From Candidatus Micrarchaeia archaeon (GTDB lineage Archaea; Micrarchaeota; Micrarchaeia; Anstonellales; Bilamarchaeaceae), in the NCBI GenBank assembly GCA_033853355.1, contig JAWOLP010000022.1, positions 1-56,722 on the forward strand: a stretch of 56,722 nt of DNA. The letters run 5' to 3'. The notes under the pieces were generated by a model. That model was given only the letters and a program-made list of their open reading frames with translations, ran no database searches and was not told where the DNA came from. How positions within the stretch are numbered: position 1 is the stretch's first letter; the number at the start of each line of letters is the position of its first letter. Shown in pieces: positions 1 to 56,722 of the stretch. Position numbers and translations under genes: made by a program.

Positions 1-68
1 GCCCTGGCCCGGATAGACGCGGCAGTGAGCGGTGGCGGATTGAAGAGAGCCGGGTGAAGAGGCCCTTT

Positions 69-443
69 TCAGGAGCTGTTGAGCGGGCAGCCGGTCGCGG
101 CGCTAAGATCCTGCATCGAAAGGACGCCCTCGTGCCTGCTGCCGTTCTGGAACTGCCACGTCGGATAAGTCGTTATCTTCGCGTCTATGCACGCCGGGGT
201 CTGCGCCGAGGCGTCGGGCGTGGAGCACTCCACGTAGGTGGCGTATTTCCAGCTCGAGCCGAACTCGGCCTTCTGGTCCTTGCAGTGAGGGCACCAGAAA
301 GCCCCGTACATCGTCACGTTGTGCGCGCTGAGGCACTTGGCGAACGAATCGTACTGGCCGGGCGCGTTCGAGAGTATCAGGTAGGCTGCTGCCACCACGA
401 CGATGAAAACGCCGGCGATTATCATGGTCTGGTTGTTTTTCAC
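69..443 (-). CDS. Membrane-anchored thioredoxin-fold thiol:disulfide oxidoreductase (CPHC site)
   Basis: 124-aa ORF. N-terminal TM helix (IIAGVFIVVVAAAYLIL), then a Trx-like module with the FWCPHCKDQK redox motif plus further Cys residues. The ATG lies about 27 nt from the TATA-like ATTTATAAAA at 466-475. Confidence 0.75.
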   Translation of the reverse strand: MKNNQTMIIAGVFIVVVAAAYLILSNAPGQYDSFAKCLSAHNVTMYGAFWCPHCKDQKAEFGSSWKYATYVECSTPDASAQTPACIDAKITTYPTWQFQNGSRHEGVLSMQDLSAATGCPLNSS

Positions 444-465
444 GAGGTTTTAATGGCAGGTTCGG

Positions 466-475
466 ATTTATAAAA
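466..475. promoter_or_regulatory. Shared near-palindromic TATA box for divergent leaderless genes (ATGs at 443 and 494)
   Basis: ATTTATAAAA is centred about 27 nt from the minus-strand ATG (443) and about 24 nt from the plus-strand ATG (494). The same spacing recurs at many genes in this window. Confidence 0.6.
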
Positions 476-493
476 CTTGCCCAGGGAGGGGCT

Positions 494-1366
494 ATGCTTT
501 CCGTCAGTAGGCTGCCCCGGCCGATGTTGTCGCTGAAAGTGATAACATATATAAAATCTGCCCGGCTAATCATATTCCGGATGTCGTTTTTCAAGAAAGC
601 CCCCAGGCTGATGGATATCGAGGAGCGCCCGCTCGGGATGCAGAAGCGGCGGGGGGTGGGTTTCCTCCTTCCCCACACCAGGGACCATCTTGCCCTCATG
701 CCGCTCGTATCAGGGATCTCCAAGGGCCTGCGTGCGAAGGGGATCGCGGCCGAGACGCATTCGGTCGAGGACATGAGGGGCCAGGTGATCTCGCTCTCGG
801 TCCGGCTGTCGGCTATCAAGTTCCGGAAAAAGGAGAGGGGGGCGCTGGAGACCCTCTTCGAGCTGCGGGATGCGCTGGTGAGGCTGATGCTCGCCTGCAG
901 CATCCTGGCCGTGAATCCAGGGGGGAACCTGGTGGAGCTCCAGACCCTGGGGCGCGATTACCGGCTCGGAGACCGGTTCGCCGCCGCGAGCGGCTACTTC
1001 CGGCTGCCTCAGACACGCGTCCTGCATGCGAAGGCGTACCTGGCGACCTTCGAGGAGCCGATCGGCCGCGGGATCCGCCTGCTCGGCGCTGCGGGCGGCG
1101 ACGAGCGGCTGTCGAAGGCAGCGCGGATATTCTCGCTCGAGGAGTCCAGGGTCCGCCCAGAGGCCGGCGAGGGCCTGGGATTCCTCTCGCGCAACCTGTC
1201 GAGGGCGGCCCTTATCAGCATCCCCGCGCCCTGCTTCGACAACCCATACGAGGAGAGGGAGAGGTACCACTTCACCGAGTTCGAGAGGGAGTATGGGGAA
1301 GGGATGGCGGCGGCGAACACGCTCGGGGACGAGGATATAAAAGCGATCCTCGCCGCGCTCTCATAG
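494..1366 (+). CDS. Hypothetical protein
   Basis: Longest ORF in the interval (290 aa). Its composition is balanced, whereas the overlapping frames are R/P/G-rich. The ATG sits at leaderless distance from the TATA at 466-475. I recognise no motif. Alternative start M30 (581). Confidence 0.5.
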   Translation: MLSVSRLPRPMLSLKVITYIKSARLIIFRMSFFKKAPRLMDIEERPLGMQKRRGVGFLLPHTRDHLALMPLVSGISKGLRAKGIAAETHSVEDMRGQVISLSVRLSAIKFRKKERGALETLFELRDALVRLMLACSILAVNPGGNLVELQTLGRDYRLGDRFAAASGYFRLPQTRVLHAKAYLATFEEPIGRGIRLLGAAGGDERLSKAARIFSLEESRVRPEAGEGLGFLSRNLSRAALISIPAPCFDNPYEERERYHFTEFEREYGEGMAAANTLGDEDIKAILAALS

Positions 1367-1368
1367 GC

Positions 1369-2112
1369 TCAGCGCATCCAGTTCCATTCCCTGGAGTTGT
1401 ACCTGCCGGCGGCGAGGGCCGTGGCGCGCGCCGTCTCGGCCGCGGTAGGAGGGGCCTCGTAGCGCTCCTTCCCTTCCATGAAACCCTCGACGAGCGCGCG
1501 GTAGAGCGAGTCCCGGCTGGCGCCGCTGAGGGCGCTGACTGATGTCACCCGGTCCTTGGCCGCCGAGATCATCTTGTCCTTTATCTTCTCGTCCGAGACC
1601 TTCAGGAGCGAGAACATCCGCTCCACGTCGACCGAATAGAGGACGGTGCCGTGCTGGAGGAGGGTCCCGCCCCGCCTGGTCTGGGCGTTGCCGGATATCT
1701 TCCTGCCGCCAGCGACTATGTCGTTGATGGGCTTGAAGCCCGATTCGATGCCGAGGAGCGAGAGGGAGCGGATGATCCAGCCGCATATCTCGCGGTAGGA
1801 CGAGAGGATGTCCTTGGAGAACATGCGCTCCGGGGCGATGACGCTGTAGGTGATCTCGCCCGCGGTGTCGTGGTAGACGGCCCCCCCGCCGGTCCTCCTG
1901 CGGACGACAGAGACCCCTTCCATCCTGCACCGCTCGACGTCTACTTCCTTCTCCAGGCTCTGGAAATACCCTATCGATACGGCAGAGGGCCGCCAGCCGT
2001 AGAAGCGTATGGTCGGCGGGCCTCCGGCGGATACGCTCTCGCTGATGGCCTCATCCAGGGCCATGTTCGATGCCGCGTCGCCCTCCGAGTAGCCGATGAG
2101 CCGCCATCTCAT
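1369..2112 (-). CDS. lplA: Lipoate-protein ligase A, catalytic subunit
   Basis: 247 aa with BPL/LplA/LipB catalytic-domain signatures (RFYGWRPSAVSIGYFQ, VVRRRTGGGAVYHD, KISGNAQ). 4-nt ATGA overlap with the upstream accessory-domain ORF. Confidence 0.88.
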   Translation of the reverse strand: MRWRLIGYSEGDAASNMALDEAISESVSAGGPPTIRFYGWRPSAVSIGYFQSLEKEVDVERCRMEGVSVVRRRTGGGAVYHDTAGEITYSVIAPERMFSKDILSSYREICGWIIRSLSLLGIESGFKPINDIVAGGRKISGNAQTRRGGTLLQHGTVLYSVDVERMFSLLKVSDEKIKDKMISAAKDRVTSVSALSGASRDSLYRALVEGFMEGKERYEAPPTAAETARATALAAGRYNSREWNWMR

Positions 2113-2381
2113 CCGACCGCCTTCCTGAACATCCGGGCGAGGTCTTCCGGGGCCACGCCGATGAGGACCGCCCCCCGGGCGGCTTCCCTGAGCCTTTCCG
2201 CGACGGCGCCTTCAGCGGCCGAAAGCGGAAGGCCGCGGAGGGATCCCTCGAGGTCGGTTATCCGCTCCTCGGGGTGGAGGAAGAAATCTCCGGTGATGCT
2301 GGCGCGGCTGACTTTCCCGCCCTCTTCCCAGAGCTCGATGCAGACGAGCTTCCCGCCCGGCACCTTCTCCTCGCACCTCAT
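2109..2381 (-). CDS. lplB: Lipoate-protein ligase accessory (C-terminal domain) subunit, LplB-like
   Basis: 90 aa resembling the C-terminal domain of single-chain LplA (KLVCIEL..., ITGDFFLHPEE). Translationally coupled to lplA. TATA-like GGATAAATCC about 27 nt upstream of the ATG. Confidence 0.7.
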   Translation of the reverse strand: MRCEEKVPGGKLVCIELWEEGGKVSRASITGDFFLHPEERITDLEGSLRGLPLSAAEGAVAERLREAARGAVLIGVAPEDLARMFRKAVG

Positions 2382-2420
2382 GGGAGGGATAGGAGCGGCA
2401 AAGGATTTATCCCTGCCGAT

Positions 2421-3575
2421 TCAGCGTATCACGCTCCTTCCGAAGGCGACGAAGAGCGCGACGGAGGCGGCCAGGAAGGCGAACGGCGCCTCGTAGCCGT
2501 AGGCTGAGATGACCAGCCCCCCTAATGAGAGGAAGAGGAACTCACCGATACGCAACGGGACGTAGAGCACACCGATCTCGGTGGAGACGTCCCTGCTCCG
2601 GTACACCTGGTCCACCAGGATGTATTCGGCGACGATATTGCTGCAACCGGTCCCGAAGGCCAGGAGGACGAGGAGTGGCAGGACATCGGAGCCGGCGAGC
2701 GGGAAGAGGGCCAGCGCCGGGACCGCTGCGAGCGAAAGGGCGATGAGCGTCCTCTTGCTTATGTCGAGCCTCATGAGGGCGATCGAGGTGACCGCGGTGG
2801 CGAGCGAGAGCAGCGCCATCATGAGCCCGGTCTGCTCGTACTGGAAGCCGAGGGCGGCGGTGAGGTAGACCGGCAGGAGGAACTGGGTCATCATGTTGTA
2901 TGCAAGCCAGATGAGCATCTGGAGGAAGGCAGAATACCAGAAAGTCCTTGGCCGGCTCTTGAAGACCCTGGCCAGCTCGGAACGGTTCAGCGGGCGATGG
3001 CCGTCTTCCCACCTCACCTTGGGCAGGACGATCGCCGCCATCGCGAGCGAGAGGGCGAGCAGGAATCCGAAGGCCCCGATGAACGAGAGCGCGGCGATGA
3101 CGAAGCCTATGGCGAGCCGCGCGAGGCCGTCCGCCAGCTGGCGGTAGTTGGAGAAGCGGGTGAGGATCTCCCTGGCGTCTCCCCCTCCTTTCCTGGCGAT
3201 GACTTCGGTGCGCACGACCGCCCAGAAGGCCGAGGAGCGGACGCCCTCCAGGAGCACGCCGATCGCGAAGAGGAGCGGGGATCCGCTGACCATGTAGACG
3301 GCTATGGCGAGGGCGGTCATCGCGGCATAGACGCCAACCACGCGGCCGGTGCCTTCCTCGTCCGCGATGCAGGCGAACACGATGCGGAGCACCATGAAGG
3401 TGAGCGGGCCCACCGCGAGGATGAGCCCGATGCTGCCCACGTCGATGCGCTTCTGGACCAGGTACAGCGGCACGGCCACCGAGAGCGCTGAGACTATGAA
3501 CGTGTAGAGGACGTTGACGGAGATGAGCCTGCGCATCGCCGCCTCATGCCCGCCCGAAGCTCCGCTCGTCTCCAT
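2421..3575 (-). CDS. MFS-type transporter
   Basis: 384 aa, about 12 hydrophobic helices in a 6+6 layout with a charged central loop. No substrate call is possible. Confidence 0.7.
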   Translation of the reverse strand: METSGASGGHEAAMRRLISVNVLYTFIVSALSVAVPLYLVQKRIDVGSIGLILAVGPLTFMVLRIVFACIADEEGTGRVVGVYAAMTALAIAVYMVSGSPLLFAIGVLLEGVRSSAFWAVVRTEVIARKGGGDAREILTRFSNYRQLADGLARLAIGFVIAALSFIGAFGFLLALSLAMAAIVLPKVRWEDGHRPLNRSELARVFKSRPRTFWYSAFLQMLIWLAYNMMTQFLLPVYLTAALGFQYEQTGLMMALLSLATAVTSIALMRLDISKRTLIALSLAAVPALALFPLAGSDVLPLLVLLAFGTGCSNIVAEYILVDQVYRSRDVSTEIGVLYVPLRIGEFLFLSLGGLVISAYGYEAPFAFLAASVALFVAFGRSVIR

Positions 3576-3668
3576 CCCTTTCGACCTTGGCTAGCCCCCT
3601 TTCTGGGGCCTGGGGTGCTGATATGTGCGCGGGATGGATTAAAATAGTTGTATCGGAAAAGGGATGCG

Positions 3669-4487
3669 ATGGAAGTCCTTATCTCCGGCAAGGCATTCCC
3701 GGTCAGCAGGGCGTACACGTCCAACAGGAACGCCGTGGCCAAGCTCAGGGACGGGGTCATAATGATCTCCCTCCCATCCAGATGGCCGGCGCAGGAGAAG
3801 GACCGCGTCGCTGGGAACCTGCTCCGGAGGGCCGTGAAGGCTATCGAGAGCGGCAGATGGAGGCACGATGGCGGGAAGGTGGGCTTCAGCCACGGCACCA
3901 CCGTAGCCGCCATGGGCAGGGAGTTCGTGATAGAGATCGCGCGATCCGCGCGCTTCTCGAGCAGGTTCGACGGAAGGACCATCCTGGTGATGGCGGACAT
4001 GTCGCATCCCGAGGCACGGGGGAGGATCGCCGCGATCGCGAGGAAGCGGATCGTGGCTGAGGTCATGCCTGCCCTGGAGGAGCGCGTCCGCTCCCTCAAC
4101 GACCTCCACTTCGGCTCGCGCATCTCGTCGCTTTCCGTGCGCGACACTTCGAGCAGATGGGGGAGCTGCTCCAGGGAGGGCGACATCAGCCTGAGCTTCA
4201 GGCTGCTGTTCATGCCCCAGGAGATCCTCGATTACGTGATAATCCACGAGCTGGCGCACACGAGGTACCGCAGCCATGGGAAGAGGTTCTGGGAACTCGT
4301 CGGAAGGGCGGTGCCGGACCACAAGGAGCGCCGGAGATGGCTCCGCGAGAACGGCATGGACTACCCGAAGGCCTTGCGGCCGGACGAAGGCGCTCCGGCG
4401 GTGGGCGGGATCCCGGGCGAAGCCGGGAGAGACAAGGGGTCGCGAGGGCAGATGATCATCACGGAATTCGTCGAGGAGCCTTATTGA
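3669..4487 (+). CDS. YgjP/DUF45-type (M48-like) metal-dependent hydrolase
   Basis: C-terminal IIHELAHTRYRSHGKRFW zinc motif typical of this family. The track ORF starts at TTG 3648, but ATG 3669 lies about 26 nt after the TATA-like ATTAAAATAG. Confidence 0.75.
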   Translation: MEVLISGKAFPVSRAYTSNRNAVAKLRDGVIMISLPSRWPAQEKDRVAGNLLRRAVKAIESGRWRHDGGKVGFSHGTTVAAMGREFVIEIARSARFSSRFDGRTILVMADMSHPEARGRIAAIARKRIVAEVMPALEERVRSLNDLHFGSRISSLSVRDTSSRWGSCSREGDISLSFRLLFMPQEILDYVIIHELAHTRYRSHGKRFWELVGRAVPDHKERRRWLRENGMDYPKALRPDEGAPAVGGIPGEAGRDKGSRGQMIITEFVEEPY

Positions 4488-4498
4488 GGGGCGATGGC

Positions 4499-4789
4499 AT
4501 GGGATATCCAGAGGAGACGGTGACCACCGGCGCGAAAGGGAAGAGGGAGGCCCGCGTGGTCCGGAGCAGGGGCGACGATTTCATAGTCTATGGGTATGTG
4601 GACGTCGAGAGCGGGAAGGAGGAGGCCAAATACTCCATCCTGATGCGCAAAGGCCCTGACGAGCTGGAGCACATCATGATCGTGCCGACATCAGGAGGAA
4701 GGGAGCTGGTCGTGAAGCATGTCGTGGAGAAGAAGCCGCAGCCGAGATGGTTCTACGACCCGGAAGGGGAGAAGGTCGTGAAGTTCTGA
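4499..4789 (+). CDS. Hypothetical small protein (96 aa)
   Basis: Distal part of track ORF 4157..4789, starting at the first ATG after the hydrolase stop codon. The upstream part overlaps that gene out of frame and is R/G/P-rich. The retained part is K/E/V-rich and protein-like. Confidence 0.45.
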   Translation: MGYPEETVTTGAKGKREARVVRSRGDDFIVYGYVDVESGKEEAKYSILMRKGPDELEHIMIVPTSGGRELVVKHVVEKKPQPRWFYDPEGEKVVKF

Positions 4790-4792
4790 TAT

Positions 4793-5206
4793 TCATTCCC
4801 CGATGACCTTCACCAGCACCCGCTTGGGCCTCTGTCCGTCGAACTCGAAGTAGAATATCTGCTCCCACGGGCCACGGTCCAGCTTTCCGTCCGTCACCGC
4901 CATGACGACCTGGTGGCCAATGAGCTGGCGCCACATATGCGCGGCGGCGTTATCCTCTCCCGAATCGTTGTGCCGGTAATCACCACGGTAAGGGACCAGG
5001 CGCTCGAGCATGCGGAGGTAGTCGCCGTGCAGGCCTGTTTCGTCGTCGTTGACCACGACTGCCGCCGTGATGTGCATCGGATTGACGAGCACGAGGCCCT
5101 CCTTGACCCCGCTTTTCGAGACCGCTTCCGCCACCTTGTCCGTTATCCTGACTATCTCGATTTTTTTCGATGTCTTCATGGTGAGGTATTCAGTCAAGCC
5201 CTTCAA
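4793..5206 (-). CDS. yjbQ: YjbQ/UPF0047 family protein (secondary thiamine-phosphate synthase-like)
   Basis: Family signatures [20 protein letters not shown] and [13 protein letters not shown]. The start may be M10 (5179). Confidence 0.88.
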
Positions 5207-5218
5207 GCCACCACCCCT

Positions 5219-6508
5219 TCATGACGGCTGCGGATAGGCGAAGCGTGCGATCGAGTCCCTCGCAGAGGCGAAATGCGAGGCCGCCGCGGCATGGTCTCCC
5301 GCCTCCATCGCGTCGACGGCCTTCCCGAGCGCCTCGAGGACAGGGCCGAGGTACATGTCCGGCTCCTTTCCGAGCTCGTCCAGGATGAATGTCGGCTTGT
5401 TCGCCATCACGAACAGCTTCAATGAATCGATATGCTCCCGCGCGCGGTCCTTGTTCCCGTCGCGGACGTTGCGGTAGATCGCCCGGAGACGGCCGAGCTG
5501 GTAATCGACGTTGAGGCCCACGGGCGGCTGGATGCCTTCCTCAGCCGTCTTTATGAGACGCTCCGCATCGCGGTTGTCCCTCCTTTTCACCCGGAACATG
5601 TCTGCCTGGGACCTGATGAACTCCAGTGCCGGGCCGCTGTGCTTCCTGAACCGGAGCATTTTCCTCATCTGGTCGAGCGCCTCGATCTTCGCCCGATCCG
5701 ATACGGAATAAGCATGGATAGCCTGCGGCATCTCCGAGAACCTCGAGAGCTGCGAGAAGAGCCAGCGGTCGCGCTCCAGCCGGAGGGCGCATTCCTTCTG
5801 GAGGTTGAATTCGACGATGCCGGCCACCTGGCGGTCCCTCCATGCGCTGAGCCTGTTCCTGATCGAGACCATCACCGCCAGCCCCCGTGAGAACTCCATA
5901 TCGCGCTGCCCGCCTTCGGGCAGCGAAGCGGCCTTGCGGAATTTCTCCGCGGCCCACGCGATCCGGCCCCTCGCGACCATCTTCTTCACCGCCACCTCTT
6001 TCCGGGCGAGCGCCTCATCGACGGCGCCGAGGGCCGCAAGCGCCGCTTCGATGTCGGCCTGGGCAATCCCGCGCTTCCTCTCTCCGAGGGCGAGGTTGGC
6101 TTCCGCGAGCTCGGCGAGCAGCGCATCGGTTTCGGCGATCTCGGACTGGTATCCTGAGCGGAGGTGCTTTATGGTCCGCACCGCGCTGATGATATGGGTG
6201 TCGAACCGCACAAGGGTCCGCGGCACGTCCCCGTCCTTCAGCCTGGCCTCGATCTCCTGCCAGCTCTGCCCTTTCAGCCTCTCGTGATCCTCTTTCTTGA
6301 ACCCCATGCGGACATACCATCGGTCGACGACGATATGGAACCCTTTCAGCGTCCGGCACGGCCTCTGGATCCCTTCCTCATCCGTGCCCATCGAGAGCGA
6401 GCCGCTCCTGCGGGAGCACCCCTCATGGAGGGTCTTGGCCTTCCCGAATTCCGTCTTCCGGAGGCCTGCCCTCGTAGCCGCCTCTTCTGCTAAAGCTGTG
6501 GATCGCAT
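5219..6508 (-). CDS. Hypothetical protein (429 aa, helical, charged)
   Basis: Long ORF with normal composition. TATA-like GGTTTTATAAC about 27 nt upstream of ATG 6508 (leaderless layout). No motif recognised. Confidence 0.6.
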   Translation of the reverse strand: MRSTALAEEAATRAGLRKTEFGKAKTLHEGCSRRSGSLSMGTDEEGIQRPCRTLKGFHIVVDRWYVRMGFKKEDHERLKGQSWQEIEARLKDGDVPRTLVRFDTHIISAVRTIKHLRSGYQSEIAETDALLAELAEANLALGERKRGIAQADIEAALAALGAVDEALARKEVAVKKMVARGRIAWAAEKFRKAASLPEGGQRDMEFSRGLAVMVSIRNRLSAWRDRQVAGIVEFNLQKECALRLERDRWLFSQLSRFSEMPQAIHAYSVSDRAKIEALDQMRKMLRFRKHSGPALEFIRSQADMFRVKRRDNRDAERLIKTAEEGIQPPVGLNVDYQLGRLRAIYRNVRDGNKDRAREHIDSLKLFVMANKPTFILDELGKEPDMYLGPVLEALGKAVDAMEAGDHAAAASHFASARDSIARFAYPQPS

Positions 6509-6684
6509 GCCCAGTATCCTCAGGCGGAGTTATAAAACCGCTCAGTCCGTGCTTCTGGAAGCGCTGGCGGAGGAAGGCGGCGCGTGGTACCCACAGGGAA
6601 AATTGAAAGGGATATGGCTGCCCACAAAAAATTTCTGCGAAAAAATATATATGAACAGCCGGCAGGCGTTATCCGGGGGATGAG

Positions 6685-7047
6685 ATGAGCAAGCTTGGAC
6701 CCGGGACCGCCCTGGAAGCGATACATAACCTATCCCCGCACCTGGGGATGGTCTCGGCCAAGCTTGCCTCATTCTTCAAGCCCAGGGAGATGGAGCCTGA
6801 GGATCGCCTGGCCATATACGTAAAGCTCCGCGCAGTGAGAAGGGAGATAAGCCGCATGAGCGGAGGGAGCCGGGACTGCAGGGAGGATGGAACGGATGAA
6901 AGGGCAACTTTCGGCGGAGATGCTGATAATGATAGTGGTGATACTGGCGATCGTCGGGATAGCCGCGTCCCAGCTTCTTGGGACCGCAAAGGAGACTGGC
7001 GCCAGCATAGACAACCAGACAGAGAGGATAAACAGGCTGGCGGCTGA
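6685..7047 (+). CDS. Possible small protein; 3' extent uncertain
   Basis: The ATG lies about 35 nt after TATA-like AAAAATATATATG (about 6640-6650). The first 65-70 aa look protein-like. The last 160 nt overlap the pilin-like gene in another frame and become R/D/G-rich. Confidence 0.3.
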   Translation: MSKLGPGTALEAIHNLSPHLGMVSAKLASFFKPREMEPEDRLAIYVKLRAVRREISRMSGGSRDCREDGTDERATFGGDADNDSGDTGDRRDSRVPASWDRKGDWRQHRQPDREDKQAGG

Positions 7048-7138
7048 ATCCATGAAGAGCGACGCCGGAGAAGCATGCGTCGATGACAGCGACTGCCTGA
7101 GCGGCCTCTCATGCGACGAAGAATTCGTCTGCGGATGA
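6896..7138 (+). CDS. Archaeal type IV pilin-like protein (class III signal peptide) with small Cys-rich tail
   Basis: MKGQLSAEMLIMIVVILAIVGIAA has a K-G/Q cleavage motif with Glu at +5 and a hydrophobic helix, as in prepilin-peptidase substrates. C-terminal CVDDSDCLSGLSCDEEFVCG carries 4 Cys. The track ORF starts 3 codons earlier (6887). Confidence 0.65.
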   Translation: MKGQLSAEMLIMIVVILAIVGIAASQLLGTAKETGASIDNQTERINRLAAESMKSDAGEACVDDSDCLSGLSCDEEFVCG

Positions 7139-7188
7139 TATCTGGACAACCTGGATGAGAATGAGGATAGATCATTTTTCCAGAATCT

Positions 7189-7427
7189 GCGCCTAGGAGG
7201 GGAGAGCATCGCTTCCAAGCGCCTCTGCCCTGGCCGTGCTCTCTTGCGCCCTCTAGGTTCGGGCGGGGCTGGGCTCACCGCCTTTTACGGCGACTCGCCA
7301 AAACCCGACAGCCGACAAACCTCTGCTGGCAAGCGGAGACGGGGCAGGCCCAGTATGGGATTACGCCCGCAGTCGGAACCGTTGCCACCGGCATACGTTC
7401 GCCGCCGCACCCGAAAAACCCAGGCGC
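7189..7427 (-). ncRNA. Probable signal recognition particle RNA (7S/SRP RNA), compact (about 239 nt)
   Basis: On the minus strand, the 5' GCGCCUGGG pairs with the 3' CCUAGGCGC (9 bp, one G-U). Alu-domain-like UGCC-GGUG-GCA hairpin and GCGUAAUCCCAUACUGGG (compare the UGUAAUCCCAG motif). Helix-8-like GGGC-GCAA-GAGAGCACGG (GNRA loop followed by GAGCA). TATA at 7449-7458, about 26 nt upstream of the 5' end. Ends are approximate. Confidence 0.55.
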
Positions 7428-7448
7428 AATAAAGAACCCTCTTTTTCC

Positions 7449-7458
7449 ATATTTAAAC
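7449..7458 (-). promoter_or_regulatory. TATA box for the putative SRP RNA
   Basis: GTTTAAATAT (minus strand), centred about 26 nt upstream of position 7427. Confidence 0.5.
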
Positions 7459-7530
7459 ATTTCCTCCGGAAATATGACGGATGTCTAATTTGATCGAGTA
7501 TTTTAAGTCTTTTTCACCAATTCCCCAGCG

Positions 7531-8529
7531 ATGTACCTAGAGATTGCCCTGGCCGTAATCGGGCTTTACCTGATACTCAAAGGCTCCGAATGGGTCACCG
7601 ACGCGGCCGTGCCGCTGGCGTCCTTCCTCAACACCACGTACATCGCCATAGGGCTTGTCCTCGTATCCGTCCTCCTTAGCCTTCCGGAGCTGATCGTCGC
7701 GCTCTCCGCCACGGCCAAGGGGCACACGGACTTCTCGGTCGGCGCCATCATCGGATCCATCACAGTGAACCTGGGGCTGATCATCGGCATCGCCGCCATG
7801 ATCCGGCCTCTCAAGATACCCCGCCACCTGATCACCCGCGACGCCGTCTTCATGCTGATAGCGACGATAGTCGTCACGCTCATGGTGATGGAGGACCTGA
7901 GGGTGACCCAGCGGGACGGCATCGTATTCCTCCTGCTCTTCGTGCCGTATCTGGTGAACCTCTACGAGCAGGAGAAGGCGCTGGCCAAGAAAGAGAAGAA
8001 GAAGGAATCGGAGATGATAGCGAAGACGCTTCAGTTCGTCGGGAAGATAGGCGGCGCCGAGATAGTCATCCACGACAGCAGGATCATATTCGTCGGAGGC
8101 ATCGCGATGCTGATAGGCGGCGCCGAGCTGTTCACCACCTCAGCGATCGGCCTGGCGGCCTCCTTCGGCATCCCGGACCTCCTCCTAGGCCTGACCCTGG
8201 GCGCTCTCGGGCCGAGCATCGCCAACCTCGCTGCGGCGATCCAGGCCGTGAAGAGGAACTACGACGAGCTCGCGGTATCCGAGACGATAGGGGCGAACAT
8301 ATTCACCCTTCTGATAACCCTCGGCACGGTCGCCGTCGTCCAGCCGTTCACGATCGACTCCGCGACCGCCGCGGTCACCGCCCCGGCGCTCCTCATCGTC
8401 ACAGGCGTCTTCTTCGTCTTCGCGATGAGGGGGGTCATAACGAGGAACGAGGGGGTCGTCCTTTTGGGCCTCTATATCCTGGCGAACGCCGCCGAGATAG
8501 CGTTCAGGCTCGGCATCCTCAGGCTCTGA
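7531..8529 (+). CDS. Na+/Ca2+ exchanger family (CaCA, YrbG/NCX_Mj-like) membrane protein
   Basis: 332 aa. Two homologous 5-TM halves (LKGSEWVTD...LPELIVALSA and GGAELFTT...GPSIANLAAAI) separated by a K/E-rich loop. TATA-like TATTTTAAG about 27 nt upstream. Confidence 0.88.
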   Translation: MYLEIALAVIGLYLILKGSEWVTDAAVPLASFLNTTYIAIGLVLVSVLLSLPELIVALSATAKGHTDFSVGAIIGSITVNLGLIIGIAAMIRPLKIPRHLITRDAVFMLIATIVVTLMVMEDLRVTQRDGIVFLLLFVPYLVNLYEQEKALAKKEKKKESEMIAKTLQFVGKIGGAEIVIHDSRIIFVGGIAMLIGGAELFTTSAIGLAASFGIPDLLLGLTLGALGPSIANLAAAIQAVKRNYDELAVSETIGANIFTLLITLGTVAVVQPFTIDSATAAVTAPALLIVTGVFFVFAMRGVITRNEGVVLLGLYILANAAEIAFRLGILRL

Positions 8530-8565
8530 TGGCGCCCCTGGCAATGGGAACCCAACTGAGGGGGG

Positions 8566-9702
8566 TCAGATCGCCCATGCCGCGTTCTCGTAACGGCCGT
8601 CCAGGATATTTTTCGCTTCGACCGAACCGCTCGCCCTAAGCGCGTCCTTGTCAGCCTCGGACCGGAACGTATAAACGAGGTGGTAGAGGATGTTACCCTT
8701 GTTGCCGTCCATGCGCTCGGTCTGGGAGAGAAGGTCCAGGCGGACCTTGCGGGTCCGGTCCGGGTCTTTCCGCGCCAATATCTCTATCGCGCTGGCGACG
8801 CTCGACATCAGCCATCTCCCCATGTCGTTGACCCAGAACAGCGGGTTCGCCGCGAGCCGCTCGGCTGAAGGCACGAAGTCCATGCCGAGCGAAGGGGCCG
8901 GCAACCTCTTCTTCTGCGCGGAATCATAGAGCGTGAAGAGATCGCCGTGCCCGACAGGCGCATTGTAATCCAGGGACACGAGCGCCTCGAGGAACGGCTC
9001 CAGCCTCCTGTCCGTGATGAGGGGCATCGTCCTCACCAGGGCCTCCAGCTGCGAATGCGCTATCGCGAAATCCGAACAGCTGACGTGGTCGCAGTGCTGC
9101 GGCCTCATCGCCACGTATCGTTCCGCCATCGACCTGAAAACATCGAAAGCGGCGTCGGAGAGCGTCCTGCCTTTGAGGAAGTCTTCGAGCTTTTTTTCAA
9201 GCGCCAGGCGGTAATCGAGCGATGAAACATAGAAATAATCCCGATCGTGCGAGTGCTTCCCGCGCGCGGCATCGAGTGCTGGCCGGGACAGGTAGGACGC
9301 CATGAAGGCCGATTCGTCTTCAGGAAGCGCGACGGCGGCCGGTTTCGGGAGGAGCAGCGAGCTGACCACACCGCTGAATATCGTTCCGCGGACCATGGAA
9401 TCATCCTCTGACGGATGGTATCGGAGATAGCTGGACCTGTGGAGGTATAGCTCGTAGAACCCCCGGAGGCCCTCGTTCTTCTCGATCCCGGCCAGGATCG
9501 CCGCGCGCGCCGGGGCGGAATAGCTCCTCTCGCCCAGGACTATCTTCTGAAGCTCTTTTATCGCGGCCGCGTCGTTGCCGCGCACGCCCTTGGCAAGCAG
9601 CGGCAGCGCCCGGCTCAACTTCTCCGGATCGGGCTTCTTCGGCAAGACCCTCAACACCCCCATCCGGCTCTTCCCAAGATCATAAGCTATCTGCTTCTGC
9701 AT
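8566..9702 (-). CDS. Hypothetical protein (378 aa)
   Basis: Long ORF with normal composition. TATA-like TATATTTAAA (about 9733-9742) roughly 30 nt upstream of ATG 9702. No motif recognised. Confidence 0.6.
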   Translation of the reverse strand: MQKQIAYDLGKSRMGVLRVLPKKPDPEKLSRALPLLAKGVRGNDAAAIKELQKIVLGERSYSAPARAAILAGIEKNEGLRGFYELYLHRSSYLRYHPSEDDSMVRGTIFSGVVSSLLLPKPAAVALPEDESAFMASYLSRPALDAARGKHSHDRDYFYVSSLDYRLALEKKLEDFLKGRTLSDAAFDVFRSMAERYVAMRPQHCDHVSCSDFAIAHSQLEALVRTMPLITDRRLEPFLEALVSLDYNAPVGHGDLFTLYDSAQKKRLPAPSLGMDFVPSAERLAANPLFWVNDMGRWLMSSVASAIEILARKDPDRTRKVRLDLLSQTERMDGNKGNILYHLVYTFRSEADKDALRASGSVEAKNILDGRYENAAWAI

Positions 9703-9980
9703 TCAATCACGTCAGGGAAATGGAGCGAAAGTATATTTAAATCGATGTTTTTACACTGACTAACACAATAATGCTTCTAGGCTAGGAGTAGAATAAAAGC
9801 CGGGTAGAGGAATTGTCCGTTCAACCTTTTGGCTTATCCTGTGCCTATGGCAAAAGCTTGACCAAAAGCCATGAGGATCAGCTCGTCCTCAGGGCTTTTT
9901 CCAGGGTTTTTGCCAGAAGCTTGACAGAAGCCAAAAAGCCTCATTGAACCCCTCTACTCCGCTATCTGCGAGTTTTTGGC

Positions 9981-10003
9981 GCACCTTTTTCCTAAAAAGG
10001 TGC
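9981..10003. repeat. Perfect 10-bp stem / 3-nt loop hairpin
   Basis: GCACCTTTTT-CCT-AAAAAGGTGC. Lies within the unassigned structured intergenic region 9785-10125. Confidence 0.8.
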
Positions 10004-10125
10004 GGCTGCAGGCGGATGCATAGCCGATCTGCCAACCCGGCGCGAGATTGCTGCTGGCTTGAACGGAAAGCCATCCAAGGCCAGCCCGGCTGAAGAGGAT
10101 TAGAAGTCGAAGGGTTAAAATGCCT

Positions 10126-10290
10126 TTAGGCCCTGCGGTTGGTGCCCTGCAGGACGCGGTCGAGGTTCTCGGAGTTGCGCTCGGCGGACTTCCTGACGAT
10201 GTCTTCCATCAGGAGGGAGAGGGTATGGAGCCTGGCGCTCTCTACGGCGGATGAACCGGACGGATTGGAGGAATGCAACAGGTGTGCCAT
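10126..10290 (-). CDS. Possible small protein (54 aa)
   Basis: Internal ATG (M36 of track ORF 10126..10395) lies about 25 nt downstream of the minus-strand TATA-like TTTTTAAACA. The composition is helical (LLMEDIVRKSAERNSENLDRVL). The longer version would run into the tRNA promoter. Confidence 0.3.
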   Translation of the reverse strand: MAHLLHSSNPSGSSAVESARLHTLSLLMEDIVRKSAERNSENLDRVLQGTNRRA

Positions 10291-10374
10291 GGTAATAATG
10301 TGGACAAAAGTGTTTAAAAAGGTATCATTAGGGATGCCGTCCGCTGTGGAGGGCGACGAGCCGGGGGTGGCGCG

Positions 10375-10382
10375 TTTAAAAA
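10375..10382 (+). promoter_or_regulatory. TATA box for tRNA-Lys
   Basis: TTTAAAAA centred about 28 nt upstream of tRNA position 1 (10407). Confidence 0.6.
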
Positions 10383-10406
10383 CAATACCGGCCATTTTCT
10401 TTCGAA

Positions 10407-10537
10407 GGGCTCATAGCTCAGCTTGGTAGAGCGTCGGACTTTTAATTTCGGGAAAGGCGGATAGCCAAACGGTTTTGGGGCGCCTTTTCCCAAAAGGCGC
10501 GATCCGCAGGTCGGGGGTTCAAATCCCCCTGAGCCCG
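10407..10537 (+). tRNA. tRNA-Lys (anticodon UUU) with a ~57-nt intron
   Basis: Hand-folded cloverleaf. Acceptor GGGCTCA/TGAGCCC. D stem GCTC/GAGC. Anticodon stem TCGGA/TCCGC with one T-C mismatch at 27:43. Loop CTTTTAA (anticodon TTT at 10441-10443). T arm GGGGG-TTCAAAT-CCCCC. Discriminator G. No encoded CCA. Confidence 0.88.
10445..10501 (+). other. tRNA intron at the canonical 37/38 position
   Basis: An insert follows A37. It contains its own hairpins (GGGAAAGGCG...CGCCTTTTCCC and GGCGCCTTTTCCCAAAAGGCGC). The boundary is ambiguous by 1 nt because an A flanks both junctions. No C/D box motifs seen. Confidence 0.75.
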
Positions 10538-10557
10538 TTTTTGTTCAGTTCCCAGGC

Positions 10558-10851
10558 TCAGTCCGACGTGGACTTCCAGTTGCCGCCCCAGTTCTTGAAG
10601 AAGCCGGCGATGAACCCCAGCATGGCGCCAATCGAGACGAGGTCCGGGGACTGGATGTTGAAGACGGACGTGAATCCCTGCTTCACCGCCTGTCCCAGTA
10701 TCGGAGTGTAGCTCAGTATCCAGCCGGTTATCGCCCCCATCAGCGCGCCGATTATCGCGAAGAGGAAGATGGCGAATATCCCGATGAGCACGGCGACAAG
10801 GCCGACGACCCCTGCTATCACCGCGCCCCAAATGACGCTCATGAATTTCAT
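10558..10851 (-). CDS. Small integral membrane protein (97 aa)
   Basis: Three glycine-rich hydrophobic helices (VIWGAVIAGVVGLVAVLIGIFAIFLFAIIGALMGAITGWIL). Start taken at MKFMSV. The upstream 21 codons of the track ORF are R/P-rich. Confidence 0.55.
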   Translation of the reverse strand: MKFMSVIWGAVIAGVVGLVAVLIGIFAIFLFAIIGALMGAITGWILSYTPILGQAVKQGFTSVFNIQSPDLVSIGAMLGFIAGFFKNWGGNWKSTSD

Positions 10852-10882
10852 CCGATCACCGATACCGATGAGAAGAGCGGGT

Positions 10883-11422
10883 TTATACGGATTGGGGTCC
10901 CGGCATCTGCGCAAGGACCAGGGAAGCCGCGTCAGGATAGCATGTGAAGCGGCCTGCGTTGAGGCAAAGCTCCGACCGGTCCATCACCGGGAACCGCAGC
11001 AGGCCGGCTCGGTGGAAGAGGATGTCCTCCGTGGTCGACACCACGTACTCATTCCTGATCGCGTCTATGACGGTGTCCCGGACGCACAGGTGGCTCACCC
11101 ACCCCCCGATTATCAGCGCGTCGACGCGGAGATCCTCGAGATGCCTCTCGAACTCGGCCAGGGTGAAGGCGCTCATGAGGCTCTTGAGGAAACGGGGAGC
11201 CTCAGCGCCAGCCGCCGCTGCGAGCTCCGGGAGCAGCGTGGGATGGGACCTGTACATCACGAAGATGGACGGAATGCCGGTGCGCCTTGCCGAAGCCACG
11301 ACCGATGAGAGGACCGCTATCCCCTCCTCGGCGCAGTCGCGCCGCCATCCCATCTTGTCGCGGTCCTCCTGGGCCATGTCTATGACGAGCAAGGCGGCCT
11401 TCCGCGACACGAGCGCACTCAT
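10883..11422 (-). CDS. Isochorismatase-family cysteine hydrolase
   Basis: AALLVIDMAQED, SAFTLAEFERHLEDLRVDALIIGGWVSHLCVRDT. The catalytic D, K and C positions follow the family pattern. Confidence 0.8.
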   Translation of the reverse strand: MSALVSRKAALLVIDMAQEDRDKMGWRRDCAEEGIAVLSSVVASARRTGIPSIFVMYRSHPTLLPELAAAAGAEAPRFLKSLMSAFTLAEFERHLEDLRVDALIIGGWVSHLCVRDTVIDAIRNEYVVSTTEDILFHRAGLLRFPVMDRSELCLNAGRFTCYPDAASLVLAQMPGPQSV

Positions 11423-11463
11423 ATGGCATGAAGTGATGGGATATGGTTAAAAAGCGAGCCGGC

Positions 11464-12021
11464 TCACATCTGACCGGACTGGCGGGATGCGGATAGCTCT
11501 TCGGATGTCTCCAGGAGGGAGCACTCCCTCCGGAACCATTCGAGGCACATCCGCCTCGCCTGCAGGTTCAGGAGCTCCCGGTTCCCGAAAAGGATCTGGT
11601 CGGAGGTCCTGATGCGATAGCCGAGGGAGACGGCCTCGGAGGCGGTCGCCATCACGCATAGGTGGCGGATCCATCCGCCGAGAACTATCGTGTCTATGTC
11701 GTAGGCGTTCAGTATCGTCTGGAAGTCCGGCGCGGAGAAAGCGCTCATCTTGGGCTTCCCCACCGTGAGGGCGTCAGGCCCTGAGGCGAGCGCTATCTCG
11801 CGGAAGACCTCGCGGGAGCGGGTGCCGGTCACGAGTATCAGCGGCATCCGCGCGGAGCGGAAGGAGGCTATCACGTCGGTGGTCCGCCGGATCCCTTCGG
11901 AGAGCGGGCCGTGCTCGTAAGTGAACATGCCCCGGTCCTTCTCCAGCATGTCCACGAGGACGAGGGCGGGGCGCGTGGGCTTGCCAACCTTCGCATGCAC
12001 TGGGTCGATGAAGCCTGGCAT
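11464..12021 (-). CDS. Isochorismatase-family cysteine hydrolase (tandem paralogue)
   Basis: PALVLVDMLEKD, SAFSAPDFQTILNAYDIDTIVLGGWIRHLCVMAT. Clearly paralogous to the neighbouring ORF. Confidence 0.8.
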   Translation of the reverse strand: MPGFIDPVHAKVGKPTRPALVLVDMLEKDRGMFTYEHGPLSEGIRRTTDVIASFRSARMPLILVTGTRSREVFREIALASGPDALTVGKPKMSAFSAPDFQTILNAYDIDTIVLGGWIRHLCVMATASEAVSLGYRIRTSDQILFGNRELLNLQARRMCLEWFRRECSLLETSEELSASRQSGQM

Positions 12022-12148
12022 GGTTATAATGTGTCTAGAAGAGGTTATTAAAGGATAAGAAATGAGAAAAGGAAGGGGACGATGAATGCTTAAGCTGACG
12101 CCGAGCCCTCAGTAGAGTGGCAGAAGTCCTGGCTGCGAGGCGTCAATG

Positions 12149-13558
12149 TCAAACGTCGTGGTATAGGTGGAACTCCCACGGGTGCGGCCTCATCCTCACC
12201 TGGTCGAGCTCCTTGCGCCTCTTGTGGTCGATCCAGGTCTCGATGACGTCCTTGGTGAACACGCCGCCCTGGAGGAGGTAATCGTGGTCGCTCTCGAGCT
12301 CGGAGAGGGCCTCCTCCAGCGTGCCCGGGAGCTTCTTTATCTTCGCAGCCCTCTCGGCCGGCATGTGGTAGATGTTCTCGGTCACGGCTTCCCCTGGATC
12401 CAGCTTCCTCTTAATCCCGTCCAGGCCCGCCATCAGCATGGCAGAGAAGGCCAGGTAGGGGTTCGCCGCCGGGTCCGGCGGCCGGTATTCCACCCTCCTC
12501 GACGCGGTGTTGGAAGCCTCGGTGACCGGTATCCTCACTGCGGCGCTCCGGTTTCCAAGGCTGTACGCGAGGTTCACCGGGGCCTCGAAGCCCGGCACCA
12601 GCCTCTTGTACGAGTTGGTGGTCGGCGAGAGGAGCGCCGCCATCGAACGCGCATGCGAGAGCAGCCCGCCGACGTAGTAGAGCGCTTCCTGGCTCAGCCC
12701 GCCCATCCCGTCCCCGCTGAAAAGGTTCTTTCCGTCCTTCCAGACGCTCTGGTGGCAGTGCATCCCTGAGCCGTTGTCGTTGAAGAGCGGCTTGGGCATG
12801 AACGTCGCCACGCGGTCGTGGTTGCGCGCCACGTTCTTCACGATGTACTTGAAGAGCATCATGTCGTCGGCCGCCTTCTTCAGGCTGTTGAAGCGGTAGT
12901 TGATCTCGCACTGCCCGGCGGTCGCGACCTCGTGGTGGTGGCGCTCGACCTTGAGGCCGCACTGCATCATCGTCCGGACCATGTCGTTGCGGATCTCGTG
13001 CACCGAGTCGTTAGGGGGGGCGGGGAAATACCCTTCCTTGTACCGCGGCTTGTAGGCGAGATTGGGCCCTTCACCCTCGCCGGAGTTCCATATCCCCTCC
13101 TCGGAATCGACCTGGTAGAAGCCCGAGTTCTCGTTCTGGCTGAAGCGGAGGTCGTCGAAGATGAAGAACTCGGCCTCAGGACCGAAATAGGCCGTGTCGC
13201 CGACGCCGCTGGACCTGAGGCGTTCCTCGGCCCTGTTGGCTATCACACGCGGGTCGCGGTCGAAATACTTCCTCGAGTGCGGGTCGTACACGTCGCATAC
13301 GACCGAGAGGCTCTTCGTGGAGAATGGGTCCGGCATCGCGGTCGAGTAGTCCAGGTGCAGGAACATGTCGCTCTCGTTTATCTCCTTGAAGCCGCGGATC
13401 GAGGAGCCGTCGAACGGCACAACCTCGCTCTCGACGAACTTCATGTACGACGTGGGCAGCGTGAGGTGCTGCCACTGGCCGAAAAGGTCAGAGAACTTGA
13501 CGTCGACAAAATCCATCTTCTCCATGTCAGCTAGCGCTTTGGCCGATTTCGCATCCAT
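12149..13558 (-). CDS. glnA: Glutamine synthetase, type I
   Basis: VVPFDGSSIRGF, KPLFNDNGSGMHCHQS, NSYKRLVPGFEAP and NRSAAVRIP motifs. Start set at M176 of the track ORF (MDAKSAKAL...). The upstream 175 codons are R/P/G/V-rich and overlap lrp antisense. Confidence 0.95.
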   Translation of the reverse strand: MDAKSAKALADMEKMDFVDVKFSDLFGQWQHLTLPTSYMKFVESEVVPFDGSSIRGFKEINESDMFLHLDYSTAMPDPFSTKSLSVVCDVYDPHSRKYFDRDPRVIANRAEERLRSSGVGDTAYFGPEAEFFIFDDLRFSQNENSGFYQVDSEEGIWNSGEGEGPNLAYKPRYKEGYFPAPPNDSVHEIRNDMVRTMMQCGLKVERHHHEVATAGQCEINYRFNSLKKAADDMMLFKYIVKNVARNHDRVATFMPKPLFNDNGSGMHCHQSVWKDGKNLFSGDGMGGLSQEALYYVGGLLSHARSMAALLSPTTNSYKRLVPGFEAPVNLAYSLGNRSAAVRIPVTEASNTASRRVEYRPPDPAANPYLAFSAMLMAGLDGIKRKLDPGEAVTENIYHMPAERAAKIKKLPGTLEEALSELESDHDYLLQGGVFTKDVIETWIDHKRRKELDQVRMRPHPWEFHLYHDV

Positions 13559-13666
13559 CTTACCGAACCTCTGGTCCTGTGCCTCCCGCACAGTTGATAC
13601 GCTGGTTATGATGGTAAAGAATAAATATATGCTTGATTTCGAAAAGACCGGACAAATGTAAGGAGC

Positions 13667-13674
13667 TTTTATAA
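13667..13674 (+). promoter_or_regulatory. TATA box for the lrp-like gene
   Basis: TTTTATAA centred about 29 nt upstream of ATG 13700. A second AT-rich box (AATAAATATAT, about 13620-13630) faces glnA. Confidence 0.55.
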
Positions 13675-13699
13675 GGATGACCCAGGTATGCACTAAAAT

Positions 13700-14164
13700 A
13701 TGCATGCAAAGGAGAAAAAACCGGACGAACTGGACGAGCGCATCCTGACCGAGCTGCTCCGCGACTCGAAGCGCTCCTACCGCAGGCTGGCCAAGGACAT
13801 CGGGATGTCGCCGACCGCCCTGATAGAGAGGATACGAACGCTCGAGAAGAACGGCTACATAACCGGGTACGGATGCAGGGTGAACTACTCCAAGCTCGGC
13901 TTCGAGTTCATGGCGCTGGTCGAGATAAGGCTGGCTGGCAAGGACATGCTCGCTATCGAGAGGAAGATCTCCAGGATACCGCACGTCGCGGCGGTCTGGG
14001 ACACCACCGGCGAGTACGACGCCGTCGCGATCCTGATGTGCAAGACGCGGAGCGACCTGAGCTCGATCGTCAAGAGGATACACGCGCTCGACGAGGTCGA
14101 GAGGACCAAGACCAACACGGTTCTGAACGTCGTGACCAGGCTGACGGAATTCTACGAGGTCTAG
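13700..14164 (+). CDS. lrp: Lrp/AsnC family transcriptional regulator
   Basis: 154 aa. N-terminal HTH (DERILTELLRDSKRSYRRLAKDIGMSPTALIERIRTLEKNGYI) plus a C-terminal RAM/AsnC_trans_reg domain. Divergent from glnA. Confidence 0.9.
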   Translation: MHAKEKKPDELDERILTELLRDSKRSYRRLAKDIGMSPTALIERIRTLEKNGYITGYGCRVNYSKLGFEFMALVEIRLAGKDMLAIERKISRIPHVAAVWDTTGEYDAVAILMCKTRSDLSSIVKRIHALDEVERTKTNTVLNVVTRLTEFYEV

Positions 14165-14169
14165 GCCGC

Positions 14170-15789
14170 TCAGTAGGGGGCGTTGCGCCGGTAGCCCAGC
14201 AGCTTCTCGATCGTGTGCTCATAAACAGCTCTGCCGATGAGGATGTCGATCATCGAGCGGGAGAGCTGCTGCGCCCTGGCCCCGCGCGCGTCGACGTAAA
14301 GGACGCGTATGCCGCTGATGGGCTGGAGGAGGGAGACCTTGGGGGAGAGGCTGAGGCCGCCGGTCAGGTCCACGTCGGCGCAGATGAGCGCCTCGCCGAC
14401 GCATGCCCGCTCAGGGACCACGACTTTCCTCGGGCTGAGCTCTCCGGCGATATAAAGGCTTATCGTCCTCTGCGGGCCCGTGTCGCTGCGGGTGAGCGGG
14501 AGGGCGGCCCTGCCGATCTTGCTGACCAGCCGGGTATACACCTCCCTCATCTGCGGGCTGCCCTTGTAAAGGAAGTGCGCAGCCCCGCCGTTCTCGGCGA
14601 AGTCCTCCATCTGGCGGTTGCGGACGATCGACTCCAGACCGACGTAGGAGGGGTCCTCGAAGGCCATGTCGATGTGGAACGACTGGTAGCCGTTGTCCTT
14701 GGGCTCCCTCACCATGTCCGTGAACATCTTATCCGGCCTCAGGCCGGCGCGAAGCTGCTGAAGCCCGCCGGTGATCGCCACGATCATGCCGGCGACCCGC
14801 TCGTAGTGGGCGAAGTCGTTCGGCCGCACGAGCTTCCCGTCCTTGGAGTCGAGCACAACGGTGAAGGCGACCAGGTCGTGCAGCTCCTCGACGACCGCCT
14901 GGATGCTCTGCCAGGTATGCCTCGAGTACCGGTCCGCCTTCTCCATGACTTTCCCCGGGTGCTTGCGCTCGCGCACCTTGATCTTGTACCGGTATCCCTC
15001 CCGGTCGAGGGCGTCCCGAAGCTGCGCCACCACCGCGCCCATGACGTGCTGGGACAGGGCGATGCGCTCCTGCAGGATGCTCAGCGCTCCGGTGACCGCG
15101 TCATGCGTCGAGCGGTCGACGTTGTAATAGTATATCTCGAAGAGGTCCCCGGCCAGGGCGCGGTAGCCGAGCATGTCGGCCAGGGGCGAATAGACGTTCT
15201 TCGCCGCCATCCCTATCAGCTCGTATTCGGTCCTCCCCCGCTGGCTGTCGAACACGTAGAATTTCGACGGATCGAGCCCTGAGAACTCGCCCTCTGACAC
15301 GCTGCCGTCCCTCCCGTACTGGACGAGATCGACCATCCGCGCCGGGAGGGCGAGCGAAGGCCTTCCGTCCGACCGTATGTTCAGGAGCTTGCCGTATATG
15401 TCCGGATCCTGGCGGCCCAGGTCGTTCTCGCGCAGCGCGTTGAATGTGTTATGGCCCTCCACCACATGGAGGTATTTAGCGAAATCCTCGGCCGGGAAGT
15501 CCCTGCAGACGGCGCGCTCCGCCTTGAACGGATGGAGCGCGAGGGTCGTCGCAAGCTTCTGGTTCAGGTCGTCAGGGTCGTCGTTCCCTTTGGGATCCTC
15601 GATCTTGTCGAATTCCAGGACGCGGTGCCTCTCGGCCGAATCTATGCCTCGCAGCACGTGGGGGAACGCCTTCTCCGCGCCGTTCTTCGCGTACAGGAGA
15701 TACGCCCGCCCCAGCATCTCGCTCATGCGCCGCGGATACTGCTTTCCTTCGGAAGTGTGCGTCCTGAACCCTGGAGGACCCTCTACCAT
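14170..15789 (-). CDS. RelA/SpoT-homologue (RSH) nucleotidyltransferase-domain protein with TGS-like C-terminus, divergent
   Basis: Synthetase-domain pattern: VRERKHPGKVMEKADR, ELHDLVAFTVVL, REPKDNGYQSFHIDM, LESIVRNRQMEDFAENGGAAHFLYKG. No HD hydrolase motif seen. Start set at M14 (MVEGPP), about 26 nt from TATA-like TTTATATAC. Confidence 0.7.
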   Translation of the reverse strand: MVEGPPGFRTHTSEGKQYPRRMSEMLGRAYLLYAKNGAEKAFPHVLRGIDSAERHRVLEFDKIEDPKGNDDPDDLNQKLATTLALHPFKAERAVCRDFPAEDFAKYLHVVEGHNTFNALRENDLGRQDPDIYGKLLNIRSDGRPSLALPARMVDLVQYGRDGSVSEGEFSGLDPSKFYVFDSQRGRTEYELIGMAAKNVYSPLADMLGYRALAGDLFEIYYYNVDRSTHDAVTGALSILQERIALSQHVMGAVVAQLRDALDREGYRYKIKVRERKHPGKVMEKADRYSRHTWQSIQAVVEELHDLVAFTVVLDSKDGKLVRPNDFAHYERVAGMIVAITGGLQQLRAGLRPDKMFTDMVREPKDNGYQSFHIDMAFEDPSYVGLESIVRNRQMEDFAENGGAAHFLYKGSPQMREVYTRLVSKIGRAALPLTRSDTGPQRTISLYIAGELSPRKVVVPERACVGEALICADVDLTGGLSLSPKVSLLQPISGIRVLYVDARGARAQQLSRSMIDILIGRAVYEHTIEKLLGYRRNAPY

Positions 15790-15870
15790 GAATGTATATT
15801 GTCTGAAACTGTATATAAAGATATGCAAAAGTGGAAGATGTATGATGGCTGAAGCGGGAGCGGACCCTCT

Positions 15871-17238
15871 TCAGATCGCGGCCTCGTACGACTCCCACGC
15901 CGGCAGGGCGGCGAGCTGGCGCTTCCTCTGCTCGAAGCGTCTCCGCTCGCCGTTCACGAGCGGCGAGAGCTTGTATATCTCATGCCCCGCCGAGCCTTCG
16001 TCGGCCTTGACGTGCATGTCTACGGTACGGACTATCAGCTCCATCGGCACCATCCGCTCGTGCGCCGAGACGGTGTCGAGGTGCACGCTCTGGTAGAGGG
16101 TGACAGGCTTCGGCCGCGAAGCGTAGTCCTTGGGGAATATCGTGTGGAGGTCCGGGACCCCGCATTCGGCCGCGGCTCTCCGTATCCCGCCCTCGTACAG
16201 GTAGGACACGTAGTCGTACATCCTGGCCTGGGTGTCCGCGATTATCATGGCGCCCGACCAGTCGTGCACCTTGCTTATCGGGATGCCCTTCTTGGCCGAC
16301 TTGTCCATCAGCCCGCCGGCTCCCTTGAAGGGGCGCACCGCCACCGCGATCGTGTCCCGGTCCAGCCGCGGCAGGACGGAGGACACCGTCGGGAGGTCAT
16401 AGGCGACGAGCACCTTCAGCCCGAAGCGCTTGGCCATCCCGTGTAGCGCCAGCTGCATCATGAGGTTCGTGTTGAGGAGGGCCGGCATCATGGCGTCAGC
16501 CTCCTCGGAGACCCTGGCGAATGCCGCCGGGTCCATGTAGTACATGGCATTGTCGCGCATCTCGCGGTAGGCGACGGTGGAGCTGCCCCAGTCCGCTATC
16601 GGGCAGTATATCCTGAGCATCGGGTCGGCCCAGGCGCGCTGGACCTCCTGCCAGCTCTCGTGCATCGGGAACACGCCTGGCATCCGGGTCTTGGCCGCGC
16701 TGACCGTGTCCGTATCGTGGACGGTCATCATGTCCGCGATGCGCGCATAGAGAGCGACGATCATGTCCGTCTGGTCGAAGCGGCCGTCGCTGAGGAGCAT
16801 CCGGTACTCGGCCGAGCGGTCGCCGGAGGTCGCGTCGAGCGTCTTGAGCATGCGCTGGAGGGCCGCCCTGGCCGCGAATCCCTTGCTGAGGCCGGAGGCC
16901 GGCAGGTACGCGTCGGATTCTATGGGGTGATAGAGTATGAGCTCGGCGACCGCCTTCGAGAACCGGTCCAGGCCCTCCTCGCGGGCGACTATGAGCTTCC
17001 CGCGGAGCGCTGCGTCCAGCACCTTCACGACGTGCCGGTACATGGGCTCAGCGTTCAGGTCGATGTAGTGCCCCTTCGCTTTCTCGACCATCATGACGAG
17101 CTCGCGGCATCCGCAGCCGCAGACGCCGGCGTTGGCCACCGATACCGGCTCGAGGAGCGGCCCGGAAGGCGTCCACATCCTGGAGCGCGCTGCGCCCACG
17201 GCAGCTTCGCCTATCCCCAGGTTCATTGTGGTTGCCAT
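15871..17238 (-). CDS. Second divergent RelA/SpoT-homologue domain protein
   Basis: VRPFKGAGGLMDKSAKK, VHDWSGAMIIAD, KDYASRPKPVTLYQSVHLD and MELIVRTVDMHVKADEGSAGHEIYK parallel the RelA_SpoT motif order. Start set at MATTMNLG (17238), about 26 nt after TATA-like ATATATTTAAAT. Confidence 0.6.
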   Translation of the reverse strand: MATTMNLGIGEAAVGAARSRMWTPSGPLLEPVSVANAGVCGCGCRELVMMVEKAKGHYIDLNAEPMYRHVVKVLDAALRGKLIVAREEGLDRFSKAVAELILYHPIESDAYLPASGLSKGFAARAALQRMLKTLDATSGDRSAEYRMLLSDGRFDQTDMIVALYARIADMMTVHDTDTVSAAKTRMPGVFPMHESWQEVQRAWADPMLRIYCPIADWGSSTVAYREMRDNAMYYMDPAAFARVSEEADAMMPALLNTNLMMQLALHGMAKRFGLKVLVAYDLPTVSSVLPRLDRDTIAVAVRPFKGAGGLMDKSAKKGIPISKVHDWSGAMIIADTQARMYDYVSYLYEGGIRRAAAECGVPDLHTIFPKDYASRPKPVTLYQSVHLDTVSAHERMVPMELIVRTVDMHVKADEGSAGHEIYKLSPLVNGERRRFEQRKRQLAALPAWESYEAAI

Positions 17239-17377
17239 AGGTAATTTATGGCTCGAACCCGATTTAAATATATGCTTTTCCATTTTCTGACACACCGGTG
17301 ATCATTGTCGCGATTCCTGGCCGTTGTGCTGTTCGGGTCTCCGGAGATTTATAAATGCGTGTCACAGAAAAAGAGGC

Positions 17378-18379
17378 TCAGTGGAAGACCAGCTTCGCCT
17401 TCTTGAGATCTTCGAGCGTCTTCGAGCCGGTGAGGTAGGCGCAGACGCGCATCTGCTTGGTGAAAAGCGCGACGAATTCGTCGAGGCCCCGGTCCCTCTG
17501 GGCCTTGATGAAAGGGTATGCCGCCCCGCACATGTCCGCGCCGAGCGCGATCGCCTTGGACCCGTCCAGGCCGTCGCGTATGCCGCCGCTCGCGAGCATG
17601 GGGAGCACGCCGCGGCACTGGATTATGGCCTCCACCGTCGGTATGCCCCAGTCCTCGAAGCCCGGGATGTTGCCGTTCCGGAGGTACTCCACCTTGCTCC
17701 AGGAGGTGCCGCCCGCCCCCGAGACGTCGATGTACTTGGCGCCGGCCTCCTTCAGGCGGATCGCGACGTCCTGGCTTATCCCGGCGCCGGTCTCCTTGAC
17801 CATGACGGGCACCGAGAGGCGCTCGCAGGTCTTCCTTATCGCATCCAGGACTCCGCCGAAGTCTGTGTCGCCCTCGGGCTGTATCACTTCCTGCAGGGGG
17901 TTCAGGTGCACCGCCAGCCCGTCGGCGTCGATCGCGCTGACCAGCGACTCTATCTGCTCGGTCTTGTATCTCTTGAGCTGGAAGGCGCCGATGTTCGAGA
18001 GGAGGGGGACGTCGGGCGCGACATCGCGGACCCTGTAGGTCTTGGCGAGCTCCGGCTTCTCTATCATGGCCCTCTGCGAGCCGACGCCGAAAGCGAGGCC
18101 GTGCTCCTGCGCCGCGCGGGCCAGCGCCTTGTTGATGTCCGTGGCATCCTTGTACCCGCCAGTCATGCCGGTTATCAGCACCGGGTACCGCAGGCGCTTG
18201 CCGAAGAACTCCGTGCCCAGGTCCACCGAATCGAGCGATATCTCCGGCAGCGCGTCATGGACGAACGAGATCCTCTCGAAGCCGGCGCTCTTCTCGTACT
18301 GCGCGCCTTTCTTTATGACGAGCTCGACGTGGTCCTTCTTGCGGGACTCGGTCTGGGTTTTGGGCATAACATCGTTCAC
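17378..18379 (-). CDS. fni: Isopentenyl-diphosphate delta-isomerase, type 2 (FMN-dependent)
   Basis: RKKDHVEL, YPVLITGMTGG and ASGGIRDGLD with TIM-barrel IDI-2 layout, 333 aa. Confidence 0.92.
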   Translation of the reverse strand: MNDVMPKTQTESRKKDHVELVIKKGAQYEKSAGFERISFVHDALPEISLDSVDLGTEFFGKRLRYPVLITGMTGGYKDATDINKALARAAQEHGLAFGVGSQRAMIEKPELAKTYRVRDVAPDVPLLSNIGAFQLKRYKTEQIESLVSAIDADGLAVHLNPLQEVIQPEGDTDFGGVLDAIRKTCERLSVPVMVKETGAGISQDVAIRLKEAGAKYIDVSGAGGTSWSKVEYLRNGNIPGFEDWGIPTVEAIIQCRGVLPMLASGGIRDGLDGSKAIALGADMCGAAYPFIKAQRDRGLDEFVALFTKQMRVCAYLTGSKTLEDLKKAKLVFH

Positions 18380-18403
18380 CTGTCCGGGAAAATCTTGCGG
18401 GCC

Positions 18404-19147
18404 TCATTTGGCCAGCGGGTATTTCTCCATGTACATCTGCGTCTGGAGCACGATGAGGTACGGCAGTATCAGGAGCGAATTCGTCAGCAGGACGAAATAG
18501 TTCGAGTAGGGGCTGGAGAAAAGGAAGTCTGAGACGATCTTGACGACGGATATCACGAAGAGCGCCAGGAACGACCAGAGGATGAAGAGGTGCGGGTTGC
18601 GCATGGCCATGCTCACGGACCTGCGGATCGCCTTGGGGGTGTCCGAATTGTCGATGACGACGGCAGGCGCGACGAAGAAGAGGAGGAATGAGAGGACGAG
18701 CGAGAAGACCGGGTATATCAGCGGCTGGAACGGGTTGTCGTAGATGAGCAGCTGGACTATGAGGGACAGTAGGAGGGCGAGGGTGTAGATGTAGAAGATC
18801 CTGGCCGCATAGCTGCCTATCGCAGAGAGGACCTCGGTCCTGATGGCGGTGAGGGTGCGCTTCGAGCGGACGATTATGTTGATGTTCACGACGGTGTCGG
18901 CGATGAGGAACACGGCGAGCGCATACCCCACCGCGATCGCCGCGACCTGGAGCGGCGAGAGCTCCGGTATGCTGCCGATCCTCAGGAACACGGCCCCGGC
19001 GGCCTGGTAGGTGGGAGCGGAGACCAGGGCGAGTATCGCTATCGCGAGGAGGAACGGCACCGAGAATATGACGATGAGGCCGAGGCGCGCGAGATAGAAC
19101 TCGTTCGCGTACCTGAATATCCTTGAGATCTCGTCGTCCATGACCAT
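18404..19147 (-). CDS. Integral membrane protein, unknown function
   Basis: Six or more hydrophobic helices. Start set at MVMDDE (19147), at leaderless distance from the AT-rich box at about 19160-19176. The upstream 43 codons of the track ORF are non-protein-like. Confidence 0.6.
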   Translation of the reverse strand: MVMDDEISRIFRYANEFYLARLGLIVIFSVPFLLAIAILALVSAPTYQAAGAVFLRIGSIPELSPLQVAAIAVGYALAVFLIADTVVNINIIVRSKRTLTAIRTEVLSAIGSYAARIFYIYTLALLLSLIVQLLIYDNPFQPLIYPVFSLVLSFLLFFVAPAVVIDNSDTPKAIRRSVSMAMRNPHLFILWSFLALFVISVVKIVSDFLFSSPYSNYFVLLTNSLLILPYLIVLQTQMYMEKYPLAK

Positions 19148-19206
19148 CTCTAGGAACGCATAATTTAAATATTTGAGCGGATGCAAGTGCCTGCAAGGAT
19201 GGCTGG

Positions 19207-19953
19207 GTGGAGGGGGCCCGCCAGACCATATGCAGAGGTGGTTTTCTGCCAGGAATTGCAAAGTACAGGATCGCATCCATCGGAAGCGACGTCCAGGACG
19301 TCAACATCTACCGGCTCGAGCCCTTGGAGGGGAAGGTGCCGCAATTCACGGCCGGCCAGTGGGTCTTCCTGCACATGCTCGACCAGGCCGGCAACAGCGT
19401 GGACAAGAGGCCGTATTCCATAGCCTCGTCGCCGGACATGCCCTACCTGGAGTTCGCGATCGACATGGTCCATGGCCGCTTCACCGGAAAGCTCGAAACG
19501 CTCCCCGTGGGATCAGTTATCGGCGTCGAAGGGCCGCAGGGGAGGATGACATACGAGGGGCAGAAGAACGCCGCGTTCATAGGAGGGGGGACCGGCGTCG
19601 CGCCGTTCATAGGGATGCTGAGGCATATCGCAGCCAAGGGCATCGAGGGACGGTTCGTCCTGTTCTACACCACCCGGACCAGGGAGAGGATAATATACCG
19701 CGACGAGATCGAGAGGCTCAGTAAGGCCAATCCCGGCATAAAGGTGATAATCACGCTGACAAGGGAGACCGCCACGGATTGGGCCGGGGAATGCGGACGG
19801 ATCAACCACGAGATGATATCGAAGCACATCGGCAAGGCCTCGGACTTCGACTGGTGGCTCTGCGGGCCGATGGAGCTCCTCAAGAGCATGAGGATATGCC
19901 TGGCCGGGATGGGGGCCGACCCGAAAAGGGTGAGGATGGAAGGCTGGGGATAA
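19207..19953 (+). CDS. FNR-like FAD/NAD(P)-binding oxidoreductase
   Basis: RPYSIAS (FAD-binding RxYS motif), GGGTGVAPF (NAD(P) motif), C-terminal CGPMELL. GTG start as given in the track; the exact start is uncertain. Confidence 0.8.
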   Translation: MEGARQTICRGGFLPGIAKYRIASIGSDVQDVNIYRLEPLEGKVPQFTAGQWVFLHMLDQAGNSVDKRPYSIASSPDMPYLEFAIDMVHGRFTGKLETLPVGSVIGVEGPQGRMTYEGQKNAAFIGGGTGVAPFIGMLRHIAAKGIEGRFVLFYTTRTRERIIYRDEIERLSKANPGIKVIITLTRETATDWAGECGRINHEMISKHIGKASDFDWWLCGPMELLKSMRICLAGMGADPKRVRMEGWG

Positions 19954-20050
19954 TATTTAAAAGAAGAAGCGAATGATGTTAGTCGTATTCTACTTGCTTG
20001 CCTAAGATGGGGAATAAAAACCCCACTTAGAGAAGCGTGGAGGGTTTTTC

Positions 20051-20521
20051 ATGAAGACTGTTGACGCGATCGTAGAAGGCGGCAAAGCGACCGCCGGTCC
20101 GCCCCTTGCGCCGGCCCTTGCGCCGCTCGGGGTGAACATCGGGCAGGTAGTGGCGAAGATCAACGAGGCCACAAGGGAGTTCTCAGGCATGAAGGTGCCT
20201 GTCAAGGTCCTGGTGGACCCCAAGACAAAGACCTTCACGATAGAGGTCGGCAGCCCGAACACGGCCGAGGTCATAAAGAAGGAGGCCGGGATCGAGAAGG
20301 GGGCGGGGAACAAGGACGCTCCGGCCGGCAACCTCACCATTGAGAAGGCCGTCAAGATAGCCAAGGCGAAGAGGAATTCCCTCGGAAAGGACGCAAAGGA
20401 AACGCTTAAAGAGATACTAGGGACATGCGTTAGCATGGGAGTCACTGTTGACGGAAAGAGCGCGAAAGCGGTCATAAAGGAAGTCAACGAAGGAAAGCAC
20501 GACTCCATGCTGAAAGGCTGA
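20051..20521 (+). CDS. rpl11: 50S ribosomal protein L11 (uL11)
   Basis: GGKATAGPPLAPALAPLGVNIGQVV...TFTIEVGSP, the canonical uL11 sequence. GGAGG lies 7 nt upstream of the ATG. Confidence 0.95.
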   Translation: MKTVDAIVEGGKATAGPPLAPALAPLGVNIGQVVAKINEATREFSGMKVPVKVLVDPKTKTFTIEVGSPNTAEVIKKEAGIEKGAGNKDAPAGNLTIEKAVKIAKAKRNSLGKDAKETLKEILGTCVSMGVTVDGKSAKAVIKEVNEGKHDSMLKG

Positions 20522-20525
20522 CCCT

Positions 20526-22196
20526 ATGAAGAGAGCGTTCATCCTGGCCCTATTGGTTTTCCTGACATCTTTTTCTTTCGCTTCGCAGATATGGGAATAC
20601 AGCACCGAAGGGCCCATCACGACCAAGCCCGTGGTGTTCCAGAACGCGGTGGTCGTCGCCTCCGACGACGGCAAGGTGTACGCCATCGACCCCGGAACCG
20701 GCTCCCGCAGATGGGAGGCGGCGGTCGGGGACTCGCCGAACGAGGTGTTCCTCTTCGACGGCGGGGTCGTCTCCTCCTCGGGCGACGGGAACGTGGTCAA
20801 ATTCGGCGCCAACGGGGCGGTCGTGTGGAAGCTAGACCTGAACGTGACTCCGTACAACGTTACCCATATCTATGGGGCGAGCGGGAACGCGAACGAGATA
20901 TTCGTGGCGGCCGACAACGGGATATACCTTGTCGGGAAGGATGGGAGCGTCAAGAGCAAGCTGATGAGCTATAACAGCACCATCAGCGGCCCGCCCACGG
21001 CAGGGACGGACTTCGTCATAGTGGGCAGGGGCAACGAGCTCGACCGTATCAGCGACACCGGCGCGGTCCAGTGGAGGTCCAAGCTCCTCCAGGGCACGTT
21101 CTGGCTCTCGAGGCCCGTGATAAGCGGCACCAACGTCTACATCGGGGCGCTCGACAACCGCGTCCATGCCTATCTGCTCAACGGCGGCAGCGAGCTGTGG
21201 TCGACCGAGACCAAGAACTGGGTCGTCAGCACCCCGCTGGTCCTCAACGGGGTTGTCTATGTCGGCAGCGATGACGGCAACGTCTACTCGCTCGATGCGA
21301 CGACGGGCTCGGTGAACTGGGCCGCCCAGACGCAGCTCGCCGTGCAGTCCGAGCCCGAGGCGGGGACGATGGGCGGCAAGGACGTGATATTCGCGGGCAG
21401 CACCGACAAGAGCATATACGCCATCGCCAGGGACACCGGGGAGATAGTCTGGAAGGGGCCGTCGGCGGGATCGGTCGCCAGCCCCATGTTCTACCAGAAC
21501 TCCGTCATCTTCGGGGCCGGGGACGACAAGATCTACGCCTTCAGCACCGAGAGGGCCTGCTCGATAACCGATCCGCACGAGGCAGACATCGTCGGCCTGA
21601 AGGAGCTGGTCGTCGACGGCAAATACGCCTCCGAATCAGGCGGAGGGCAGGTCAATGTCCAGATAAACGGCGGGGCCTGGCAGCCGACGAACACCAGCGA
21701 CGTGGACTGGGTGTATTACATAGACCCCAAGGCCCAGCTGAATCCGGGGCTCAACACGATATCGTGCATGGTCTCGGACTCCGCCGGCCAGGAGAGCGGG
21801 CCGGGCTTCACTTCCGTGGCGATAAACTTCGACCCGACCATCTCGCTCAGCAACCTCGTCGTGACCATACCGTCCAATGTCGTCGAGGGCCAGCCGTTCA
21901 CGATATTCGTGAACGACGGCGACGACGGCTCGCCGGTGGACAGGTTCAACCTCACATTCGACGGCAAGACGTATTTCTCCGACAGGAACGTCACGATACC
22001 ATCCGCGCCTTCGGCAGGCTCCTATGACATAAAGGTGACGAAGATCGGATTCAACGATGCCGCCGCCAAGGTGAACGTCAACTCGAGCGGCGTGAACCCG
22101 ATCTTCATCGCTCTCGGCGTGCTGGTCATCATCGTGCTGATCTGGTTCGTCTGGACGAGGTTCATCGGCCAGAGGTTCGCTCCGAGAAGGAGATGA
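20526..22196 (+). CDS. Secreted PQQ-like beta-propeller repeat protein with C-terminal TM anchor
   Basis: N-terminal signal sequence. Repeated DGKVYAIDPGTG / DNRVHAY / DGNVYSLDATTGSVNW / DKSIYAIARDTGEIVW blades. Ig-like region. C-terminal IFIALGVLVIIVLIWFVW plus a basic tail. Confidence 0.85.
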   Translation: MKRAFILALLVFLTSFSFASQIWEYSTEGPITTKPVVFQNAVVVASDDGKVYAIDPGTGSRRWEAAVGDSPNEVFLFDGGVVSSSGDGNVVKFGANGAVVWKLDLNVTPYNVTHIYGASGNANEIFVAADNGIYLVGKDGSVKSKLMSYNSTISGPPTAGTDFVIVGRGNELDRISDTGAVQWRSKLLQGTFWLSRPVISGTNVYIGALDNRVHAYLLNGGSELWSTETKNWVVSTPLVLNGVVYVGSDDGNVYSLDATTGSVNWAAQTQLAVQSEPEAGTMGGKDVIFAGSTDKSIYAIARDTGEIVWKGPSAGSVASPMFYQNSVIFGAGDDKIYAFSTERACSITDPHEADIVGLKELVVDGKYASESGGGQVNVQINGGAWQPTNTSDVDWVYYIDPKAQLNPGLNTISCMVSDSAGQESGPGFTSVAINFDPTISLSNLVVTIPSNVVEGQPFTIFVNDGDDGSPVDRFNLTFDGKTYFSDRNVTIPSAPSAGSYDIKVTKIGFNDAAAKVNVNSSGVNPIFIALGVLVIIVLIWFVWTRFIGQRFAPRRR

Positions 22197-22265
22197 GGCC
22201 GCTTCGGATCTCTTCTGTTTTTCCCTTTCCAACCCTCCGGCAGGTTTTTTATTTAGTTTCGGTCA

Positions 22266-22877
22266 ATGTCAATAAGTGATTGGATGCCTGATTCGCTCAA
22301 GGGGAGGACCGCACGGGACCGGCAGGCTGCCGGCGGCGCGAGTGGATTCCGGAAGGACGCCGAGAGGTTTCTCGCGGCGGTGGATGCCTGCGCATGCTCG
22401 GAGGAAGGTCTGAGGCGTGCCGGAGAGGCCCTGGGGGATCGCGGGCTTGACCCGATGAGGAGGCGCGACGCCATGCTGGCCATATCGGCCGCAGAGCTCC
22501 GCGGGGCGGACCTGGAGCCGGCCGCGGAAGCCCTCGCAAGGGCGGCCGGCGACGATGCCATGCCGATGCGCCCCTTCGCGAGCGGCCTGCTGGCCAGGCA
22601 CCTCATGCGGAAGGGGGATTTCCACGGGGCGTGCTCGCTGTACCTGGGGAGCGGCCCAAACGCCCGACGCCTGATCATGCTCGAGGCCGGCTCATGGATG
22701 CTGAGCCGGGGATATGACAGCGGGATGGAAACGCTCTCGATCCATATCCTCACGGATCCGGACGAGCGGATTGCATCCAGGTTCCTCTCGACCCTCTTGG
22801 CGTGCGGAAGGAGCGACCCAGCTCTCGCGGCGATGCTGATCGCAGCGTCCACGGACTTCAAGTCCGAGAAGGATTAG
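22266..22877 (+). CDS. Hypothetical protein
   Basis: 203-aa ORF. Preferred over the fully overlapping antisense ORF (22253..22861), which is S/R/A/P-rich. No motif recognised. Confidence 0.4.
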   Translation: MSISDWMPDSLKGRTARDRQAAGGASGFRKDAERFLAAVDACACSEEGLRRAGEALGDRGLDPMRRRDAMLAISAAELRGADLEPAAEALARAAGDDAMPMRPFASGLLARHLMRKGDFHGACSLYLGSGPNARRLIMLEAGSWMLSRGYDSGMETLSIHILTDPDERIASRFLSTLLACGRSDPALAAMLIAASTDFKSEKD

Positions 22878-22881
22878 CCGT

Positions 22882-23100
22882 TCAGAAGAGATGGTGGTCG
22901 TAGTTCTGCTCCGGGAAGTCGAGGTAGCCCCTGGGCCTTGGCGGCTGGACGCTGCCCATCTCGAAGTCGTTGTACAGGCATCTCTGGAGGTCCATGCCCT
23001 CGATGCCTTCGGCCATCGGCCCCCTGCCTGAAAACGGCTCGGGGCGGCGCTCTTCCTTCTTCCCGGCAGATTGGCTGGCGGTGTTTCTAACAGGATTCAT
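22882..23100 (-). CDS. Possible small protein (72 aa)
   Basis: ATG at leaderless distance from the AT-rich box CAATTAAAATCA (about 23119-23132, minus strand). No motif. Confidence 0.3.
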   Translation of the reverse strand: MNPVRNTASQSAGKKEERRPEPFSGRGPMAEGIEGMDLQRCLYNDFEMGSVQPPRPRGYLDFPEQNYDHHLF

Positions 23101-23165
23101 GCTCTTATAAGTGCGGGGATGATTTTAATTGTTTTGATTCAGAATATGTTTGGAGATGTACTAAA

Positions 23166-23831
23166 ATGATACAAGAAAAAACCGCTAAAGGGACGCACGG
23201 CAAAGCCATAACATTTGCGTTCGCAGGCGCGATGGCAGCAGGATGCGCCACGGGGACCGCTGGGCCCCGTGCCGAAGGGACTGCTCAGATTTTGTCGGAC
23301 CGTGTTGCTTCGGCGCCGATGAGGCAGGAGCCGATGCTGGAGAGCGTCGTGCTTCTGTCACAGCGAGGGGCGCGCTTGATCGAGGCGGCGGTCGTAGCCA
23401 TGGAGCCTCTGAGACCGCAGGCATTCGCTCCAACGCCCTCCCCGACACAGGATGACTCTCAGTCTTCTTGCTCCTATGAGTTATGCAGGCATCTCGAGGC
23501 AGTGAGGGCTGAAACCGCGCAGGCGTTCGAAGATATGGCTGGCTTCATCGGAACGGTATATAGGATTTATCATGGCACGCCCGTGCGGGATGCCCATTTG
23601 ACGTATCAGTATTTCGATGCCGCACAAGGAGTCTGGCACAATATCCCCGGATGCGAGGACGTGCGCGCCTCAAGCAGAAGGGAGATGCCGTATTCTGACG
23701 GAGAGGCTAGGGAGTTCTATTTCGCATCTTGCGACGCCTCTGCGATTCGCTCGGGGACGTTGCGTGTGACCTTCAGGCCGTCGGCCGGGCAGGCTATTTA
23801 TCCGAGCAGCGCCCTGTTTGATCTCCGCTGA
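23166..23831 (+). CDS. Hypothetical protein
   Basis: 221-aa ORF. GC is somewhat lower and T-ending codons more frequent than in neighbours. AT-rich promoter-like region upstream. No motif. Confidence 0.45.
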   Translation: MIQEKTAKGTHGKAITFAFAGAMAAGCATGTAGPRAEGTAQILSDRVASAPMRQEPMLESVVLLSQRGARLIEAAVVAMEPLRPQAFAPTPSPTQDDSQSSCSYELCRHLEAVRAETAQAFEDMAGFIGTVYRIYHGTPVRDAHLTYQYFDAAQGVWHNIPGCEDVRASSRREMPYSDGEAREFYFASCDASAIRSGTLRVTFRPSAGQAIYPSSALFDLR

Positions 23832-25568
23832 TCACTCGACCGTGACGCTCTTGGCCAGGTTCCTCGGCCGGTCCGGGTTGATGCCGCGCAGCACGCTCAC
23901 GTGGTACGCGAGGAGCTGGAGGGGGACTATCAGGGCGAAGGGATAGAGGACCGGGTCGATGCCCTTGGGGAGGCGTATCGAGTATCCGCTCTCGGCCGCC
24001 ACTTCGTCGTCATCGGTGACGGAGACGATGAGGCCCCCCCGCGCCTTGGCCTCCTTGATGTTGCCGAAAAGCTTGGTCGCGGCCTCGTCCTTGGGAGCCA
24101 GGGCGACCACTGGGACGCCTTCCTGGATGAGGCTTAGCGTGCCGTGCTTCAGCTCGCCGCCCGGATACGCCTCGGAATGTATGTAGGTGATCTCCTTGAA
24201 TTTCAGCGAGGCCTCGTAGGCTATGGGGACGTTCCGCCCCCGCGCTATGAAGAAGACGTTCTCCGAGCCGGCGAGCCTCTGGGCGATTTTCTTGACGTCG
24301 TTTTCGCTCTCGAGCATCTTCCCGATCAGCTCCGAGAGCCCCTCCAGCCGTTCCTTGCCGTAGAATAGCTTGAAGATGACCGCCAGCTGCGACGTGAACG
24401 TCTTTGTGGCCGCCACGCCGGCCTCAGGGCCGGCGTTGAGGAAGACGACCTTGTCGGCCAGGCCGGTTATCGTCGAGCCGACGATGTTGGTCAGGGCGAG
24501 CACCTTGCATCCCTTGGCGAAGCGGATCGCCTGCAGGACGTCGGCGGTCTCGCCGCTCTGGCTTATGGCCACTATGAGGGTGCCTTCCGAGGGCCTTGCG
24601 ATGAAGGGATAGTCGCTCGCTATGAAAGCCTGCGCGTTCTTCCCCTCCGACTGGAGGAGCAGCGAGAGCATCATGCCCGCGTGGTAGGACGTGCCGGCCG
24701 CGATGATGTCGATGCGCCCGTGCGAGCCTATGAGCGCTTTGGCGTCCTCGACGTCGGAGGAGAGGCTCTCGACTATGAAGTGCTTCTGGTCCATGATCTC
24801 CTTGAGCATGAAATGGGGGTACCCGCCCTTCTGGGCTAGGTCCAGGCTCCAGTCGACCTGCACCTGCTTCCTGCTCAGCTCGCGCCCCTCCAGCGAGAAT
24901 ATCTTGTAGCCGCTGCGCGATATGAAGGCCGCATCGCCTTCCGAGAGCGGGACGAAGGTCCGCGTGAATTTCAGCATCGCCGGTATGTCCGAGGCGCAGA
25001 ACATCTCGCCCTTGCCCACGCCGATGACCAGCGGGCTGTTCTTCCGGGCCAGGAAGATCCTGCCTTCGGGGTCCGAGGGCGACATCGCCACCACCGCGTA
25101 GGAGCCCTCGATCGCCGAGACCGATTTCAGGAACGCTTTCATGAGAGGCATGCTCTTCGCGTTCTCCTCGATGAGGTGCGCGAGGACCTCCGAATCGGTC
25201 TCGGAGACGAACCTGTGCCCCTTGGCGAGCAGGTCCTTCTTCAGCGCGGAGAAGTTCTCTATGACGCCGTTATGGACCAGGATGACGTTCCCGCCGCAGT
25301 CCGTGTGCGGATGCGCGTTCTCCTTGCAGACCGACCCGTGGGTGGCCCACCGGGTGTGGCCGATGCCGACGCTGCCGGCGAGGGCGGTGAACTGGAGGGC
25401 TGTCGAGACTTCTTCCACCATCCCCCGGTCCTTCCTGACCTCGGCTTTCTTCCCGTCGGACACTGCTATCCCCACGGAGTCGTAGCCGCGGTATTCGAGC
25501 CTCTTGAGGGCGTCGGTGATTATCTTGGAGGCGCTGCCGCTGCCGGCATAGCCTATGATTCCGCACAT
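23832..25568 (-). CDS. glmS: Glutamine--fructose-6-phosphate aminotransferase (isomerising)
   Basis: N-terminal MCGIIGY (Ntn Cys), two SIS domains, C-terminal ...NLAKSVTVE. 578 aa. Confidence 0.97.
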   Translation of the reverse strand: MCGIIGYAGSGSASKIITDALKRLEYRGYDSVGIAVSDGKKAEVRKDRGMVEEVSTALQFTALAGSVGIGHTRWATHGSVCKENAHPHTDCGGNVILVHNGVIENFSALKKDLLAKGHRFVSETDSEVLAHLIEENAKSMPLMKAFLKSVSAIEGSYAVVAMSPSDPEGRIFLARKNSPLVIGVGKGEMFCASDIPAMLKFTRTFVPLSEGDAAFISRSGYKIFSLEGRELSRKQVQVDWSLDLAQKGGYPHFMLKEIMDQKHFIVESLSSDVEDAKALIGSHGRIDIIAAGTSYHAGMMLSLLLQSEGKNAQAFIASDYPFIARPSEGTLIVAISQSGETADVLQAIRFAKGCKVLALTNIVGSTITGLADKVVFLNAGPEAGVAATKTFTSQLAVIFKLFYGKERLEGLSELIGKMLESENDVKKIAQRLAGSENVFFIARGRNVPIAYEASLKFKEITYIHSEAYPGGELKHGTLSLIQEGVPVVALAPKDEAATKLFGNIKEAKARGGLIVSVTDDDEVAAESGYSIRLPKGIDPVLYPFALIVPLQLLAYHVSVLRGINPDRPRNLAKSVTVE

Positions 25569-25600
25569 GAGCTAGAGATGGATAAAAAGATAATAAAGGG

Positions 25601-26821
25601 TTATTGGATGAACTCGACCCTGGCGGTGTCGCGGTCGTAGAGGGCCAGCGTGATGGTCTCGCCGTGCCCCGAGAGCGTATCGATCTCGGCGGAGCTCTGG
25701 AGGAGCTTCCTCCGCACCGCCCTGAGGATCTCGATGTCCGTGTCGAGTATCACGATGTGGCGGCTGCCATCCGCCTTCCCGACGCCCGACACGTGGCCGC
25801 CGTCGAGGAATCCGGCGTACCTCAGGGAACCGACCGCCGAGAGGGAAAGGGAGTTGCCGTTGGACGCCGTCCTGAAGTCTTCGGTGACGCAGAAGATCTC
25901 GTTCGGGCTCGAGTCGAATATCTGGCGGGGGCCGTTCACGCGTCCGAGCCGGTAAGGGTCATAGAAGACGATCGCGTGGGAATACTGATGCTGGGGGGTG
26001 ATGCCGTTCGCCATCGAGTACTGCCAGGTCATCCGGTTCACGTCCCGGAATTCCTTGTAGTATCCGTCGGGATTCGATTGCTCCCTGGAGACCCATTCCA
26101 GCTCGAACTTGCCGTCCTTCCAGCCCCTCCAGTTCTCGAAAAGCGGATGGACCTCGCAGTCATTGTCGGCAGAATCCAGGATGGCCAGCGCGTTGACCGC
26201 CTGGCTCCTCGCGTTCCATCTGGAGCGCATGTCCTGCATCTCTTCCCTGGTCTTGGCCTGGCGCCCTTCCCCCGGAGCGTCCTCTCCTATCGTCGCTATG
26301 GCATGCGTCATCGAATCGACGATGTGGTCGATCTGGGGATCGTTGACCCTCTCGCCTTTCACATGGTACGTATGCGCCGTCGCCTCGCCGCCGCATTCCG
26401 CATGCGTGGCGATATAGCCCCGCCCCCGGGGGGAATCGAGGGCCTTGAATGCCCCGCCATGCCGCACGACGGAGCCTGCGGTCCGCTCGTGTATCATGGC
26501 GAAGGCGAGCAGGTTCACGAGGTTGAAAATCGCCGACCGGGCGTCGACGCACTGCTTCACGGCCACGTCGTACTGGCCGGGGAGCCTGTGCTCGAGCGGC
26601 CCGAACCTGTCGGTGAAATCCCGGACCACCGAGACGACGCGCTCGTTGCCGATGAGCAGCGCTTTCTGGGACAGCTCGATCGGGATCGGCTGCCTGTTCC
26701 TCATGGCGCCGTAAACGTCCTCTATCAGAGGCCTTTCCGGGTGGGCCCGGTAGTAGTCGCTCTTCCTCTCATAAAACGTCCTTTTGACCTCTGCGAGGTA
26801 CATCTTTTTCGGGTCTGCCAT
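25601..26821 (-). CDS. Duplicated beta-carbonic-anhydrase-fold protein, paralogue A (divergent)
   Basis: 406 aa. QCVDAR (CxDxR), then ATHAECGG (HxxC) 49 aa later. The second half (IFDSSPNEIFCVTED...HIVILDTDIE) parallels the second domain of paralogue B and lacks the Cys ligands. Confidence 0.7.
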   Translation of the reverse strand: MADPKKMYLAEVKRTFYERKSDYYRAHPERPLIEDVYGAMRNRQPIPIELSQKALLIGNERVVSVVRDFTDRFGPLEHRLPGQYDVAVKQCVDARSAIFNLVNLLAFAMIHERTAGSVVRHGGAFKALDSPRGRGYIATHAECGGEATAHTYHVKGERVNDPQIDHIVDSMTHAIATIGEDAPGEGRQAKTREEMQDMRSRWNARSQAVNALAILDSADNDCEVHPLFENWRGWKDGKFELEWVSREQSNPDGYYKEFRDVNRMTWQYSMANGITPQHQYSHAIVFYDPYRLGRVNGPRQIFDSSPNEIFCVTEDFRTASNGNSLSLSAVGSLRYAGFLDGGHVSGVGKADGSRHIVILDTDIEILRAVRRKLLQSSAEIDTLSGHGETITLALYDRDTARVEFIQ

Positions 26822-26854
26822 ATCATCTACCTGGTGTGCCGTAGCAGGGCCAAA

Positions 26855-26870
26855 CCCAGCGCGCGCTGGG
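26855..26870. promoter_or_regulatory. Perfect 16-nt palindrome in the 5' region of paralogue A
   Basis: CCCAGCGCGCGCTGGG, 34-49 nt upstream of ATG 26821. Either an operator or a 5'-UTR hairpin. Confidence 0.4.
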
Positions 26871-26994
26871 GTCAGTCATGCTAAAGCAGTGTCACCGTAT
26901 TATTCCGTGTCCAAAAGTGTTTTTAATGATTTCGTTTTAATCATTTTTTTTTATTATTTCACACTAGTGATGGAAACACGGCCCAAGGCCTGAT

Positions 26995-27017
26995 TCCGAC
27001 GAGCGTCGGATTTTTTT
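26995..27017 (+). terminator. Hairpin plus T7 run (terminator-like) with no upstream plus-strand gene
   Basis: TCCGAC-GAGC-GTCGGA followed by TTTTTTT. Preceded by GGCC-CAA-GGCC and an AT-rich TATA-like tract (26936-26960). Could delimit a very short sRNA. Confidence 0.3.
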
Positions 27018-27021
27018 CCAC

Positions 27022-27037
27022 GTTCCCCGCGGGGAAC
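27022..27037. promoter_or_regulatory. Perfect 16-nt palindrome just upstream of the paralogue B promoter
   Basis: GTTCCCCGCGGGGAAC ends about 26 nt upstream of the TATA box GATTTAAAAC (27063-27072). The position is typical of an upstream regulator site. Confidence 0.45.
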
Positions 27038-27062
27038 GGGGAGGTGCAGGTGGATTGCTCAG

Positions 27063-27072
27063 GATTTAAAAC
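27063..27072 (+). promoter_or_regulatory. TATA box for paralogue B (leaderless)
   Basis: GATTTAAAAC centred about 26 nt upstream of ATG 27094. Confidence 0.6.
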
Positions 27073-27093
27073 ACGGCGGTAAGAGATACTGCC

Positions 27094-28293
27094 ATGTCAA
27101 ACAGGCTCCCGCAGGGGATGCGGCACGTGGCCGCGCTCCATCACGAAGAACATGAGAAAAGGCACGCCGTGTTCATGAGCTATCATGCCGCGGACCAGCA
27201 GGAGCGGATACAGAAGAAGATCCGGCAGCGCCTGATGCTCGACCCGATCGAGGCGGCCTACGCCCTGCAGGAGGGCAACAAGAAGCACGTCTCCCGCGTG
27301 GAGGAGTTCCAGGGGGATTATCCCGAGAAGATAAAGACGCTCATGCTCGTCTGCGCCGACGCGCGCATGGGCGGCATGTTCGAGTTCGACGATTTCGCGA
27401 AGAGGGGGATTGCCGCGGTGTACGTCGCCGGCAACGTGTCCGACTTCCTGCAGACCGCGGGCGTCAAGGAGATATTCAGGCGGATGGACAACGATTCCTC
27501 GATAGTCATCACGGGCCACGCCAAGTGCGGCGCGGTCCATTGCGCGGCCGAGAAGGGCCATTACGACCATCTCCGGAACATCGCCAAGCTCCTCCACCTG
27601 GTCGCCCCGACCGGCGAGATAGACAACGTGAAGGCGCAGGCGGAGGCGCTTGCCGGGAGCGATGAGTTCCGGAAGCTGTCGGAGAAGAAGAACGTCCATC
27701 TGGTGACGGCGTACGTGGACATCGCCCACCACACCCCGCACGTGAGGCTTGTGGAGGACGGGGCCACGAGGGAGCAGGATCGGGAGCTGATTGCAAGGCT
27801 CGACCGGAAGTTCCAGGAATCGAACGCCGGGGAGGACCTCGCGTCCCACCAGTTCGCGCACACGGTCGTGATATCGGGGCCGGCCCTGCCTTTCGACGCC
27901 CGGGAGATCTTCTCTGCCGGCTCGAACGAGATATTCTGCGTCTCGGCGGGCGATTACGGCGGCAAGCGGCACAAGGGCCAGCTTTCCGAGGCCGAAGTCG
28001 CTTCAGTGGAGATGGCCTCCCTGGGCATGCTGGACGAGAAGGCCGTCGCCTCGATCGAGTATTCGGTCGAGAAGAACAAGTCGCAGCACATACTCCTGCT
28101 CCACACCGACCTGGCGGTCATCGATGCCTGGGAGGCGCAGCTGATAAAGATGAGCGAGATAGTCTCGAACGCCCTAGTCGAGGGGAGGCTCGAGATAACG
28201 ACCGCTGTGTATGATTCGAGCACCGGGCGCGTCACCATGGTGCGCCATCTCGTCAACGAGGATGCGGCTGCCGCGATATCTTCGAGGACCTGA
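27094..28293 (+). CDS. Duplicated beta-carbonic-anhydrase-fold protein, paralogue B (best-conserved active site)
   Basis: 399 aa. LVCADAR...VYVAGNVS...IVITGHAKCGAVHCA, with C-to-H spacing of 55 aa and HxxC, as in canonical beta-CAs. The second domain (REIFSAGSNEIFCVSAGD...SIEYSVEKNKSQHILLLHTDL) keeps the beta-CA strand pattern but has non-ligand residues at the CxDxR positions. N-terminus is His-rich. Confidence 0.75.
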   Translation: MSNRLPQGMRHVAALHHEEHEKRHAVFMSYHAADQQERIQKKIRQRLMLDPIEAAYALQEGNKKHVSRVEEFQGDYPEKIKTLMLVCADARMGGMFEFDDFAKRGIAAVYVAGNVSDFLQTAGVKEIFRRMDNDSSIVITGHAKCGAVHCAAEKGHYDHLRNIAKLLHLVAPTGEIDNVKAQAEALAGSDEFRKLSEKKNVHLVTAYVDIAHHTPHVRLVEDGATREQDRELIARLDRKFQESNAGEDLASHQFAHTVVISGPALPFDAREIFSAGSNEIFCVSAGDYGGKRHKGQLSEAEVASVEMASLGMLDEKAVASIEYSVEKNKSQHILLLHTDLAVIDAWEAQLIKMSEIVSNALVEGRLEITTAVYDSSTGRVTMVRHLVNEDAAAAISSRT

Positions 28294-28324
28294 CAGGTCG
28301 GTGCGGAACCGGGATGACATCCCT

Positions 28325-29689
28325 TCAATCCAGCAGCGCAAGCACGGAGGGCTCCTTTATGCGCCGGTTGAGCACCGACTTGGGATCCCTCGGGAAATCC
28401 TTTATCGACTGGTGGATCATCTTCCGCAGGTCGGGCTCGACTGTGGACACGTATGAGTTTATCCCCTCGGCCTCCACCTCTGGCACCGTGAGCACGTGCA
28501 GATGGACCCCCAGATGCTGCACGATGGCGTTCATGATCGGGTCGTTCTTGACCTTCCTCCGGATGTTGTTCGCTTCGAGGACGTCCTTGCCCAGGAGGTA
28601 ATAGTCCCGGAGCCCCAGGGTTACCATCGAATAGCATATGCCCCCCAGCTTGTAGGGGCCGAAGCTGCTGAAGGGGTTCAGAACGTTGGAGCCGGTCGCC
28701 AGGAAAACGCTGCCTGCGACATCGTAGTTGCTCGACTCCTTCAGGTTGAGGTAGCGTATCAGCGTCTCCCTCGGGTTGGTTATGTCCGGCGCGCAGATGA
28801 GGCCGCAGACCGGCTTCTGCTTGCTGCTCCGGCGTATCCGTTCAGGATGGTTTTCCGGGAGGTTGTCCATCACATATCGCATGAGGCCTGCCATGTCGTC
28901 GAGTATCGTGTGGACGTGGAGGTTGTCGTCTATGCGTATCTTCAGGCCCGTCCTGTAATTGAGGATCCCGCAGTTGACGTGCACCGGTATGCGTTCCAGC
29001 TCGTTGTCCGCATCCAGGGCCGTCCTCAGGTAGCGCTTGGAGATCAGGGGCTGCTTGATGAGGTCTATGCTGGTGAGGAAATCGTCCGCGCTCTTCCCCT
29101 CATGCGCATACACGCTCTTGAGGAGGAGGAACAGGTCATCGTCGTTGTCCAACATGATCGTGCGTTCCTTCTTCGCGGTCTTGTCGAAGAAGGTGATCTC
29201 CGGCTTGATATTGTAGAGCATGGCCCGGATGGCTTTCCACGCCTCGTTGGAGTGGCTCATGCCGCAGTTGATCTCCGAGTCGGGGTCGATGACCTCCACC
29301 TCGGTTTCCGGGTTGTAGACCAGCTTGTTGACATCCGGCACCTTGATGTCGGCATGTCCTGAGATCTGCACGACCGTCCGGTGCAGGACGCCAGGCCCGG
29401 GATCCACCCGCACCTTCTCGCCGAATTCGGCCAGGCTGCTGTTGAGGCCGCCCTTGATGATGTCTTTCAGCTCGATGTAGGATTGCTTGTTCACGACCGA
29501 GCCGGCTATCGTGACCCGCGAGACGATGACCTTGACGCCACGGGCCGCGTATTCCAGGATCAGGCTGCGCAGTATCTGGTTCTCCACTGAGCCCCCGTCC
29601 CGCGCGTCTCCGCAGCGGACCTGGATCACATGCTGTATCTCATCCACCGGATAGTTCACATTGAAAGAAAGAGTCGTCCTAGTTCCCAT
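28325..29689 (-). CDS. Beta-carbonic-anhydrase-fold protein, paralogue C (CsoSCA-like spacing, large insertions)
   Basis: 454 aa. VRCGDAR (CxDxR)...RVTIAGSVV...QISGHAD...EINCGM, with His 86 aa after the first Cys and the second Cys 30 aa later. C-terminal half (VFLATGSNVLNP...DYYLLGKDV) is related to the degenerate domains of A and B. Lies 156 nt downstream of the NuoB-like gene on the same strand. Confidence 0.65.
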   Translation of the reverse strand: MGTRTTLSFNVNYPVDEIQHVIQVRCGDARDGGSVENQILRSLILEYAARGVKVIVSRVTIAGSVVNKQSYIELKDIIKGGLNSSLAEFGEKVRVDPGPGVLHRTVVQISGHADIKVPDVNKLVYNPETEVEVIDPDSEINCGMSHSNEAWKAIRAMLYNIKPEITFFDKTAKKERTIMLDNDDDLFLLLKSVYAHEGKSADDFLTSIDLIKQPLISKRYLRTALDADNELERIPVHVNCGILNYRTGLKIRIDDNLHVHTILDDMAGLMRYVMDNLPENHPERIRRSSKQKPVCGLICAPDITNPRETLIRYLNLKESSNYDVAGSVFLATGSNVLNPFSSFGPYKLGGICYSMVTLGLRDYYLLGKDVLEANNIRRKVKNDPIMNAIVQHLGVHLHVLTVPEVEAEGINSYVSTVEPDLRKMIHQSIKDFPRDPKSVLNRRIKEPSVLALLD

Positions 29690-29845
29690 GCTGGATCATC
29701 CCGCAAACTCGACCGGTCCGTATCCGGATATCGGTCGTCTCAGCAACGGCTGCTGGCACATAGAATCCCTATACATATGATAGGATTGGCAATAGTTAAA
29801 TAGATTTCGATAATCGGGGATTCCGATTGCCGGCAAATCCCGGCT

Positions 29846-30391
29846 TCACTTGCCCTTGCGCTTCTTGTCGATGGCCATGCCGGCCTTCAGTATGCCTGCG
29901 AGCAGCGCGTACGGCTCGGGCGGGTTGCCTGGGACTTTCACATCGACCGGGATGACATCCTCGACGCGGCCGGAGCCTGCGAGGGCGTAGCCGCCCTTGA
30001 ACGGCCAGCCGGTGCATGCCCCGTCGCCGGCCGCGACGACCGCGCGCGGCTCGGCCATCGCCTCATAGGTCTTGAGAAGGGCGTCGCGCATGTTCAGCGC
30101 GACCGGTCCCGTGGCGATGAGCACGTCTGCGTGGCGGGGCGAGGCGACGAAATGCACCCCGAAGCGCTCGGCATCGACGCGGGGCGCCATCATCAGCTGC
30201 TCCTCCAGCTCGACGTCATTGGGCGAGCCGCAGTCCACCATGCGGACATGGATGGAGCGCGAGAAGAGCGAGAGGGGCCTCTGCTTGAGCAGCAGGGCGA
30301 CTTCCCGCACCGCCGGATCCGGCGACTTTTCCGACACCTTGTCGGGATAGAAATCAAACACGAATTTCAGGGTCTCTAGCAGCATGTTCAT
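29846..30391 (-). CDS. NuoB/HyfI/HycG-like small subunit lacking most [4Fe-4S] ligands
   Basis: VASPRHADVLIATGPV and IPVDVKVPGNPPEP match the family. The cluster motifs read VDCGSPNDVELE (family: GSCNGCEIE), GDGACTG (Cys kept) and PGNPP (family: PGCPP). Confidence 0.85.
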   Translation of the reverse strand: MNMLLETLKFVFDFYPDKVSEKSPDPAVREVALLLKQRPLSLFSRSIHVRMVDCGSPNDVELEEQLMMAPRVDAERFGVHFVASPRHADVLIATGPVALNMRDALLKTYEAMAEPRAVVAAGDGACTGWPFKGGYALAGSGRVEDVIPVDVKVPGNPPEPYALLAGILKAGMAIDKKRKGK

Positions 30392-30394
30392 CCC

Positions 30395-31963
30395 TCACAG
30401 GTCGGTCCCGGCATAGGACATGTTGAAGCTCTTGTTTATGAGCGGGAAATCCGGCACGATATTGCCTTCCACGGCCTTCTCTATGCCGCGCCAGTCCCTG
30501 AAGGACGCGGTGCGGCAGGCGAGGCGCCTTATCCTCCCCTCGCCGGAGAGCTCCACGAGGAAAGCGCACCCTCCGCGGGGGGCCTCGGTCCAGCCGACGC
30601 CGGTGCGCAGCTCTGTGCCCGTCTGGGCCTTGATTTCGCAGCGGGTCTTGCCTTCCGGCAGGTTGGAGACGAGCCACTTGATGAGCCTGGCCGATTCCTT
30701 GACTTCGGCGAGCTTGACCAGGAACCTGGCGAGCACGTCGCCCGTCTTCTCGGTGCGCTCGCTGAAACCAGCTGCGGAGTATGCCGAGTAGGGCATGACC
30801 TTGCGAAGGTCGCAGCTCACCCCGGACGCCCTGGCGACCGGCCCGACGAGGGCAAGGTCCTTCGCGACGGCCTGGTTGACGCGGCCGGTCGAGAAGACCC
30901 GGTCGAGGTATGTCGAAGAGGTGAGGGTCATCCGCTCGACCCCGTCGAGCCTCTTCTCGAAGAGGGCCAGGGCCTCCTTTATCGCGGATATCTCCTTTGC
31001 GCCAAGGTCCTTCGAGACGCCGCCGACGGCGCACACGCCCCGGAGGAAGCGGTTGCCGCTCACCAGCCGGTTCAGCCTCATCATGTCCTCGCGGAGGACG
31101 GCGAACCTGGAGGCGGAGAGCGTGAATCCCACGTCGGTGGGCATGCCGCCCAGGTCCGAGAGGTGGCTGTATATCCTCTCCATCTCAAGGAGGACCGCGC
31201 GAATGTATTCGGCCCGTTCCGGGACCTTGAGCGAGAGGGCGCGTTCAACAGCATAGCAGTATGCGACCGAATTGGCGACCGACTCGTCGCCGGATATCTG
31301 CTCGACCGTAGGCAGGATGTCGGCGGGGGCCTTCCCCTCGACCGCGCTCTCGAGGCCGCGGTGCAGGTAGAACATCCTCACCTCCATCTTGTTGATCTTC
31401 TCGCCCACCACGTGGAACCTGAAGTGGCCTGGCTCTATTATGCCGGCATGCACCGGCCCGACGGCGATCTCGAACTCGCCCTCGACGCCGGTCCCCTTCA
31501 TCGGATAGGTCCGGCTCGCCTGCTTCGGCATGGGCTTGCCGCTCATCGGGTGGGACTGGGGCAGGATGCCCTCGGGATGGAAGAGGAGCGGCCTCTGGTC
31601 CGGGATGTCCTGGAGCTTGAGGCCGGTCAGGTCCTGCATCTTCCTCTCGTCCCACAACGCGGCGTTGGCCTTGGCCGACAAAGCGGCGAATTCCTTCCCC
31701 TGCGACTGGAGCACGAGCATCTTGCCGGAGTCCTGGAGCCTGAAGAGGTAATAGACCGTGAATCCCGCTTTCTCGCCCTGGGGGGAGATGAAAGCGGAGT
31801 CGAAGACCGCGCCGTTGCCCATGGATGCCTCGCATGCGGGGACCAGATCGCCAGGCTTCACTTTCGCCCAGATGCAGCCTCCGCGGTCTTCCCATCTCTC
31901 CATCGACCCGCTCCGCATGGATTTCTGGATGATACCCATGAACCGTTTGGCTTCGTCAACCAT
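30395..31963 (-). CDS. Fused NuoC-NuoD / HyfG/HycE-like large subunit lacking all NiFe cysteine ligands
   Basis: GPVHAGIIEPGHFRF and FYLHRGLE are typical of group-4 large subunits. The N-terminal motif reads EQISGDESVANSVAY instead of RxCGxCxxxH. The C-terminus reads NMSYAGTDL instead of DPCxxCxxR. Confidence 0.85.
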   Translation of the reverse strand: MVDEAKRFMGIIQKSMRSGSMERWEDRGGCIWAKVKPGDLVPACEASMGNGAVFDSAFISPQGEKAGFTVYYLFRLQDSGKMLVLQSQGKEFAALSAKANAALWDERKMQDLTGLKLQDIPDQRPLLFHPEGILPQSHPMSGKPMPKQASRTYPMKGTGVEGEFEIAVGPVHAGIIEPGHFRFHVVGEKINKMEVRMFYLHRGLESAVEGKAPADILPTVEQISGDESVANSVAYCYAVERALSLKVPERAEYIRAVLLEMERIYSHLSDLGGMPTDVGFTLSASRFAVLREDMMRLNRLVSGNRFLRGVCAVGGVSKDLGAKEISAIKEALALFEKRLDGVERMTLTSSTYLDRVFSTGRVNQAVAKDLALVGPVARASGVSCDLRKVMPYSAYSAAGFSERTEKTGDVLARFLVKLAEVKESARLIKWLVSNLPEGKTRCEIKAQTGTELRTGVGWTEAPRGGCAFLVELSGEGRIRRLACRTASFRDWRGIEKAVEGNIVPDFPLINKSFNMSYAGTDL

Positions 31964-31966
31964 GCG

Positions 31967-33433
31967 TCATGCACCTCTTATGGCCGCGGCCGCCATCTGG
32001 AGCAGCCGTATCAGCTCGCCTGGAGGCGTCAGCCCGAAGTATATCGCGATCAGCAGGAGGACAACGAAGGGGGCTATCATGCTCAGGGCTGGCTTGAAAT
32101 CCGTGGCGATGGCGGATTTCGACCCGAAGCTCATCTGCGATGTCCGGTAAAGGAGGCTCGCGAAGGTTATCGTCGTGAAGAGTATCAGCAGGAGGGCGGG
32201 GATGTACTGGCCGGATGAGAGGGAGGCGGCGAGGATCCCCAGCTCGGAATAGAATGTGCCGAAGGGCGGGCTCCCGGAGATGCCGACGGCTATGAAGACG
32301 AACGAGATCGCGACTATCGGGAGCACCTGCGCCGCCCCGCTTATGAGGCGTATCTCCTTGGTGTTGAAAGCCAGGGCGATCATGCCGCTCGCCAGGAATG
32401 CGAGGGGCTTGGCGAGCGAATGCGATATCATGTGGAAGAGGGCTGCGAACACGCCTATCGGACCCCCGACCCCGAGGGCGAGGACGACGATGCCCATGTT
32501 CTCGACGCTGGAGTAGGCGAGCATGCGCTTGAGGTTGTCCTGGAAATACAGCCGCAGGGCCCCGACGGCCAGCGATAGGAGGCCGAAGACGATGAGCAGG
32601 GTGGAGGCGAAGGAGATCAGCTGAGGGTAGGGGCTCAGCATCTGGTAGGCCCGCACGAGGCCGTAGAAGGCGATGTTGAGCAGGACCCCTGAGAGCAGGG
32701 CGCTGACCGGGGTGGGCGCCTGGCTGTGCGCGTCCGGCAGCCACACATGGAGCGGGACCAGGCCGATCTTCGTGCCGAAGCCGACGACTATGAACGCGAA
32801 GGCTATCTTGAGGAAGAAGAGGTTCGCGCCCGCGCGGGCGGTGAGCAGGCTGGGCCAGTCGCCGCCGGACGACGAGCCGGGCTGGAAGACCGCGTAGAGG
32901 AAGAACATGATGCCGACGAGAGCCAGCAGGATGCCGACCGAATTGATGATGAAGAACTTCCATGCCGCCTCGATCGAGTTGGATGTGTTGTAGAAGCTTA
33001 TGAGGAACACGGTCGCGAGCGTGGTGGCCTCGATGGAAGCCCACATGACGATGATGTTCGAGGCGAGCGTGGCCGCGAGCATCGAAGCTAGGAAGAACGA
33101 GAGGAGGCCATAGTACATGCCCAGCTGGCCCTCGGAGACGATCTTCTCCTCGACCTCGTGGCGGATGTAGCCCACCGAATACACGAACACGAAGAAGGCG
33201 ACCACGACCGTGAGGGACGTGAAGACCGCGGAGACCGAGTCCATGTAGAGGTAGCCGTAGAAGTCGACTACCGGGGCAGGCGACTGCATGAAGCCCCAGA
33301 GGGCCGCGAAGGCGAAGGCGGCAGCGGCCGCGGCGCCCGCGACGGCGACGATCTCGGAGAAGCGGGGGTGCTTCTGGGAGAGGAACGCGAGCAGGCCGGC
33401 GATGATCGGAGCGAGTATTATCAGTTCGAGCAT
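31967..33433 (-). CDS. NuoN/HyfF/MrpD-like antiporter-type subunit
   Basis: 488 aa, about 14 TM helices. Proton_antipo_M-type core (WASIEATTLATVFLI, PLHVWLPDAHSQAPTPVSALLSGVLLN). Confidence 0.85.
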   Translation of the reverse strand: MLELIILAPIIAGLLAFLSQKHPRFSEIVAVAGAAAAAAFAFAALWGFMQSPAPVVDFYGYLYMDSVSAVFTSLTVVVAFFVFVYSVGYIRHEVEEKIVSEGQLGMYYGLLSFFLASMLAATLASNIIVMWASIEATTLATVFLISFYNTSNSIEAAWKFFIINSVGILLALVGIMFFLYAVFQPGSSSGGDWPSLLTARAGANLFFLKIAFAFIVVGFGTKIGLVPLHVWLPDAHSQAPTPVSALLSGVLLNIAFYGLVRAYQMLSPYPQLISFASTLLIVFGLLSLAVGALRLYFQDNLKRMLAYSSVENMGIVVLALGVGGPIGVFAALFHMISHSLAKPLAFLASGMIALAFNTKEIRLISGAAQVLPIVAISFVFIAVGISGSPPFGTFYSELGILAASLSSGQYIPALLLILFTTITFASLLYRTSQMSFGSKSAIATDFKPALSMIAPFVVLLLIAIYFGLTPPGELIRLLQMAAAAIRGA

Positions 33434-33437
33434 TGTG

Positions 33438-35096
33438 TCACCTTCTCTCTATGAGGTCGTCGAGCTCCTTGGTGTCGAGCGTTCCCACGGTCCCGCGTAT
33501 CTTCAGCGCGAGCAGTGTCGCGACTATCGTGAGCATCAGCACATCGAAGAGGGCGACCGCTTCCCCCACGAACGGCACCTGGATCGGCAGGGCTGTCGGG
33601 AGCAGCACGGCCCCGTTCTCCATCAGCAGGAATCCGATGAGCTGGAGCAGGAGGTTGGGCTTGACCGCGATTATCAGCAGGCCGACCAGTATGAGCGATA
33701 TGACGAGGGGGAGCATGAGCGTCGTCCCGCCGAGGACCGACGACAGCACGAAGGCGAGCACGATGAGCACGCAGGAGTATATCAGCGCGCGTGCCGTGGA
33801 GACCGGCGCCCCCATGAACAGCGGGTCGAAGTCGAGGTTCAGGCGCAGGTCGGCCTTCGTCGCCTTGAAGACGTTGTAGAAGCGCATTGGGAGCAGCTTC
33901 ACCTCGCCCGGCATGACCCTGAAGAGGTGGTAGAGCAGGATGGGCACGAGTATGAGCTTGAAGAGGACAGTCGAGCCCAGGCGGAAGTAGGCGTCTATCG
34001 TCGGCTCGTAGAGCACCTGGGAGAGGAAGATGAGCACCAGGCATGCGCTCTGGAGCGCGTAGAGCTCGAGGCTCCGCCGGAACGTCGCGCTGAAGATGAA
34101 GTAGAGCGAGCTGAGGAGCATGATGAGGAGGAGCGCGGTCGTGATGTTCTCCCCCGGCTGTGAGGCGAGGAAAAGGCGGGAGAGGAACGCGAGGACTGAG
34201 AGGATCATTGCGAGGATCAGGAGCTCCCCGACCTTGAACAGCCTCACCTTCACGCTTATGCTCTCGACGGTCGCGGTGATGACCGAGAGCGCCACCCCGA
34301 TGCCGAGCACCGCCGCGGCCCTCTCGAGGCCGTCCTGGGGCACGAACGGCAGGAACAGGACGCCCAGGAGGCTGAACAGCAGGAATATCTTGGCCGCATG
34401 CGCCCATTCGATGAGGGCCAGGTCCGGGCCCGAGTTCTCGAGTATCATCGCCTCATGGACCATGGTCAGCTCCAGGTGGGTCGCCGGGTTGTCGAAAGGC
34501 AGCCGCCCGGTCTCGGCCAGTATTATGACGAAGAGGGCCAGCGCGGCCAGCCAGTGGGCAGGCGCTAGCGCCTCGGTCCATGCCGAGGCCCCCGAGGCGA
34601 GCGGGACGATCAGGCTGTAGCCGCCCGACACCGCGAGGAAAAGGACGACCGCGAAAAGCGCCGGCTCTATGAGCACCGAGTAGAGCATCTCCCTGCTCGA
34701 GCCCAAGCCCCCGAAAGCGCTGCCCGCGTCGAGGCCGGACAGCGCGGTGAGGAAGCGGCTTATGGAGAAGGTGTAGGCGAAGAAGATGATGCTCACGGCC
34801 AGGTAGGGCGACGAGGAGAGTATCGGGAGCATGAGCGATGCAATCGCGATGGACACGAAGCCCACGACGGGAGCTATGACGAACACGAACGATGTGACGT
34901 CGCTCTTCTTGGTCCCCTTGGAGAGGAGCTTCAGCACGTCGAAGTAGGGCTGGAGGATGGGCCCGCCGGACCTCCCCTGGAAGCGGGCCTTGACCTTGCG
35001 CATTATGCCTATCAGCAGTGGCGCGAAGATGAAGACGAAGAGGATCTGCAGGAGCGCCTGCGCCGCGAGCGGGATGTTTTCAAGCATATGCATCAC
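33438..35096 (-). CDS. Fusion of NuoH/HyfC/HycD-like and HyfE/NuoK-like membrane subunits
   Basis: The N-terminal ~300 aa carry the NuoH-type RKVKARFQGRSGGPILQPYFDVLKLLSKG motif. The C-terminal ~230 aa are a multi-TM HyfE-like module. 552 aa is about the sum of HyfC and HyfE. Confidence 0.78.
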   Translation of the reverse strand: MMHMLENIPLAAQALLQILFVFIFAPLLIGIMRKVKARFQGRSGGPILQPYFDVLKLLSKGTKKSDVTSFVFVIAPVVGFVSIAIASLMLPILSSSPYLAVSIIFFAYTFSISRFLTALSGLDAGSAFGGLGSSREMLYSVLIEPALFAVVLFLAVSGGYSLIVPLASGASAWTEALAPAHWLAALALFVIILAETGRLPFDNPATHLELTMVHEAMILENSGPDLALIEWAHAAKIFLLFSLLGVLFLPFVPQDGLERAAAVLGIGVALSVITATVESISVKVRLFKVGELLILAMILSVLAFLSRLFLASQPGENITTALLLIMLLSSLYFIFSATFRRSLELYALQSACLVLIFLSQVLYEPTIDAYFRLGSTVLFKLILVPILLYHLFRVMPGEVKLLPMRFYNVFKATKADLRLNLDFDPLFMGAPVSTARALIYSCVLIVLAFVLSSVLGGTTLMLPLVISLILVGLLIIAVKPNLLLQLIGFLLMENGAVLLPTALPIQVPFVGEAVALFDVLMLTIVATLLALKIRGTVGTLDTKELDDLIERR

Positions 35097-37087
35097 GAGA
35101 CCGCGTATATCGCGAATAACAGCACAAGGCCGAGCGTGATCATGAGGTACATCAGGTAGTCGCTGAGCTTGCCGGAATGGAACACGGCCGAGTACGGGGC
35201 CAGGTAGTGGAAGGCGCGGGAGGCCGGATCATAGATGATATAATTGAAGAAAGCCGAGCCGTAGGCCGCCGCGGGCTTCGACAGCGGGTCGAGCCAGGCG
35301 TTGAGCGAACGGGTCACGGGCATGGCGAATCCCGCGGCCGAATACTGCATGCGCGGCGTGACGTCCTGGTAGCCGCAGCCCCATGTCTCGCCTGCCTCGT
35401 GCTTCCGGTTCCTTCCCGCGAAGCGGAGCCCTGCCCAGAGGAGGGCCGAGCCCAGTACGAGGGCGATCAGCACCGGCGCTGTCTGGATCCCTTCGGCGTA
35501 GACCGATATCGAGGAAGCCGAGGCCGGGAAGCCGAGGGATGAGAATACGCCGAGAGCGGCCTGCGCCCCGCCGAGGGGAAGCGCCCCTGCGGCGACGCAC
35601 GCGAGCGCGAGGAGCCCCATGCCGGCAAGCATCGAAGAGGGCACCTCCTTGGCATGGGCCGCGTGGGCGCTCCTAGGCATGCCGAGGAACGGGATGCCGA
35701 AAGCCTTCACGAACGCGCCCACGGCGAGGGCGCTGGTGAGGGCCAGGAACAGGACGCCGAGGGAGAGCAGGAGGGAGAGCTGGGCCGAAGGGCCGATGCC
35801 GCCGAGCAGCGCCTCGAAGGTGAGCAGCTCGCTGACGAACCCGTTGAGCGGGGGTATCGCTGCGATGGAAGCGGATGCGAGGAGGAACAGCACGGCCGTG
35901 GCCGGCATGAGCTTGGCCAGGCCCCCGAGCTCCTCGATGTTCCGCTGGTGGGTGGAGTAGGCGATGCTTCCGGCTCCTAGGAAGAGCAGGCTCTTGAATA
36001 TCGCGTGGTTGAACGTATGGTAGAGGGCGGCGAACAGCGCCAGGGCGGCCAGGGCCGGGATCTTCGCCCATGCGAAGAGGACGGCCGCGCCGAGCCCGAT
36101 GAATATTATGCCGATGTTCTCTATGCTGTGCATGGCGAGCAGGCGCTTGAGGTCATGCTCCAGGAGCGAGTAGAGCACGCCGAGCACGGCCGAGAACATG
36201 CCGAGCACCAGGATCACCGTGCCCCACCACATGGCCGCCCCTCCGTCCATGATGTGGAAGAACCCGAACAGGACGCGGACGAGGCCGTATATCGCGACCT
36301 TGAGCATGACGCCGGACATGAGGGCCGAGACGTTGCTCGGCGCCTGGGGATGGGCCAGCGGGAGCCAGGCGTGCAGGGGGATTATCCCGCATTTCGAGCC
36401 GAATCCGATCAGGGCGAGCACGAACACCGCGTCCGCGAACATCGGCGCGTAGGAGGCCGCCCCGAAGGAGCTGAAGTCCAATGAGCCGGAGCCGCCGGCC
36501 AGTATCAGGAACATCAGGGTGAGGGCGACGGCCCCTATATGAGTTATTATAAGATAGTTGAAGCCCGCGGTCTTTACCCCCTCCTCGCGGTGCTCGTAGG
36601 TCACGAGGAAGAACGAGCTGAGCGCCATCGCCTCCCAGACGACCAGGAAGAGCAGGGCGTTCTGGGCGGTCACGACGAGGATCATCGAGAGGAGGAAGAG
36701 ATTGTAGAGGAAGGCGAAGCGCCCCAGGTTATAGCCCTTCTCGCTGTATTCGCTGGAATAGCCGAACGAGTAGATCGAGACCGCGGCGCCCACGAAGGCG
36801 ATGATGGAGACGAAAAGCCCGGAGAGGGCATCCACGCTGACAGAGAGCGTGCCCAGCGGCGCGCCGAGCTGGGCGAACACCATCGTGCCCGGCCCCATCC
36901 CGATGAACGGGGCGATCCCGGCGAAGAGGGCCAGGGCGCATCCGACTAGCGCGAGGCCGAAGCCCAGGACCGTGCTGGCGCGCTGGTTCCTCGAAGCGAG
37001 CAGCGAGAAGGCGGAACCGGCGATGAATGCCAGCATGGATAGTGCAAGTGCGGGCTGGCCGAAAATGTTCGGATCACTTATTTGCAT
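35093..37087 (-). CDS. NuoL/HyfB/HycC-like antiporter-type subunit
   Basis: 664 aa. WEAMALSSFFLV and PLHAWLPLAHPQAPSNVSALMSGVMLK are typical of the family. 4-nt overlap with the next gene. Confidence 0.88.
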   Translation of the reverse strand: MQISDPNIFGQPALALSMLAFIAGSAFSLLASRNQRASTVLGFGLALVGCALALFAGIAPFIGMGPGTMVFAQLGAPLGTLSVSVDALSGLFVSIIAFVGAAVSIYSFGYSSEYSEKGYNLGRFAFLYNLFLLSMILVVTAQNALLFLVVWEAMALSSFFLVTYEHREEGVKTAGFNYLIITHIGAVALTLMFLILAGGSGSLDFSSFGAASYAPMFADAVFVLALIGFGSKCGIIPLHAWLPLAHPQAPSNVSALMSGVMLKVAIYGLVRVLFGFFHIMDGGAAMWWGTVILVLGMFSAVLGVLYSLLEHDLKRLLAMHSIENIGIIFIGLGAAVLFAWAKIPALAALALFAALYHTFNHAIFKSLLFLGAGSIAYSTHQRNIEELGGLAKLMPATAVLFLLASASIAAIPPLNGFVSELLTFEALLGGIGPSAQLSLLLSLGVLFLALTSALAVGAFVKAFGIPFLGMPRSAHAAHAKEVPSSMLAGMGLLALACVAAGALPLGGAQAALGVFSSLGFPASASSISVYAEGIQTAPVLIALVLGSALLWAGLRFAGRNRKHEAGETWGCGYQDVTPRMQYSAAGFAMPVTRSLNAWLDPLSKPAAAYGSAFFNYIIYDPASRAFHYLAPYSAVFHSGKLSDYLMYLMITLGLVLLFAIYAVS

Positions 37088-37226
37088 ATTCTAAGACCTT
37101 CTGGCCGGTAAAATTCAACATAATTCAATGTGAAGATTTTTAAAGATGGCTGGGCTCGCCGGGTCGGCATGCCGGTCCGCGGCGCGTTTTCAGACTGTTT
37201 TTAATAATTCGGGGCGAGAGACAATC

Positions 37227-37664
37227 ATGGAAAAGGTCCTGATACTGAGCGGAAGCAGGAGCGACGAGGAGATAGCGAAGCAGGCGATGGACGTCCTCAA
37301 CGCATTCGGCGTGCCGTGCAGGTACGAGGTCGCCTCGGCCCACCGTAACCCGGAAAAGGTCGAGCGGCTCATGAAGGAATCGACGGCGCAGGTTTTCATA
37401 GGCATAGCCGGGATGAGCGCGGCGCTCCCTGGCGTGATGGCCTCGAGGACGGCCAAGCCGGTGATAGGGATCCCGGTCAACGCCTCGCTCATGGGCCTGG
37501 ACTCGCTCATGTCGATCGCCCAGATGCCCCCTAACGTGCCCGTCGCGTGCGTCGGGGTGGGGATGGGCAAGAACGCCGGCCTGCTCGCGGTCCAGATACT
37601 GGCCCTCGGCGATCCAGCGCTCGCGGCGAAGCTGGCCGAGTTCAAGGAGAAGCTCAAGCAGTAG
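37227..37664 (+). CDS. purE: N5-carboxyaminoimidazole ribonucleotide mutase / AIR carboxylase catalytic subunit
   Basis: ILSGSRSDEEI, SAHRNPEKV, GIAGMSAALPGVMAS, PVIGIPV. Start set at MEKVLIL (ATG 37227), about 22 nt after TATA-like TTTTTAATAAT. Confidence 0.92.
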   Translation: MEKVLILSGSRSDEEIAKQAMDVLNAFGVPCRYEVASAHRNPEKVERLMKESTAQVFIGIAGMSAALPGVMASRTAKPVIGIPVNASLMGLDSLMSIAQMPPNVPVACVGVGMGKNAGLLAVQILALGDPALAAKLAEFKEKLKQ

Positions 37665-37707
37665 CGTTTAATACCTGAGAGGGACAACTCATCAAGAGGT
37701 AGTTGAT

Positions 37708-38928
37708 TTGCCGGCAGATTCAGAGAAGACCTACCAGCTTCGGAAGCAGCTCCGCATGCTGGAGGCGTATCGTGGCAGCGGCACCGAGCTGATATCGGTG
37801 TACATACCGTCAGGCTCGCCCATACACGAGATGAACAACAAGCTCCGCGAGGAGGCGAGCCAGGCGAGCAACATAAAGTCGAAGTCCACCCGCCTCAACG
37901 TGCTGGGCGCGCTGGAGAGGATAATGAACCACCTCAAGCAGTTCAAGAAGACCCCCGACAACGGCCTGGCCGTCTTCGCCGGCAACATCTCCGACAATCC
38001 GGCCAAGGTGGACATCGAGCTCTTCTCGCTCGAGCCCCCGGAGAAGCTCAACATCGGCACCTACCGGTGCGACAGCAGGTTCTTCCTCGACCCGCTCCAG
38101 TCGATGCTCGGCTCGGTCGATTCGTTCGGGGTGGTGGTCCTCGACGGGCGGGAGGCCACGGTCGCCCTGGTGAAAGGCACGAACATTACGATCATCAAGA
38201 AGCTCAACTCCACGGCCCATGCCAAGATACGCAAAGGAGGCCAGTCCGCCAGGAGGTACGAGCGCCTCATCGAAGAGGCCATCGAGGTCTACTACAAGCG
38301 CGTCGGCAACGCGATGGACGAGGCTTACCTCAAGGACGAGAAATCCATAGTCAAGGGCGTCATAGTGGGCGGCCCGGGGCCCACCAAGGAGAACTTCATG
38401 AAGATGAGCCCGTTCAACTACCAGATAAAGGTCCTCGGCGTCGTCGACACCGGCTACACGGAGGAGTTCGGCATCCGGGAAGCCCTCTCCAAGAGCGAGA
38501 ACATACTGGCCCAGCAGGAGGCCGTAAAGGAGAAGATCCTCGTCGACCGGTTCATCAAGGAGGTCGTCAACGACGGCCTGGCCACCTACGGCGAGAGCCA
38601 GGTGCGCGAGGCTGTCATGAGCAGGCAGGCCGAGAAGGTCCTCCTCTCCGAGGGGCTCACGCACATGACCGGCTCGTACCGCTGCCCCTCGTGCGGGGCG
38701 GAGGAGAAGAAGGCGAGCAGGGAGCAGCCCCAGGACACCATCCAGTGCCCCAAGTGCGGCAAAGAGATGAAGCTCCAGTCGAAGGAGCTGCTTATAGACG
38801 AGATGACCGAGCTTGCGAAGCAGAACGACATAGAGGTGGAGATAATCTCCACGAACACCGTCGAGGGAAACCAATTCCTGACCGGCTTCGGCGGCATCGG
38901 GGCGTTCCTCAGGTACAAGACGAGATGA
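37708..38928 (+). CDS. prf1: Peptide chain release factor aRF1
   Basis: NIKS (ASNIKSKS) and GGQ (RKGGQSARRY) motifs. C-domain with a CPSCG...CPKCG zinc-ribbon insert. TTG start as given in the track. Confidence 0.93.
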   Translation: MPADSEKTYQLRKQLRMLEAYRGSGTELISVYIPSGSPIHEMNNKLREEASQASNIKSKSTRLNVLGALERIMNHLKQFKKTPDNGLAVFAGNISDNPAKVDIELFSLEPPEKLNIGTYRCDSRFFLDPLQSMLGSVDSFGVVVLDGREATVALVKGTNITIIKKLNSTAHAKIRKGGQSARRYERLIEEAIEVYYKRVGNAMDEAYLKDEKSIVKGVIVGGPGPTKENFMKMSPFNYQIKVLGVVDTGYTEEFGIREALSKSENILAQQEAVKEKILVDRFIKEVVNDGLATYGESQVREAVMSRQAEKVLLSEGLTHMTGSYRCPSCGAEEKKASREQPQDTIQCPKCGKEMKLQSKELLIDEMTELAKQNDIEVEIISTNTVEGNQFLTGFGGIGAFLRYKTR

Positions 38929-38948
38929 GCGGCCGGACCATAGGAGCG

Positions 38949-39182
38949 TCATCGCTTCCTGCTGCCGCCTGCGATGCCCAACCAGATCATCGTGATCCCG
39001 ATTCCCAGCGCGGCTATCCCCGCAGCTTCCCATTCGACCGAGCCGCCTTCTACGCATCCGCAATCGGCGAAACAGAGGATCGGGCAGATCCTGGCCGCGC
39101 CGGCTCCCTGAAGGAGCCAGAGCAGCCCTATGAGCGCGATGGCAAATCCGGCGAGGGCCTCAGCGGCGATCATCGGTTTCAT
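38949..39182 (-). CDS. Possible small Cys-containing membrane protein (77 aa)
   Basis: Two hydrophobic helices flank CPILCFADCGC. Start set at MKPMIAAE. Weak support only. Confidence 0.4.
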   Translation of the reverse strand: MKPMIAAEALAGFAIALIGLLWLLQGAGAARICPILCFADCGCVEGGSVEWEAAGIAALGIGITMIWLGIAGGSRKR

Positions 39183-39249
39183 GATCCTGAATGCACCGCG
39201 AGGGAGTGGGCCGGCAACCAATATAAACACATATTGACACGAATCAATC

Positions 39250-39774
39250 ATGATGCAGGTCTCATCCATTCCGGCTCATCGGGATCATTCTGCCCCGGCC
39301 CCCCGCACGAGGAAGGCCGCCTTCGCCTCTGCCGCCGCGGCAGGGCTGATCGCTCTCTCCGCCTGCACTCCCCAGACCCCGAACGACGTCCCCGCGATTA
39401 TCGAGGTCAGGAGCAAGCTCCGCGAGCCCCCATCCACCCTGGCCGAGGACCTCGGCGAGGCGACGCAATCCGACCTCAACGGCAAGATCACGCTGTGCAT
39501 GGGATATTCCTCCTGCACATTGGACGTCGAGCCCGGCGACATACTCCTCTCCTACCGGTTCCTGCCGGAGCAGGAAGGGCGCATCGAGATATCGGTCACC
39601 AGGACGGCCGACCCCGGGGTATCGTTCGAGCAGACGACGGAGTTCAGGCTCGGGTCCCCGACCTACGACAACCAGACCGTGATGAGCGGGGAGAAGGCGC
39701 GCCTCTTCAACACGGACCTCACGATAAGCGTGACGAAAGGGGACGCGGGCCGGTTCTACGTGAACCTGGAGTAG
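39250..39774 (+). CDS. Hypothetical secreted protein with lipobox-like signal
   Basis: AAAAGLIALSAC resembles a lipobox, followed by a beta-rich domain. No family motif. Confidence 0.5.
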   Translation: MMQVSSIPAHRDHSAPAPRTRKAAFASAAAAGLIALSACTPQTPNDVPAIIEVRSKLREPPSTLAEDLGEATQSDLNGKITLCMGYSSCTLDVEPGDILLSYRFLPEQEGRIEISVTRTADPGVSFEQTTEFRLGSPTYDNQTVMSGEKARLFNTDLTISVTKGDAGRFYVNLE

Positions 39775-39775
39775 C

Positions 39776-40405
39776 TCAGCCGCGGGTTATCGCGCACGAG
39801 CCCATGGTGTAGTTGCTTCCGACCGTCACGACCATGCCGTTGCTGTAGTAGCTGGCGCCGCCCGGGCCCTGCTTGACGTATATGGTAAGGCCGCTCTTCA
39901 GCATGCTGAAGCAGTCGGAGGGGTCCCTCTTTCCGTCCGGCGCGGTGCAGCCGTCGTCGGCGAGCGAAAGCGGGGTGACGGACTTGCCGCCCATGCCGCT
40001 GCTGCCGGCGAAGTCCACGCCGCACTGGAGGATGTTGTCGCTGACCTTGGTGTCCTTGACCCCGCGCACGTCCATGACTATGAAGACGTTGGACGCAGAG
40101 TCGAATATCCCCTTGAACGTCTCGGCGTCGACCGAGGTGCCCGGAGTGAATGCCATCGAGGACTGGTTGAGGAAGTAGTAGGCCAGCGCGAGGGCGATGA
40201 CGAGGAGCACGACGACGGCCGCGGTCTTGAGGGCCGAACCCTTCTTCTGGACCGTCGCTGCGGATCCGGAGGGCGTTCCCTCCTTGGCCTCCGGCGCGGC
40301 CTTCGCCGCCTCTGGGGCCTTTTTCGCTTCGGGGGCGGGTTTCGCCTCGACGGCCGTCTCCGGCTCTTCGGCCGCGTTCCTCTTCTTCTTGCTTGCCATA
40401 ATCAT
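39776..40405 (-). CDS. Membrane-anchored extracellular protein, unknown function
   Basis: K/A/E/P-rich N-terminal segment, one TM helix (AAVVVLLVIALALAYYF), then a Cys-containing globular domain. The ATG overlaps the stop of the upstream gene (TGATG). Confidence 0.55.
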   Translation of the reverse strand: MIMASKKKRNAAEEPETAVEAKPAPEAKKAPEAAKAAPEAKEGTPSGSAATVQKKGSALKTAAVVVLLVIALALAYYFLNQSSMAFTPGTSVDAETFKGIFDSASNVFIVMDVRGVKDTKVSDNILQCGVDFAGSSGMGGKSVTPLSLADDGCTAPDGKRDPSDCFSMLKSGLTIYVKQGPGGASYYSNGMVVTVGSNYTMGSCAITRG

Positions 40406-42504
40406 CAGCTGAACAGCGCCACAAGCGGGCATGATTGGTAGTAATCGAGGTTGGCGTTTATCTGGGCCTTGTTCTGGTATATCACCGAGAACCTAGGCGG
40501 CTGGTTGTCGGGGGCGTATCCCAGCACGAACGACGAATCGGCCGCGCTTATGCTGTTCTGGCAGTCGCGCGCGTTGTAGCTGGTGTTCTGGCCCTGCTGG
40601 CTCGTGCTAGTGCAGGAAGTCTGGGTCAGGGTGTATATGGCGTAGGTCTTGTTCTTGCCGCCGAACGAGCCGGCCAGGCTGCTCGCGCAGGCTTCCATGG
40701 CGGCCGAGTCGGAGGAGGAGGCGTTGCGCAGGTCGACCACTATCGCGGTCGTGTTCTTCGAGTTGAACTCCGAGAGGAACTCAGGCAGGGTGGCGTCGGT
40801 CGATGTCTTGCCCAGGAACAGGTACATGAACACGCTGAAGAGGAGCAGGATCATCATTATGGAAAGCATGGCGACGCCGAGTATCTGGCCGGTCTTCGGT
40901 ATGCGGAAACGGCTGGCGGAGAAGATGTGGATGAATATCAGGAGCACGATCGAGCCGTAGGAGAGGAAGAAGAGGGCGGAGAACGCGCCGAGTATCAGGG
41001 GCGACTGGGGTATCGTCGAGGGAGAGACCGGGCTCTTGGTGGCCACTTCGGCTATGCCGGTGTTTATGCGCCTGGCGAAACCGCGGAACAGCAGCAGCAC
41101 CCTCGTGGCAGGCGTGTCGCTCTCGCTCTGCAGGAGGAGCTGGGCCCTGGACGTGAGGTTGCTGTAGTTGGCCGAGAGGGCCTGCAGCTGGGCCACGGTC
41201 AGCCCGTCGCGGAACTGGGCGTCGACGTCGCTGGTGTCGTTCACGAGCAGCTCCAGGGACTTGAGGGACACCGGGTCCAGGTCCTTGGTCTGGAGGACGA
41301 GTATGAGGGAGTTCTCGATGTTCTTGGCGTTCTTGGTGTCGTTGTAGACCGCCAGCATGGATGAGGAGGAGTTCGAGACGAGCGAGGTGAGGTTCTGGTA
41401 GGTGGATATGTCGCTGTCTATTGTCGTGAAGTTCCGCGCGCCGATGTCCTGGGGGATGGTCGTGTTGAGGGACTTGAGCTGGTCCAGCTTGCCCGAGAGG
41501 GTGTTGTTCGCCACATGGCCCAGCGCAGCGTTTCCAAGGGCGATCGCGTTCCCGCCGGCGACCGAGATGGGGGCGAACTGGTCCGTGTAGTAGACGGCCA
41601 GGTTCTCGGTCTTGAGGTGCTCCATGCGCGTCTGGGTGCTGTTGAATATCTGCGCGGACACGCCCTGGTAGTTGCTCAGGGGCGCGATCTTCTGGTCGAG
41701 GGACACAGCCTGGTCGTGGATCGACTGCGCCGCGCCCTCATCGAGCTGGAACGAGGGGCAGATCGCGTAGCAGACGCCGTAGCAGGCCTGCCGGTCCGCC
41801 GAGTCGTTGAGCCGCGGGGTGCGGAATATCGTGTGCTCTATCTTGATTGCGTCGGGCTTCAGCTCGCCGGAGGTGCTGCTGATGTAATCCAGCGTCGCGC
41901 CCATGTTGGTCTGGTTGAGGCTGTTGAGCATGACCGTGTAGTTGTTCAGCAGGTCGTCCATCCTCAGGCTGATCGGAGTGAAGTCCATCAGCGGCTGGAC
42001 GAGCTGGTCGGCGGAGCCGAGGTTCAGGCCATCCTTGTAGATGGAGTAGAGCAGGAGCGCGTTCTGGGAGCAGGATGCGTTGTCCCTGCATATGACCGGC
42101 TGGCCGTTGACGGTTATCTTGCCGGTGGAGAGCAGGACGTCGTCCCTGCATGTGTACTCCTCCTTGCCCTTGAAGTCGTAGCCGTCGTTCCTGCTCAGGT
42201 TGAAGGTCTGGATCGTCGAGAGCAGGTTCTGGACGTCGCCCTGGCTGGGCGAATACTGCTGGACGAAGTATGTATAGAGCACCGAGTCCAGCTGGCTCTG
42301 GTTGGTGACCGGGCTGCCGTCCTGCAGGAGGAAGGCGTACGAGCCGTTGATATTGACGATGGAATACGAGGAGTTGCCGGACGAGAAGTTGGTGTAGGTG
42401 ATCGAGGCGTTCTGCTCCTGAGGATAGAGGTAGTCCGAAACGTTGAAGGCCGCCGAAACGGCGGCAAGTAACAGTAGGCACGCGACTGCTTTATGGGAGG
42501 TCAT
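40405..42504 (-). CDS. Large surface protein, sequon-rich, with two internal TM helices
   Basis: 699 aa. Signal peptide (AVACLLLLAAVSAAF). More than twenty N-x-S/T sequons by eye. Two adjacent TM helices near residue 500. Confidence 0.65.
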   Translation of the reverse strand: MTSHKAVACLLLLAAVSAAFNVSDYLYPQEQNASITYTNFSSGNSSYSIVNINGSYAFLLQDGSPVTNQSQLDSVLYTYFVQQYSPSQGDVQNLLSTIQTFNLSRNDGYDFKGKEEYTCRDDVLLSTGKITVNGQPVICRDNASCSQNALLLYSIYKDGLNLGSADQLVQPLMDFTPISLRMDDLLNNYTVMLNSLNQTNMGATLDYISSTSGELKPDAIKIEHTIFRTPRLNDSADRQACYGVCYAICPSFQLDEGAAQSIHDQAVSLDQKIAPLSNYQGVSAQIFNSTQTRMEHLKTENLAVYYTDQFAPISVAGGNAIALGNAALGHVANNTLSGKLDQLKSLNTTIPQDIGARNFTTIDSDISTYQNLTSLVSNSSSSMLAVYNDTKNAKNIENSLILVLQTKDLDPVSLKSLELLVNDTSDVDAQFRDGLTVAQLQALSANYSNLTSRAQLLLQSESDTPATRVLLLFRGFARRINTGIAEVATKSPVSPSTIPQSPLILGAFSALFFLSYGSIVLLIFIHIFSASRFRIPKTGQILGVAMLSIMMILLLFSVFMYLFLGKTSTDATLPEFLSEFNSKNTTAIVVDLRNASSSDSAAMEACASSLAGSFGGKNKTYAIYTLTQTSCTSTSQQGQNTSYNARDCQNSISAADSSFVLGYAPDNQPPRFSVIYQNKAQINANLDYYQSCPLVALFS

Positions 42505-42543
42505 TGAGGATATTTTGGAGGGGTTATTTATATACTTTTCCGT

Positions 42544-43551
42544 TCAGAGGTCCCGCGAAACGACATAGTCGGCCAGCTTCAGCAACGACTCCTTGTCCTT
42601 CGAGTCCGGCAGGCCCAGGACCTGCCGCTTGGCCTCCTCGACGAGCCTTTTCGCCCGGTCTTTGGCGAACTCTATGGAGCCGCTCCCGCGCAGCATGCTT
42701 ATCGCCTCGTCGATCTCCCCCTTCTCCTGCGTGTGCGACGAGAGTATCTTCACGAGCCTCTCGCGGGCGGGCTTGTCGGCATTCCGCAGGAAATGCACCA
42801 CCATGAGCGTGCGCTTGCCCTCCGAGATGTCGCCGCCGATCTCCTTCTTGTATTTGTCGAACTCGCCGGTGAGGTTTAGCACGTCGTCCTGTATCTGGAA
42901 CGCCGAGCCGAGGCTCTCCCCGTACGCCCGAAGCTTCCCCCGCAGCCGCTTGCCGCCTCCGGCCAGGGACGCGCCTGCCTCGCATGATAGCCCCATGAGG
43001 GCGGATGTCTTGCCGCCTATCATCGCGAGGTATTCCTTCTCGTCGACGTCGAAGCGCCCTCCCTTTATCCAGTCGAGCTCGATCCCCTGCCCGTCCACGA
43101 CCCTCTTGAACGCCTCTGCGTAGAGCATCTGCAGGCCGACGAGCCTCCGGGGAGGCATCTCGAGGGACACCAGGCGCCTCCAGAGGAGGGTGTAGAGAGC
43201 GTCCCCTGAGTTGAGCGCGATGGCGGTCCCGTGCTGGATGTGGAGGGTCGGCTCGCCCCGCCTGAACTGCGACTGGTCCTCGATGTCGTCGTGGATGAGG
43301 GTGAAGTTGTGGAACAGCTCGATTATCGCGGCCGGCACGATTGCGTCCTCGTACCTTCCGCCGGCGGCCGCGCAGGAGAGCAGGCAGAGGGCGGGCCGGA
43401 TCCTCTTCCCGCCGCGCTTGAGGAAGGGGCCGAGCATGCCGTAGACGCGGCGGTCCTCCCCATCCAGGTCCTTCTCCATGACCCTCTCGATCGCGGAAAG
43501 CTGCTGCTCCAGATGGGGATAGATGTCCATGGGATTACCTCGTCCGCTCAT
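42544..43551 (-). CDS. idsA: Geranylgeranyl diphosphate synthase (trans-polyprenyl synthetase)
   Basis: First DDxxD (LIHDDIED) and second (FQIQDDVLN) aspartate-rich motifs. Start set at M41 (MSGRGNP). M48 (43530) is also possible. Confidence 0.9.
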   Translation of the reverse strand: MSGRGNPMDIYPHLEQQLSAIERVMEKDLDGEDRRVYGMLGPFLKRGGKRIRPALCLLSCAAAGGRYEDAIVPAAIIELFHNFTLIHDDIEDQSQFRRGEPTLHIQHGTAIALNSGDALYTLLWRRLVSLEMPPRRLVGLQMLYAEAFKRVVDGQGIELDWIKGGRFDVDEKEYLAMIGGKTSALMGLSCEAGASLAGGGKRLRGKLRAYGESLGSAFQIQDDVLNLTGEFDKYKKEIGGDISEGKRTLMVVHFLRNADKPARERLVKILSSHTQEKGEIDEAISMLRGSGSIEFAKDRAKRLVEEAKRQVLGLPDSKDKESLLKLADYVVSRDL

Positions 43552-43565
43552 GATTAAAAAAGTTT

Positions 43566-43865
43566 CTAAAGCCGCTTCGAATGGCCGCACCGGCAGCGCA
43601 CCCGCAGGCACGCGTTCTTCCGGTCGAACGAGACCGTGACGGTCTTGCCGGGGATCCATATGAGCATGCACTTGCGGCAGAAGCTGTTCCGCATCTCCTT
43701 GGGGAGCTTGACCTTGTTCTTCTTGAGCAGGTCGAATGCCATCCGGACGTAGCGGCGGGAGCGCTCCTCGTTGCCGGCCAGGTAGGCTTTCCTGGCCTGC
43801 TCCAGCAGCCGCTCTATCGACGAGCGCACGCTGGTTTTTATAATGTTCTTCCGCCTACTATCCAT
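43566..43865 (-). CDS. rnp4: RNase P protein component 4 (Rpp21/Rnp4)
   Basis: 99 aa. Basic helical N-terminus plus zinc ribbon CRKC...CRCG. The upstream part of track ORF 43566..44240 is rejected (antisense to the DUF63-like gene). Confidence 0.85.
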   Translation of the reverse strand: MDSRRKNIIKTSVRSSIERLLEQARKAYLAGNEERSRRYVRMAFDLLKKNKVKLPKEMRNSFCRKCMLIWIPGKTVTVSFDRKNACLRVRCRCGHSKRL

Positions 43866-43877
43866 GCAGTTGGTTCG

Positions 43878-44741
43878 ATGGATAACTTTATATACGATTA
43901 CTTTGTCAGCCCGATCTGGGACCGGACCGGCTACAACATCGTCAATACCCTCGTGTACGCCGCCATCGCCATCGTGGCGGTCTATGTCATCGGCAGGATC
44001 CTCAAGGGCAGGGTGAGGATGGATGAGGCGTTCGTGAAGGGCGTGCTCTGCTTCGTGCTCTTCGGCTCCACGATGCGGGTCGTTACGGACTCGATAGATA
44101 ACGGGGTCTTCAAGCCTGTGACCCCGGTGCACCAGTGGGTCCTCGAGAGCCACCTGCTGGACTACGGCTATTTCACCGTTACGCCGGGGATATACGTCGT
44201 GACTGCTGCCCTCCTGCTCGCCAGCCTGGCGATATTGCACCGCCTGGGCAAGCCGCAGTGGCTCGGCTACGTCGGCCTGGCCCTCTGGCTGCCGAACTTC
44301 CTCCTCCTCGTCCCGTTCATGAAGTACGCAGCTTATGCGGTCCCGGTCCTCCTCCTAGCCGCCATACCGGCGTACCTCGCCTATCGGTGGCTCAAGGACA
44401 GGGTGCTGGCTCTGATCGTGGCCGGCCAGGCTCTGGACGGGGCCGCGACCTTCTTCGTGATAGACATATTCTCCAAGATCGTCAACATAAGCTATTTCGA
44501 GCAGCACGTCATATCCTCGGCCATAGGCCAGATGTTCGGGTCGTTCTTCCCGTTCTACCTGATAAAGGTCGGCATAGCCTCTGCCGCTGCGTACATCCTC
44601 AGCAAGGAGCCCGAGGAGATGGAGGCATCCTTCCTCTCGTGGAGGTTCGCGATGGACCGGTATTACCTGGCCCTCGTCATAATAATAATGGGATTCGCGC
44701 CAGGGATAAGGGACCTGCTGCGGATGGTGGTCGGGGCATGA
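43878..44741 (+). CDS. Archaeal multi-TM membrane protein (tentatively DUF63 family)
   Basis: 287 aa starting MDNFIYDYFVSPIWDRTGYNIVNT, with 7 or more TM helices. The family name is from memory only. The upstream part of the track ORF is R/A/G/P-rich. Confidence 0.65.
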   Translation: MDNFIYDYFVSPIWDRTGYNIVNTLVYAAIAIVAVYVIGRILKGRVRMDEAFVKGVLCFVLFGSTMRVVTDSIDNGVFKPVTPVHQWVLESHLLDYGYFTVTPGIYVVTAALLLASLAILHRLGKPQWLGYVGLALWLPNFLLLVPFMKYAAYAVPVLLLAAIPAYLAYRWLKDRVLALIVAGQALDGAATFFVIDIFSKIVNISYFEQHVISSAIGQMFGSFFPFYLIKVGIASAAAYILSKEPEEMEASFLSWRFAMDRYYLALVIIIMGFAPGIRDLLRMVVGA

Positions 44742-45208
44742 AGACTGCGAAGAGGTTCATGGAAAAGGCAATAGAGGTGGCGGAGAAGGGGGTCAGGGAG
44801 GGCAACTCGCCTTTCGGCTCCTGCATAGTCAAGGGAGGGCGGATAGTGGCAGTGGCCCACAACACGGTACTGGCCAGGCACGACGCGACCGACCATGCCG
44901 AGATGAACGCGATAAGGCTCGCCTGCAAGAAGCTGCGCAGCCACGAGCTCCGCGGTTGCGTCGTGTACTCCACGACCGAGCCTTGCCCGATGTGCTTCGC
45001 CGCCATACACTGGGCCAAGATCCAGGCGATCGTCTACGGCACGGCGATCGAGGACGTCAAGGAACTCGGCTTCTCGGAGCTGACAGTCAGCGACCGGAGG
45101 ATGAAGAGGGAGGGCCATTCGCCCGTCAAGATAGAGAGCGGTTTCATGCGGGAGGAATGCGTAGCCCTCCTGAAGTATTGGGAAAAGAGGGAAGGGAAGA
45201 CTTACTGA
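44738..45208 (+). CDS. CMP/dCMP-type zinc deaminase (guanine/cytosine/tRNA-adenosine deaminase-like)
   Basis: HAEMNAI and TEPCPMC zinc motifs. 156 aa. ATGA overlap with the upstream gene. Confidence 0.88.
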   Translation: MKTAKRFMEKAIEVAEKGVREGNSPFGSCIVKGGRIVAVAHNTVLARHDATDHAEMNAIRLACKKLRSHELRGCVVYSTTEPCPMCFAAIHWAKIQAIVYGTAIEDVKELGFSELTVSDRRMKREGHSPVKIESGFMREECVALLKYWEKREGKTY

Positions 45209-45459
45209 GCGCCCTGCCGGGCCGCCGCCATCTTCTTGTCCAGGTTGTCGAAAGCCTCCGCGACGCGCGGGTTCTTCTCGGGTCCCAGCACGTGGGAATG
45301 GACCTTCAGGTAGAAGCCCAGGCCGCCGACCGGCTCGTGGCCGTCCCTCGCCCGGAGGCGGTTGATCTCGTCGTAGAGCTTCACTACGGGGTATTTTCCC
45401 AGCAATTTCAATTCTGAGGCTGTCAAATCATCACCTATCTGCCACTGGCTGGCAGTCAA
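45202..45459 (-). CDS. Hypothetical small protein (85 aa)
   Basis: ATG 45459 lies about 26 nt from TATA-like TTTATATATAC (about 45481-45491). No motif. Confidence 0.45.
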   Translation of the reverse strand: MTASQWQIGDDLTASELKLLGKYPVVKLYDEINRLRARDGHEPVGGLGFYLKVHSHVLGPEKNPRVAEAFDNLDKKMAAARQGAQ

Positions 45460-45542
45460 TTGATCATATAGTGTGTAAAAGTATATATAAAGGTGATGGT
45501 TGTTCTAGCTACATTTAAATACTTTAATTGCCACATCATATC

Positions 45543-46175
45543 ATGGAGAACCCGAAATCCAGGCTGGCGATAGTCTACGACCGCTCGGCGGTCAGCGGGC
45601 CGGAGCTCGAGGCGGCGATGTCCGGCATCCGCAGGTTCAGCCGTTTCGGCGTGGAATGCGAGGGGATAGAGGTGTCCGACCGGAAGGCGCTCGCCACCGT
45701 CAAGAGGGGGGAGAGGATACGCGACATGATAGGCCGGGAAAAGACTGTTCTCAACCCGATGGATCTCCACAGCCTGCTCATAAGGGAAGCGTTCACGAAG
45801 CCCAGGGAAGTGATGGGGATAGGGATCATGGGGGGCGAGCTTGCCAGCTCGTCCGGCGGGGAAGGCGAGAGGCAGGTGGCCTCCACCGGCGTCAGCCTGA
45901 TAGGGGTGGGGGGCGTCGTGACGCTCAGGAAGATCCGCGCCACCCTGGACTGGCGGACGGCAGAGAGCACGATAGAGGCGGCGGTCGCCCATGAGGCGGG
46001 GCACATACTGGGGATCAGGGGCCACTGCGCGGATGCCGCCTGCCTGATGCGCGAGAACGAGCACCTGGAGGATTTCGTCGAAATCACGGTCAGGCAGGCC
46101 AGGGACCTCTGCGCGAGGTGCAACTCGCTCATCCGCTCGTTCATCAGCGTCGGGATGGAACGCGGCCAGCACTGA
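45543..46175 (+). CDS. amzA: Archaemetzincin (peptidase M54)
   Basis: HEAGHILGIRGHCADAACLM...(17)...CARC matches the HExxHxxGxxHCxxxxCxM...CxxC signature. Start set at MENPKS (ATG 45543), about 26 nt from TATA CATTTAAATA. Confidence 0.85.
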   Translation: MENPKSRLAIVYDRSAVSGPELEAAMSGIRRFSRFGVECEGIEVSDRKALATVKRGERIRDMIGREKTVLNPMDLHSLLIREAFTKPREVMGIGIMGGELASSSGGEGERQVASTGVSLIGVGGVVTLRKIRATLDWRTAESTIEAAVAHEAGHILGIRGHCADAACLMRENEHLEDFVEITVRQARDLCARCNSLIRSFISVGMERGQH

Positions 46176-46239
46176 TATCGGGCGCTGCGCCCCCGGACCC
46201 ATAGGGGCTTAAAAACCTTTTTTTCCATAAGAGCCGACT

Positions 46240-46914
46240 ATGAGGGACGCACGGATTAGGCTGCTCCTCCACCCGGAGCTGCAGGACCATGAGAGGAAGG
46301 CGGCCGCAGGCGCCGCGCGCAGGTTCGGGCAGTTCGGCCTCAAGGCCGAGTCGGTGCAGGGTCCGGACGCGAAAGTATGGAAGGACCGGTGCAGGCAGCA
46401 GGTCTTCGACCTCGTGTTCGGAGAGGGGAAAGCCGCCATCCGAGGCGTCGGGCATTTCTTCGAGCCGGTATATCCAGTGCCGAACGACGGCGCCATCCTC
46501 GCCGGCGTCACCGTCCGCGAGATCGCCTGGGGCGGAGACCCCGCGTTCAGGGGCGGGTTCAGCATCGACGGGGTGGGGTGCGTGCTTTCGCTCTCCGGCC
46601 TGAGGGCGTCGGGAACGCCCTACAGGGGCGCCGGGCCGGCCGACCAGCATGAGGCCGCCGAAGCGATCGAGCTGGCACTGACCAAGGAGATAGGGCATTC
46701 CCTGGTCGGCAAGACGCACAGGCGGTTTGGAAACGAGCCCCCCCACTTCGATGATTCGGGGTACTGCCTCAGCGCCGGATGCCTGCTCGAGAACACGGGC
46801 GATTACATATCATACTTGAGGAAGTCGCGTTCCCTGCGCGCTGATTTCTGCGGCGGCTGCATGGAACTCCTCAGATTCAGCGTCATCTCAATCAATCATC
46901 TGGGCTGCGCCTAG
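46240..46914 (+). CDS. Archaemetzincin-like paralogue with degenerate zinc site
   Basis: TKEIGHSLVGKTH...GYCLSAGCLLEN...DFCGGC. The Cys scaffold is retained but the first His of HExxH is Lys. Leaderless spacing from TATA GCTTAAAAAC. Confidence 0.6.
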   Translation: MRDARIRLLLHPELQDHERKAAAGAARRFGQFGLKAESVQGPDAKVWKDRCRQQVFDLVFGEGKAAIRGVGHFFEPVYPVPNDGAILAGVTVREIAWGGDPAFRGGFSIDGVGCVLSLSGLRASGTPYRGAGPADQHEAAEAIELALTKEIGHSLVGKTHRRFGNEPPHFDDSGYCLSAGCLLENTGDYISYLRKSRSLRADFCGGCMELLRFSVISINHLGCA

Positions 46915-48671
46915 AGCTTGCTCGCGACCGCTATCAGGAGCAGCAGGCCGCCCAAAAACACGAGCGGCAGGGTTATCTTGGCCACGGCGACGATGGAATT
47001 CACGGTCGAGATGACCTCTATGGACTGCTTCGCCCCGAGGACGCGGATGTCGAACCAGCGCGTGTCCTGGAAATACCGAGCCTCCTGCATGTCGCCTGCG
47101 GCCTCCTCCACCGCATCCCTGATTGCCGCGAGTATGTTCTCCTGCTCCTTGAGGGGATTCAGGACCCCGCGGACCATGTTCGTCTGGTGCGTGTCTGTCG
47201 TGAACACGCCCACGGTGAGATCCCGACCCAGCCTCTTGCCGAGCGCCTTGACCTCGGACTCGATCTTGTCCCTCGATTCGGGTGTCACCCCGTTCGAGTC
47301 TATGACGATGACCACGTATTCAGGCTTCGAGGAGATGACCGCCGCCTTCACCCCGCCCTTGCCCACCACGTCCGACTCGACCGACCGGAAAGCCACGCCG
47401 ATACGCAGGGGGGCCTTCTCGGCCTTGCCCGAAAGCGCCGCCCTGAGCGCGCCGAGGTAGTTGTAGCCGACGAGGCTTCCTGGCTCGAAGCTGGTGATGT
47501 CGCCGGTCTCGGCGTTATGCTGGTCGACTATCATCGCGCGGGAGGCGTGCTTCTCGGCCTCGAACATCAGGCTCAGCCCCAGGCCGAAATTGACGTCCTC
47601 GGTGACCAGCGGGGCGCGGCTGAGGCTCACTATCGCCGACTCGCCTATCCGGAGCGCCTGGGCCCTGCATTCGGCCGATTCGCCGAGCGAGAGGGAGACC
47701 TTCGCCGGCTGGTAGTCCGCCGAGCGGATCGCCTCGTCGGCGCACGCGAGTATCTTGCTTATCTCGCTCGTCGCCACCGGGTTGAGGTCGTGCGTCACGG
47801 TCCCATGGAAGACGAACGTCTTCGAGCCGTATCTCTTGTCCATCTCGGCGGCGATGAGGTGCGAGAACTCGCTGCCGCCGAGGTTCCCGAACGGCCCGTA
47901 ATGCACGTACGGCGTCACGAAGAAGACCGTGTCCTTCTTGCGGCGGAAGCCGCTTATGCACAGGACGGTCTTCACGTCCTCGCCGACCTGCTGGAAGACC
48001 CTCTCCACGTCCTTGTTGTGGTAGAGCCACTGGCTGAAGAGGTAGGACATGGCGTCGGTGGAGCTGAGGCCCAGGTTCTTCTTCATCGGTGCGTTTATGA
48101 TGAAGAAGAAGATGATGAGGGCCGCCAGAAGGACGAAGGACGAGACGTAGAATTTCGCCGCCACGTCTATGAACGGCGCGCTGGTCACGTAGAGGGCCTG
48201 GTTGCTGAAGAGGAAGAGGAGGTAGAAGAGGAGCTGCAGCATGGCGAAGATGATAGAGCGGTATTTGAGGATGAAGACGAAGCGGGCGATGACATACCAG
48301 AAGACGAACACGATAGCCGAGCCGACCAGTATGACCAGCTGGGCCCAGAGCGGGTTGACGCCCGATAGCAGCAGGCTGGCCCCATAGGCGAGGGCATAGA
48401 CAGCCTCGCCGGCCAGGGCGGTCGCGGCGATGCGGCGATAAGGCATCCGGCGGAGCATGAGCTTTATGACGACGGACGTGAGCAGGGCCGGCAGGGAGAG
48501 CAGCATCAGCCCGTCGACGAGCTGGTTGATCAGCGGCACCCCCTTGCCGAGGTCTATCACCAGCCCGAAGGCGAGCCCCAGGGCGAGTATGCCGATGATC
48601 AGGTAGGGCGCGGGAGGGAGGGTGATGAAATACGACGTGAGGTTGACCGCCTGGTTGATGTTCTTGGTCAT
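46911..48671 (-). CDS. Large archaeal membrane protein (tentatively DUF2070 family)
   Basis: 586 aa. About 6 N-terminal TM helices, a soluble middle domain and a C-terminal TM helix. The family name is from memory only. Confidence 0.65.
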   Translation of the reverse strand: MTKNINQAVNLTSYFITLPPAPYLIIGILALGLAFGLVIDLGKGVPLINQLVDGLMLLSLPALLTSVVIKLMLRRMPYRRIAATALAGEAVYALAYGASLLLSGVNPLWAQLVILVGSAIVFVFWYVIARFVFILKYRSIIFAMLQLLFYLLFLFSNQALYVTSAPFIDVAAKFYVSSFVLLAALIIFFFIINAPMKKNLGLSSTDAMSYLFSQWLYHNKDVERVFQQVGEDVKTVLCISGFRRKKDTVFFVTPYVHYGPFGNLGGSEFSHLIAAEMDKRYGSKTFVFHGTVTHDLNPVATSEISKILACADEAIRSADYQPAKVSLSLGESAECRAQALRIGESAIVSLSRAPLVTEDVNFGLGLSLMFEAEKHASRAMIVDQHNAETGDITSFEPGSLVGYNYLGALRAALSGKAEKAPLRIGVAFRSVESDVVGKGGVKAAVISSKPEYVVIVIDSNGVTPESRDKIESEVKALGKRLGRDLTVGVFTTDTHQTNMVRGVLNPLKEQENILAAIRDAVEEAAGDMQEARYFQDTRWFDIRVLGAKQSIEVISTVNSIVAVAKITLPLVFLGGLLLLIAVASKL

Positions 48672-48707
48672 CGTTTTTTAATATCGTCCCCGATGCTTTA
48701 AAACGAT

Positions 48708-49328
48708 ATGTCAGCCATAGTTTGCCCCAAGTGCGGAAGGACCAGCGACGAGGTCGAATTCATCGACGCCTTCTGCATCTACGATTATCCGCTCAACATA
48801 AAGACCCCCGACCGCGTGGAGCTCGAGCAGTGCACGAGGTGCGGGAGAATCAGGATCAGGGGCGAATGGACGCCGTATTCCGAGAAGAAGGTCGCCGACT
48901 TGGTCCTCTCCAGGTGCAAGGGCGATTTCGAGGAGGCGTCATACGACATGGCGTACCAGACCGCGAGCTTCCTTGTCAGGAAGGGATCCGCCCGGGTCGA
49001 GAGGAAGATCCCCCTCGACATCCGCAGGACCATCTGCCCGCAGTGCTCCAGGATAAGCGGCGGCTACTTCGAGGCGATAATCCAGCTCCGCGGCGACCGG
49101 GCGAAGGCGGAGAAGCTGGCCGGGACCCTGCTGAAGAGGCTGGAGAAGAAGACGTTCGTGACGAGGACCGAGGAGAAGGACGAGGGGCTGGACCTCTACA
49201 TCGGCAACTCCAAGGCGGTGGTGGCGCTGATGGGCGAGCTCGGCCTGAAAGTGCTCATTACCAAGAAGCTGGTCGGGCGCGAGGAGGGCAAGAGGCTCTA
49301 CCGGACGACTTTCCTTGTCAGGGTATAA
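48708..49328 (+). CDS. NMD3-family ribosome biogenesis/export factor homologue
   Basis: CPKCG...CTRCG...CPQCSRISGGYFEAIIQLRG, the NMD3 N-terminal zinc-binding pattern. 206 aa. Confidence 0.8.
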   Translation: MSAIVCPKCGRTSDEVEFIDAFCIYDYPLNIKTPDRVELEQCTRCGRIRIRGEWTPYSEKKVADLVLSRCKGDFEEASYDMAYQTASFLVRKGSARVERKIPLDIRRTICPQCSRISGGYFEAIIQLRGDRAKAEKLAGTLLKRLEKKTFVTRTEEKDEGLDLYIGNSKAVVALMGELGLKVLITKKLVGREEGKRLYRTTFLVRV

Positions 49329-49382
49329 TGAGGTCGCTCGAAAACAGAACCCGTGGCCAAGATTTGATATATGTTATAAATT

Positions 49383-50168
49383 ATGATAAAAAAGGAATAT
49401 TTAATAATCTCTTCTCTTAAAAACTCATTTATGGCGATTCGGCGATTGCATAGCGAAAAGATACCTTCAAACATCGCATTGATAGGGGTTACAGGCGGTT
49501 CTAAGCCTTCTTTCGGTACTTTGCTCGGCGATGCAAAAGTTAGAGAGCTGGATCTCGGGCCAGACCCAAAGGAAAAGATAATTGCAGTCGCAATAATCGA
49601 GAGTGTGTGTTTGCTTGTTGAGCAATATTCAGGCGACCTGTCCCAGACTGCGCTGTTACGGACCGCAGTTCCTTCGCGTTTTAATCAACATATTGTAGGC
49701 ACTCTTCCTAGGTTGGAGTTTGGCGGCGAATTCGAATATAAAGTCCCATTAGAGAGTGGGCGGATTTCTGTTTGCGAACTGCCTTTGGGCCGGCATTCAA
49801 TCCATGTGGAACTTCAAGAGATGGACACTTTACAGATACTATCCCGAAATAGCGTTAAACTTCGTCATGAACCTACCGGTGAGACCAGTAAGTTTCAAAG
49901 CTTCGATGTTTGGATAGACCTCGATGACAAAAAATATTCCTTATTTTTCGAGTGTGCAATCCCGGAAGCCCAAGTTGTTTTATATGAGAATACCCCATTG
50001 GCACATTCACCGCCCAGTGTAGGCGTTGCCGCCTTGGGTCCGCATGAAGCTGAAGAGTTAAGGCTATGGGGGCACAAAAGTGCAAGATCTCCTGAAAGAT
50101 TTGATGTCGGGCCATTTGTACTGAAAGTGATGTTTGCTGGTGCTGTTCCAGAACTTTCTTCACTGTAA
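49383..50168 (+). CDS. Hypothetical protein in a low-GC island
   Basis: 261-aa ORF with visibly A/T-rich third codon positions, unlike its flanks. Alternative start M17 (49431). No motif. Confidence 0.5.
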   Translation: MIKKEYLIISSLKNSFMAIRRLHSEKIPSNIALIGVTGGSKPSFGTLLGDAKVRELDLGPDPKEKIIAVAIIESVCLLVEQYSGDLSQTALLRTAVPSRFNQHIVGTLPRLEFGGEFEYKVPLESGRISVCELPLGRHSIHVELQEMDTLQILSRNSVKLRHEPTGETSKFQSFDVWIDLDDKKYSLFFECAIPEAQVVLYENTPLAHSPPSVGVAALGPHEAEELRLWGHKSARSPERFDVGPFVLKVMFAGAVPELSSL

Positions 50169-50180
50169 GCTTCGAATAGA

Positions 50181-51203
50181 TTACTCCGGTATCAGCACAT
50201 CTCCTTCCTTCTTTCCCTTCTCCTCCATCTCCTTCTCGGCGGCAAGGGCGTTCGGCAGGCGCAGGGCCTCGGGTATCGCCGGCAGGTGGATGAAGGTCGT
50301 CTTGAAACGCACGACCAGCGCGAAGACCGCGGCCTTGGCAGCCTCGACCCCGAATAGCGAGAACACCAGGGTGGCCCCGCCCTCGCTGAGGCCGAGGCCG
50401 GCTATGGTCGGCGAGGGGACGAATTCCAGCATCGTCAGCAGCGGCTGGAGGAAGAAATAGAACAGCGGCTCGGGGAACGGCGTCGCGACGGTTATCCCCA
50501 GGGCCTTGGCCGCGAAATACCACGAGAGCGAGCGGAAGCCCCAGCTGAATATTATGATGAAGAGTATGTGGGGGGTCCTCCGCACGACCACGTGAGAGCT
50601 GTCCTGCATCTTCAGCACCGTCTCGTATAGCTGCGAGACGAGGGGTATCCTGCGCACGAACGAGAAGAGCAGGACGAAGCGCTTGGAGAAGAGGGTGAGC
50701 ATCATCACAAGCACGAACGCGCTTATCACCGCCGCCCCGATTATGAGGACCCATCCCTGGCCCGGGCCTATGAACACGAAGAGGATGTAGAGGATCGCGA
50801 GGCCGCCCGAGACGACCTTGAATGCGAAGTCGAATATCTGCGGCCCGAAGATGGAGAGCAGGGCCTTGTCCGATTCGACCTTGTAGTTGTAGCGGAGCAC
50901 CGCCGCGGTGGCGAAGTAGCCGGTCCGGGACGGGGTGAAATCCGAGAGGAACATGCCCACGATGTGCGACTTGAGTATGTCGATGAAACCGAGGCGCACG
51001 CCCATGTCGGACAGCAGCATCCGTATCCGGTAGGCCAGGGTGAGGTCCATCAGGACCAGCATCAGCATGCTCAGCGCCACGTAGCGCCAGTCGATGTGCG
51101 CGAACGCCTGCACGGCCGCTCCGACGCCGACGTACTCGAGCACGAGCGCGATCAGGATGAGCGAAACGGCCGCGTTGAGCGCCAGTATGAGCCTACGGTC
51201 CAT
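50181..51203 (-). CDS. Flippase-like / LPG-synthase-TM (UPF0104) membrane protein
   Basis: 340 aa, about 8 TM helices. SDFTPSRTGYF and GLGLSEGG-type motifs are typical of the family. Confidence 0.72.
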   Translation of the reverse strand: MDRRLILALNAAVSLILIALVLEYVGVGAAVQAFAHIDWRYVALSMLMLVLMDLTLAYRIRMLLSDMGVRLGFIDILKSHIVGMFLSDFTPSRTGYFATAAVLRYNYKVESDKALLSIFGPQIFDFAFKVVSGGLAILYILFVFIGPGQGWVLIIGAAVISAFVLVMMLTLFSKRFVLLFSFVRRIPLVSQLYETVLKMQDSSHVVVRRTPHILFIIIFSWGFRSLSWYFAAKALGITVATPFPEPLFYFFLQPLLTMLEFVPSPTIAGLGLSEGGATLVFSLFGVEAAKAAVFALVVRFKTTFIHLPAIPEALRLPNALAAEKEMEEKGKKEGDVLIPE

Positions 51204-52014
51204 CCTTGACCTCCCTGAATCGGAGAGTGAACTCGAGCTTCTTGGTGTCTGGCGCGAGCCCTATCGCCGGCGGGATGATCGCGTTGACGGAGTTTATCTC
51301 GGCCATGGCCGAGTCGATCTCGGCCTGGGAGAGGTGGGTGTGGAAGCAGTTGAGGAAGCATATGAGGTTCTCGGCGCAGAGGTAGGCGGAGGCTTTGAGG
51401 TTGTCCTTCATCTCCTGCGGCCGCTTCTCAAGGGTTGTCGTCCCCTCCATGTTCGGGGTGTTGTGGTTCACGCCGAAGATGCTCGAGTGGGACTTCTGGC
51501 AGAGGACCCAGTACTGGTTGAAGAAGAACCGCTCGAAGAGCTCCTTCGAGTACAGCCTCTTCATCATCTTCCTGAAGTTGTACTTCCGCCGGAGGTTCTC
51601 CAGCTCGCGCTCCTTCGTGTGCGACCAGCCGCCGGACTTCATCAGCCGGAACTTCTCGGTCTCCAGGTCGCTTATCTGGGTGAAGTTGGAGTAGATGCCC
51701 TCATCGGTGAGGTACGCATACTCCCAGATGATCGTCTCGAAGACGGTGCGCATGTTGTTGCCGGCCGGGTCCAGCATCCCGCTCCGTATCATGTCGTAGG
51801 TTGCCGAGAGGTAGACGCAGTTGCGGTAGAAGAACGCCGAGAGGTACTGCTCCTTCTGCGCGAGGCCTCCGCTCCTGGCGAGCCTGAAATAGAGCGAGAA
51901 CGAGACGCCGATCGCCTTCTCGATGGCCTTGCAGTCGCCCTCGAAGAGCCTGCCGCTCTGGATGTGGACGTGCTCATATCGTCCTCTGAGGGCGTCGTAA
52001 TCTAGCTCAGCCAT
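51193..52014 (-). CDS. Hypothetical protein (273 aa)
   Basis: Normal composition. 11-nt overlap with the downstream flippase-like gene suggests co-translation. No motif. Confidence 0.55.
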   Translation of the reverse strand: MAELDYDALRGRYEHVHIQSGRLFEGDCKAIEKAIGVSFSLYFRLARSGGLAQKEQYLSAFFYRNCVYLSATYDMIRSGMLDPAGNNMRTVFETIIWEYAYLTDEGIYSNFTQISDLETEKFRLMKSGGWSHTKERELENLRRKYNFRKMMKRLYSKELFERFFFNQYWVLCQKSHSSIFGVNHNTPNMEGTTTLEKRPQEMKDNLKASAYLCAENLICFLNCFHTHLSQAEIDSAMAEINSVNAIIPPAIGLAPDTKKLEFTLRFREVKDGP

Positions 52015-52023
52015 GGGTGTTGA

Positions 52024-52950
52024 TTAGGCGTATAGCTTTTTGTATGCATCGAAAAACACGGCGAAGAGGATGGAGCGGGCGAAGGAAGGGTTTCTCATCG
52101 CCCTCCGGACCGAGTATGCGAACGCGTCCGGCCCGTACGGCACGTACTCCGTGGGATTCACGCCCTTGCCCCTCAGCTCGTCGTAATAGGAGGGGAGGAC
52201 GCCCTTGAGGACCTCGAGGTCGAAGAAGGCCTTCGGATGCTCCTTGGCCATCCTCAGGGCGAGGGCCACGGCCTCGGGATGATGGGTCCCGACGGCGATC
52301 CCGAAGGAGGGCGGGCTTTCCGTGAAAGCCTTCCTGATGAGCGCGAGGAAGCGCTGGTGCAGCTCCTTCTGGTCCGTGACCGAGGCCCCGGCGCTTTCCT
52401 TGTATATCCCTTTCACGAGCCGCACCATCACCGGGCCGCTCCCCGCCAGCGCTATCAGCCCCTCCAGGTCCTTGTCCGTCCGCCTGAGGTTCGCCTGGAG
52501 GCAGATGCCGAGCCGGAACTCGGAGCGGTGCCTCTTGTAGAACCCTATCGTGAAATCCGTGAAGCGCGAATCTTCCATGTCCAGCCAGGCCACGATGCCC
52601 TTTCCGCTCGCGTACGATGCCACCTCTGCCATCTTCTCGTCGCAGAAGCTCCTGGGGTCCTCGATGTCCAGGGCGTTGAAGCCGAACTGGGACGGCTTTA
52701 TCGTGATGGCGGCCTTCGCCCCGGAGGCTGCGATCGCATCTATGAGCCGATTGTATTCGGCGACAGCCTCCTCGGCCTGAGCGGTCTTCGCGTAGTGCTC
52801 CCCCAGGTAATTGATCACGCACGCCGAGCCCTTGCCATTGAGCCTCCGGCAGTACGAGACCGCGTCCGTCGCCCGGGAGCCGGCGACCCAGCGCCCCATG
52901 ATGTGCAGGAAGAAGAAGTTGCCGAAAGAACGCACCACCGAGGGCAGCAT
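52024..52950 (-). CDS. putA: Proline dehydrogenase family protein
   Basis: ITIKPSQFG, WLDMEDS, LQANLRRT, RLVKGIY, VGTHH, YVPYGPDAFAYSVRR: the monofunctional PRODH pattern. Confidence 0.85.
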   Translation of the reverse strand: MLPSVVRSFGNFFFLHIMGRWVAGSRATDAVSYCRRLNGKGSACVINYLGEHYAKTAQAEEAVAEYNRLIDAIAASGAKAAITIKPSQFGFNALDIEDPRSFCDEKMAEVASYASGKGIVAWLDMEDSRFTDFTIGFYKRHRSEFRLGICLQANLRRTDKDLEGLIALAGSGPVMVRLVKGIYKESAGASVTDQKELHQRFLALIRKAFTESPPSFGIAVGTHHPEAVALALRMAKEHPKAFFDLEVLKGVLPSYYDELRGKGVNPTEYVPYGPDAFAYSVRRAMRNPSFARSILFAVFFDAYKKLYA

Positions 52951-52974
52951 GCTTATCCAAGGAGCGCTAGGCTT

Positions 52975-54006
52975 TTATTGCTGACCGCGCCGCGGGCTCG
53001 AGAGCAGCGAGCGGAACCTCTCGGATGCCGTCAGCGGCTCGGTGACGTTCCTCAGCATCGGGTCTTCCCCCCATGAGGTGAACTGGGGGCAGCCTTCGAA
53101 GCCCAGGAACCTGCTGCCGAGGGCGGAGCGTATGAAGCGGTACGCCTCGGCGCCGTTCCGCTGGTCCAGGAAGCGGCCGAAAGCCCCCTCCCCCAGCCTC
53201 ATGTCCACGAGCCTTCCCACGGCGGTGAAGTCTCCGGTCAGGTAGGCGTCCCGGAGGATCTCGCGGCCGCGCTCCGGGTCGCCGCCGACTGCGTCCATGA
53301 CTATCATCTGGATGTAGAACGATGCGGCCGTCTCGTAAGGATAGGAGATCGAGAGAGGCTCGTTGCCGTGCGTCCGCGCGAGCTGCTGGGCGTGGAGCTC
53401 GGTCATGCCTTCGTGGAACCAGCGTATGTAATGCTTGTCGACGACCGCTCCCCCCGCGCCGGCGATCCGTATGTCCAGGCCGCCCCCCAGCTCGGACGCG
53501 TAGTGCAGGTCCTCGTGCGTTATGAGCTCGCGCCTCTCCGAAGGGAACCGGACGGCCGAGGAGACCCGGATCTCGTCCGTGCCCCATTCGTGCACGCCGG
53601 TCGGCCGGAAGCCCATCTCTGCCTCGAAGCGCGTGAAATACGAAGGCGGCTCGGTCAGCGTGCGCACCGGCCTGCCGGCGAACCTGCCATAGACCTCCGG
53701 GCCGAGGTAATCCCTGGTGAGCCAGCCGGAAGCTATCGTTTGGTTGTCGCGCTGGTTCTCCAGCCCCACGACCGCCCGGTCGAGCTCGTCCCTGGACCTG
53801 CCCGGCGCATCCAGCCTGGAGAATATCGCGGCCCGCTCGCCGAGCCGGATGCCGGTCTCCTGCGCCGTCCTTCCCTGCGCCCTCTCCTCCGGGACCCGCG
53901 CGGCCTGGTCCCTCGTCGCTCCCGCGCCCGTCCGCTCGTCCGGCAGCGGCTGGATACGGATGAGGTCGTCGCGTATGCTGTCTTTTTTCTTGTGCTCCTG
54001 AGCCAT
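52975..54006 (-). CDS. Putative gluzincin metallopeptidase (HExxH...WFHEGMTE), paralogue 2
   Basis: ITHEDLHYAS followed about 27 aa later by RWFHEGMTELHAQ (compare M1-type HExxH-x18-WLNEGFA). R/E-rich, probably disordered N-terminus. Clearly paralogous to 54250..55377. Confidence 0.6.
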   Translation of the reverse strand: MAQEHKKKDSIRDDLIRIQPLPDERTGAGATRDQAARVPEERAQGRTAQETGIRLGERAAIFSRLDAPGRSRDELDRAVVGLENQRDNQTIASGWLTRDYLGPEVYGRFAGRPVRTLTEPPSYFTRFEAEMGFRPTGVHEWGTDEIRVSSAVRFPSERRELITHEDLHYASELGGGLDIRIAGAGGAVVDKHYIRWFHEGMTELHAQQLARTHGNEPLSISYPYETAASFYIQMIVMDAVGGDPERGREILRDAYLTGDFTAVGRLVDMRLGEGAFGRFLDQRNGAEAYRFIRSALGSRFLGFEGCPQFTSWGEDPMLRNVTEPLTASERFRSLLSSPRRGQQ

Positions 54007-54014
54007 GCCTGCAC

Positions 54015-54263
54015 CTAGTCGATCGTGACCTTCTTTCCCGTCAGCTTCCCGTATATCCTTTCGCTCAGCGTCTTGTCATCCAGCTGGAACACCACGTACA
54101 GGTCGGGCGACGACGCCCTCATCGCCTTGAAGAATGCGGCTTTCTCGTCCCGCACCTTGATCGCTTCTGCAGGGCCGGCTTTCTCGAGCCTCTCATTCCA
54201 GGCGGATATGCGCCTCTGCGCTTCCTGGGATTCCTTCGACCGAACCAGTTCATCGAGATCCAT
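54015..54263 (-). CDS. Small helical protein (82 aa) between the two gluzincin paralogues
   Basis: Charged, helical composition. Its start overlaps the end of the upstream gene by 14 nt. Confidence 0.5.
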   Translation of the reverse strand: MDLDELVRSKESQEAQRRISAWNERLEKAGPAEAIKVRDEKAAFFKAMRASSPDLYVVFQLDDKTLSERIYGKLTGKKVTID

Positions 54264-55377
54264 ACAGGTACCTCATCAACTCTTTCGTTTCCCGGCTCCC
54301 GCTTCTCCACCCCGAATGGTCGATATGCGCATCGTCCAGTTTCTTCTCCAGGTACAGCAGCGCCATGGCGCCGTTCCGGATCCGGGGGTAGAATGCGGAT
54401 CTTCTGGGCAGATCGCGCATGCCCAGCAGGACGTCGAACGTCCCCTCCCCCAGCCTGCCGTCCACTATCGCGCGGACAGCGGTGAAATCGCCGGTGAGAT
54501 ATGCTTCGCGTAGGACGGCCCTTCCGCGCGCCCCGTCTCCCGTCCCCATCTCGGCCATCTTCTGCAGATAAAAGCCGAATGCAGACTCGGCCGGGTACGC
54601 GAAAAAGGATGGCGCCTGGCCCTGCTGCCGCACGAGCTGCTGGGCATGGAGCTCGGTCAGGCCCTCGTGGAGCCATCGCACGTCGCCTGCGATTACCGGC
54701 CGGTCGCCCTGCCCCCTCCAGCGGATCACGTCCCCTCCGCCCAGCCATGACGCGTAGTGGAGCTGCTCGTGGACGAGGATGAGGTAGCGGTCCGCCTCCA
54801 GGCGCACTTCGGATGAGATTGAGAGGTGGTTGGTGCCCCAGTGGCATACCCCGTTCAGGCCAGGGAGGGACGACAGTTCACCGGCCCTCCTGAAATAGTC
54901 CGGGCTTTCCGTCGACAGGAAGGGCGGGGCCGCGGTGAAACGCCCGTGGATCAGCGGCCCCAGATAGTCCCTGCCGAGCCATGAGCGCGTCGTGGCGCTG
55001 AGCTTATCGTTGGAGGACGCGGACAGCGAAAGGGCGACGAATGCCGGGAGCCCGCTTTCGGTCGGGGATGGCTGGTCAAGCATCTTCCTCATCCTCCGGA
55101 TCGATCGGGCGTCCCTGGGGGCTATCCCGGCCAGGCCGTCCCTGCCCCAATCGCGTATCGTATCGAGTATCTGGCGGTTCTGCTCATCGAGGAAACGCGT
55201 GTGGCGCGCAGCCTCGACGCTGTTCCTGATCAACAGTCCGGGCCGCTCATGGCCCGCGGCGGCCTGCCGGTAGCGGCGCTCCAGCGCGTCTTCCGCACGC
55301 CTCGGGACGCAGACCCGGCGGGTTGCCTGGAGGTGCGCCGACGCATCGCTCTCCCGGCTCTGCTGCGCTTCCGCCAC
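54250..55377 (-). CDS. Putative gluzincin metallopeptidase (HExxH...WLHEGLTE), paralogue 1
   Basis: LVHEQLHYAS...RWLHEGLTELHAQ. Blocks shared with paralogue 2: (S/G)WL.RDYLGP, AYLTGDFTAV, RLGEG.F. TATA inside the hairpin at 55403-55422. Confidence 0.6.
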   Translation of the reverse strand: MAEAQQSRESDASAHLQATRRVCVPRRAEDALERRYRQAAAGHERPGLLIRNSVEAARHTRFLDEQNRQILDTIRDWGRDGLAGIAPRDARSIRRMRKMLDQPSPTESGLPAFVALSLSASSNDKLSATTRSWLGRDYLGPLIHGRFTAAPPFLSTESPDYFRRAGELSSLPGLNGVCHWGTNHLSISSEVRLEADRYLILVHEQLHYASWLGGGDVIRWRGQGDRPVIAGDVRWLHEGLTELHAQQLVRQQGQAPSFFAYPAESAFGFYLQKMAEMGTGDGARGRAVLREAYLTGDFTAVRAIVDGRLGEGTFDVLLGMRDLPRRSAFYPRIRNGAMALLYLEKKLDDAHIDHSGWRSGSRETKELMRYLYGSR

Positions 55378-55402
55378 TCGCTCACCGTATATCGATTTGC
55401 TG

Positions 55403-55422
55403 GCGTGAATTTATATTCACGC
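55403..55422. promoter_or_regulatory. Hairpin/TATA element between orc1 and the gluzincin gene
   Basis: GCGTGAAT-TTAT-ATTCACGC directly after the orc1 stop. Its AT-rich centre lies about 26-35 nt upstream of ATG 55377. Confidence 0.45.
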
Positions 55423-56475
55423 TCACTTGAGCCGGAACACCCTGGGCTTGAGCATGCCCTCGGCCGGGAGCTCGCGCGAGCCCACGATCCCCTTCTTCTC
55501 GAGGAGGTCCAGGTAGTTCCGTATCTGCCTCTTGGTCTTGGGGACCTTCTTGGTGAAGCGCTCGTAGAGCTCCGACGACTCCAGCTCGCCGCCTTTCAGC
55601 AGCTCGACGATGAGCATCTCCTCGCTGGAGAGCTTGAGCTCCGGGAGCTTGAAGGAGGGCTCGAGGGCGAGCGTGTCCTCCACGTCCTGGAGCATGATCT
55701 TCCCCCGGCCGGCCTTCTCGGCGTGCTTGGCCGCCTTCCAGAGCCTCTCGAGGGCGATGCGCGCCGAGCCGTCCTCGACCGAGCGGACGATCTTGGCCAG
55801 GAGGCGGTCGTCGAAGCTCCCCGGCGTGAGGGCGCGGGTGGCCCGCACGCGCAGTATGGACATCAGCTGCTCCTCGGAGTACGGCCGAAACTCCATCTCC
55901 GAGAAGCGCAGCGAGCTGCGGATGCGCGAGTCGAGGCGCGAGAGCAGCTCCTTGTTGTTCGATATGCCGACGATGCCGAATGTGAGCTTCTGCTCGTTCG
56001 AGCGCGCCACCACGTAGAGGAGCTTGTCGTGCCGCAGGCCGTCCATCTCGTCAAGCACCAGCAGTATCGGCTTCTTGTAGTTGCGCACGAACTGCATTAT
56101 GCGGTCGAATATCTCGTCGGTGGCCAGCCCGCGCCGCGGGAGCGGGAGCCTCATCTCCTCGATTATGCGGTTGTACACCGCCATCTGCGTGGGGTTCTCC
56201 CAGCAGTTGACGTAGACCGTGAGCACGCCGGAGGAATGCTCGGACAGCTGCTTGAGCAGGTACTTGACGCACGTGGTCTTGCCGCTTCCCGAGGAGCCGT
56301 GGATGAAGAGGTTGTTCGGCGTGCGCTTGCCGAGCAGGGGCTTTATCGCGTCGGCTATCGCCTGCAGCTCCTGCTCGCGGTGCAGGAGCTCGTCGGGCAT
56401 GTAGTCGGGGAGCAGGACCTCCTCGGACTGTATGATCGATGGCCCCCGGTCCGCGCCGTCGAAATAGTTCGTCAT
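55423..56475 (-). CDS. orc1: Orc1/Cdc6 replication initiator
   Basis: Walker A HGSSGSGKTT, Walker B LLVLDEMD, sensor motifs and a C-terminal winged helix (IRNYLDLLEKKGIV). Start set at MTNYFDG (56475), about 26 nt from TATA GATTTAAATC (56496-56505). Confidence 0.92.
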   Translation of the reverse strand: MTNYFDGADRGPSIIQSEEVLLPDYMPDELLHREQELQAIADAIKPLLGKRTPNNLFIHGSSGSGKTTCVKYLLKQLSEHSSGVLTVYVNCWENPTQMAVYNRIIEEMRLPLPRRGLATDEIFDRIMQFVRNYKKPILLVLDEMDGLRHDKLLYVVARSNEQKLTFGIVGISNNKELLSRLDSRIRSSLRFSEMEFRPYSEEQLMSILRVRATRALTPGSFDDRLLAKIVRSVEDGSARIALERLWKAAKHAEKAGRGKIMLQDVEDTLALEPSFKLPELKLSSEEMLIVELLKGGELESSELYERFTKKVPKTKRQIRNYLDLLEKKGIVGSRELPAEGMLKPRVFRLK

Positions 56476-56495
56476 GACATCTTTTTGGCACGGAG

Positions 56496-56505
56496 GATTT
56501 AAATC
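56496..56505 (-). promoter_or_regulatory. TATA box for orc1/cdc6 (leaderless)
   Basis: GATTTAAATC centred about 26 nt upstream of ATG 56475. Confidence 0.6.
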
Positions 56506-56506
56506 A

Positions 56507-56722
56507 TTCGCGGAAGCTGGACATTTCCGCGGAAAAGTGTATGGAAGCACACTTTTCCGGGTGGCGTGGACGGCGATCCGTCCACGACTGTCTTGAACGC
56601 GGTTCAAGGACACAGCGGGACGGGCCGTAATTGTTCGACGCCTCGAACAATTTGCGCCTCCCAATCGTTCTCCGAACGATGGGGCACCGCGATGCTGTGC
56701 ATCGCGATTGTGAACGGATCGC
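56507..56722. repeat. Array of at least 7 consecutive, sequence-distinct perfect inverted repeats (runs off the window end)
   Basis: CGGAA/TTCCG 56511-56529. Palindrome TTTCCGCGGAAA 56524-56535. GGAAAAGTGT/ACACTTTTCC 56531-56558. GTGGACGG/CCGTCCAC 56566-56585. CTTGAAC/GTTCAAG 56592-56608. AATTGTTCGA/TCGAACAATT 56629-56652. ATCGTTC/GAACGAT 56664-56680. CGCGATGC/GCATCGCG 56688-56706. GCGAT/ATCGC 56704-56722. Confidence 0.85.

What the first reader, a model, noticed from the sequence alone, without database searches (positions are those of the whole stretch)
25601..37087. Cofactor-less complex-I/Hyf-like membrane module clustered with three beta-carbonic-anhydrase-fold proteins: candidate energy-coupled CO2/HCO3- (or COS/CS2) system
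Seen: five minus-strand genes packed with gaps or overlaps of 4 nt or less (37087 down to 29846). They encode HyfB/NuoL-like, fused HyfC/NuoH+HyfE-like, HyfF/NuoN-like, HyfG/NuoCD-like and HyfI/NuoB-like subunits, in hyf gene order. The window contains no HyfA/HyfH/NuoI-type 2x[4Fe-4S] subunit, no formate dehydrogenase and no hyp maturation gene. The metal-ligand cysteines of both peripheral subunits are replaced (see separate finding). The next three genes (28325-29689, 27094-28293, 25601-26821) each carry the beta-CA zinc-site pattern CxDxR...H..C. purE, a CO2/HCO3--consuming step, is divergently adjacent to the operon promoter. Established: the precedents I know for antiporter-type complex-I modules working with CA-like proteins are cyanobacterial NDH-1 with CupA/CupB and the DabA/DabB inorganic-carbon pump. 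Cofactor-less relatives of group-4 hydrogenases have been catalogued (Ehr-type complexes) without an assigned function. Inference: this module cannot do NiFe or FeS redox chemistry. It may instead couple ion translocation to vectorial hydration/dehydration by the CA-like proteins, which would be an archaeal analogue of DAB/Cup built from different parts. Beta-CA-fold enzymes also include CS2 and COS hydrolases, so the substrate is open.
Basis: partly seen in the sequence, partly recalled or inferred. Interest (0 to 1): 0.92.

Follow-up and report, generated by a model that had tools for sequence, protein, structure and literature searches.

The report
Cofactor-less Ehr complex flanked by carbonic-anhydrase-like genes
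In a tiny DPANN archaeon (Micrarchaeota), the genes for a metal-free relative of membrane hydrogenases and respiratory complex I sit next to three unusual carbonic-anhydrase-like genes, a pairing kept across the phylum that suggests, but does not prove, an ion-gradient-coupled CO2/bicarbonate machine.

Summary
Five tightly packed minus-strand genes (29846-37087) encode an Ehr-type complex ("energy-converting hydrogenase related"). All four NiFe cysteines and three of the four FeS cysteines are replaced. The replacement motifs are conserved across more than 120 protein clusters, so this is not a decayed hydrogenase.

The three neighbouring genes are all two-domain beta-carbonic-anhydrase-like proteins:
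- B (on the + strand, not the minus strand) passes Pfam Pro_CA and folds like CsoSCA.
- C is a full-length paralogue of B.
- A belongs to a rare family with no Pfam model. Its only invariant residues are Cys-Asp-Arg, Gly, His and Cys-Gly-Met, and it is homologous to B (hhalign 94.6%).

In 13 of 15 distinct Micrarchaeota Ehr loci, such CA-like genes directly flank the operon. Their type, side and strand vary.

Four points weaken the functional link:
- Housekeeping genes (aRF1, glmS) are conserved neighbours too.
- Orientation is often divergent or convergent rather than operonic.
- B homologues also occur without an adjacent Ehr.
- The same Ehr family in five outgroup loci (one Methanoregula, one Thermoplasmatota, one Aenigmarchaeota, two of unknown taxonomy) has no CA-like neighbour.

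A DAB/Cup-like, ion-gradient-coupled CO2 hydration system is the best single hypothesis (about 0.4) but is unproven. I rate it a new variant of known kinds and worth an experiment.

The parts
35093..37087 (-). EhrA / HyfB / NuoL-like antiporter-type subunit (664 aa, about 14 hydrophobic segments)
   Evidence: Pfam Proton_antipo_M 4.5e-47; NCBIfam hydrogenase 4 subunit B 1.4e-182. Retains candidates for the TM5 Glu (E151), TM7 Lys (K232), TM8 Lys (K263), HxxxHxxxK (357-365) and TM12 Glu (E420). These were read from the sequence by motif, not by structural alignment.
33438..35096 (-). Fused EhrB+EhrC (NuoH/HyfC-like plus HyfE/NuoK-like) membrane subunit (552 aa)
   Evidence: Pfam NADHdh 3.6e-33 (residues 16-302) and Oxidored_q2 (461-546). 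NCBIfam hydrogenase 4 membrane subunit HyfE over 316-548. In the outgroup operons these are two separate genes.
31967..33433 (-). EhrD / HyfF / NuoN(M)-like antiporter-type subunit (488 aa)
   Evidence: Pfam Proton_antipo_M 2.2e-53; NCBIfam hydrogenase 4 subunit F 3.5e-115. Candidate residues E135, K222, H334/H338/K342 and E397 are present.
30395..31963 (-). EhrL: NuoC+NuoD / HycE-like large subunit without NiFe ligands (522 aa)
   Evidence: Best solved relative is E. coli HycE 7z0s_E, 1.7e-61. Its cysteine motifs are replaced by ISGDESVAN and NKSFNMSYAGTDL. The C-terminal replacement motif is present in essentially every full-length one of the 120 best clusters, archaea outside Micrarchaeota included; the strict search pattern for the ISGDE motif matched most Micrarchaeota clusters but only a minority of the outgroup clusters.
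29846..30391 (-). EhrS: NuoB / HycG-like small subunit lacking three of the four [4Fe-4S] cysteines (181 aa)
   Evidence: Pfam Oxidored_q6 2.3e-19. Alignment to HycG (7z0s_G) and MbhJ (6cfw_J) shows SPNDV in place of the CNGC motif and PGNPP in place of PGCPP. The same holds in the 15 Micrarchaeota loci and in the 4 outgroup loci where the gene is intact; in L024 only the first motif can be read because the gene is split.
28325..29689 (-). CA-like protein A (454 aa): founding member of a rare two-domain beta-CA-like family with no Pfam model
   Evidence: No Pfam, NCBIfam or PDB sequence hit. Only 93 clusters among 1.84 billion representatives. Invariant residues across 54 members are C26, D28, R30, G63, H112, C142, G143 and M144. 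hhalign to family B gives 94.6%, E 7e-8. AF2 pLDDT 88.6; best Foldseek hit is the tandem beta-CA 1ddz_A, E 9e-4, TM 0.35.
27094..28293 (+). CA-like protein B (399 aa): two-domain beta-CA with a canonical zinc site in domain 1 and a ligand-less domain 2
   Evidence: Pfam Pro_CA 2.1e-10, above threshold. C87, D89, R91, H142 and C145 are invariant in 15 homologues. AF2 pLDDT 82.9. Foldseek full-length hits: 1ddz_A 4e-10 and CsoSCA 8thm_C 8.5e-6, followed by many beta-CAs.
25601..26821 (-). CA-like protein C (406 aa): full-length paralogue of B with CVDAR...HAECG; followed 32 nt later by glmS on the same strand
   Evidence: BLASTP B against C: 24% identity over the whole length, E 8e-15. Matches the B-family HMM at 1.7e-16. 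C91, D93, R95, H140 and C143 align with B's ligands.
26822..27093 (.). AT-rich divergent intergenic region between C and B (candidate shared promoter region)
   Evidence: Read directly from the sequence. The available tools have no archaeal promoter model, so this is inference only.
37146..37664 (+). purE (AIR carboxylase family), divergent from hyfB by 58 nt; a possible but weak functional neighbour
   Evidence: Pfam AIRC 3.4e-51. The adjacency is kept in close relatives (L003/L010). In L020 purE lies between hyfI and a CA-like gene.

Best explanation
The locus encodes an Ehr complex (EhrA, EhrB+C fused, EhrD, EhrL, EhrS). This is a membrane machine built like the membrane arm plus the NuoB/NuoD/NuoH junction of complex I and group-4 hydrogenases. 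It has no NiFe site and no iron-sulfur cluster, so it cannot be driven by electron transfer.

In Micrarchaeota this complex is genetically linked to a lineage-specific radiation of soluble, two-domain (pseudo-dimeric) beta-carbonic-anhydrase-like zinc enzymes. In this window these are A, B and C.

My preferred mechanism is as follows. The CA-like proteins interconvert CO2 and HCO3- in the cytoplasm. At least some of them, most plausibly the A type and the non-canonical C and 'D' types, act at or on the Ehr complex. The proton released or consumed at the zinc site would then be exchanged with the ion-translocation path of the antiporter-like subunits. The membrane H+/Na+ gradient would thereby make CO2 hydration directional, giving inorganic-carbon capture for carboxylations such as purine synthesis, and/or pH homeostasis. 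This is analogous to DabAB and to NDH-1/CupA.

Shown: the subunit identities, the loss of metal ligands, retention of the transporter residues, the beta-CA fold and ligand set, and conserved adjacency within the phylum.

Inferred: zinc binding, CA activity, any contact with Ehr, and the direction and coupling of the reaction.
For: - Ehr identity and the cofactor-less state.
- The ligand-replacing motifs are under strong conservation in Micrarchaeota and beyond, so the complex is functional rather than decayed.
- Antiporter-type charged residues are retained.
- B is a bona fide beta-CA domain protein and folds like CsoSCA and the Porphyridium tandem CA.
- C is a paralogue of B.
- The only invariant residues of family A are the beta-CA catalytic set, and A is homologous to B. 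The predicted topology places Cys, His and Cys at the canonical positions (end of beta1, end of beta3, N-cap of the next helix).
- CA-like genes are the immediate neighbours of the Ehr operon in 13 of 15 distinct Micrarchaeota loci. Subunit identity among these loci falls to about 50%, and the position and strand of the CA-like genes have been rearranged.
- In L011, L012 and L021 CA-like genes follow hyfI on the same strand at 9-185 nt (distances between called ORFs).
- In L008, A-type and C-type genes stay together around a Na+/H+ exchanger gene.
- In L020, purE lies between hyfI and a CA-like gene.
- Precedent: DabA is also a two-beta-CA-domain protein whose closest fold is CsoSCA, and it works on a NuoL-like subunit (PMC13144422; bioRxiv 10.64898/2026.05.01.722082).
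Against: - There is no evidence of physical contact. A, B and C have no hydrophobic segment comparable to DabA's membrane finger, and none of them matched a DabA-type or CupA-type family in the Pfam scan.
- Five outgroup Ehr operons have no CA-like neighbour, so Ehr works without them. One is from Thermoplasmatota, one from Aenigmarchaeota, one from Methanoregula and two are of unknown taxonomy.
- aRF1, glmS, a PQQ-propeller gene and L11 are also conserved neighbours, so vertical synteny alone can explain much of the adjacency.
- In L013-L016, L022, L009 and L020 the CA-like genes are divergent from or convergent with the operon.
- B-type homologues in L004 and L005 have no Ehr within 7-10 kb on the sides with sequence.
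- Ehr loci L018 and L019 have no CA-like neighbour.
- In this window A is separated from hyfI by 156 nt of AT-rich sequence and may have its own promoter.
Confidence: 0.4

Rival explanations
1. Two unrelated systems sit side by side. Ehr has its own still unknown function, for example a redox-independent cation/proton transporter, as in other archaea. The CA-like proteins are ordinary cytoplasmic carbonic anhydrases that multiplied by local duplication. They remain next to Ehr only because this chromosomal region is conserved by descent in Micrarchaeota.
For: - aRF1 lies on one side and glmS, a PQQ-propeller gene and L11 on the other in many of the same loci.
- Tandem paralogues occur (two A genes in L007, two D genes in L012).
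- Orientation is mixed.
- Outgroup Ehr operons stand alone.
- B-type genes occur without Ehr.
- Some Ehr loci have no CA-like gene.
Against: - The CA-like genes are always the innermost neighbours. In 13 of 15 loci nothing but another CA-like gene, or purE in L020, lies between them and the operon. This holds even though their side, strand and subtype have changed repeatedly.
- Carrying two or three divergent, non-canonical CA paralogues is unusual in organisms generally described as having small genomes (general knowledge about DPANN archaea; not measured here).
- Family A is very rare (93 clusters among 1.84 billion representatives). Every A-type locus recovered with a taxonomic label is from Micrarchaeota.
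Confidence: 0.3
2. The CA-like proteins are linked to Ehr but do not act as CO2 hydratases. One option is that they are structural or regulatory cap subunits, like the gamma-CA domain of plant complex I. Another is that they act on a different small molecule, such as COS, CS2 or another heterocumulene, as some beta-CA-fold enzymes do.
For: - A, C and the 'D' type are far from canonical beta-CAs. None reaches Pfam thresholds (A and C were scanned directly; the D-type products carry at most a weak precomputed Pro_CA hit).
- A has a roughly 27-residue insertion between His and the second Cys.
- The 'D' type carries CxDxR in the second domain and GHGGxxxCGA in the first.
- One paralogue in L021 has lost the ligands altogether.
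- From general knowledge, CS2 and COS hydrolases share the beta-CA fold and ligand set.
Against: - The catalytic Cys/Asp/Arg/His/Cys set is the only invariant feature of family A across 54 sequences, which argues for catalysis at a zinc site rather than a purely structural role.
- B is a canonical beta-CA by sequence.
- Nothing in the neighbourhood points to sulfur metabolism.
Confidence: 0.15
3. Ehr is still a redox enzyme that receives electrons from a partner encoded elsewhere, for example a formate dehydrogenase as proposed for Margulisbacteria, or a flavoprotein. On this view the CA-like proteins are incidental, or they serve a CO2/formate reaction.
For: - The literature proposes FDH-Ehr complexes (PMC6349859) and reports higher Ehr abundance with formate in Geobacter (PMC7894505).
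- An FNR-like gene (FAD_binding_6 plus NAD_binding_1) lies at 19207-19953.
- A similar gene abuts the B homologue in L005.
Against: - Three of the four ligands of the cluster that would hand electrons to the active site are gone, as are all NiFe ligands. This is so in the 15 Micrarchaeota loci and in the 4 outgroup loci with an intact small-subunit gene.
- There is no ferredoxin-type motif anywhere in the window.
- No redox partner is conserved next to any of the 20 Ehr operons examined.
Confidence: 0.08
4. The operon is a decaying formate-hydrogenlyase/Hyf hydrogenase, that is, a set of pseudogenes in the making.
For: The closest solved relatives are E. coli FHL subunits, and the gene order is hyf-like.
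Against: - All five ORFs are intact and tightly packed.
- The substituted motifs are conserved from Micrarchaeota to methanogens (the C-terminal one nearly identically), and subunit identities are 50-90%.
- Transporter residues are retained.
Confidence: 0.02

Closest known systems
Ehr complexes (energy-converting hydrogenase related; EhrA/B/C/D/L/S, e.g. Geobacter sulfurreducens GSU0739-0745)
   Same: - The same six-module composition and hyf-like gene order.
- A large subunit without the CxxC NiFe ligands, and no ferredoxin-type subunit.
- The literature describes them as catalogued but without a known role (PMC6349859, PMC10432482, PMC7894505).
   Different: - Here EhrB and EhrC are fused.
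- In Micrarchaeota the operon is flanked by beta-CA-like genes, which I did not find next to the five outgroup Ehr operons examined.
- I found no mention of this association in the papers searched.
DAB inorganic-carbon pump (DabA + DabB)
   Same: - A beta-CA-like protein made of two beta-CA domains with one Cys/His/Cys + Asp/Arg site and CsoSCA as its closest fold.
- It is paired with a complex-I antiporter-type membrane protein and needs no redox chemistry (PMC13144422; bioRxiv 10.64898/2026.05.01.722082).
- B shows the same CsoSCA-like two-domain fold.
   Different: - A, B and C matched no Pfam family other than B's Pro_CA hit, so no DabA-type (DUF2309) family was detected.
- They have no N-terminal helical domain of about 280 residues and no membrane-inserting helices.
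- The membrane partner would be a five-gene Ehr complex with NuoH/NuoD/NuoB-like parts, not a single NuoL-like protein.
- Coupling is unproven here.
Cyanobacterial NDH-1MS/MS' with CupA/CupB (ChpY/ChpX)
   Same: A complex-I-type membrane machine proposed to make CO2 hydration directional by removing the proton through an antiporter-like subunit (PMC6981117).
   Different: - NDH-1 is redox driven and keeps its FeS clusters. This complex has none.
- CupA is not a beta-CA-fold protein (general knowledge).
- A, B and C matched no Pfam family other than B's Pro_CA hit, so no CupA/ChpX-type family was detected.
CsoSCA (alpha-carboxysomal carbonic anhydrase) and the Porphyridium purpureum tandem beta-CA
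   Same: - One chain carrying two beta-CA domains that mimic the beta-CA dimer.
- In CsoSCA, as in B, only one domain keeps the zinc ligands.
- Full-length Foldseek matches for B: 1ddz_A 4e-10 and 8thm_C 8.5e-6. 1ddz_A is also the best match for A.
   Different: - About 12% sequence identity and TM-scores of only 0.35-0.48.
- A, B and C matched no Pfam family other than B's Pro_CA hit, so no CsoSCA-specific family was detected.
- No carboxysome or Rubisco family appeared among the roughly 48 window ORFs scanned.
E. coli formate hydrogenlyase (Hyc) / Hyf group-4a [NiFe] hydrogenase
   Same: - The closest solved relatives of the two peripheral subunits: 7z0s_E 1.7e-61 and 7z0s_G 2.3e-24.
- hyf gene order.
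   Different: No NiFe ligands, no FeS ligands, no HycB/HycF-type ferredoxin subunits, no formate dehydrogenase and no hyp genes in the window.

Membership tests
Ehr complex (hydrogenase-related, non-hydrogenase group-4 relatives) | A set of subunits homologous to NuoL, NuoH, NuoK/HyfE, NuoN/M, NuoD(+C) and NuoB, encoded in one operon | tested here: met
   Pfam and NCBIfam hits for all five ORFs, one of which is a NuoH+HyfE fusion. Gaps or overlaps are 4 nt or less.
Ehr complex (hydrogenase-related, non-hydrogenase group-4 relatives) | The large subunit lacks the two CxxC motifs that bind NiFe | tested here: met
   Alignment to HycE shows CGiC replaced by SGdE and CysC by MsyA. The C-terminal replacement is present in essentially all of the 120 best clusters.
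Ehr complex (hydrogenase-related, non-hydrogenase group-4 relatives) | No ferredoxin-like (NuoI/HyfH/HycF) subunit and no dedicated electron-input module in the operon | tested here: met
   No CxxCxxCxxxC[PAG] motif in six frames of the window. None was found in 14 further Micrarchaeota loci or 5 outgroup loci, judged by Pfam on the called genes.
[NiFe] hydrogenase group 4a (Hyf/FHL-2) | Four cysteine ligands of the NiFe site, plus the proximal [4Fe-4S] cluster in the small subunit | tested here: not met
   All four NiFe cysteines are absent and three of the four FeS cysteines are absent.
Beta-carbonic anhydrase (Pfam Pro_CA, PF00484) | Score above the Pfam gathering threshold | tested here: inconclusive
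   B meets it: 41.5 bits against a cut-off of 25.7. A and C do not, and none of 54 family-A members hits any relevant Pfam family.
Beta-carbonic anhydrase (Pfam Pro_CA, PF00484) | Zinc ligands Cys, His, Cys plus the Asp-Arg dyad (CxDxR ... HxxC) | tested here: met
   - B: C87/D89/R91/H142/C145, invariant in 15 sequences.
- C: C91/D93/R95/H140/C143.
- A: C26/D28/R30/H112/C142, invariant in 54 sequences, but with 30 residues between His and Cys instead of 3.
Beta-carbonic anhydrase (Pfam Pro_CA, PF00484) | Beta-CA fold | tested here: met
   - B: more than 20 beta-CA structures at Foldseek E<1e-3 with probability 1.0.
- A: the best hit is beta-CA 1ddz_A (E 9e-4, probability 0.99), but TM is only 0.35. 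This is reinforced by hhalign A against B at 94.6%.
- C: by paralogy with B only; no model was made.
Beta-carbonic anhydrase (Pfam Pro_CA, PF00484) | Zinc content and CO2 hydration activity | not testable with these tools
   Requires purified protein (ICP-MS, stopped-flow or MIMS assay) or complementation of a CA-free E. coli.
DAB pump (DabA/DabB) | DabA family membership (DUF2309), including the N-terminal helical domain and the conserved DAB motifs | tested here: not met
   The Pfam scan of A, B and C at E<=0.01 returned only Pro_CA for B, so no DabA-type family was detected. The proteins are 399-454 aa, against roughly 800 or more for DabA (PMC13144422).
DAB pump (DabA/DabB) | A membrane-inserting helix or finger of the CA subunit that contacts the NuoL-like subunit | tested here: not met
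   No hydrophobic segment: the maximum 19-residue Kyte-Doolittle mean is 1.46 or less in A, B and C.
DAB pump (DabA/DabB) | Gradient-dependent, one-directional CO2 hydration | not testable with these tools
   Needs uptake assays with and without uncouplers in a CA-free host.
NDH-1MS / CupA-type CO2 uptake | A CupA/ChpY-family protein bound to a redox-active NDH-1 | tested here: not met
   The Pfam scan returned no CupA/ChpX-type family for A, B or C. The complex has no FeS ligands.
CsoSCA (carboxysomal CA) | Sequence membership of the CsoSCA family, and a carboxysome context | tested here: not met
   The Pfam scan returned no CsoSCA-specific family. There is fold similarity only (8thm_C, E 8.5e-6, TM 0.48, 12% identity). 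No carboxysome or Rubisco family appeared among the window ORFs scanned.

The most novel reading that the evidence does not exclude
In Micrarchaeota, one or more of the two-domain beta-CA-like proteins dock on the cofactor-less Ehr complex to form a vectorial carbonic anhydrase driven by the membrane ion gradient. This would be a third, independently assembled solution after NDH-1/Cup and DAB. It would also be the first function assigned to any Ehr complex, showing that the complex-I/hydrogenase scaffold can be driven by acid-base chemistry instead of electron transfer.
Probability: 0.25. Interest if true: 0.9.

Novelty: new variant of a known kind. Interest (0 to 1): 0.68.

Why it matters
Ehr complexes are widespread in bacteria and archaea. 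They have been catalogued for about two decades without an assigned function (PMC6349859, PMC10432482, PMC7894505). They pose a basic question: what can a complex-I/hydrogenase scaffold do once every redox cofactor is gone?

A phylum-wide genetic link to zinc enzymes that make or consume a proton turns that question into a concrete, testable hypothesis. The experiments are cheap: complementation of a CA-free E. coli with and without the operon, pull-downs, and multimer structure prediction.

Three further points follow.
- It would extend the DAB/Cup principle of "vectorial" carbonic anhydrases to archaea, and to heterotrophic organisms with reduced genomes.
- It defines new beta-CA-like families (A type, 'D' type) that current domain libraries miss, so CA inventories of DPANN genomes are underestimates.
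- These operons are annotated in public records as hydrogenase or NADH-quinone oxidoreductase subunits (names shown). That would wrongly credit these organisms with H2 metabolism.

Tried and rejected
1. Sequence searches of A and C, and of the family-A profile, against PDB chains gave nothing useful. The beta-CA assignment of A had to come from predicted fold, invariant residues and profile-profile comparison instead.
2. The first A-against-B profile comparison, with only 12 sequences, was weak (37%). It became convincing only with the 54-sequence alignment (94.6%).
3. The reverse neighbourhood test gave little.
   - With A1 it returned only 3 loci, two of them too short to be informative.
4. 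The genome-level co-occurrence test failed to decide anything.
   - I compared NCBI accessions of CA-like proteins from L005 and L008 with those of 10 EhrL homologues.
   - None came from the same assemblies.
   - This is inconclusive because only part of the list could be checked and the genomes are incomplete MAGs.
5. One outgroup look-up (P0114, Methanosarcina) found no contig on record.
6. I considered purE as a functional anchor and down-weighted it. The adjacency recurs only in close relatives and once in L020.
7. I rejected the "decayed hydrogenase" reading because of conservation of the motifs.
8. I rejected the H237..C240 pattern in A as a zinc site because it is not conserved.
9. Literature searches for a described Ehr-CA link, or for this operon in Micrarchaeota, found none. 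The library does not hold most subscription-journal papers, so absence is not proof.
10. I could not check the geometry of the predicted zinc site in A, because model coordinates are not exposed.

Full report
WHAT THE WINDOW IS

The window has 59-65% G+C. It carries an intron-containing tRNA, found by Rfam but missed by ARAGORN, together with archaeal aRF1 and ribosomal protein L11. Every close homologue of the genes of interest that carries a taxonomic name comes from Candidatus Micrarchaeota (DPANN archaea). A published survey notes that some Micrarchaeota orders have high G+C and de novo nucleotide synthesis (PMC8561730). That fits the presence of purE here.

THE MEMBRANE MODULE

Five minus-strand ORFs run from 37087 down to 29846. 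They are separated by a 4-nt overlap and gaps of 4, 3 and 3 nt. Pfam and NCBIfam identify them as follows:
- HyfB/NuoL-like
- a fusion of NuoH/HyfC-like and HyfE/NuoK-like parts
- HyfF/NuoN-like
- NuoC+NuoD/HycE-like
- NuoB/HycG-like

The closest solved structures of the two peripheral subunits are E. coli formate hydrogenlyase HycE (7z0s_E, 1.7e-61) and HycG (7z0s_G, 2.3e-24). The residue-by-residue alignments show the following:
- Both CxxC pairs of the NiFe site are replaced: CGiC by SGdE, and dpCysC by nMsyA.
- Three of the four ligands of the proximal [4Fe-4S] cluster are replaced: SPNDV in place of the CNGC motif, and PGNPP for PGCPP.

No CxxCxxCxxxC[PAG] motif exists in any frame of the window. 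About 48 ORFs scanned against Pfam gave no ferredoxin-type subunit, formate dehydrogenase or hyp gene.

The two antiporter-like subunits keep candidates for the conserved TM5 Glu, TM7 Lys, TM11 His/His/Lys and TM12 Glu. I read these by motif, not by structural superposition. They suggest that ion translocation is retained.

This composition is that of an Ehr complex (EhrA/B/C/D/L/S). The literature describes Ehr as related to group-4 hydrogenases, lacking the NiFe ligands, and of unknown physiological role (PMC6349859, PMC10432482, PMC7894505).

NOT A DECAYED COPY

The replacement motifs are strongly conserved.
- In the 120 best EhrL clusters, the C-terminal motif NKS(F/L/M)N(L/M)SYAG(T/A/N)D(L/M) is present in essentially every full-length sequence.
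- The ISGDE(S/T/A)xAN motif was recognised by my strict pattern in most Micrarchaeota clusters, but in only a minority of the outgroup clusters.
- The outgroup clusters, at about 40-46% identity, include ones named Methanoregula, Methanosarcina, Methanomicrobiales, Thermoplasmatota and Aenigmarchaeota.
- EhrS shows GS(P/D/S)N..E.E and PGNPP in the Micrarchaeota loci and in the four outgroup loci with an intact gene; in L024 the gene is split and only the first motif can be read.

The cofactor-less state is therefore an old, selected property of a widespread family. Whatever happens at the former active site is common to all of these complexes.

THE THREE NEIGHBOURING PROTEINS

B (27094-28293) is on the + strand, contrary to the finding.
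- It passes the Pfam Pro_CA threshold over residues 83-205.
- It aligns to Mycobacterium beta-CA Rv3588c around C87-D89-R91 and H142-C145.
- Those residues are invariant in 15 homologues.
- Its AlphaFold model (pLDDT 82.9) matches, over its full length, the Porphyridium tandem beta-CA (1ddz_A, 4e-10) and the carboxysomal CsoSCA (8thm_C, 8.5e-6). Dozens of single-domain beta-CAs follow.
- B is thus a two-domain pseudo-dimer. Its second domain keeps D268/R270 but has no cysteine ligand, as in CsoSCA.

C (25601-26821, minus strand) has no Pfam hit.
- It is a full-length paralogue of B (24% identity, E 8e-15).
- It carries CVDAR and HAECG at the aligned positions.

A (28325-29689, minus strand) has no Pfam, NCBIfam or PDB sequence match.
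- Its family is tiny: 14 clusters in the 5.8-billion-protein search and 93 clusters among 1.84 billion representatives.
- None of 54 members hits any relevant Pfam family.
- In those 54 sequences, with identity down to 15%, the only invariant residues are C26, D28, R30, G63, H112, C142, G143 and M144. That is the catalytic set of a beta-CA and little else.
- A profile-profile comparison with family B gives 94.6% probability (E 7e-8) over 244 columns. It aligns CxDxR with CxDxR, His with His, and the second domains with each other.
- The AlphaFold model (pLDDT 88.6) has 1ddz_A as its best PDB match (E 9e-4, probability 0.99, TM 0.35), with other beta-CAs behind it.
- In both models the first Cys sits at the end of beta1, the His at the end of beta3, and the second Cys at the start of the following helix.
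- A differs by a hairpin of about 27 residues between His and Cys. DabA and CsoSCA also have a long His-Cys spacing (bioRxiv 10.64898/2026.05.01.722082).
- The H237..C240 pattern in A is not conserved and is not the site.

None of the three proteins has a hydrophobic segment.

IS THE NEIGHBOURHOOD CONSERVED?

A scan of one genome per species with the EhrS alignment returned 14 Micrarchaeota loci with 10-kb flanks. The metagenome scan added one more (L028). L010 is the same contig as L003, and L011 the same as L001.

I mapped all eight proteins by tblastn, and by HMMs built from the CA-like families. CA-like genes are the immediate neighbours of the operon in 13 of the 15 distinct loci recovered besides the window. 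The window itself shows the same arrangement.

| Locus | CA-like genes flanking the Ehr operon |
|---|---|
| window, L010, L028 | A + B + C |
| L009 | B + 'D' |
| L011 | A upstream (divergent); C-like + 'D' downstream |
| L012 | 'D' + 'D' |
| L013-L016, L022 | a distant A-type upstream (divergent) and another downstream (convergent) |
| L017 | A-type upstream |
| L020 | 'D' downstream, with purE in between |
| L021 | one upstream, two downstream |
| L018 (upstream side cut off), L019 | none |

The 'D' type is a further subfamily. Its first domain has GHGGxxxCGA but no CxDxR, and its second domain has CC(V/I/M)D(A/G/S)R. This suggests descent from a tandem beta-CA with two sites, which different paralogues lost differently.

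WHY THIS IS NOT YET PROOF OF A FUNCTIONAL LINK

1. aRF1 lies upstream and glmS, a PQQ-propeller gene and L11 lie downstream in many of the same loci. The whole region is inherited vertically, and unrelated genes can stay adjacent.
2. Only in window/L010/L028, L011, L012 and L021 are CA-like genes co-directional with and downstream of the operon. Elsewhere they are divergent or convergent. Here, A is separated from ehrS by 156 nt of AT-rich DNA, and B and C share a divergent AT-rich spacer.
3. B-type homologues in L004 and L005 have no Ehr on the 7-10 kb of flank available. In L008, A-type and C-type genes flank a Na+/H+ exchanger gene on a short contig without Ehr.
4. Five outgroup Ehr operons are stand-alone six-gene units. 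One is from Thermoplasmatota, one from Aenigmarchaeota, one from Methanoregula and two are of unknown taxonomy. None has a CA-like neighbour or any other conserved neighbour.

The fold is beta-CA, synteny exists, and no relative has intact ligands or a redox module. But the positive case rests on adjacency within one phylum.

MECHANISM

What is shown:
- a redox-incompetent complex that keeps candidates for the charged transport residues;
- soluble proteins with intact beta-CA catalytic sets;
- a persistent innermost-neighbour relationship, despite repeated rearrangement and paralogue turnover.

What I infer as most likely (about 0.4) is that the CA-like enzymes interconvert CO2 and HCO3-, and that at least some of them work with Ehr. 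The proton made at the zinc site would be passed to, or taken from, the ion path. The membrane gradient would thereby make hydration directional, giving inorganic-carbon capture and/or pH control.

The recent DAB structures are the closest working precedent. DabA is two beta-CA-like domains with a single buried site and CsoSCA as its nearest fold. It is coupled to a NuoL-like proton conduit (PMC13144422; bioRxiv 10.64898/2026.05.01.722082). NDH-1 with CupA is the other precedent (PMC6981117).

Membership of those families fails. No DabA-type, CupA-type or CsoSCA-specific Pfam family was detected, there is no membrane finger, and the membrane partner is different. The claim is therefore "may work like", not "is a".

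The main rival (about 0.3) is plain coexistence by synteny and local duplication. Lesser rivals are:
- a non-CA chemistry or a structural role for the CA-like proteins (0.15);
- a remote redox partner (0.08);
- gene decay (0.02).

NOVELTY AND VERDICT

Ehr complexes, beta-CAs and the idea of antiporter-coupled carbonic anhydrases are all known. Three things appear to be new:
- the phylum-wide pairing of an Ehr operon with beta-CA-like genes;
- the A-type and 'D'-type beta-CA-like families, which current domain libraries do not recognise;
- the concrete hypothesis this gives for an Ehr function.

I found no paper describing any of these, within the limits of the library. I rate it a new variant of known kinds, with interest 0.68. 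It remains high because it makes an old open question directly testable.

Noticed in passing
window 14170-15828 (-) and 15871-17295 (-): Two adjacent large ORFs (552 and 474 aa) each carry a RelA_SpoT nucleotidyltransferase domain (Pfam 8.6e-11 and 7.4e-09). A tandem pair of alarmone-synthetase-like genes is unexpected in a DPANN archaeon.
   Followed up: no
L009 11794-12993, L011 12041-13384, L012 6650-7861 and 7968-9152, L020 11117-12268, L021 1707-2942: A further CA-like subfamily ('D' type). Its first domain has GHGGxxxCGA but no CxDxR, and its second domain carries CC(V/I/M)D(A/G/S)R. [quoted passage not shown] Whether they form one composite site or two half-sites is unknown.
   Followed up: partly
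window 19207-19953 (+); L005 6306-7043: A ferredoxin-NADP-reductase-like gene (FAD_binding_6 + NAD_binding_1) lies about 5.6 kb from CA-like gene C in the window. A similar gene sits directly beside the stand-alone B homologue in L005. This could be a relic of shared synteny or a functional hint.
   Followed up: no
L003 9466-10831 (= L010 10688-12053): In the closely related 345-kb contig, the A gene is split into two overlapping ORFs (181 + 276 aa). This is a frameshift or an assembly error. The gene is intact in the window and in L028.
   Followed up: partly
window 10407-10537 (+): A 131-nt tRNA gene, presumably with an intron, found by Rfam (57.6 bits). ARAGORN reported no tRNA in the window.
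   Followed up: no
window 12149-14083 (-): A glutamine synthetase ORF of 644 aa whose Pfam domains start only at residue 190. Either it has a long N-terminal extension or the GTG start is called too far upstream.
   Followed up: no
L008 3292-7231: An A-type gene, a Na+/H+ exchanger gene (PF00999) on the opposite strand, and a C-type gene lie together on a 7.2-kb Micrarchaeota contig with no Ehr. CA-like genes therefore sit next to a different cation/proton transporter here.
   Followed up: partly
L019 10626-14489: Downstream of the Ehr operon that lacks CA-like neighbours lies a 1287-aa type II/IV secretion ATPase gene. It is interrupted by an intein with a LAGLIDADG endonuclease domain.
   Followed up: no
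window 25568-25601: CA-like gene C is followed after only 32 nt by glmS on the same strand, so C may be co-transcribed with glmS rather than with the Ehr operon. In L018, glmS lies about 0.7 kb downstream of ehrS with no CA-like gene and no other large ORF in between.
   Followed up: partly
window 40405-42504 (-), 5219-6508 (-), 8566-9702 (-), 55201-56502 (+): Several long ORFs (378-699 aa) have no Pfam match at all.
   Followed up: no

Follow-up and report, generated by a model that had tools for sequence, protein, structure and literature searches.

Which enzymes are encoded by three adjoining and mutually divergent genes of a Candidatus Micrarchaeia archaeon, each of which seems to carry the zinc site of a beta-carbonic anhydrase (beta-CA) only once, in the first of two domains? 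The genes, here named A, B, and C, lie within positions 1 to 56,722 of contig JAWOLP010000022.1 (GCA_033853355.1), the stretch of DNA analyzed here and referred to as the window (Table 1). They had been interpreted from the DNA alone as three divergent paralogues, each joining a zinc-site beta-CA domain to a zinc-less one as an internal pseudo-dimer. The motifs, coordinates, and spacings quoted in that sequence-only reading are all present, and the architecture was supported by profile-profile comparison, structure prediction, fold search, and residue conservation. All three genes are real and evolve under purifying selection, with dN/dS values of 0.05 to 0.14 against their orthologues in the related lineage L010 (0.14 for B, 0.05 to 0.08 for C). 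Transmembrane segments were looked for in the three products and none was found, so the proteins are considered soluble.

Table 1. Genes and protein domains at the A/B/C locus (window coordinates)
Feature	Position	Strand	Basis
Gene A, tandem beta-CA-like protein, 406 aa	25601..26821	-	ORF
A domain 1, catalytic-type beta-CA	26084..26596	-	QCVDAR, IHERTAGSVVR, THAECGG
A domain 2, beta-CA-derived, without Cys/His/Cys triad	25604..26083	-	small-CA profile match
Gene B, most canonical of the three, 399 aa	27094..28293	+	ORF, Pfam Pro_CA
B domain 1, catalytic-type	27319..27759	+	Pfam match aa 83-205
B domain 2, degenerate beta-CA fold	27760..28257	+	secondary-structure order, profile match
Gene C, most divergent paralogue, 454 aa	28325..29689	-	AlphaFold2 + Foldseek
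C domain 1	28928..29689	-	strand/helix positions of ligands, local profile match to B
C domain 2, degenerate	28328..28927	-	small-CA profile match, 88%, E 2.9e-6
GlmS, directly 3' of A, same strand as A	23832..25568	-	ORF
Ehr-type operon, five genes, directly upstream of C, same strand	29846..37087	-	Pfam
NuoL-like subunit gene	35093..37087	-	Pfam
NuoH+K-like subunit gene	33438..35096	-	Pfam
NuoM/N-like subunit gene	31967..33433	-	Pfam
NuoC/D-HycE-like large subunit gene	30395..31963	-	Pfam
NuoB/HycG-like small subunit gene	29846..30391	-	Pfam
PurE (AIR carboxylase family), divergent from Ehr operon	37146..37664	+	Pfam AIRC, E 3e-51

At the residue level, domain 1 of all three proteins keeps the full catalytic set, namely the Cys-His-Cys zinc ligands and the Asp-Arg dyad. 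In B, a helical arm (aa 1 to 75) precedes the zinc-site domain (aa 76 to 222) and the zinc-less domain (aa 223 to 388). Its catalytic residues (C87, D89, R91, H142, and C145) accompany the motifs LVCADAR, VYVAGNVS, and ITGHAKCGAVHCA, with a Cys-to-His spacing of 55 residues and the HxxC arrangement, and C87/D89/R91/H142/C145/G146 are invariant in the 15 sequences of the family alignment. B had been described as essentially canonical, and it is the only one of the three to pass the Pfam Pro_CA cut-off (41.5 bits versus 25.7), which makes its domain 1 a bona fide member of the canonical beta-CAs (PF00484; Rv3588c, 2A5V/1YM3; Cab, 1G5C); Rv3588c and Cab are also its best PDB sequence matches. A stays under the cut-off with 13.9 bits. 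It has the same layout (helical arm aa 1 to 75, zinc-site domain aa ~76 to 246, zinc-less domain aa ~247 to 406), with QCVDAR (C91, D93, and R95), IHERTAGSVVR, equivalent to the canonical RxAG, and THAECGG (H140 and C143, again HxxC) at a Cys-His spacing of 49; C91/D93/R95/H140/C143/G144 are invariant in 22 sequences of this 25-member family.

C has no N-terminal helical arm, the zinc-site-type domain comprising aa 1 to 254 and the zinc-less domain aa 255 to 454, and it gave no match in Pfam, NCBIfam, or PDB sequence searches. The set is made up of RCGDAR (C26, D28, and R30), SGHAD (H112), and NCGM (C142), and the insertion noted previously is confirmed as 29 residues between the His and Cys ligands (H-x29-C, a His-to-Cys distance of 30). 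C26/D28/R30/H112/C142/G143 are invariant in 12 sequences of the family alignment, while in a wider one (55 sequences, 16 to 58% identity) H112/C142/G143/M144 remain invariant, whereas C26/D28/R30 reach 90% conservation or more. The family counts 93 representatives among 1.84 billion, and one C homologue adjoins a Na+/H+ exchanger gene. Judged from these alignments, motif conservation in A, B, and C is far beyond chance, and it is on residue conservation that domain 1 is predicted to be the active one.

The folds predicted for B and C are beta-CA-like, as anticipated. In the AlphaFold2 model of B (pLDDT 85, pTM 0.88), domain 1 runs b1(80-87)-b2(106-111)-b3(131-142)-b4(202-209)-b5(216-219), with the first Cys ending b1, the His ending b3, and the second Cys starting the next helix, and domain 2 repeats the order as b1'(257-261)-b2'(280-284)-b3'(332-337)-b4'(367-373)-b5'(380-388). 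In the model of C (pLDDT 88.6), which carries extra hairpins, C26 comes right after strand 17-25, H112 is the last residue of strand 101-112, and helix 143-161 begins just after C142, so that the ligands of C and B occupy equivalent topological positions; from this topology we infer that Cys, His, and Cys cluster in space in the models. The best Foldseek match of both models was the tandem beta-CA of Porphyridium purpureum (1DDZ), with both repeats aligned. For B (E 2e-10, 488 columns) it was followed by many single-domain beta-CAs; for C it was the sole significant match (E 9e-4, probability 0.99, 506 columns, with a modest TM-score of 0.35), other beta-CAs ranking lower. Both alignments exceed the length of either query.

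The claim of a degenerate second beta-CA domain was borne out with a profile built from four canonical 190-aa beta-CAs (small-CA profile), which matched domain 1 of A/B (98%, E 9e-14) as well as domain 2 of A/B (93%, E 2.8e-7) and of C. Domain 2 of all three is thus beta-CA-derived and has lost the ligands, and it is under constraint at least equal to that of domain 1. For B, non-ligand residues do occupy the CxDxR positions as proposed; the exact positions had to be corrected, since FDAREIF aligns with the canonical VVPEFIF stretch, which places them at I260/G262/L264. By the same alignment, D268 and R270 are not a retained dyad. In C, non-ligand residues likewise occupy the Cys/His/Cys positions. 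The conserved residues of this domain are others: Q253, N278, E322-Y323-S324, H332, and H337 are invariant in B, and Y287, D288, N307, and G342-H343-V344 in A, where Gln279 is also conserved and a GHVxGVG insert is specific to the family. In ordinary beta-CA dimers, the glutamine of the "GQxP" motif reaches into the active site of the neighbor. Q253 of B, Q279 of A, and Q291 of C lie at this canonical glutamine or no more than two positions from it, Q291 being aligned with it by the small-CA profile.

Homology between A and B extends from end to end (24% identity, E 8e-15; hhalign 99.6%), and C is a very distant relative, linked to them weakly in sequence by two colinear local profile matches, one to B at CxDxR...AG (E 7e-5) and one between the C-terminal half and those of A/B (E 2.6e-4). 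Direct comparison of N- and C-terminal halves inside each family gave no significant match; therefore, it is only by way of the canonical CAs that the duplication is demonstrated, and the two-domain architecture need not have arisen just once.

The label "CsoSCA-like" held for the architecture and failed for specific kinship. CsoSCA (PDB 2FGY) shares with A and B the N-terminal helices, a domain with Cys/His/Cys plus Asp/Arg, a zinc-less C-terminal beta-CA fold, and one active site per polypeptide. However, A and B keep the canonical HxxC, whereas the His and Cys ligands of CsoSCA are split by an insert, as in C. The Pfam models of CsoSCA and DabA did not match A, B, or C even at E of ≤10, CsoSCA was not among the top 50 Foldseek matches of the B or C models (1DDZ being the best), and the setting is different, i.e., a DPANN archaeal host with no carboxysome genes in the neighborhood of A/B/C. 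The 1DDZ protein, too, makes its beta-CA pseudo-dimer from one chain, at 11 to 12% sequence identity to B/C, but the Porphyridium enzyme keeps the zinc site in both repeats, while the second repeat of A, B, and C has lost its ligands. Canonical beta-CAs are single domains of 170 to 220 aa that need a homodimer, whereas A, B, and C carry a degenerate partner in cis.

These families are rare and, among named matches, were found only in Micrarchaeia, where relatives have a fourth tandem family, named D. A, B, and C belong to a block whose order, eRF1-PurE-(small beta-CA / D / B)-A-GlmS, recurs across several genomes, with synteny of its PurE-containing part in five lineages (L004, L010, L011, L016, and L017) and the order A to GlmS preserved as GATase/SIS neighbors of A in four (L003, L004, L016, and L017). 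At the equivalent locus, related Micrarchaeia have canonical 190-aa beta-CAs. The sequence-only reading had not taken in this setting, to which PurE, family D, and the Ehr operon belong.

The operon next to C opens a different, energy-coupled interpretation. It encodes group-4-hydrogenase/complex-I-like subunits, two of them PF00361 proteins, without the CxxC NiFe motifs, which are the hallmarks of Ehr complexes. Compared with HycE, the large subunit has both CxxC motifs replaced (ISGDES..., NMSYAGTDL), and compared with HycG, the small subunit has lost three of four FeS cysteines, with matching losses in three other Micrarchaeial genomes. Since the NiFe and FeS ligands are lost, the complex cannot be a hydrogenase and, from its residues, is judged redox-dead. 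The large subunit shares a C-terminal NKSxNLSY(A/S)GxD signature with 80 metagenomic relatives (34 to 61% large-subunit identity, all without CxxC motifs); the Micrarchaeial version differs from other Ehr complexes by a small subunit without most FeS cysteines. The function of Ehr complexes has been described as unknown (PMC10284858).

C (or D in relatives) could dock onto this complex as a vectorial CA, antiporter-like subunits and an ion gradient driving one-way CO2 hydration (inorganic carbon trapping) or the reverse, with A and B as soluble equilibrium CAs, analogous to DabA-DabB, CupA on NDH-1MS, or the gamma-CA domain of plant complex I. We regard this as rather unlikely, although several observations point to it besides the loss of hydrogenase ligands, the unassigned role of Ehr, and the C homologue beside an exchanger. 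C shares the strand of the Ehr small-subunit gene and follows it after 156 nt, and three more lineages have a gene of the C or D type beside the operon, in arrangements that vary: as in the window (L010), with C upstream and divergent and D following on the operon's strand after 33 nt (L001), or with a C relative (28% identity) convergent with the operon and adjoining PurE (L011). Moreover, Ehr+C as a unit occupies the slot from PurE to the CA genes that in Ehr-less relatives is filled by a canonical small beta-CA. The plan of DabA (DabAB/MpsAB pump, PF10070) is also the same, with a helical N-terminal region and two asymmetric beta-CA-like domains but only one Zn(Cys,His,Cys)/Asp/Arg site; an insert separates its His and Cys ligands, and its gene adjoins a NuoL-type antiporter-like gene, much as C adjoins an operon with two PF00361 proteins. 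However, DabA is larger (800 to 1,000 aa) and possesses an N-domain of 280 aa as well as a helical finger that inserts into the membrane, while A, B, and C have 400 to 450 aa, no hydrophobic segment resembling that finger, and no PF10070 signal. They also keep the glutamine that DabA replaces by Leu, a change proposed to disfavor HCO3- binding. DabA partners with a single DabB, whereas the candidate partner here is a five-subunit complex whose coupling is proposed. Finally, the argument rests on gene adjacency in a region where synteny is conserved in any case; members of all four families (A to D) are also found at loci with no Ehr close by; and none of the 80 metagenomic Ehr loci had a CA-like ORF in flanks of up to 8 kb (for the closest, L018, on the downstream side only), beta-CA-like flanking genes being confined to Micrarchaeial Ehr loci among those compared.

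It is less probable still that A and/or C are non-catalytic regulatory or scaffold partners (bicarbonate sensors or hetero-oligomer partners) with a structural zinc site. Beta-CAs assemble as dimers of dimers, A always adjoins the gene of a Pro_CA-positive protein, be it B, D, or a small beta-CA, and A scores under the Pfam model and C outside it, but the catalytic set is invariant as a whole, its Asp-Arg dyad would be superfluous in a pure scaffold, and the conserved domain 2 glutamine points to a working active site. The beta-CA fold with the identical five residues also occurs in hydrolases of COS or CS2; the Acidianus CS2 hydrolase and Thiobacillus COSase keep the same Cys/His/Cys plus Asp/Arg and differ mainly in access tunnels. 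That at least one paralogue acts on a small linear molecule other than CO2, as a COS or CS2 hydrolase, as the near-site inserts of A and C and the functional divergence suggested by several paralogues might hint, is very improbable, given that no sulfur-metabolism genes adjoin A/B/C, the conserved neighbors are PurE and canonical beta-CA genes, and the top Foldseek matches included no specific similarity to such enzymes.

A, B, and C are thus most likely built-in pseudo-dimer carbonic anhydrases supplying CO2/HCO3-, and they probably represent lineage-specific families of the beta-CA superfamily in which two folds in one polypeptide replace the obligate homodimer. Domain 2 would be the built-in partner protomer, its conserved glutamine completing the one active site where the two domains meet, and every ~400 aa would therefore hold a single zinc site, the arrangement of CsoSCA and DabA. 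B is most probably a conventional enzyme for reversible CO2/HCO3- interconversion. A and C probably use zinc to catalyze the same reaction or a closely related one, and the GHVxGVG insert of A and the 29-aa His-Cys insert and extra hairpins of C may alter access or regulation. A simple CA function does not explain why three to five paralogues are kept in a genome of ~1 Mb. The conserved block with PurE and the canonical 190-aa beta-CAs of relatives suggest a role in inorganic carbon, which may be that of supplying or buffering it for carboxylation in a cell of minimal metabolism.

Three neighboring genes, A, B, and C, encode tandem beta-carbonic anhydrase (beta-CA)-like proteins, each with a zinc-site half (domain 1) followed by a zinc-less half (domain 2). 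A and B are transcribed divergently from a 272-nt spacer, while B and C are convergent, and no rival long ORF with homology support was found in this region. Purifying selection was evident from comparisons with orthologues in a related MAG, with dN/dS values of 0.14 for B and of 0.078 and 0.049 for the N- and C-terminal halves of C, both of which are under strong purifying selection. Such values (0.05 to 0.14), together with conserved full-length homologues, rule out pseudogenes or spurious high-GC ORFs. In a close relative (loci L003 and L010), the C orthologue (92% identical) is broken by a frameshift into ORFs of 181 and 276 aa on a 345-kb contig; since both pieces have dN/dS below 0.08, this is probably an assembly frameshift rather than a pseudogene. 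Full-length relatives were few among 5.8 billion clusters: B had 14, A had 24, and C had 13, and every one with a name belonged to Candidatus Micrarchaeota or Bilamarchaeum. When the C profile was searched exhaustively with HMMER, only 93 representatives were retrieved out of 1.84 billion, those with names being Micrarchaeia or "uncultured archaeon," and a C-type gene was present in only 4 of 185,579 GTDB species representatives.

Coordinates of the tandem beta-CA-like genes, their neighbors, and related features in the window and in comparison loci of Micrarchaeia
Feature	Sequence	Coordinates	Strand	Remarks
Gene A	window	25601-26821	-	ORF, 406 aa
Gene B	window	27094-28293	+	ORF, 399 aa
Gene C	window	28325-29689	-	ORF, 454 aa
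GlmS	window	23832-25568	-	next gene after A on A's strand
Ehr operon	window	29846-37087	-	five genes by Pfam: NuoL-like, NuoH+K-like, NuoM/N-like, NuoC/D-HycE-like, NuoB/HycG-like
PurE	window	37146-37664		beyond Ehr operon, divergent; then eRF1
Glutamine synthetase	window	12149-14083	-	644 aa
RelA/SpoT-domain paralogue	window	14170-15828	-	552 aa
RelA/SpoT-domain paralogue	window	15871-17295	-	474 aa
Protein without Pfam match	window	39776-40432	-	218 aa
Protein without Pfam match	window	40405-42504	-	699 aa
Family D	L001	1148-2407	-	391-419 aa across the three D genes; CSDAR, GHHDCG, degenerate second half
Family D	L016	5430-6605	+	as above
Family D	L017	8616-9836	+	as above
Further CA-like protein	L001	1-942	-
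Canonical small beta-CA	L004	9242-9814		189-205 aa across the four small beta-CAs
Canonical small beta-CA	L008	5049-5624		as above
Canonical small beta-CA	L016	4758-5327		as above
Canonical small beta-CA	L017	7936-8553		as above
C homologue	L014	4716-6029	-	then convergent Na+/H+ exchanger gene, then A homologue
C orthologue, frameshifted	L003	7211-8576
C orthologue, frameshifted	L010	10001-11363

By the Pfam criterion, B alone belongs to the beta-CA family, matching Pro_CA (PF00484, gathering threshold 25.7 bits) with 41.5 bits over aa 83 to 205. A fell under the threshold (13.9 bits, E = 0.069), C had no Pro_CA match, 55 members of the broad C family matched no relevant Pfam model, and none of the three proteins passed the NCBIfam cut-offs. 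Against PDB sequences, the C profile matched no chain and the A profile a single CA chain, Rv3588c, marginally (E = 0.5). The sequence-only reading had presented the three as divergent paralogues, and this was borne out: homology between A and B extends over their whole length (E = 8e-15, 24% identity in 423 columns; hhalign, 99.6%), while C is joined by weaker matches, a short one to B around CxDxR...AG (E = 0.005 pairwise, E = 7e-5 with profiles) and, using the broader C alignment, a second colinear one between the C-terminal halves (E = 2.6e-4). On the strength of residues, profile links, and predicted fold, we assign A and C to the beta-CA superfamily.

Every string and spacing quoted in that reading was found in the sequence. 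The predicted zinc ligands (Cys/His/Cys) are C87/H142/C145 in B, C91/H140/C143 in A, and C26/H112/C142 in C, and the Asp-Arg dyad of CxDxR is conserved (D89/R91, D93/R95, and D28/R30, respectively); these five defining beta-CA residues are invariant in each family's own alignment. Across the 55-sequence C alignment, which reaches down to 16% identity, H112, C142, G143, and M144 are invariant and conservation is at least 90% at C26, D28, and R30, which makes the putative metal site the most conserved feature of this family. HxxC is kept by A (C91-x48-H140-xx-C143) and B (C87-x54-H142-xx-C145), whereas a 29-residue insert in C gives H-x29-C instead (C26 ... H112-x29-C142), a departure from HxxC spacing also seen in CsoSCA and DabA. 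The RxAG motif is retained in A (HERTAGS) and its AG in all three. When four canonical beta-CAs of 190 aa from Micrarchaeial relatives were combined into a profile (small-CA profile), it matched domain 1 of A/B at 98% (E = 9e-14). In AlphaFold2 models of B (pLDDT 85, pTM 0.88) and C (pLDDT 88.6, pTM 0.87), the ligands occupy equivalent places, with the first Cys ending strand 1, the His ending strand 3, and the second Cys starting the next helix, a topology in which they would cluster in space.

Aligning the N- and C-terminal halves within each family with hhalign gave nothing significant (E = 0.035 to 0.4), and the duplication was detectable solely via the small-CA profile, which matched domain 2 of A/B (93%, E = 2.8e-7, 121 columns, reaching the last two strands) and of C (88%, E = 2.9e-6). 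The models of B and C repeat in domain 2 the order of secondary structures of domain 1. As anticipated, their predicted folds are beta-CA-like, beta-CAs being the best Foldseek matches for both; the tandem Porphyridium beta-CA 1DDZ came first (488 columns, E = 2e-10 for B; 506 columns, E = 9e-4 for C) and single-domain beta-CAs ranked after it. For A, full-length homology to B suggests the same fold. The proposed architecture, a zinc-site domain plus a degenerate beta-CA domain, is thus supported by profile matches, models, Foldseek, and conserved residues. In domain 2, the Cys/Asp/Arg/His/Cys positions are held by non-ligand residues (I260/G262/L264 in B); the DAR of B (D268/R270) noted in the sequence-only reading aligns instead with the VPE of the canonical "VPEFIFD." A Gln located three to four residues ahead of strand 1 of domain 2 is conserved (Q253 in B, invariant; Q291 in C, at least 90%; Q279 in A). 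In canonical beta-CAs, the Gln of GQxP is contributed by the partner protomer to its neighbor's active site. The domain 2 Gln aligns with it exactly in C and at most two positions off in A/B, and because of this correspondence domain 2 may act as a built-in partner that completes the single putative site of domain 1.

CsoSCA and DabA share a plan of helical N-terminal region, catalytic beta-CA domain, and degenerate beta-CA domain, with one Zn site. A and B have the same architecture as CsoSCA, whereas C, although it has both the catalytic and the zinc-less domain, lacks the N-terminal helical region. The description of the three proteins as CsoSCA-like is therefore apt for the architecture but not beyond it, as searches at E ≤ 10 matched none of the three to a CsoSCA Pfam family and CsoSCA was not among the top Foldseek matches of the B and C models. 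Among the window ORFs scanned there were no carboxysome shell or RuBisCO genes, the neighbors being GlmS, the Ehr operon, PurE, and eRF1. As for DabA, PF10070 (DUF2309) had no match in A, B, or C; DabA is also much longer (ca. 800 to 1,000 aa versus 399 to 454 aa) and has a membrane-inserting amphipathic helix hairpin, while the maximum 19-residue Kyte-Doolittle hydropathy of A/B/C is 1.2 to 1.5, so they have no TM-like segment. Membrane anchoring of any of the three is ruled out by the same values. The HCO3--binding Gln is Leu in DabA but conserved in domain 2 of A/B/C, a difference more in keeping with an ordinary reversible CA than with a gated one. Unlike A/B/C, 1DDZ keeps the zinc site in both repeats. 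To our knowledge, the only earlier examples of a single-chain beta-CA pseudo-dimer with a dead half were the bacterial carboxysomal CsoSCA and the DabA of Ci pumps; A, B, and C, together with a fourth tandem family found in relatives (D), are a new archaeal variant of this design comprising several new families.

The surroundings of these genes vary among Micrarchaeia. Gene order in the close relative (L003/L010) is that of the window. In L001 (GCA_016212505.1; C 55% identical), C is divergent and upstream of the operon of the energy-converting-hydrogenase-related (Ehr) complex, while D (419 aa, CSDAR ... GHHDCG) starts 33 nt past the small-subunit gene and is followed by another CA-like gene, whose product has seemingly lost the domain 1 Cys. 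In L011, with C only 28% identical, PurE is followed by C convergent with Ehr. Among loci without Ehr, L016 and L017 have the order eRF1 <- PurE <- small canonical beta-CA, then -> D -> A -> GlmS, and in L004 and L008 the small CA adjoins A. Other loci contain C-C tandems, C beside a Na+/H+ exchanger and A, or B alone. A lies beside another CA-type gene in every locus compared, and D replaces B beside A in the Ehr-less genomes. The small beta-CAs of Ehr-less Micrarchaeia stand between PurE and the tandem CA genes, in the place that the Ehr+C unit takes up; tblastn found no small canonical beta-CA in the 56.7-kb window. The exchanger arrangement of L014 (GCA_016214485.1) is another hint that these proteins are linked to ion or proton transport.

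Elsewhere in the window, this DPANN genome carries two adjacent RelA/SpoT-domain paralogues, and a RelA_SpoT gene is also found in the syntenic L016. The glutamine synthetase ORF has ca. 190 residues ahead of Gln-synt_N, which would be a long N-terminal extension unless the GTG start is over-called. The 699- and 218-aa proteins without Pfam match may form a conserved unknown gene pair with a 701- and 222-aa pair, also without Pfam match, near eRF1 in L017, judging by size and position alone.

The Ehr operon lies directly upstream of C on the same strand, with a gap of 156 nt. Compared with E. coli HycE and P. furiosus MbhL, its large subunit carries ISGDES where these have R-x-CGxC and NMSYAGTDL where they have DPCxxC (the L1/L2 CxxC NiFe motifs), so that all four NiFe cysteines are gone, and of the four FeS cysteines of HycG three are missing from the small subunit. 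Three other Micrarchaeial genomes show the same losses (50 to 72% identity), and the operon is still well conserved there (50 to 87% identity). The operon encodes an Ehr-type complex, a class described as being without CxxC motifs and of unknown function (PMC10284858). The loss of NiFe and FeS cysteines rules out a true [NiFe] hydrogenase or formate-hydrogenlyase context in which the CA would handle formate-derived CO2. A similar complex, in Ca. Fermentimicrarchaeum, was apparently termed a "group 4e hydrogenase" (Kadnikov 2020, cited in PMC8561730), a label that may need checking. Scanning metagenomes with the large subunit of Ehr recovered 80 loci (L018 to L097; 34 to 61% identity), all without NiFe motifs. 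Nearly all these relatives end in DFP(L/V)xNKSxNLSY(A/S)GxD(L/R) rather than the DPCxxC NiFe motif, and about a quarter have SGDE(S/T) at the first CxxC position. They constitute a Cys-less family that is widespread and has a conserved signature of its own.

Two PF00361 (NuoL-like) genes are present in the operon adjoining C, an adjacency that recurs in three other lineages. These neighbors belong to the five-gene Ehr complex, and many A/B/C/D loci have no Ehr. The available flanks (up to 8 kb) of the 80 metagenomic loci were searched by HMM with the A, B, and C profiles plus the small-CA and D sequences, a procedure that detected all controls (L001 to L017), and contained no CA-like ORF; downstream of the closest one, L018, there is an unrelated gene of 671 aa. 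A general Ehr-CA association was not found in this test (0 of 80). Given also the lack of a hydrophobic segment in A/B/C, the link is therefore specific to some Micrarchaeia and based on adjacency alone. It is conceivable, although we consider it rather unlikely, that the redox-dead Ehr complex plus C (D in other Micrarchaeia) forms an archaeal ion-gradient-coupled CA, which would have arisen independently of DabAB, CupA/NDH-1MS, and the gamma-CA module of plant complex I, with A/B as soluble counterparts. Literature searches combining Micrarchaeota or DPANN with carbonic anhydrase, and Ehr with carbonic anhydrase, returned nothing relevant.

The dead-half pseudo-dimer solution is now also found in DPANN archaea, where four or more divergent families share it (A, B, C, and, in relatives, D), with tandem CA families packed in one locus of a very small genome. 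C escapes Pfam and NCBIfam altogether, and A lies under their thresholds. These proteins offer testable material on how a degenerate protomer completes a beta-CA active site and on why a reduced symbiont keeps three to five CA-like genes, the candidate reasons being provision of Ci for PurE-type carboxylation and homeostasis of pH or ions. The locus also bears on whether Ehr complexes act as an energy-coupling module for carbonic anhydrase; if true, this would be the first function for an Ehr-type complex and a fourth instance in which a membrane arm of the complex-I family bears a CA head. Even if the Ehr link is coincidental, three "hypothetical proteins" become members of the beta-CA superfamily with defined putative catalytic residues.

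Follow-up and report, generated by a model that had tools for sequence, protein, structure and literature searches.

Complexes of the Ehr class (energy-converting hydrogenase related) appear in the literature as group-4-like complexes that lack CxxC motifs and whose function is unknown. The name of the class dates from 2005-2013. Geobacter sulfurreducens encodes the subunits in the order A, B, C, D, L, S (EhrABCDLS), with a large subunit devoid of both CxxC motifs, and Ehr has also been reported in Nitrospira, ammonia-oxidising archaea, Margulisbacteria and CPR bacteria. Complex I has also lost the Ni-Fe cysteines of the hydrogenases; P. furiosus MBS and MBX are likewise hydrogenase relatives that no longer make H2, and MBS, in which three [4Fe-4S] clusters and two of the four Ni-Fe cysteines persist, continues to work as a redox enzyme. 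Mrp antiporters are non-redox and driven by ion gradients, with MrpA/MrpD-type subunits homologous to EhrA and EhrD; they have no NuoH-, NuoD- or NuoB-like subunits, whereas Ehr has no MrpE/F/G. In DabA/DabB (DAB1/DAB2) and in CupA/CupB of NDH-1MS/MS', a zinc carbonic-anhydrase (CA)-like soluble subunit is coupled to NuoL-type proton-conducting subunits, and DabA has a beta-CA-like fold. A gamma-CA domain is present in the mitochondrial complex I of plants and protists. Among Micrarchaeota, Ca. Fermentimicrarchaeum is reported to have a group 4e hydrogenase.

The locus described here lies in a window (the whole stretch of DNA that was analysed, 56.7 kb) from a Candidatus Micrarchaeota (DPANN) archaeon; ARAGORN called no tRNA in the window and Rfam one. 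Five closely packed genes in the order A-BC-D-L-S, with neighbours 3-4 nt apart or overlapping, form an Ehr operon behind a putative promoter (Table 1). All five gave Pfam or NCBIfam matches of the Ehr type, and the gene order is identical in 80 related loci. EhrA, with about 20 TM-like segments, matched NCBIfam PRK06521 (hydrogenase 4 subunit B; E 1.4e-182) and Pfam Proton_antipo_M, and EhrD matched NCBIfam hydrogenase 4 subunit F (E 3.5e-115) and again Proton_antipo_M. The EhrBC protein matched Pfam NADHdh (E 3.6e-33, residues 16-302) and NCBIfam PRK11492 (hydrogenase 4 membrane subunit, HyfE; E 1.3e-12, residues 316-548), its two halves being fused in the Micrarchaeota loci and encoded by two genes in most others. 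EhrL matched Complex1_49kDa, NiFeSe_Hases and Complex1_30kDa in Pfam, and its closest named homologues are from Micrarchaeota. The set comprises NuoL/M/N-, NuoH- and HyfE-like membrane subunits together with a NuoD/HycE-like large and a NuoB-like small subunit; EhrL has neither the N- nor the C-terminal CxxC motif in HMMER alignments to HycE and MbhL and, in a neighbour-joining tree of large subunits that contains no named Geobacter reference sequence, falls within a Cys-less clade that neighbours, but is separate from, the clade of true group-4 hydrogenases (CCCC). Assignment to Ehr is thus well supported; an earlier note on this DNA, made from the sequence alone, had not recognised the membership of this class.

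Table 1. Positions in the window of the Ehr operon and of the neighbouring genes discussed in the text
Feature	Position	Strand	Remarks
EhrA, HyfB/NuoL/MrpA-like antiporter-type membrane subunit	35093..37087	-	664 aa; first gene of the operon
EhrB-EhrC fusion	33438..35096	-	552 aa; NuoH/HyfC-like at about 1-305, HyfE-like at about 316-548
EhrD, HyfF/NuoM-like antiporter-type membrane subunit	31967..33433	-	488 aa
EhrL, fused NuoC + NuoD/HycE-like large subunit	30395..31963	-	522 aa
EhrS, NuoB/HycG-like small subunit	29846..30391	-	181 aa; last gene of the operon; Pfam Oxidored_q6 E 2.3e-19
TATA-like box TTTAAAAAT, putative operon promoter	37136..37144	-	about 50 nt 5' of the EhrA start codon
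X454, orphan soluble protein of two-lobed beta-CA fold, candidate partner	28325..29689	-	454 aa
CA399, predicted two-lobed beta-CA	27094..28293	+	399 aa; convergent with X454
P406, CA399 paralogue with CVDAR and HAECG motifs	25601..26821	-	406 aa; divergent from CA399 in orientation
FNR-like flavoprotein gene	19207..19953		about 10 kb from the Ehr operon

The best structural relatives of every subunit are the group 4 [NiFe]-hydrogenases (E. coli HycE/HycG, 7Z0S; Hyf; P. furiosus MBH, 6CFW), with matches to formate hydrogenlyase at E 1.7e-61 (HycE), 2.3e-24 (HycG) and 1.4e-70 (HycC), and the motifs GPxHxxxxEPGHFR and HRGxE are common to Ehr and these enzymes. In contrast to them, the present complex lacks the Ni-Fe cysteines (RxCGxCxxxH, DPCxxCxxH/R) and the proximal [4Fe-4S] cluster, and the window encodes neither a HycF/EchF/MbhN-type subunit with 2x[4Fe-4S] nor Hyp maturation proteins. 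Complex I/NDH-1 shares a homologous core (NuoB, NuoD, NuoH, NuoL/M/N) but keeps cluster N2, the cluster chain and the quinone ligands; the window complex has no N2 cysteines and no genes for NuoA/I/J/K or NuoE/F/G. His38 and Tyr87, the quinone ligands in the structure of T. thermophilus Nqo4, align to Ile176 and Gly225 of EhrL (HMMER versus 2fug_4). Compared with most other Ehr complexes, the one in the window is distinguished by an EhrS without any cluster ligand, by the fusion of EhrB and EhrC, and by linked beta-CA-fold genes.

The earlier note had singled out the two peripheral-arm subunits, and we recovered both of its reading frames and all the motifs it quoted; the frames lie on the minus strand, which it had not said. 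EhrL carries GPVHAGIIEPGHFRF, FYLHRGLE, EQISGDESVANSVAY and NMSYAGTDL. Aligned to E. coli HycE (7z0s_E), its 'veqisgdesvans' stands opposite 'sdrvcgicgfahs' and, towards the C-terminus, 'ksfnmsyagtd' stands opposite 'gsldpcysctd'. All four Ni-Fe cysteine positions are replaced, by Ser224, Glu227, Ser516 and Gly519, the same residues as the note had read, and alignment to P. furiosus MbhL (6cfw_L) gives the same four positions. We also considered selenocysteine at these columns and rejected it: Ser and Gly have sense codons and the protein stops right after the motif. The replaced site is itself conserved. Asp226 does not vary across an alignment of 15 sequences and occurs in 79 of the 80 Cys-less large subunits sampled, and all 120 nearest homologues of EhrL, which span several phyla, carry (I/V/L/C)(S/A)GD... 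together with NKSxNxSY(A/S)G; the true hydrogenases found by the same search keep all eight Cys.

In EhrS, which contains GSPNDVELE, GDGACTG and PGNPP, columns were assigned from alignments to HycG (7z0s_G), MbhJ (6cfw_J) and NDUFS7 and from an 81-sequence MAFFT alignment. The cluster-ligand positions are occupied by Pro57, Val60, Gly124 and Asn156. The replacements in GSPNDVELE and PGNPP had been noted correctly, but only three of the four ligands had been counted as lost, with the Cys of GDGACTG as the survivor. That residue, Cys126, sits at +2 from the canonical ligand column, where many true relatives have a second, non-ligand Cys (GACACSGG), and because it lies outside the ligand column all four canonical ligands are lost. 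EhrS has one further Cys, Cys54, which is Ala in the closest relatives, so that one of its two Cys is conserved. Alignment to proteins of solved structure, a kind of check that the note had proposed and that was run here against HycE/HycG, MbhL/MbhJ, Nqo4 and NDUFS7, placed no Cys at any Ni-Fe or cluster column. Among the 67 sampled Ehr loci with a readable small subunit, 54 keep the four cluster cysteines and 13 have lost all of them; the window complex belongs to a minority Ehr subclade in which the Fe-S site is gone as well. Cluster-site replacements differ between sister clades (P/V/G/N versus D/T/D/N), and the EhrS cluster position therefore holds no conserved new metal site.

Redox partners were sought across the window, and these searches speak for the window, outside which such genes could lie: no ferredoxin-type CxxCxxCxxxC motif occurs in its 286 ORFs, and no hyp maturation gene was found among the 40 annotated genes scanned. 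Because all Ni-Fe and proximal ligands are lost and no ferredoxin-like subunit is encoded nearby, the complex is not a hydrogenase and does not pass electrons through the usual cluster chain.

The peripheral arm is maintained under strong selection. Relative to the related locus L083, and with synonymous sites near saturation (dS about 1), dN/dS is 0.24 for EhrL and 0.076 for EhrS, which at 87% identity is the most conserved of the five operon genes, and 0.05 for the adjacent X454; pN is far below pS in all five operon genes. Both arm ORFs are intact, and GC3 in the Ehr genes is 0.86-0.90, as in other window genes, in agreement with the note's description of full-length frames of normal composition. 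The test of purifying selection that it had called for came out in favour of selection (0.08-0.24, at near-saturated dS). Its broader claim of a maintained non-redox scaffold rather than a pseudogene holds as far as maintenance and the loss of redox function go, given the dN/dS values, the 120 homologues and the lack of a ferredoxin motif; 'scaffold', however, undersells the arm, because the former Ni-Fe site has an invariant Asp and likely partners of beta-CA fold are encoded next to it.

These candidate partners are CA399, P406 and X454, each of which is predicted to combine the Cys/His/Cys and Asp-Arg residues of a beta-CA with a beta-CA fold. CA399 matched Pfam Pro_CA above the curated cut-off (E 2.1e-10); its predicted Zn ligands Cys87, His142 and Cys145 and the Asp89/Arg91 dyad are intact and invariant in the family, and its CADAR and GHAKCGAV stand opposite CADSR and GHDSCGAV in M. 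tuberculosis Rv3588c. The AlphaFold2 model of CA399 (pLDDT 82.9) matched 1ddz_A (Foldseek E 4e-10) and the carboxysomal beta-CA 8thm_C (E 8.5e-6). P406 aligns with CA399 over its full length (BLASTP E 8e-15) and matches the CA399 family HMM (E 1.3e-15); its orthologues hold the equivalent position in L083 and L093, and in L091 lie beside a Na+/H+ exchanger and an X454 homologue. X454 has no Pfam match, no TM segment and no sequence match to any PDB chain. Its AlphaFold2 model (pLDDT 88.6, pTM 0.87) has the tandem beta-CA 1ddz_A as best Foldseek match (prob 0.99), followed by other beta-CAs, and Cys26, Asp28, Arg30, His112 and Cys142 are all present in 63 of the 66 full-length representatives of the family, with an insert of about 30 residues between the His and the second Cys. 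Profile-profile comparison of X454 with CA399 is weakly suggestive (hhalign prob 37%, CxDAR region only), so it is the predicted fold that points to X454 as a probable beta-CA. Its gene starts 156 nt past EhrS, has an AT-rich upstream region of its own, and adjoins Ehr in four or five arrangements. Membership of the DabA (PF10070) or CupA families was rejected: 27 family members gave no such match in Pfam searches up to E 10, and PDB profile searches found none either. Unlike DAB and CupA, the CA-fold proteins of the window lie outside these families and have no membrane helix, and it is their gene neighbourhood that points to a putative association with Ehr.

This genomic context is a new point for Ehr. 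Beta-CA-fold genes whose zinc-ligand and catalytic residues are intact flank the Ehr operon at 15-600 nt in six of the seven distinct Micrarchaeota loci, versus none of 79 other loci (Fisher p 1.5e-8, with shared ancestry not accounted for). The search of the 79 loci combined HMMs of the CA families, phmmer with five queries and the pattern CxDxR...HxxC; the two pattern matches proved to be an ArsR regulator and a protein without family. Within Micrarchaeota the arrangements differ in orientation, subfamily and neighbours, the neighbourhood of L096 being entirely different, and CA adjacency has outlasted at least five rearrangements; in L081 the next gene 3' of EhrS, 32 nt away and on its strand, is a CA gene. 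Inherited synteny could account for part of the linkage. One Micrarchaeota Ehr locus, L086, has no CA-like neighbour, and both CA families are also found without Ehr nearby, in L087-L089 (2.3-10 kb of flank) and in L090-L092 (short contigs), of which L091 has the same two families on either side of its Na+/H+ exchanger. A metagenome scan for X454 relatives recovered three loci, one of them repeating the window arrangement. No CA gene lies within 10 kb of Ehr in the cofactor-free sister subclade (Methanosarcina, Dehalococcoidia, Moduliflexus) or in a second Fe-S-less clade (CPR bacteria and others), and CA coupling therefore does not explain cofactor-free Ehr in general. In a search for conserved partners, neighbouring ORFs were clustered for the 12 loci outside Micrarchaeota whose small subunit is Fe-S-less; EhrC and generic signalling proteins were all that emerged.

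Relative to HycC (7z0s_C) and MbhH (6cfw_H), EhrA keeps the Glu of TM5 (VVWEAM) and the Lys of TM7 (GFGSKCG), TM8 (GVMLKVA) and TM12 (HAIFKS); by inspection of its sequence, EhrD keeps the Lys of TM7 (GFGTKIG) and TM12 (HSLAKP) and has Asn at the TM8 position (GVLLNIA). Because the membrane arm retains these charged residues of the proton/cation pathway, ion movement is most likely retained as well and, there being no redox input, must be coupled to another process. The soluble, two-lobed X454, CA399 and P406 would be the leading candidates for coupling in this lineage, with CO2 + H2O <-> HCO3- + H+ at the zinc site linked to the passage of ions across the membrane arm of Ehr. Running one way, an ion gradient would drive CO2 into bicarbonate and trap it in that form, as DAB and the NDH-1MS of cyanobacteria do; running the other, the system would serve pH and ion homeostasis. 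The conserved Ser-Gly-Asp-Glu pocket at the former Ni-Fe site may form part of a proton/cation relay, or act as a docking or gating site. Unlike in DAB and NDH-1MS, the CA-like proteins would be teamed with an entire Ehr chassis of five genes that has no redox drive. We tentatively favour this picture of a non-redox, ion-translocating Ehr that works with CO2/bicarbonate interconversion through the adjacent CA-fold proteins, and regard it as quite possible though short of probable; the physical association, the direction and the ion used are what we infer. In its fullest form, a redox-stripped complex-I/hydrogenase chassis would be the ion-conducting engine of a vectorial carbonic anhydrase, with up to three two-lobed beta-CA-fold proteins as its catalytic heads, a proposal that we consider unlikely as it stands. 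DPANN archaea are not known to be autotrophs, so a gain from concentrating bicarbonate is not evident, which counts against CA coupling.

A rival reading is a stand-alone, Mrp-like cation/proton antiporter, with the peripheral arm as cap or regulator and the CAs as ordinary, unbound cytoplasmic enzymes of a shared pH/ion regulon, which we consider possible but rather doubtful. The antiporter-type subunits have their charged residues intact, the cofactor-free architecture does without a CA neighbour in Methanosarcina, Dehalococcoidia and CPR bacteria, the CA families are also encoded away from Ehr, in one case next to a simple Na+/H+ exchanger, and X454 is set off from EhrS by its 156-nt spacing and its own upstream region. 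A mere cap, however, is unlikely to be better conserved than every other protein that the operon encodes, with the low dN/dS of EhrS, or to keep a near-invariant Asp and NKSxNxSYxG across phyla, and free cytoplasmic enzymes sit poorly with a CA adjacency that survives at least five rearrangements, the same-strand gene of L081 among them.

Continued redox function, through an unrecognised cofactor or non-cysteine ligation, or with electrons from a partner module encoded elsewhere, strikes us as highly improbable. It draws on the literature, in which an FDH-Ehr (formate dehydrogenase) hypothesis exists for Margulisbacteria and the Ehr subunits of Geobacter rise on formate, on the majority of sampled Ehr loci that keep the four cluster cysteines, and on the FNR-like flavoprotein gene of Table 1. 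It has to contend with the loss of four of four cluster and four of four Ni-Fe ligands, the single conserved Cys of EhrS, cluster-site replacements that differ between sister clades, the missing quinone ligands, a 56.7-kb window free of any ferredoxin-like subunit or motif, and Fe-S-less Ehr loci with no dehydrogenase conserved nearby. To a relic decaying after the loss of hydrogenase function we give almost no credence. All catalytic ligands are gone, as decay would have it, and in L083 the adjacent X454 is split into two ORFs and EhrB and EhrC are called separately; against this, the ORFs are intact with 3-4 nt gaps or overlaps, their GC3 resembles that of other genes, pN is far below pS in every gene, and 120 homologues from many phyla share the replaced motifs. 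By dN/dS and motif conservation, the pseudogene reading is effectively refuted.

Public records name these proteins 'nickel-dependent hydrogenase large subunit', 'NADH-quinone oxidoreductase subunit C' and 'membrane-bound hydrogenase subunit alpha', and H2 metabolism or respiration could in consequence be inferred in error when the metabolism of DPANN archaea is reconstructed. A chain of three Fe-S clusters persists in every member of the complex I superfamily whose structure has been solved, and a cofactor-free relative under selection would amount to a natural experiment on how the peripheral arm communicates with the membrane arm without electron transfer. The lineage-specific link to CA-fold proteins offers a concrete hypothesis, testable in E. 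coli, for an Ehr function that has been open since 2005-2013. If the vectorial carbonic anhydrase reading were true, it would add a further independent joining of a CA to complex-I-type machinery after DAB, NDH-1MS and the mitochondrial gamma-CA domain, and would give an Ehr complex an assigned function for the first time.

The earlier note had read two ORFs as peripheral-arm subunits in which the large subunit's Ni-Fe cysteines are replaced by Ser, Glu, Ser and Gly; both ORFs are present, on the minus strand, with every motif quoted for them, and HMMER alignment to solved structures bears out the replacement. Against E. coli HycE (7z0s_E; E 1.7e-61), the segment veqisgdesvans of the large subunit, EhrL, aligns with sdrvcgicgfahs, and ksfnmsyagtd with gsldpcysctd, placing the former Ni-Fe Cys positions at Ser224, Glu227, Ser516 and Gly519; P. 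furiosus MbhL gives an identical register. The motifs (I/V/L/C)(S/A)GD... and NKSxNxSY(A/S)G occur in all 120 of the nearest large-subunit homologues, and Asp226, located between both former N-terminal cysteines, is invariant in a 15-sequence alignment and present in 79 of 80 Cys-less large subunits from the genome-scan sample. Ile176 and Gly225 are the alignment partners of His38 and Tyr87, the quinone ligands of T. thermophilus Nqo4. Public databases label the EhrL family in conflicting and misleading ways ("nickel-dependent hydrogenase large subunit", "NADH-quinone oxidoreductase subunit C", "formate hydrogenlyase subunit 5", "membrane-bound hydrogenase subunit alpha").

In the small subunit, EhrS, alignments to HycG, MbhJ and NDUFS7 and an 81-sequence MAFFT alignment assign the cluster-ligand columns to Pro57, Val60, Gly124 and Asn156. 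The Cys of GDGACTG (Cys126) lies two residues beyond the ligand column, at a position where many true relatives carry a second, non-ligand Cys (GACACSGG). Because Cys126 sits outside the ligand column, all four canonical ligands are lost; the ligand loss described earlier thus stands, but the count of three out of four does not. The only other Cys is Cys54, where the closest relatives have Ala. Since the ligand replacements differ between sister clades (P/V/G/N versus D/T/D/N), there is no conserved new metal site in the small subunit. Neither Ni-Fe nor the proximal cluster can be bound by the EhrL/EhrS arm, and whereas three Fe-S clusters are kept in every structurally solved relative of the complex, this arm has none. 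The operon lacks a NuoI/HycF-type gene, none of the 286 window ORFs of at least 60 aa contains a CxxCxxCxxxC motif, and no Hyp family was found among 40 scanned window genes; beside these results, a hidden redox function of the Ehr complex is unlikely.

Features of the window and of related contigs (prefix L)
Feature	Coordinates	Strand	Description
Rfam tRNA match	10407-10537	+	131 nt, 57.6 bits
Glutamine synthetase	12149-14083	-	644 aa
PF04607 protein	14170-15828	-	552 aa
PF04607 protein	15871-17295	-	474 aa
FNR-like flavoprotein	19207-19953	+	FAD_binding_6 + NAD_binding_1
P406	25601-26821	-	full-length paralogue of CA399, E 8e-15
Inverted repeat	26925-26945		7 bp
CA399	27094-28293	+	Pro_CA above Pfam cut-off
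X454	28325-29689	-	beta-CA fold from predicted structure
EhrS	29846-30391	-	181 aa, NuoB-like
EhrL	30395-31963	-	522 aa, NuoC+NuoD/HycE-like
EhrD	31967-33433	-	488 aa, HyfF/NuoM-like
EhrBC	33438-35096	-	552 aa, NuoH/HyfC-like fused to HyfE-like
EhrA	35093-37087	-	664 aa, HyfB/NuoL-like
purE	37146-37664	+	AIR carboxylase/N5-CAIR mutase family
aRF1 gene	37708-38928		archaeal marker
218-aa protein	39776-40432	-	no Pfam family
699-aa protein	40405-42504	-	no Pfam family
L083 purE	1482-1919
L083 EhrB, EhrC	4074-5728		called as separate genes
L083 X454	9466-10831		split
L085 purE	12160-12645
L087 FNR-like gene	6306-7043		same domain pair as in the window
L091 X454/P406 pair	3292-7231		flanks PF00999 gene

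Ehr genes are spaced by 3-4 nt gaps or overlaps; the single EhrBC ORF of the window is called as two genes in the relative L083. Antiporter-type residues are intact: in alignment to HycC and MbhH, EhrA retains the TM5 Glu and the Lys residues of TM7, TM8 and TM12, and EhrD, read from its sequence, retains the TM7 and TM12 Lys, with Asn at the TM8 position. Judged by sequence, the membrane arm seems functional. Purifying selection acts on the complex. Nei-Gojobori dN/dS against L083 is 0.24 for EhrL, 0.08 for EhrS, 0.18 for EhrA, 0.20 for EhrBC and 0.18 for EhrD, rough values, given nearly saturated synonymous positions (dS about 1); pN is far below pS in all Ehr gene comparisons, and GC3 (0.86-0.90) is as in other real window genes. 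Together with the conserved replacement motifs, dN/dS and GC3 support the proposal of a maintained non-redox arm rather than a pseudogene. Decay of the Ehr genes is unlikely, and neither chance nor decay as the source of the Cys loss fits motifs found in 120/120 homologues or the excess of pS over pN.

The window comes from an archaeon: it encodes aRF1 and has an Rfam tRNA match whose length suggests an intron, and the nearest named homologues belong to Candidatus Micrarchaeota. We are highly confident that the complex is an Ehr that has lost its cofactors; this core finding is a rediscovery of an already known kind. The genome scan recovered 80 loci, comprising 70 Ehr and 10 true hydrogenases, the latter marked by ERICGxC...LCYxCxDR and by four Cys in the small subunit. 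A small subunit could be read at 67 of the Ehr loci; the four cluster Cys are all present in 54 of these and lost in 13. A neighbour-joining tree of the large subunit, a rough method, contains two Fe-S-less groups. In group 1, which shares PGNPP, the gene order A-B-C-D-L-S and large-subunit Ser-Glu-Ser-Gly, the Micrarchaeota branch has a Methanosarcina/Dehalococcoidia/Moduliflexus clade as its sister. Group 2, from CPR bacteria, Thermoleophilia and Bdellovibrionales (L024, L033, L052, L066, L069 and L077; also L053 and L074), has PGDPP and the small-subunit gene first in the operon, and branches closer to the true hydrogenases. Because these groups are separate, the cluster was lost at least twice.

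Just downstream of EhrS are encoded three soluble proteins without a TM segment: CA399, P406 and X454. In CA399, CADAR and GHAKCG correspond by alignment to the catalytic dyad and the zinc-binding residues of M. tuberculosis Rv3588c, and the CA399 family shows no variation at Cys87, Asp89, Arg91, His142 and Cys145; the AlphaFold2 model of CA399 (pLDDT 82.9) has matches to 1ddz_A (E 4e-10) and to 8thm_C, a carboxysomal beta-CA. X454 has no sequence match in Pfam or PDB. The best match of its AlphaFold2 model (pLDDT 88.6, pTM 0.87) is 1ddz_A, the internally duplicated Porphyridium beta-CA (probability 0.99), followed by other beta-CAs; since TM-scores are low (0.35), the assignment is made at fold level. 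X454 belongs to a small family, with 93 representatives in a set of 1.84 billion proteins, and 63 of the 66 full-length members share an unvarying Cys26, Asp28, Arg30, His112 and Cys142. In L083, X454 is broken into two overlapping ORFs of 181 and 276 aa, by frameshift or assembly error. CA399 and P406 diverge from an AT-rich stretch of 272 nt, and the inverted repeat in it (AATGATT, 7 nt, AATCATT) may be a site for a regulator or have arisen by chance.

Within the phylum Micrarchaeota, the Ehr operon shows linkage to CA-fold genes that retain an intact catalytic set: beta-CA-fold neighbours occur in six of seven distinct Micrarchaeota arrangements versus none of 79 other loci (Fisher p 1.5e-8, relatedness ignored).

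Neighbours of the Ehr operon in Micrarchaeota loci
Locus	EhrL identity to window	Arrangement
Window, L083, L093	72% (L083)	X454 after EhrS, CA399 convergent, P406 divergent
L081/L082	67%	X454 divergent, upstream of EhrA; 419-aa Pro_CA gene, same strand, 32 nt after EhrS, then another CA-like gene
L084	60%	X454 paralogue on each side (two)
L085	55%	CA399/P406-family gene following purE
L096/L097	53%	300-aa Pro_CA gene (CGDRR, GHTDCG) 15 nt after EhrS; completely different neighbourhood
L086	50%	no beta-CA-fold neighbour
L001	49%	X454 fragment at contig end

The purE gene adjoins the operon in three of these loci: it diverges from the upstream end in the window and L083, and in L085 it lies downstream, separating EhrS from the CA-like gene. 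As a CO2/bicarbonate-using purine step beside CA-like genes, it may reflect more than synteny. The annotated window ATG (37146) is probably too early, since the L083 protein has 145 aa and MEKVL begins near 37224. The FNR-like flavoprotein gene is about 7 kb from CA399, and in L087 a gene with the same pair of domains lies directly and divergently beside a CA399 homologue.

Elsewhere in the window, the length of the Rfam match suggests a tRNA intron; ARAGORN found no tRNA in the whole window. A RelA/SpoT nucleotidyltransferase region (PF04607), unusual in an archaeon, occurs in each of two proteins encoded side by side; the remainder of both has no family match. The glutamine synthetase has an N-terminal extension of ~190 aa ahead of its beta-grasp domain, and this long start (GTG) may be an ORF-calling artefact. 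The 699-aa protein, with many Asn-x-Ser/Thr sequons, a signal-like segment at its N-terminus and hydrophobic stretches at its C-terminal end, and the 218-aa protein next to it are probably glycosylated surface proteins.

We propose that the Ehr complex would move ions without redox chemistry and that, in Micrarchaeota, the CA-like proteins may couple this movement to their interconversion of CO2 and bicarbonate. CA-like subunits coupled to ion movement have precedent in DabA/DabB and in CupA on NDH-1MS. The leading alternative is a stand-alone antiporter, with CA neighbours tied to it by co-regulation alone. The linkage in Micrarchaeota has evidence against it: both CA families also occur away from Ehr (L087-L089, with 2.3-10 kb of flank; L090-L092, on short contigs), and a CA neighbour is absent in the sister Fe-S-less clades. 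On one such contig (L091, 7.2 kb, no Ehr), X454 and P406 homologues flank a convergent Na+/H+ exchanger, so the two families move as a pair and also accompany a second kind of ion transporter; this arrangement is consistent with these CA-like proteins being generally paired with ion transporters. Taken as a whole, the coupled mechanism is a tentative reading, which we consider somewhat more apt to fail than to hold. What is new here is the combination of total cofactor-ligand loss with carbonic-anhydrase linkage, and it is worth an experiment.
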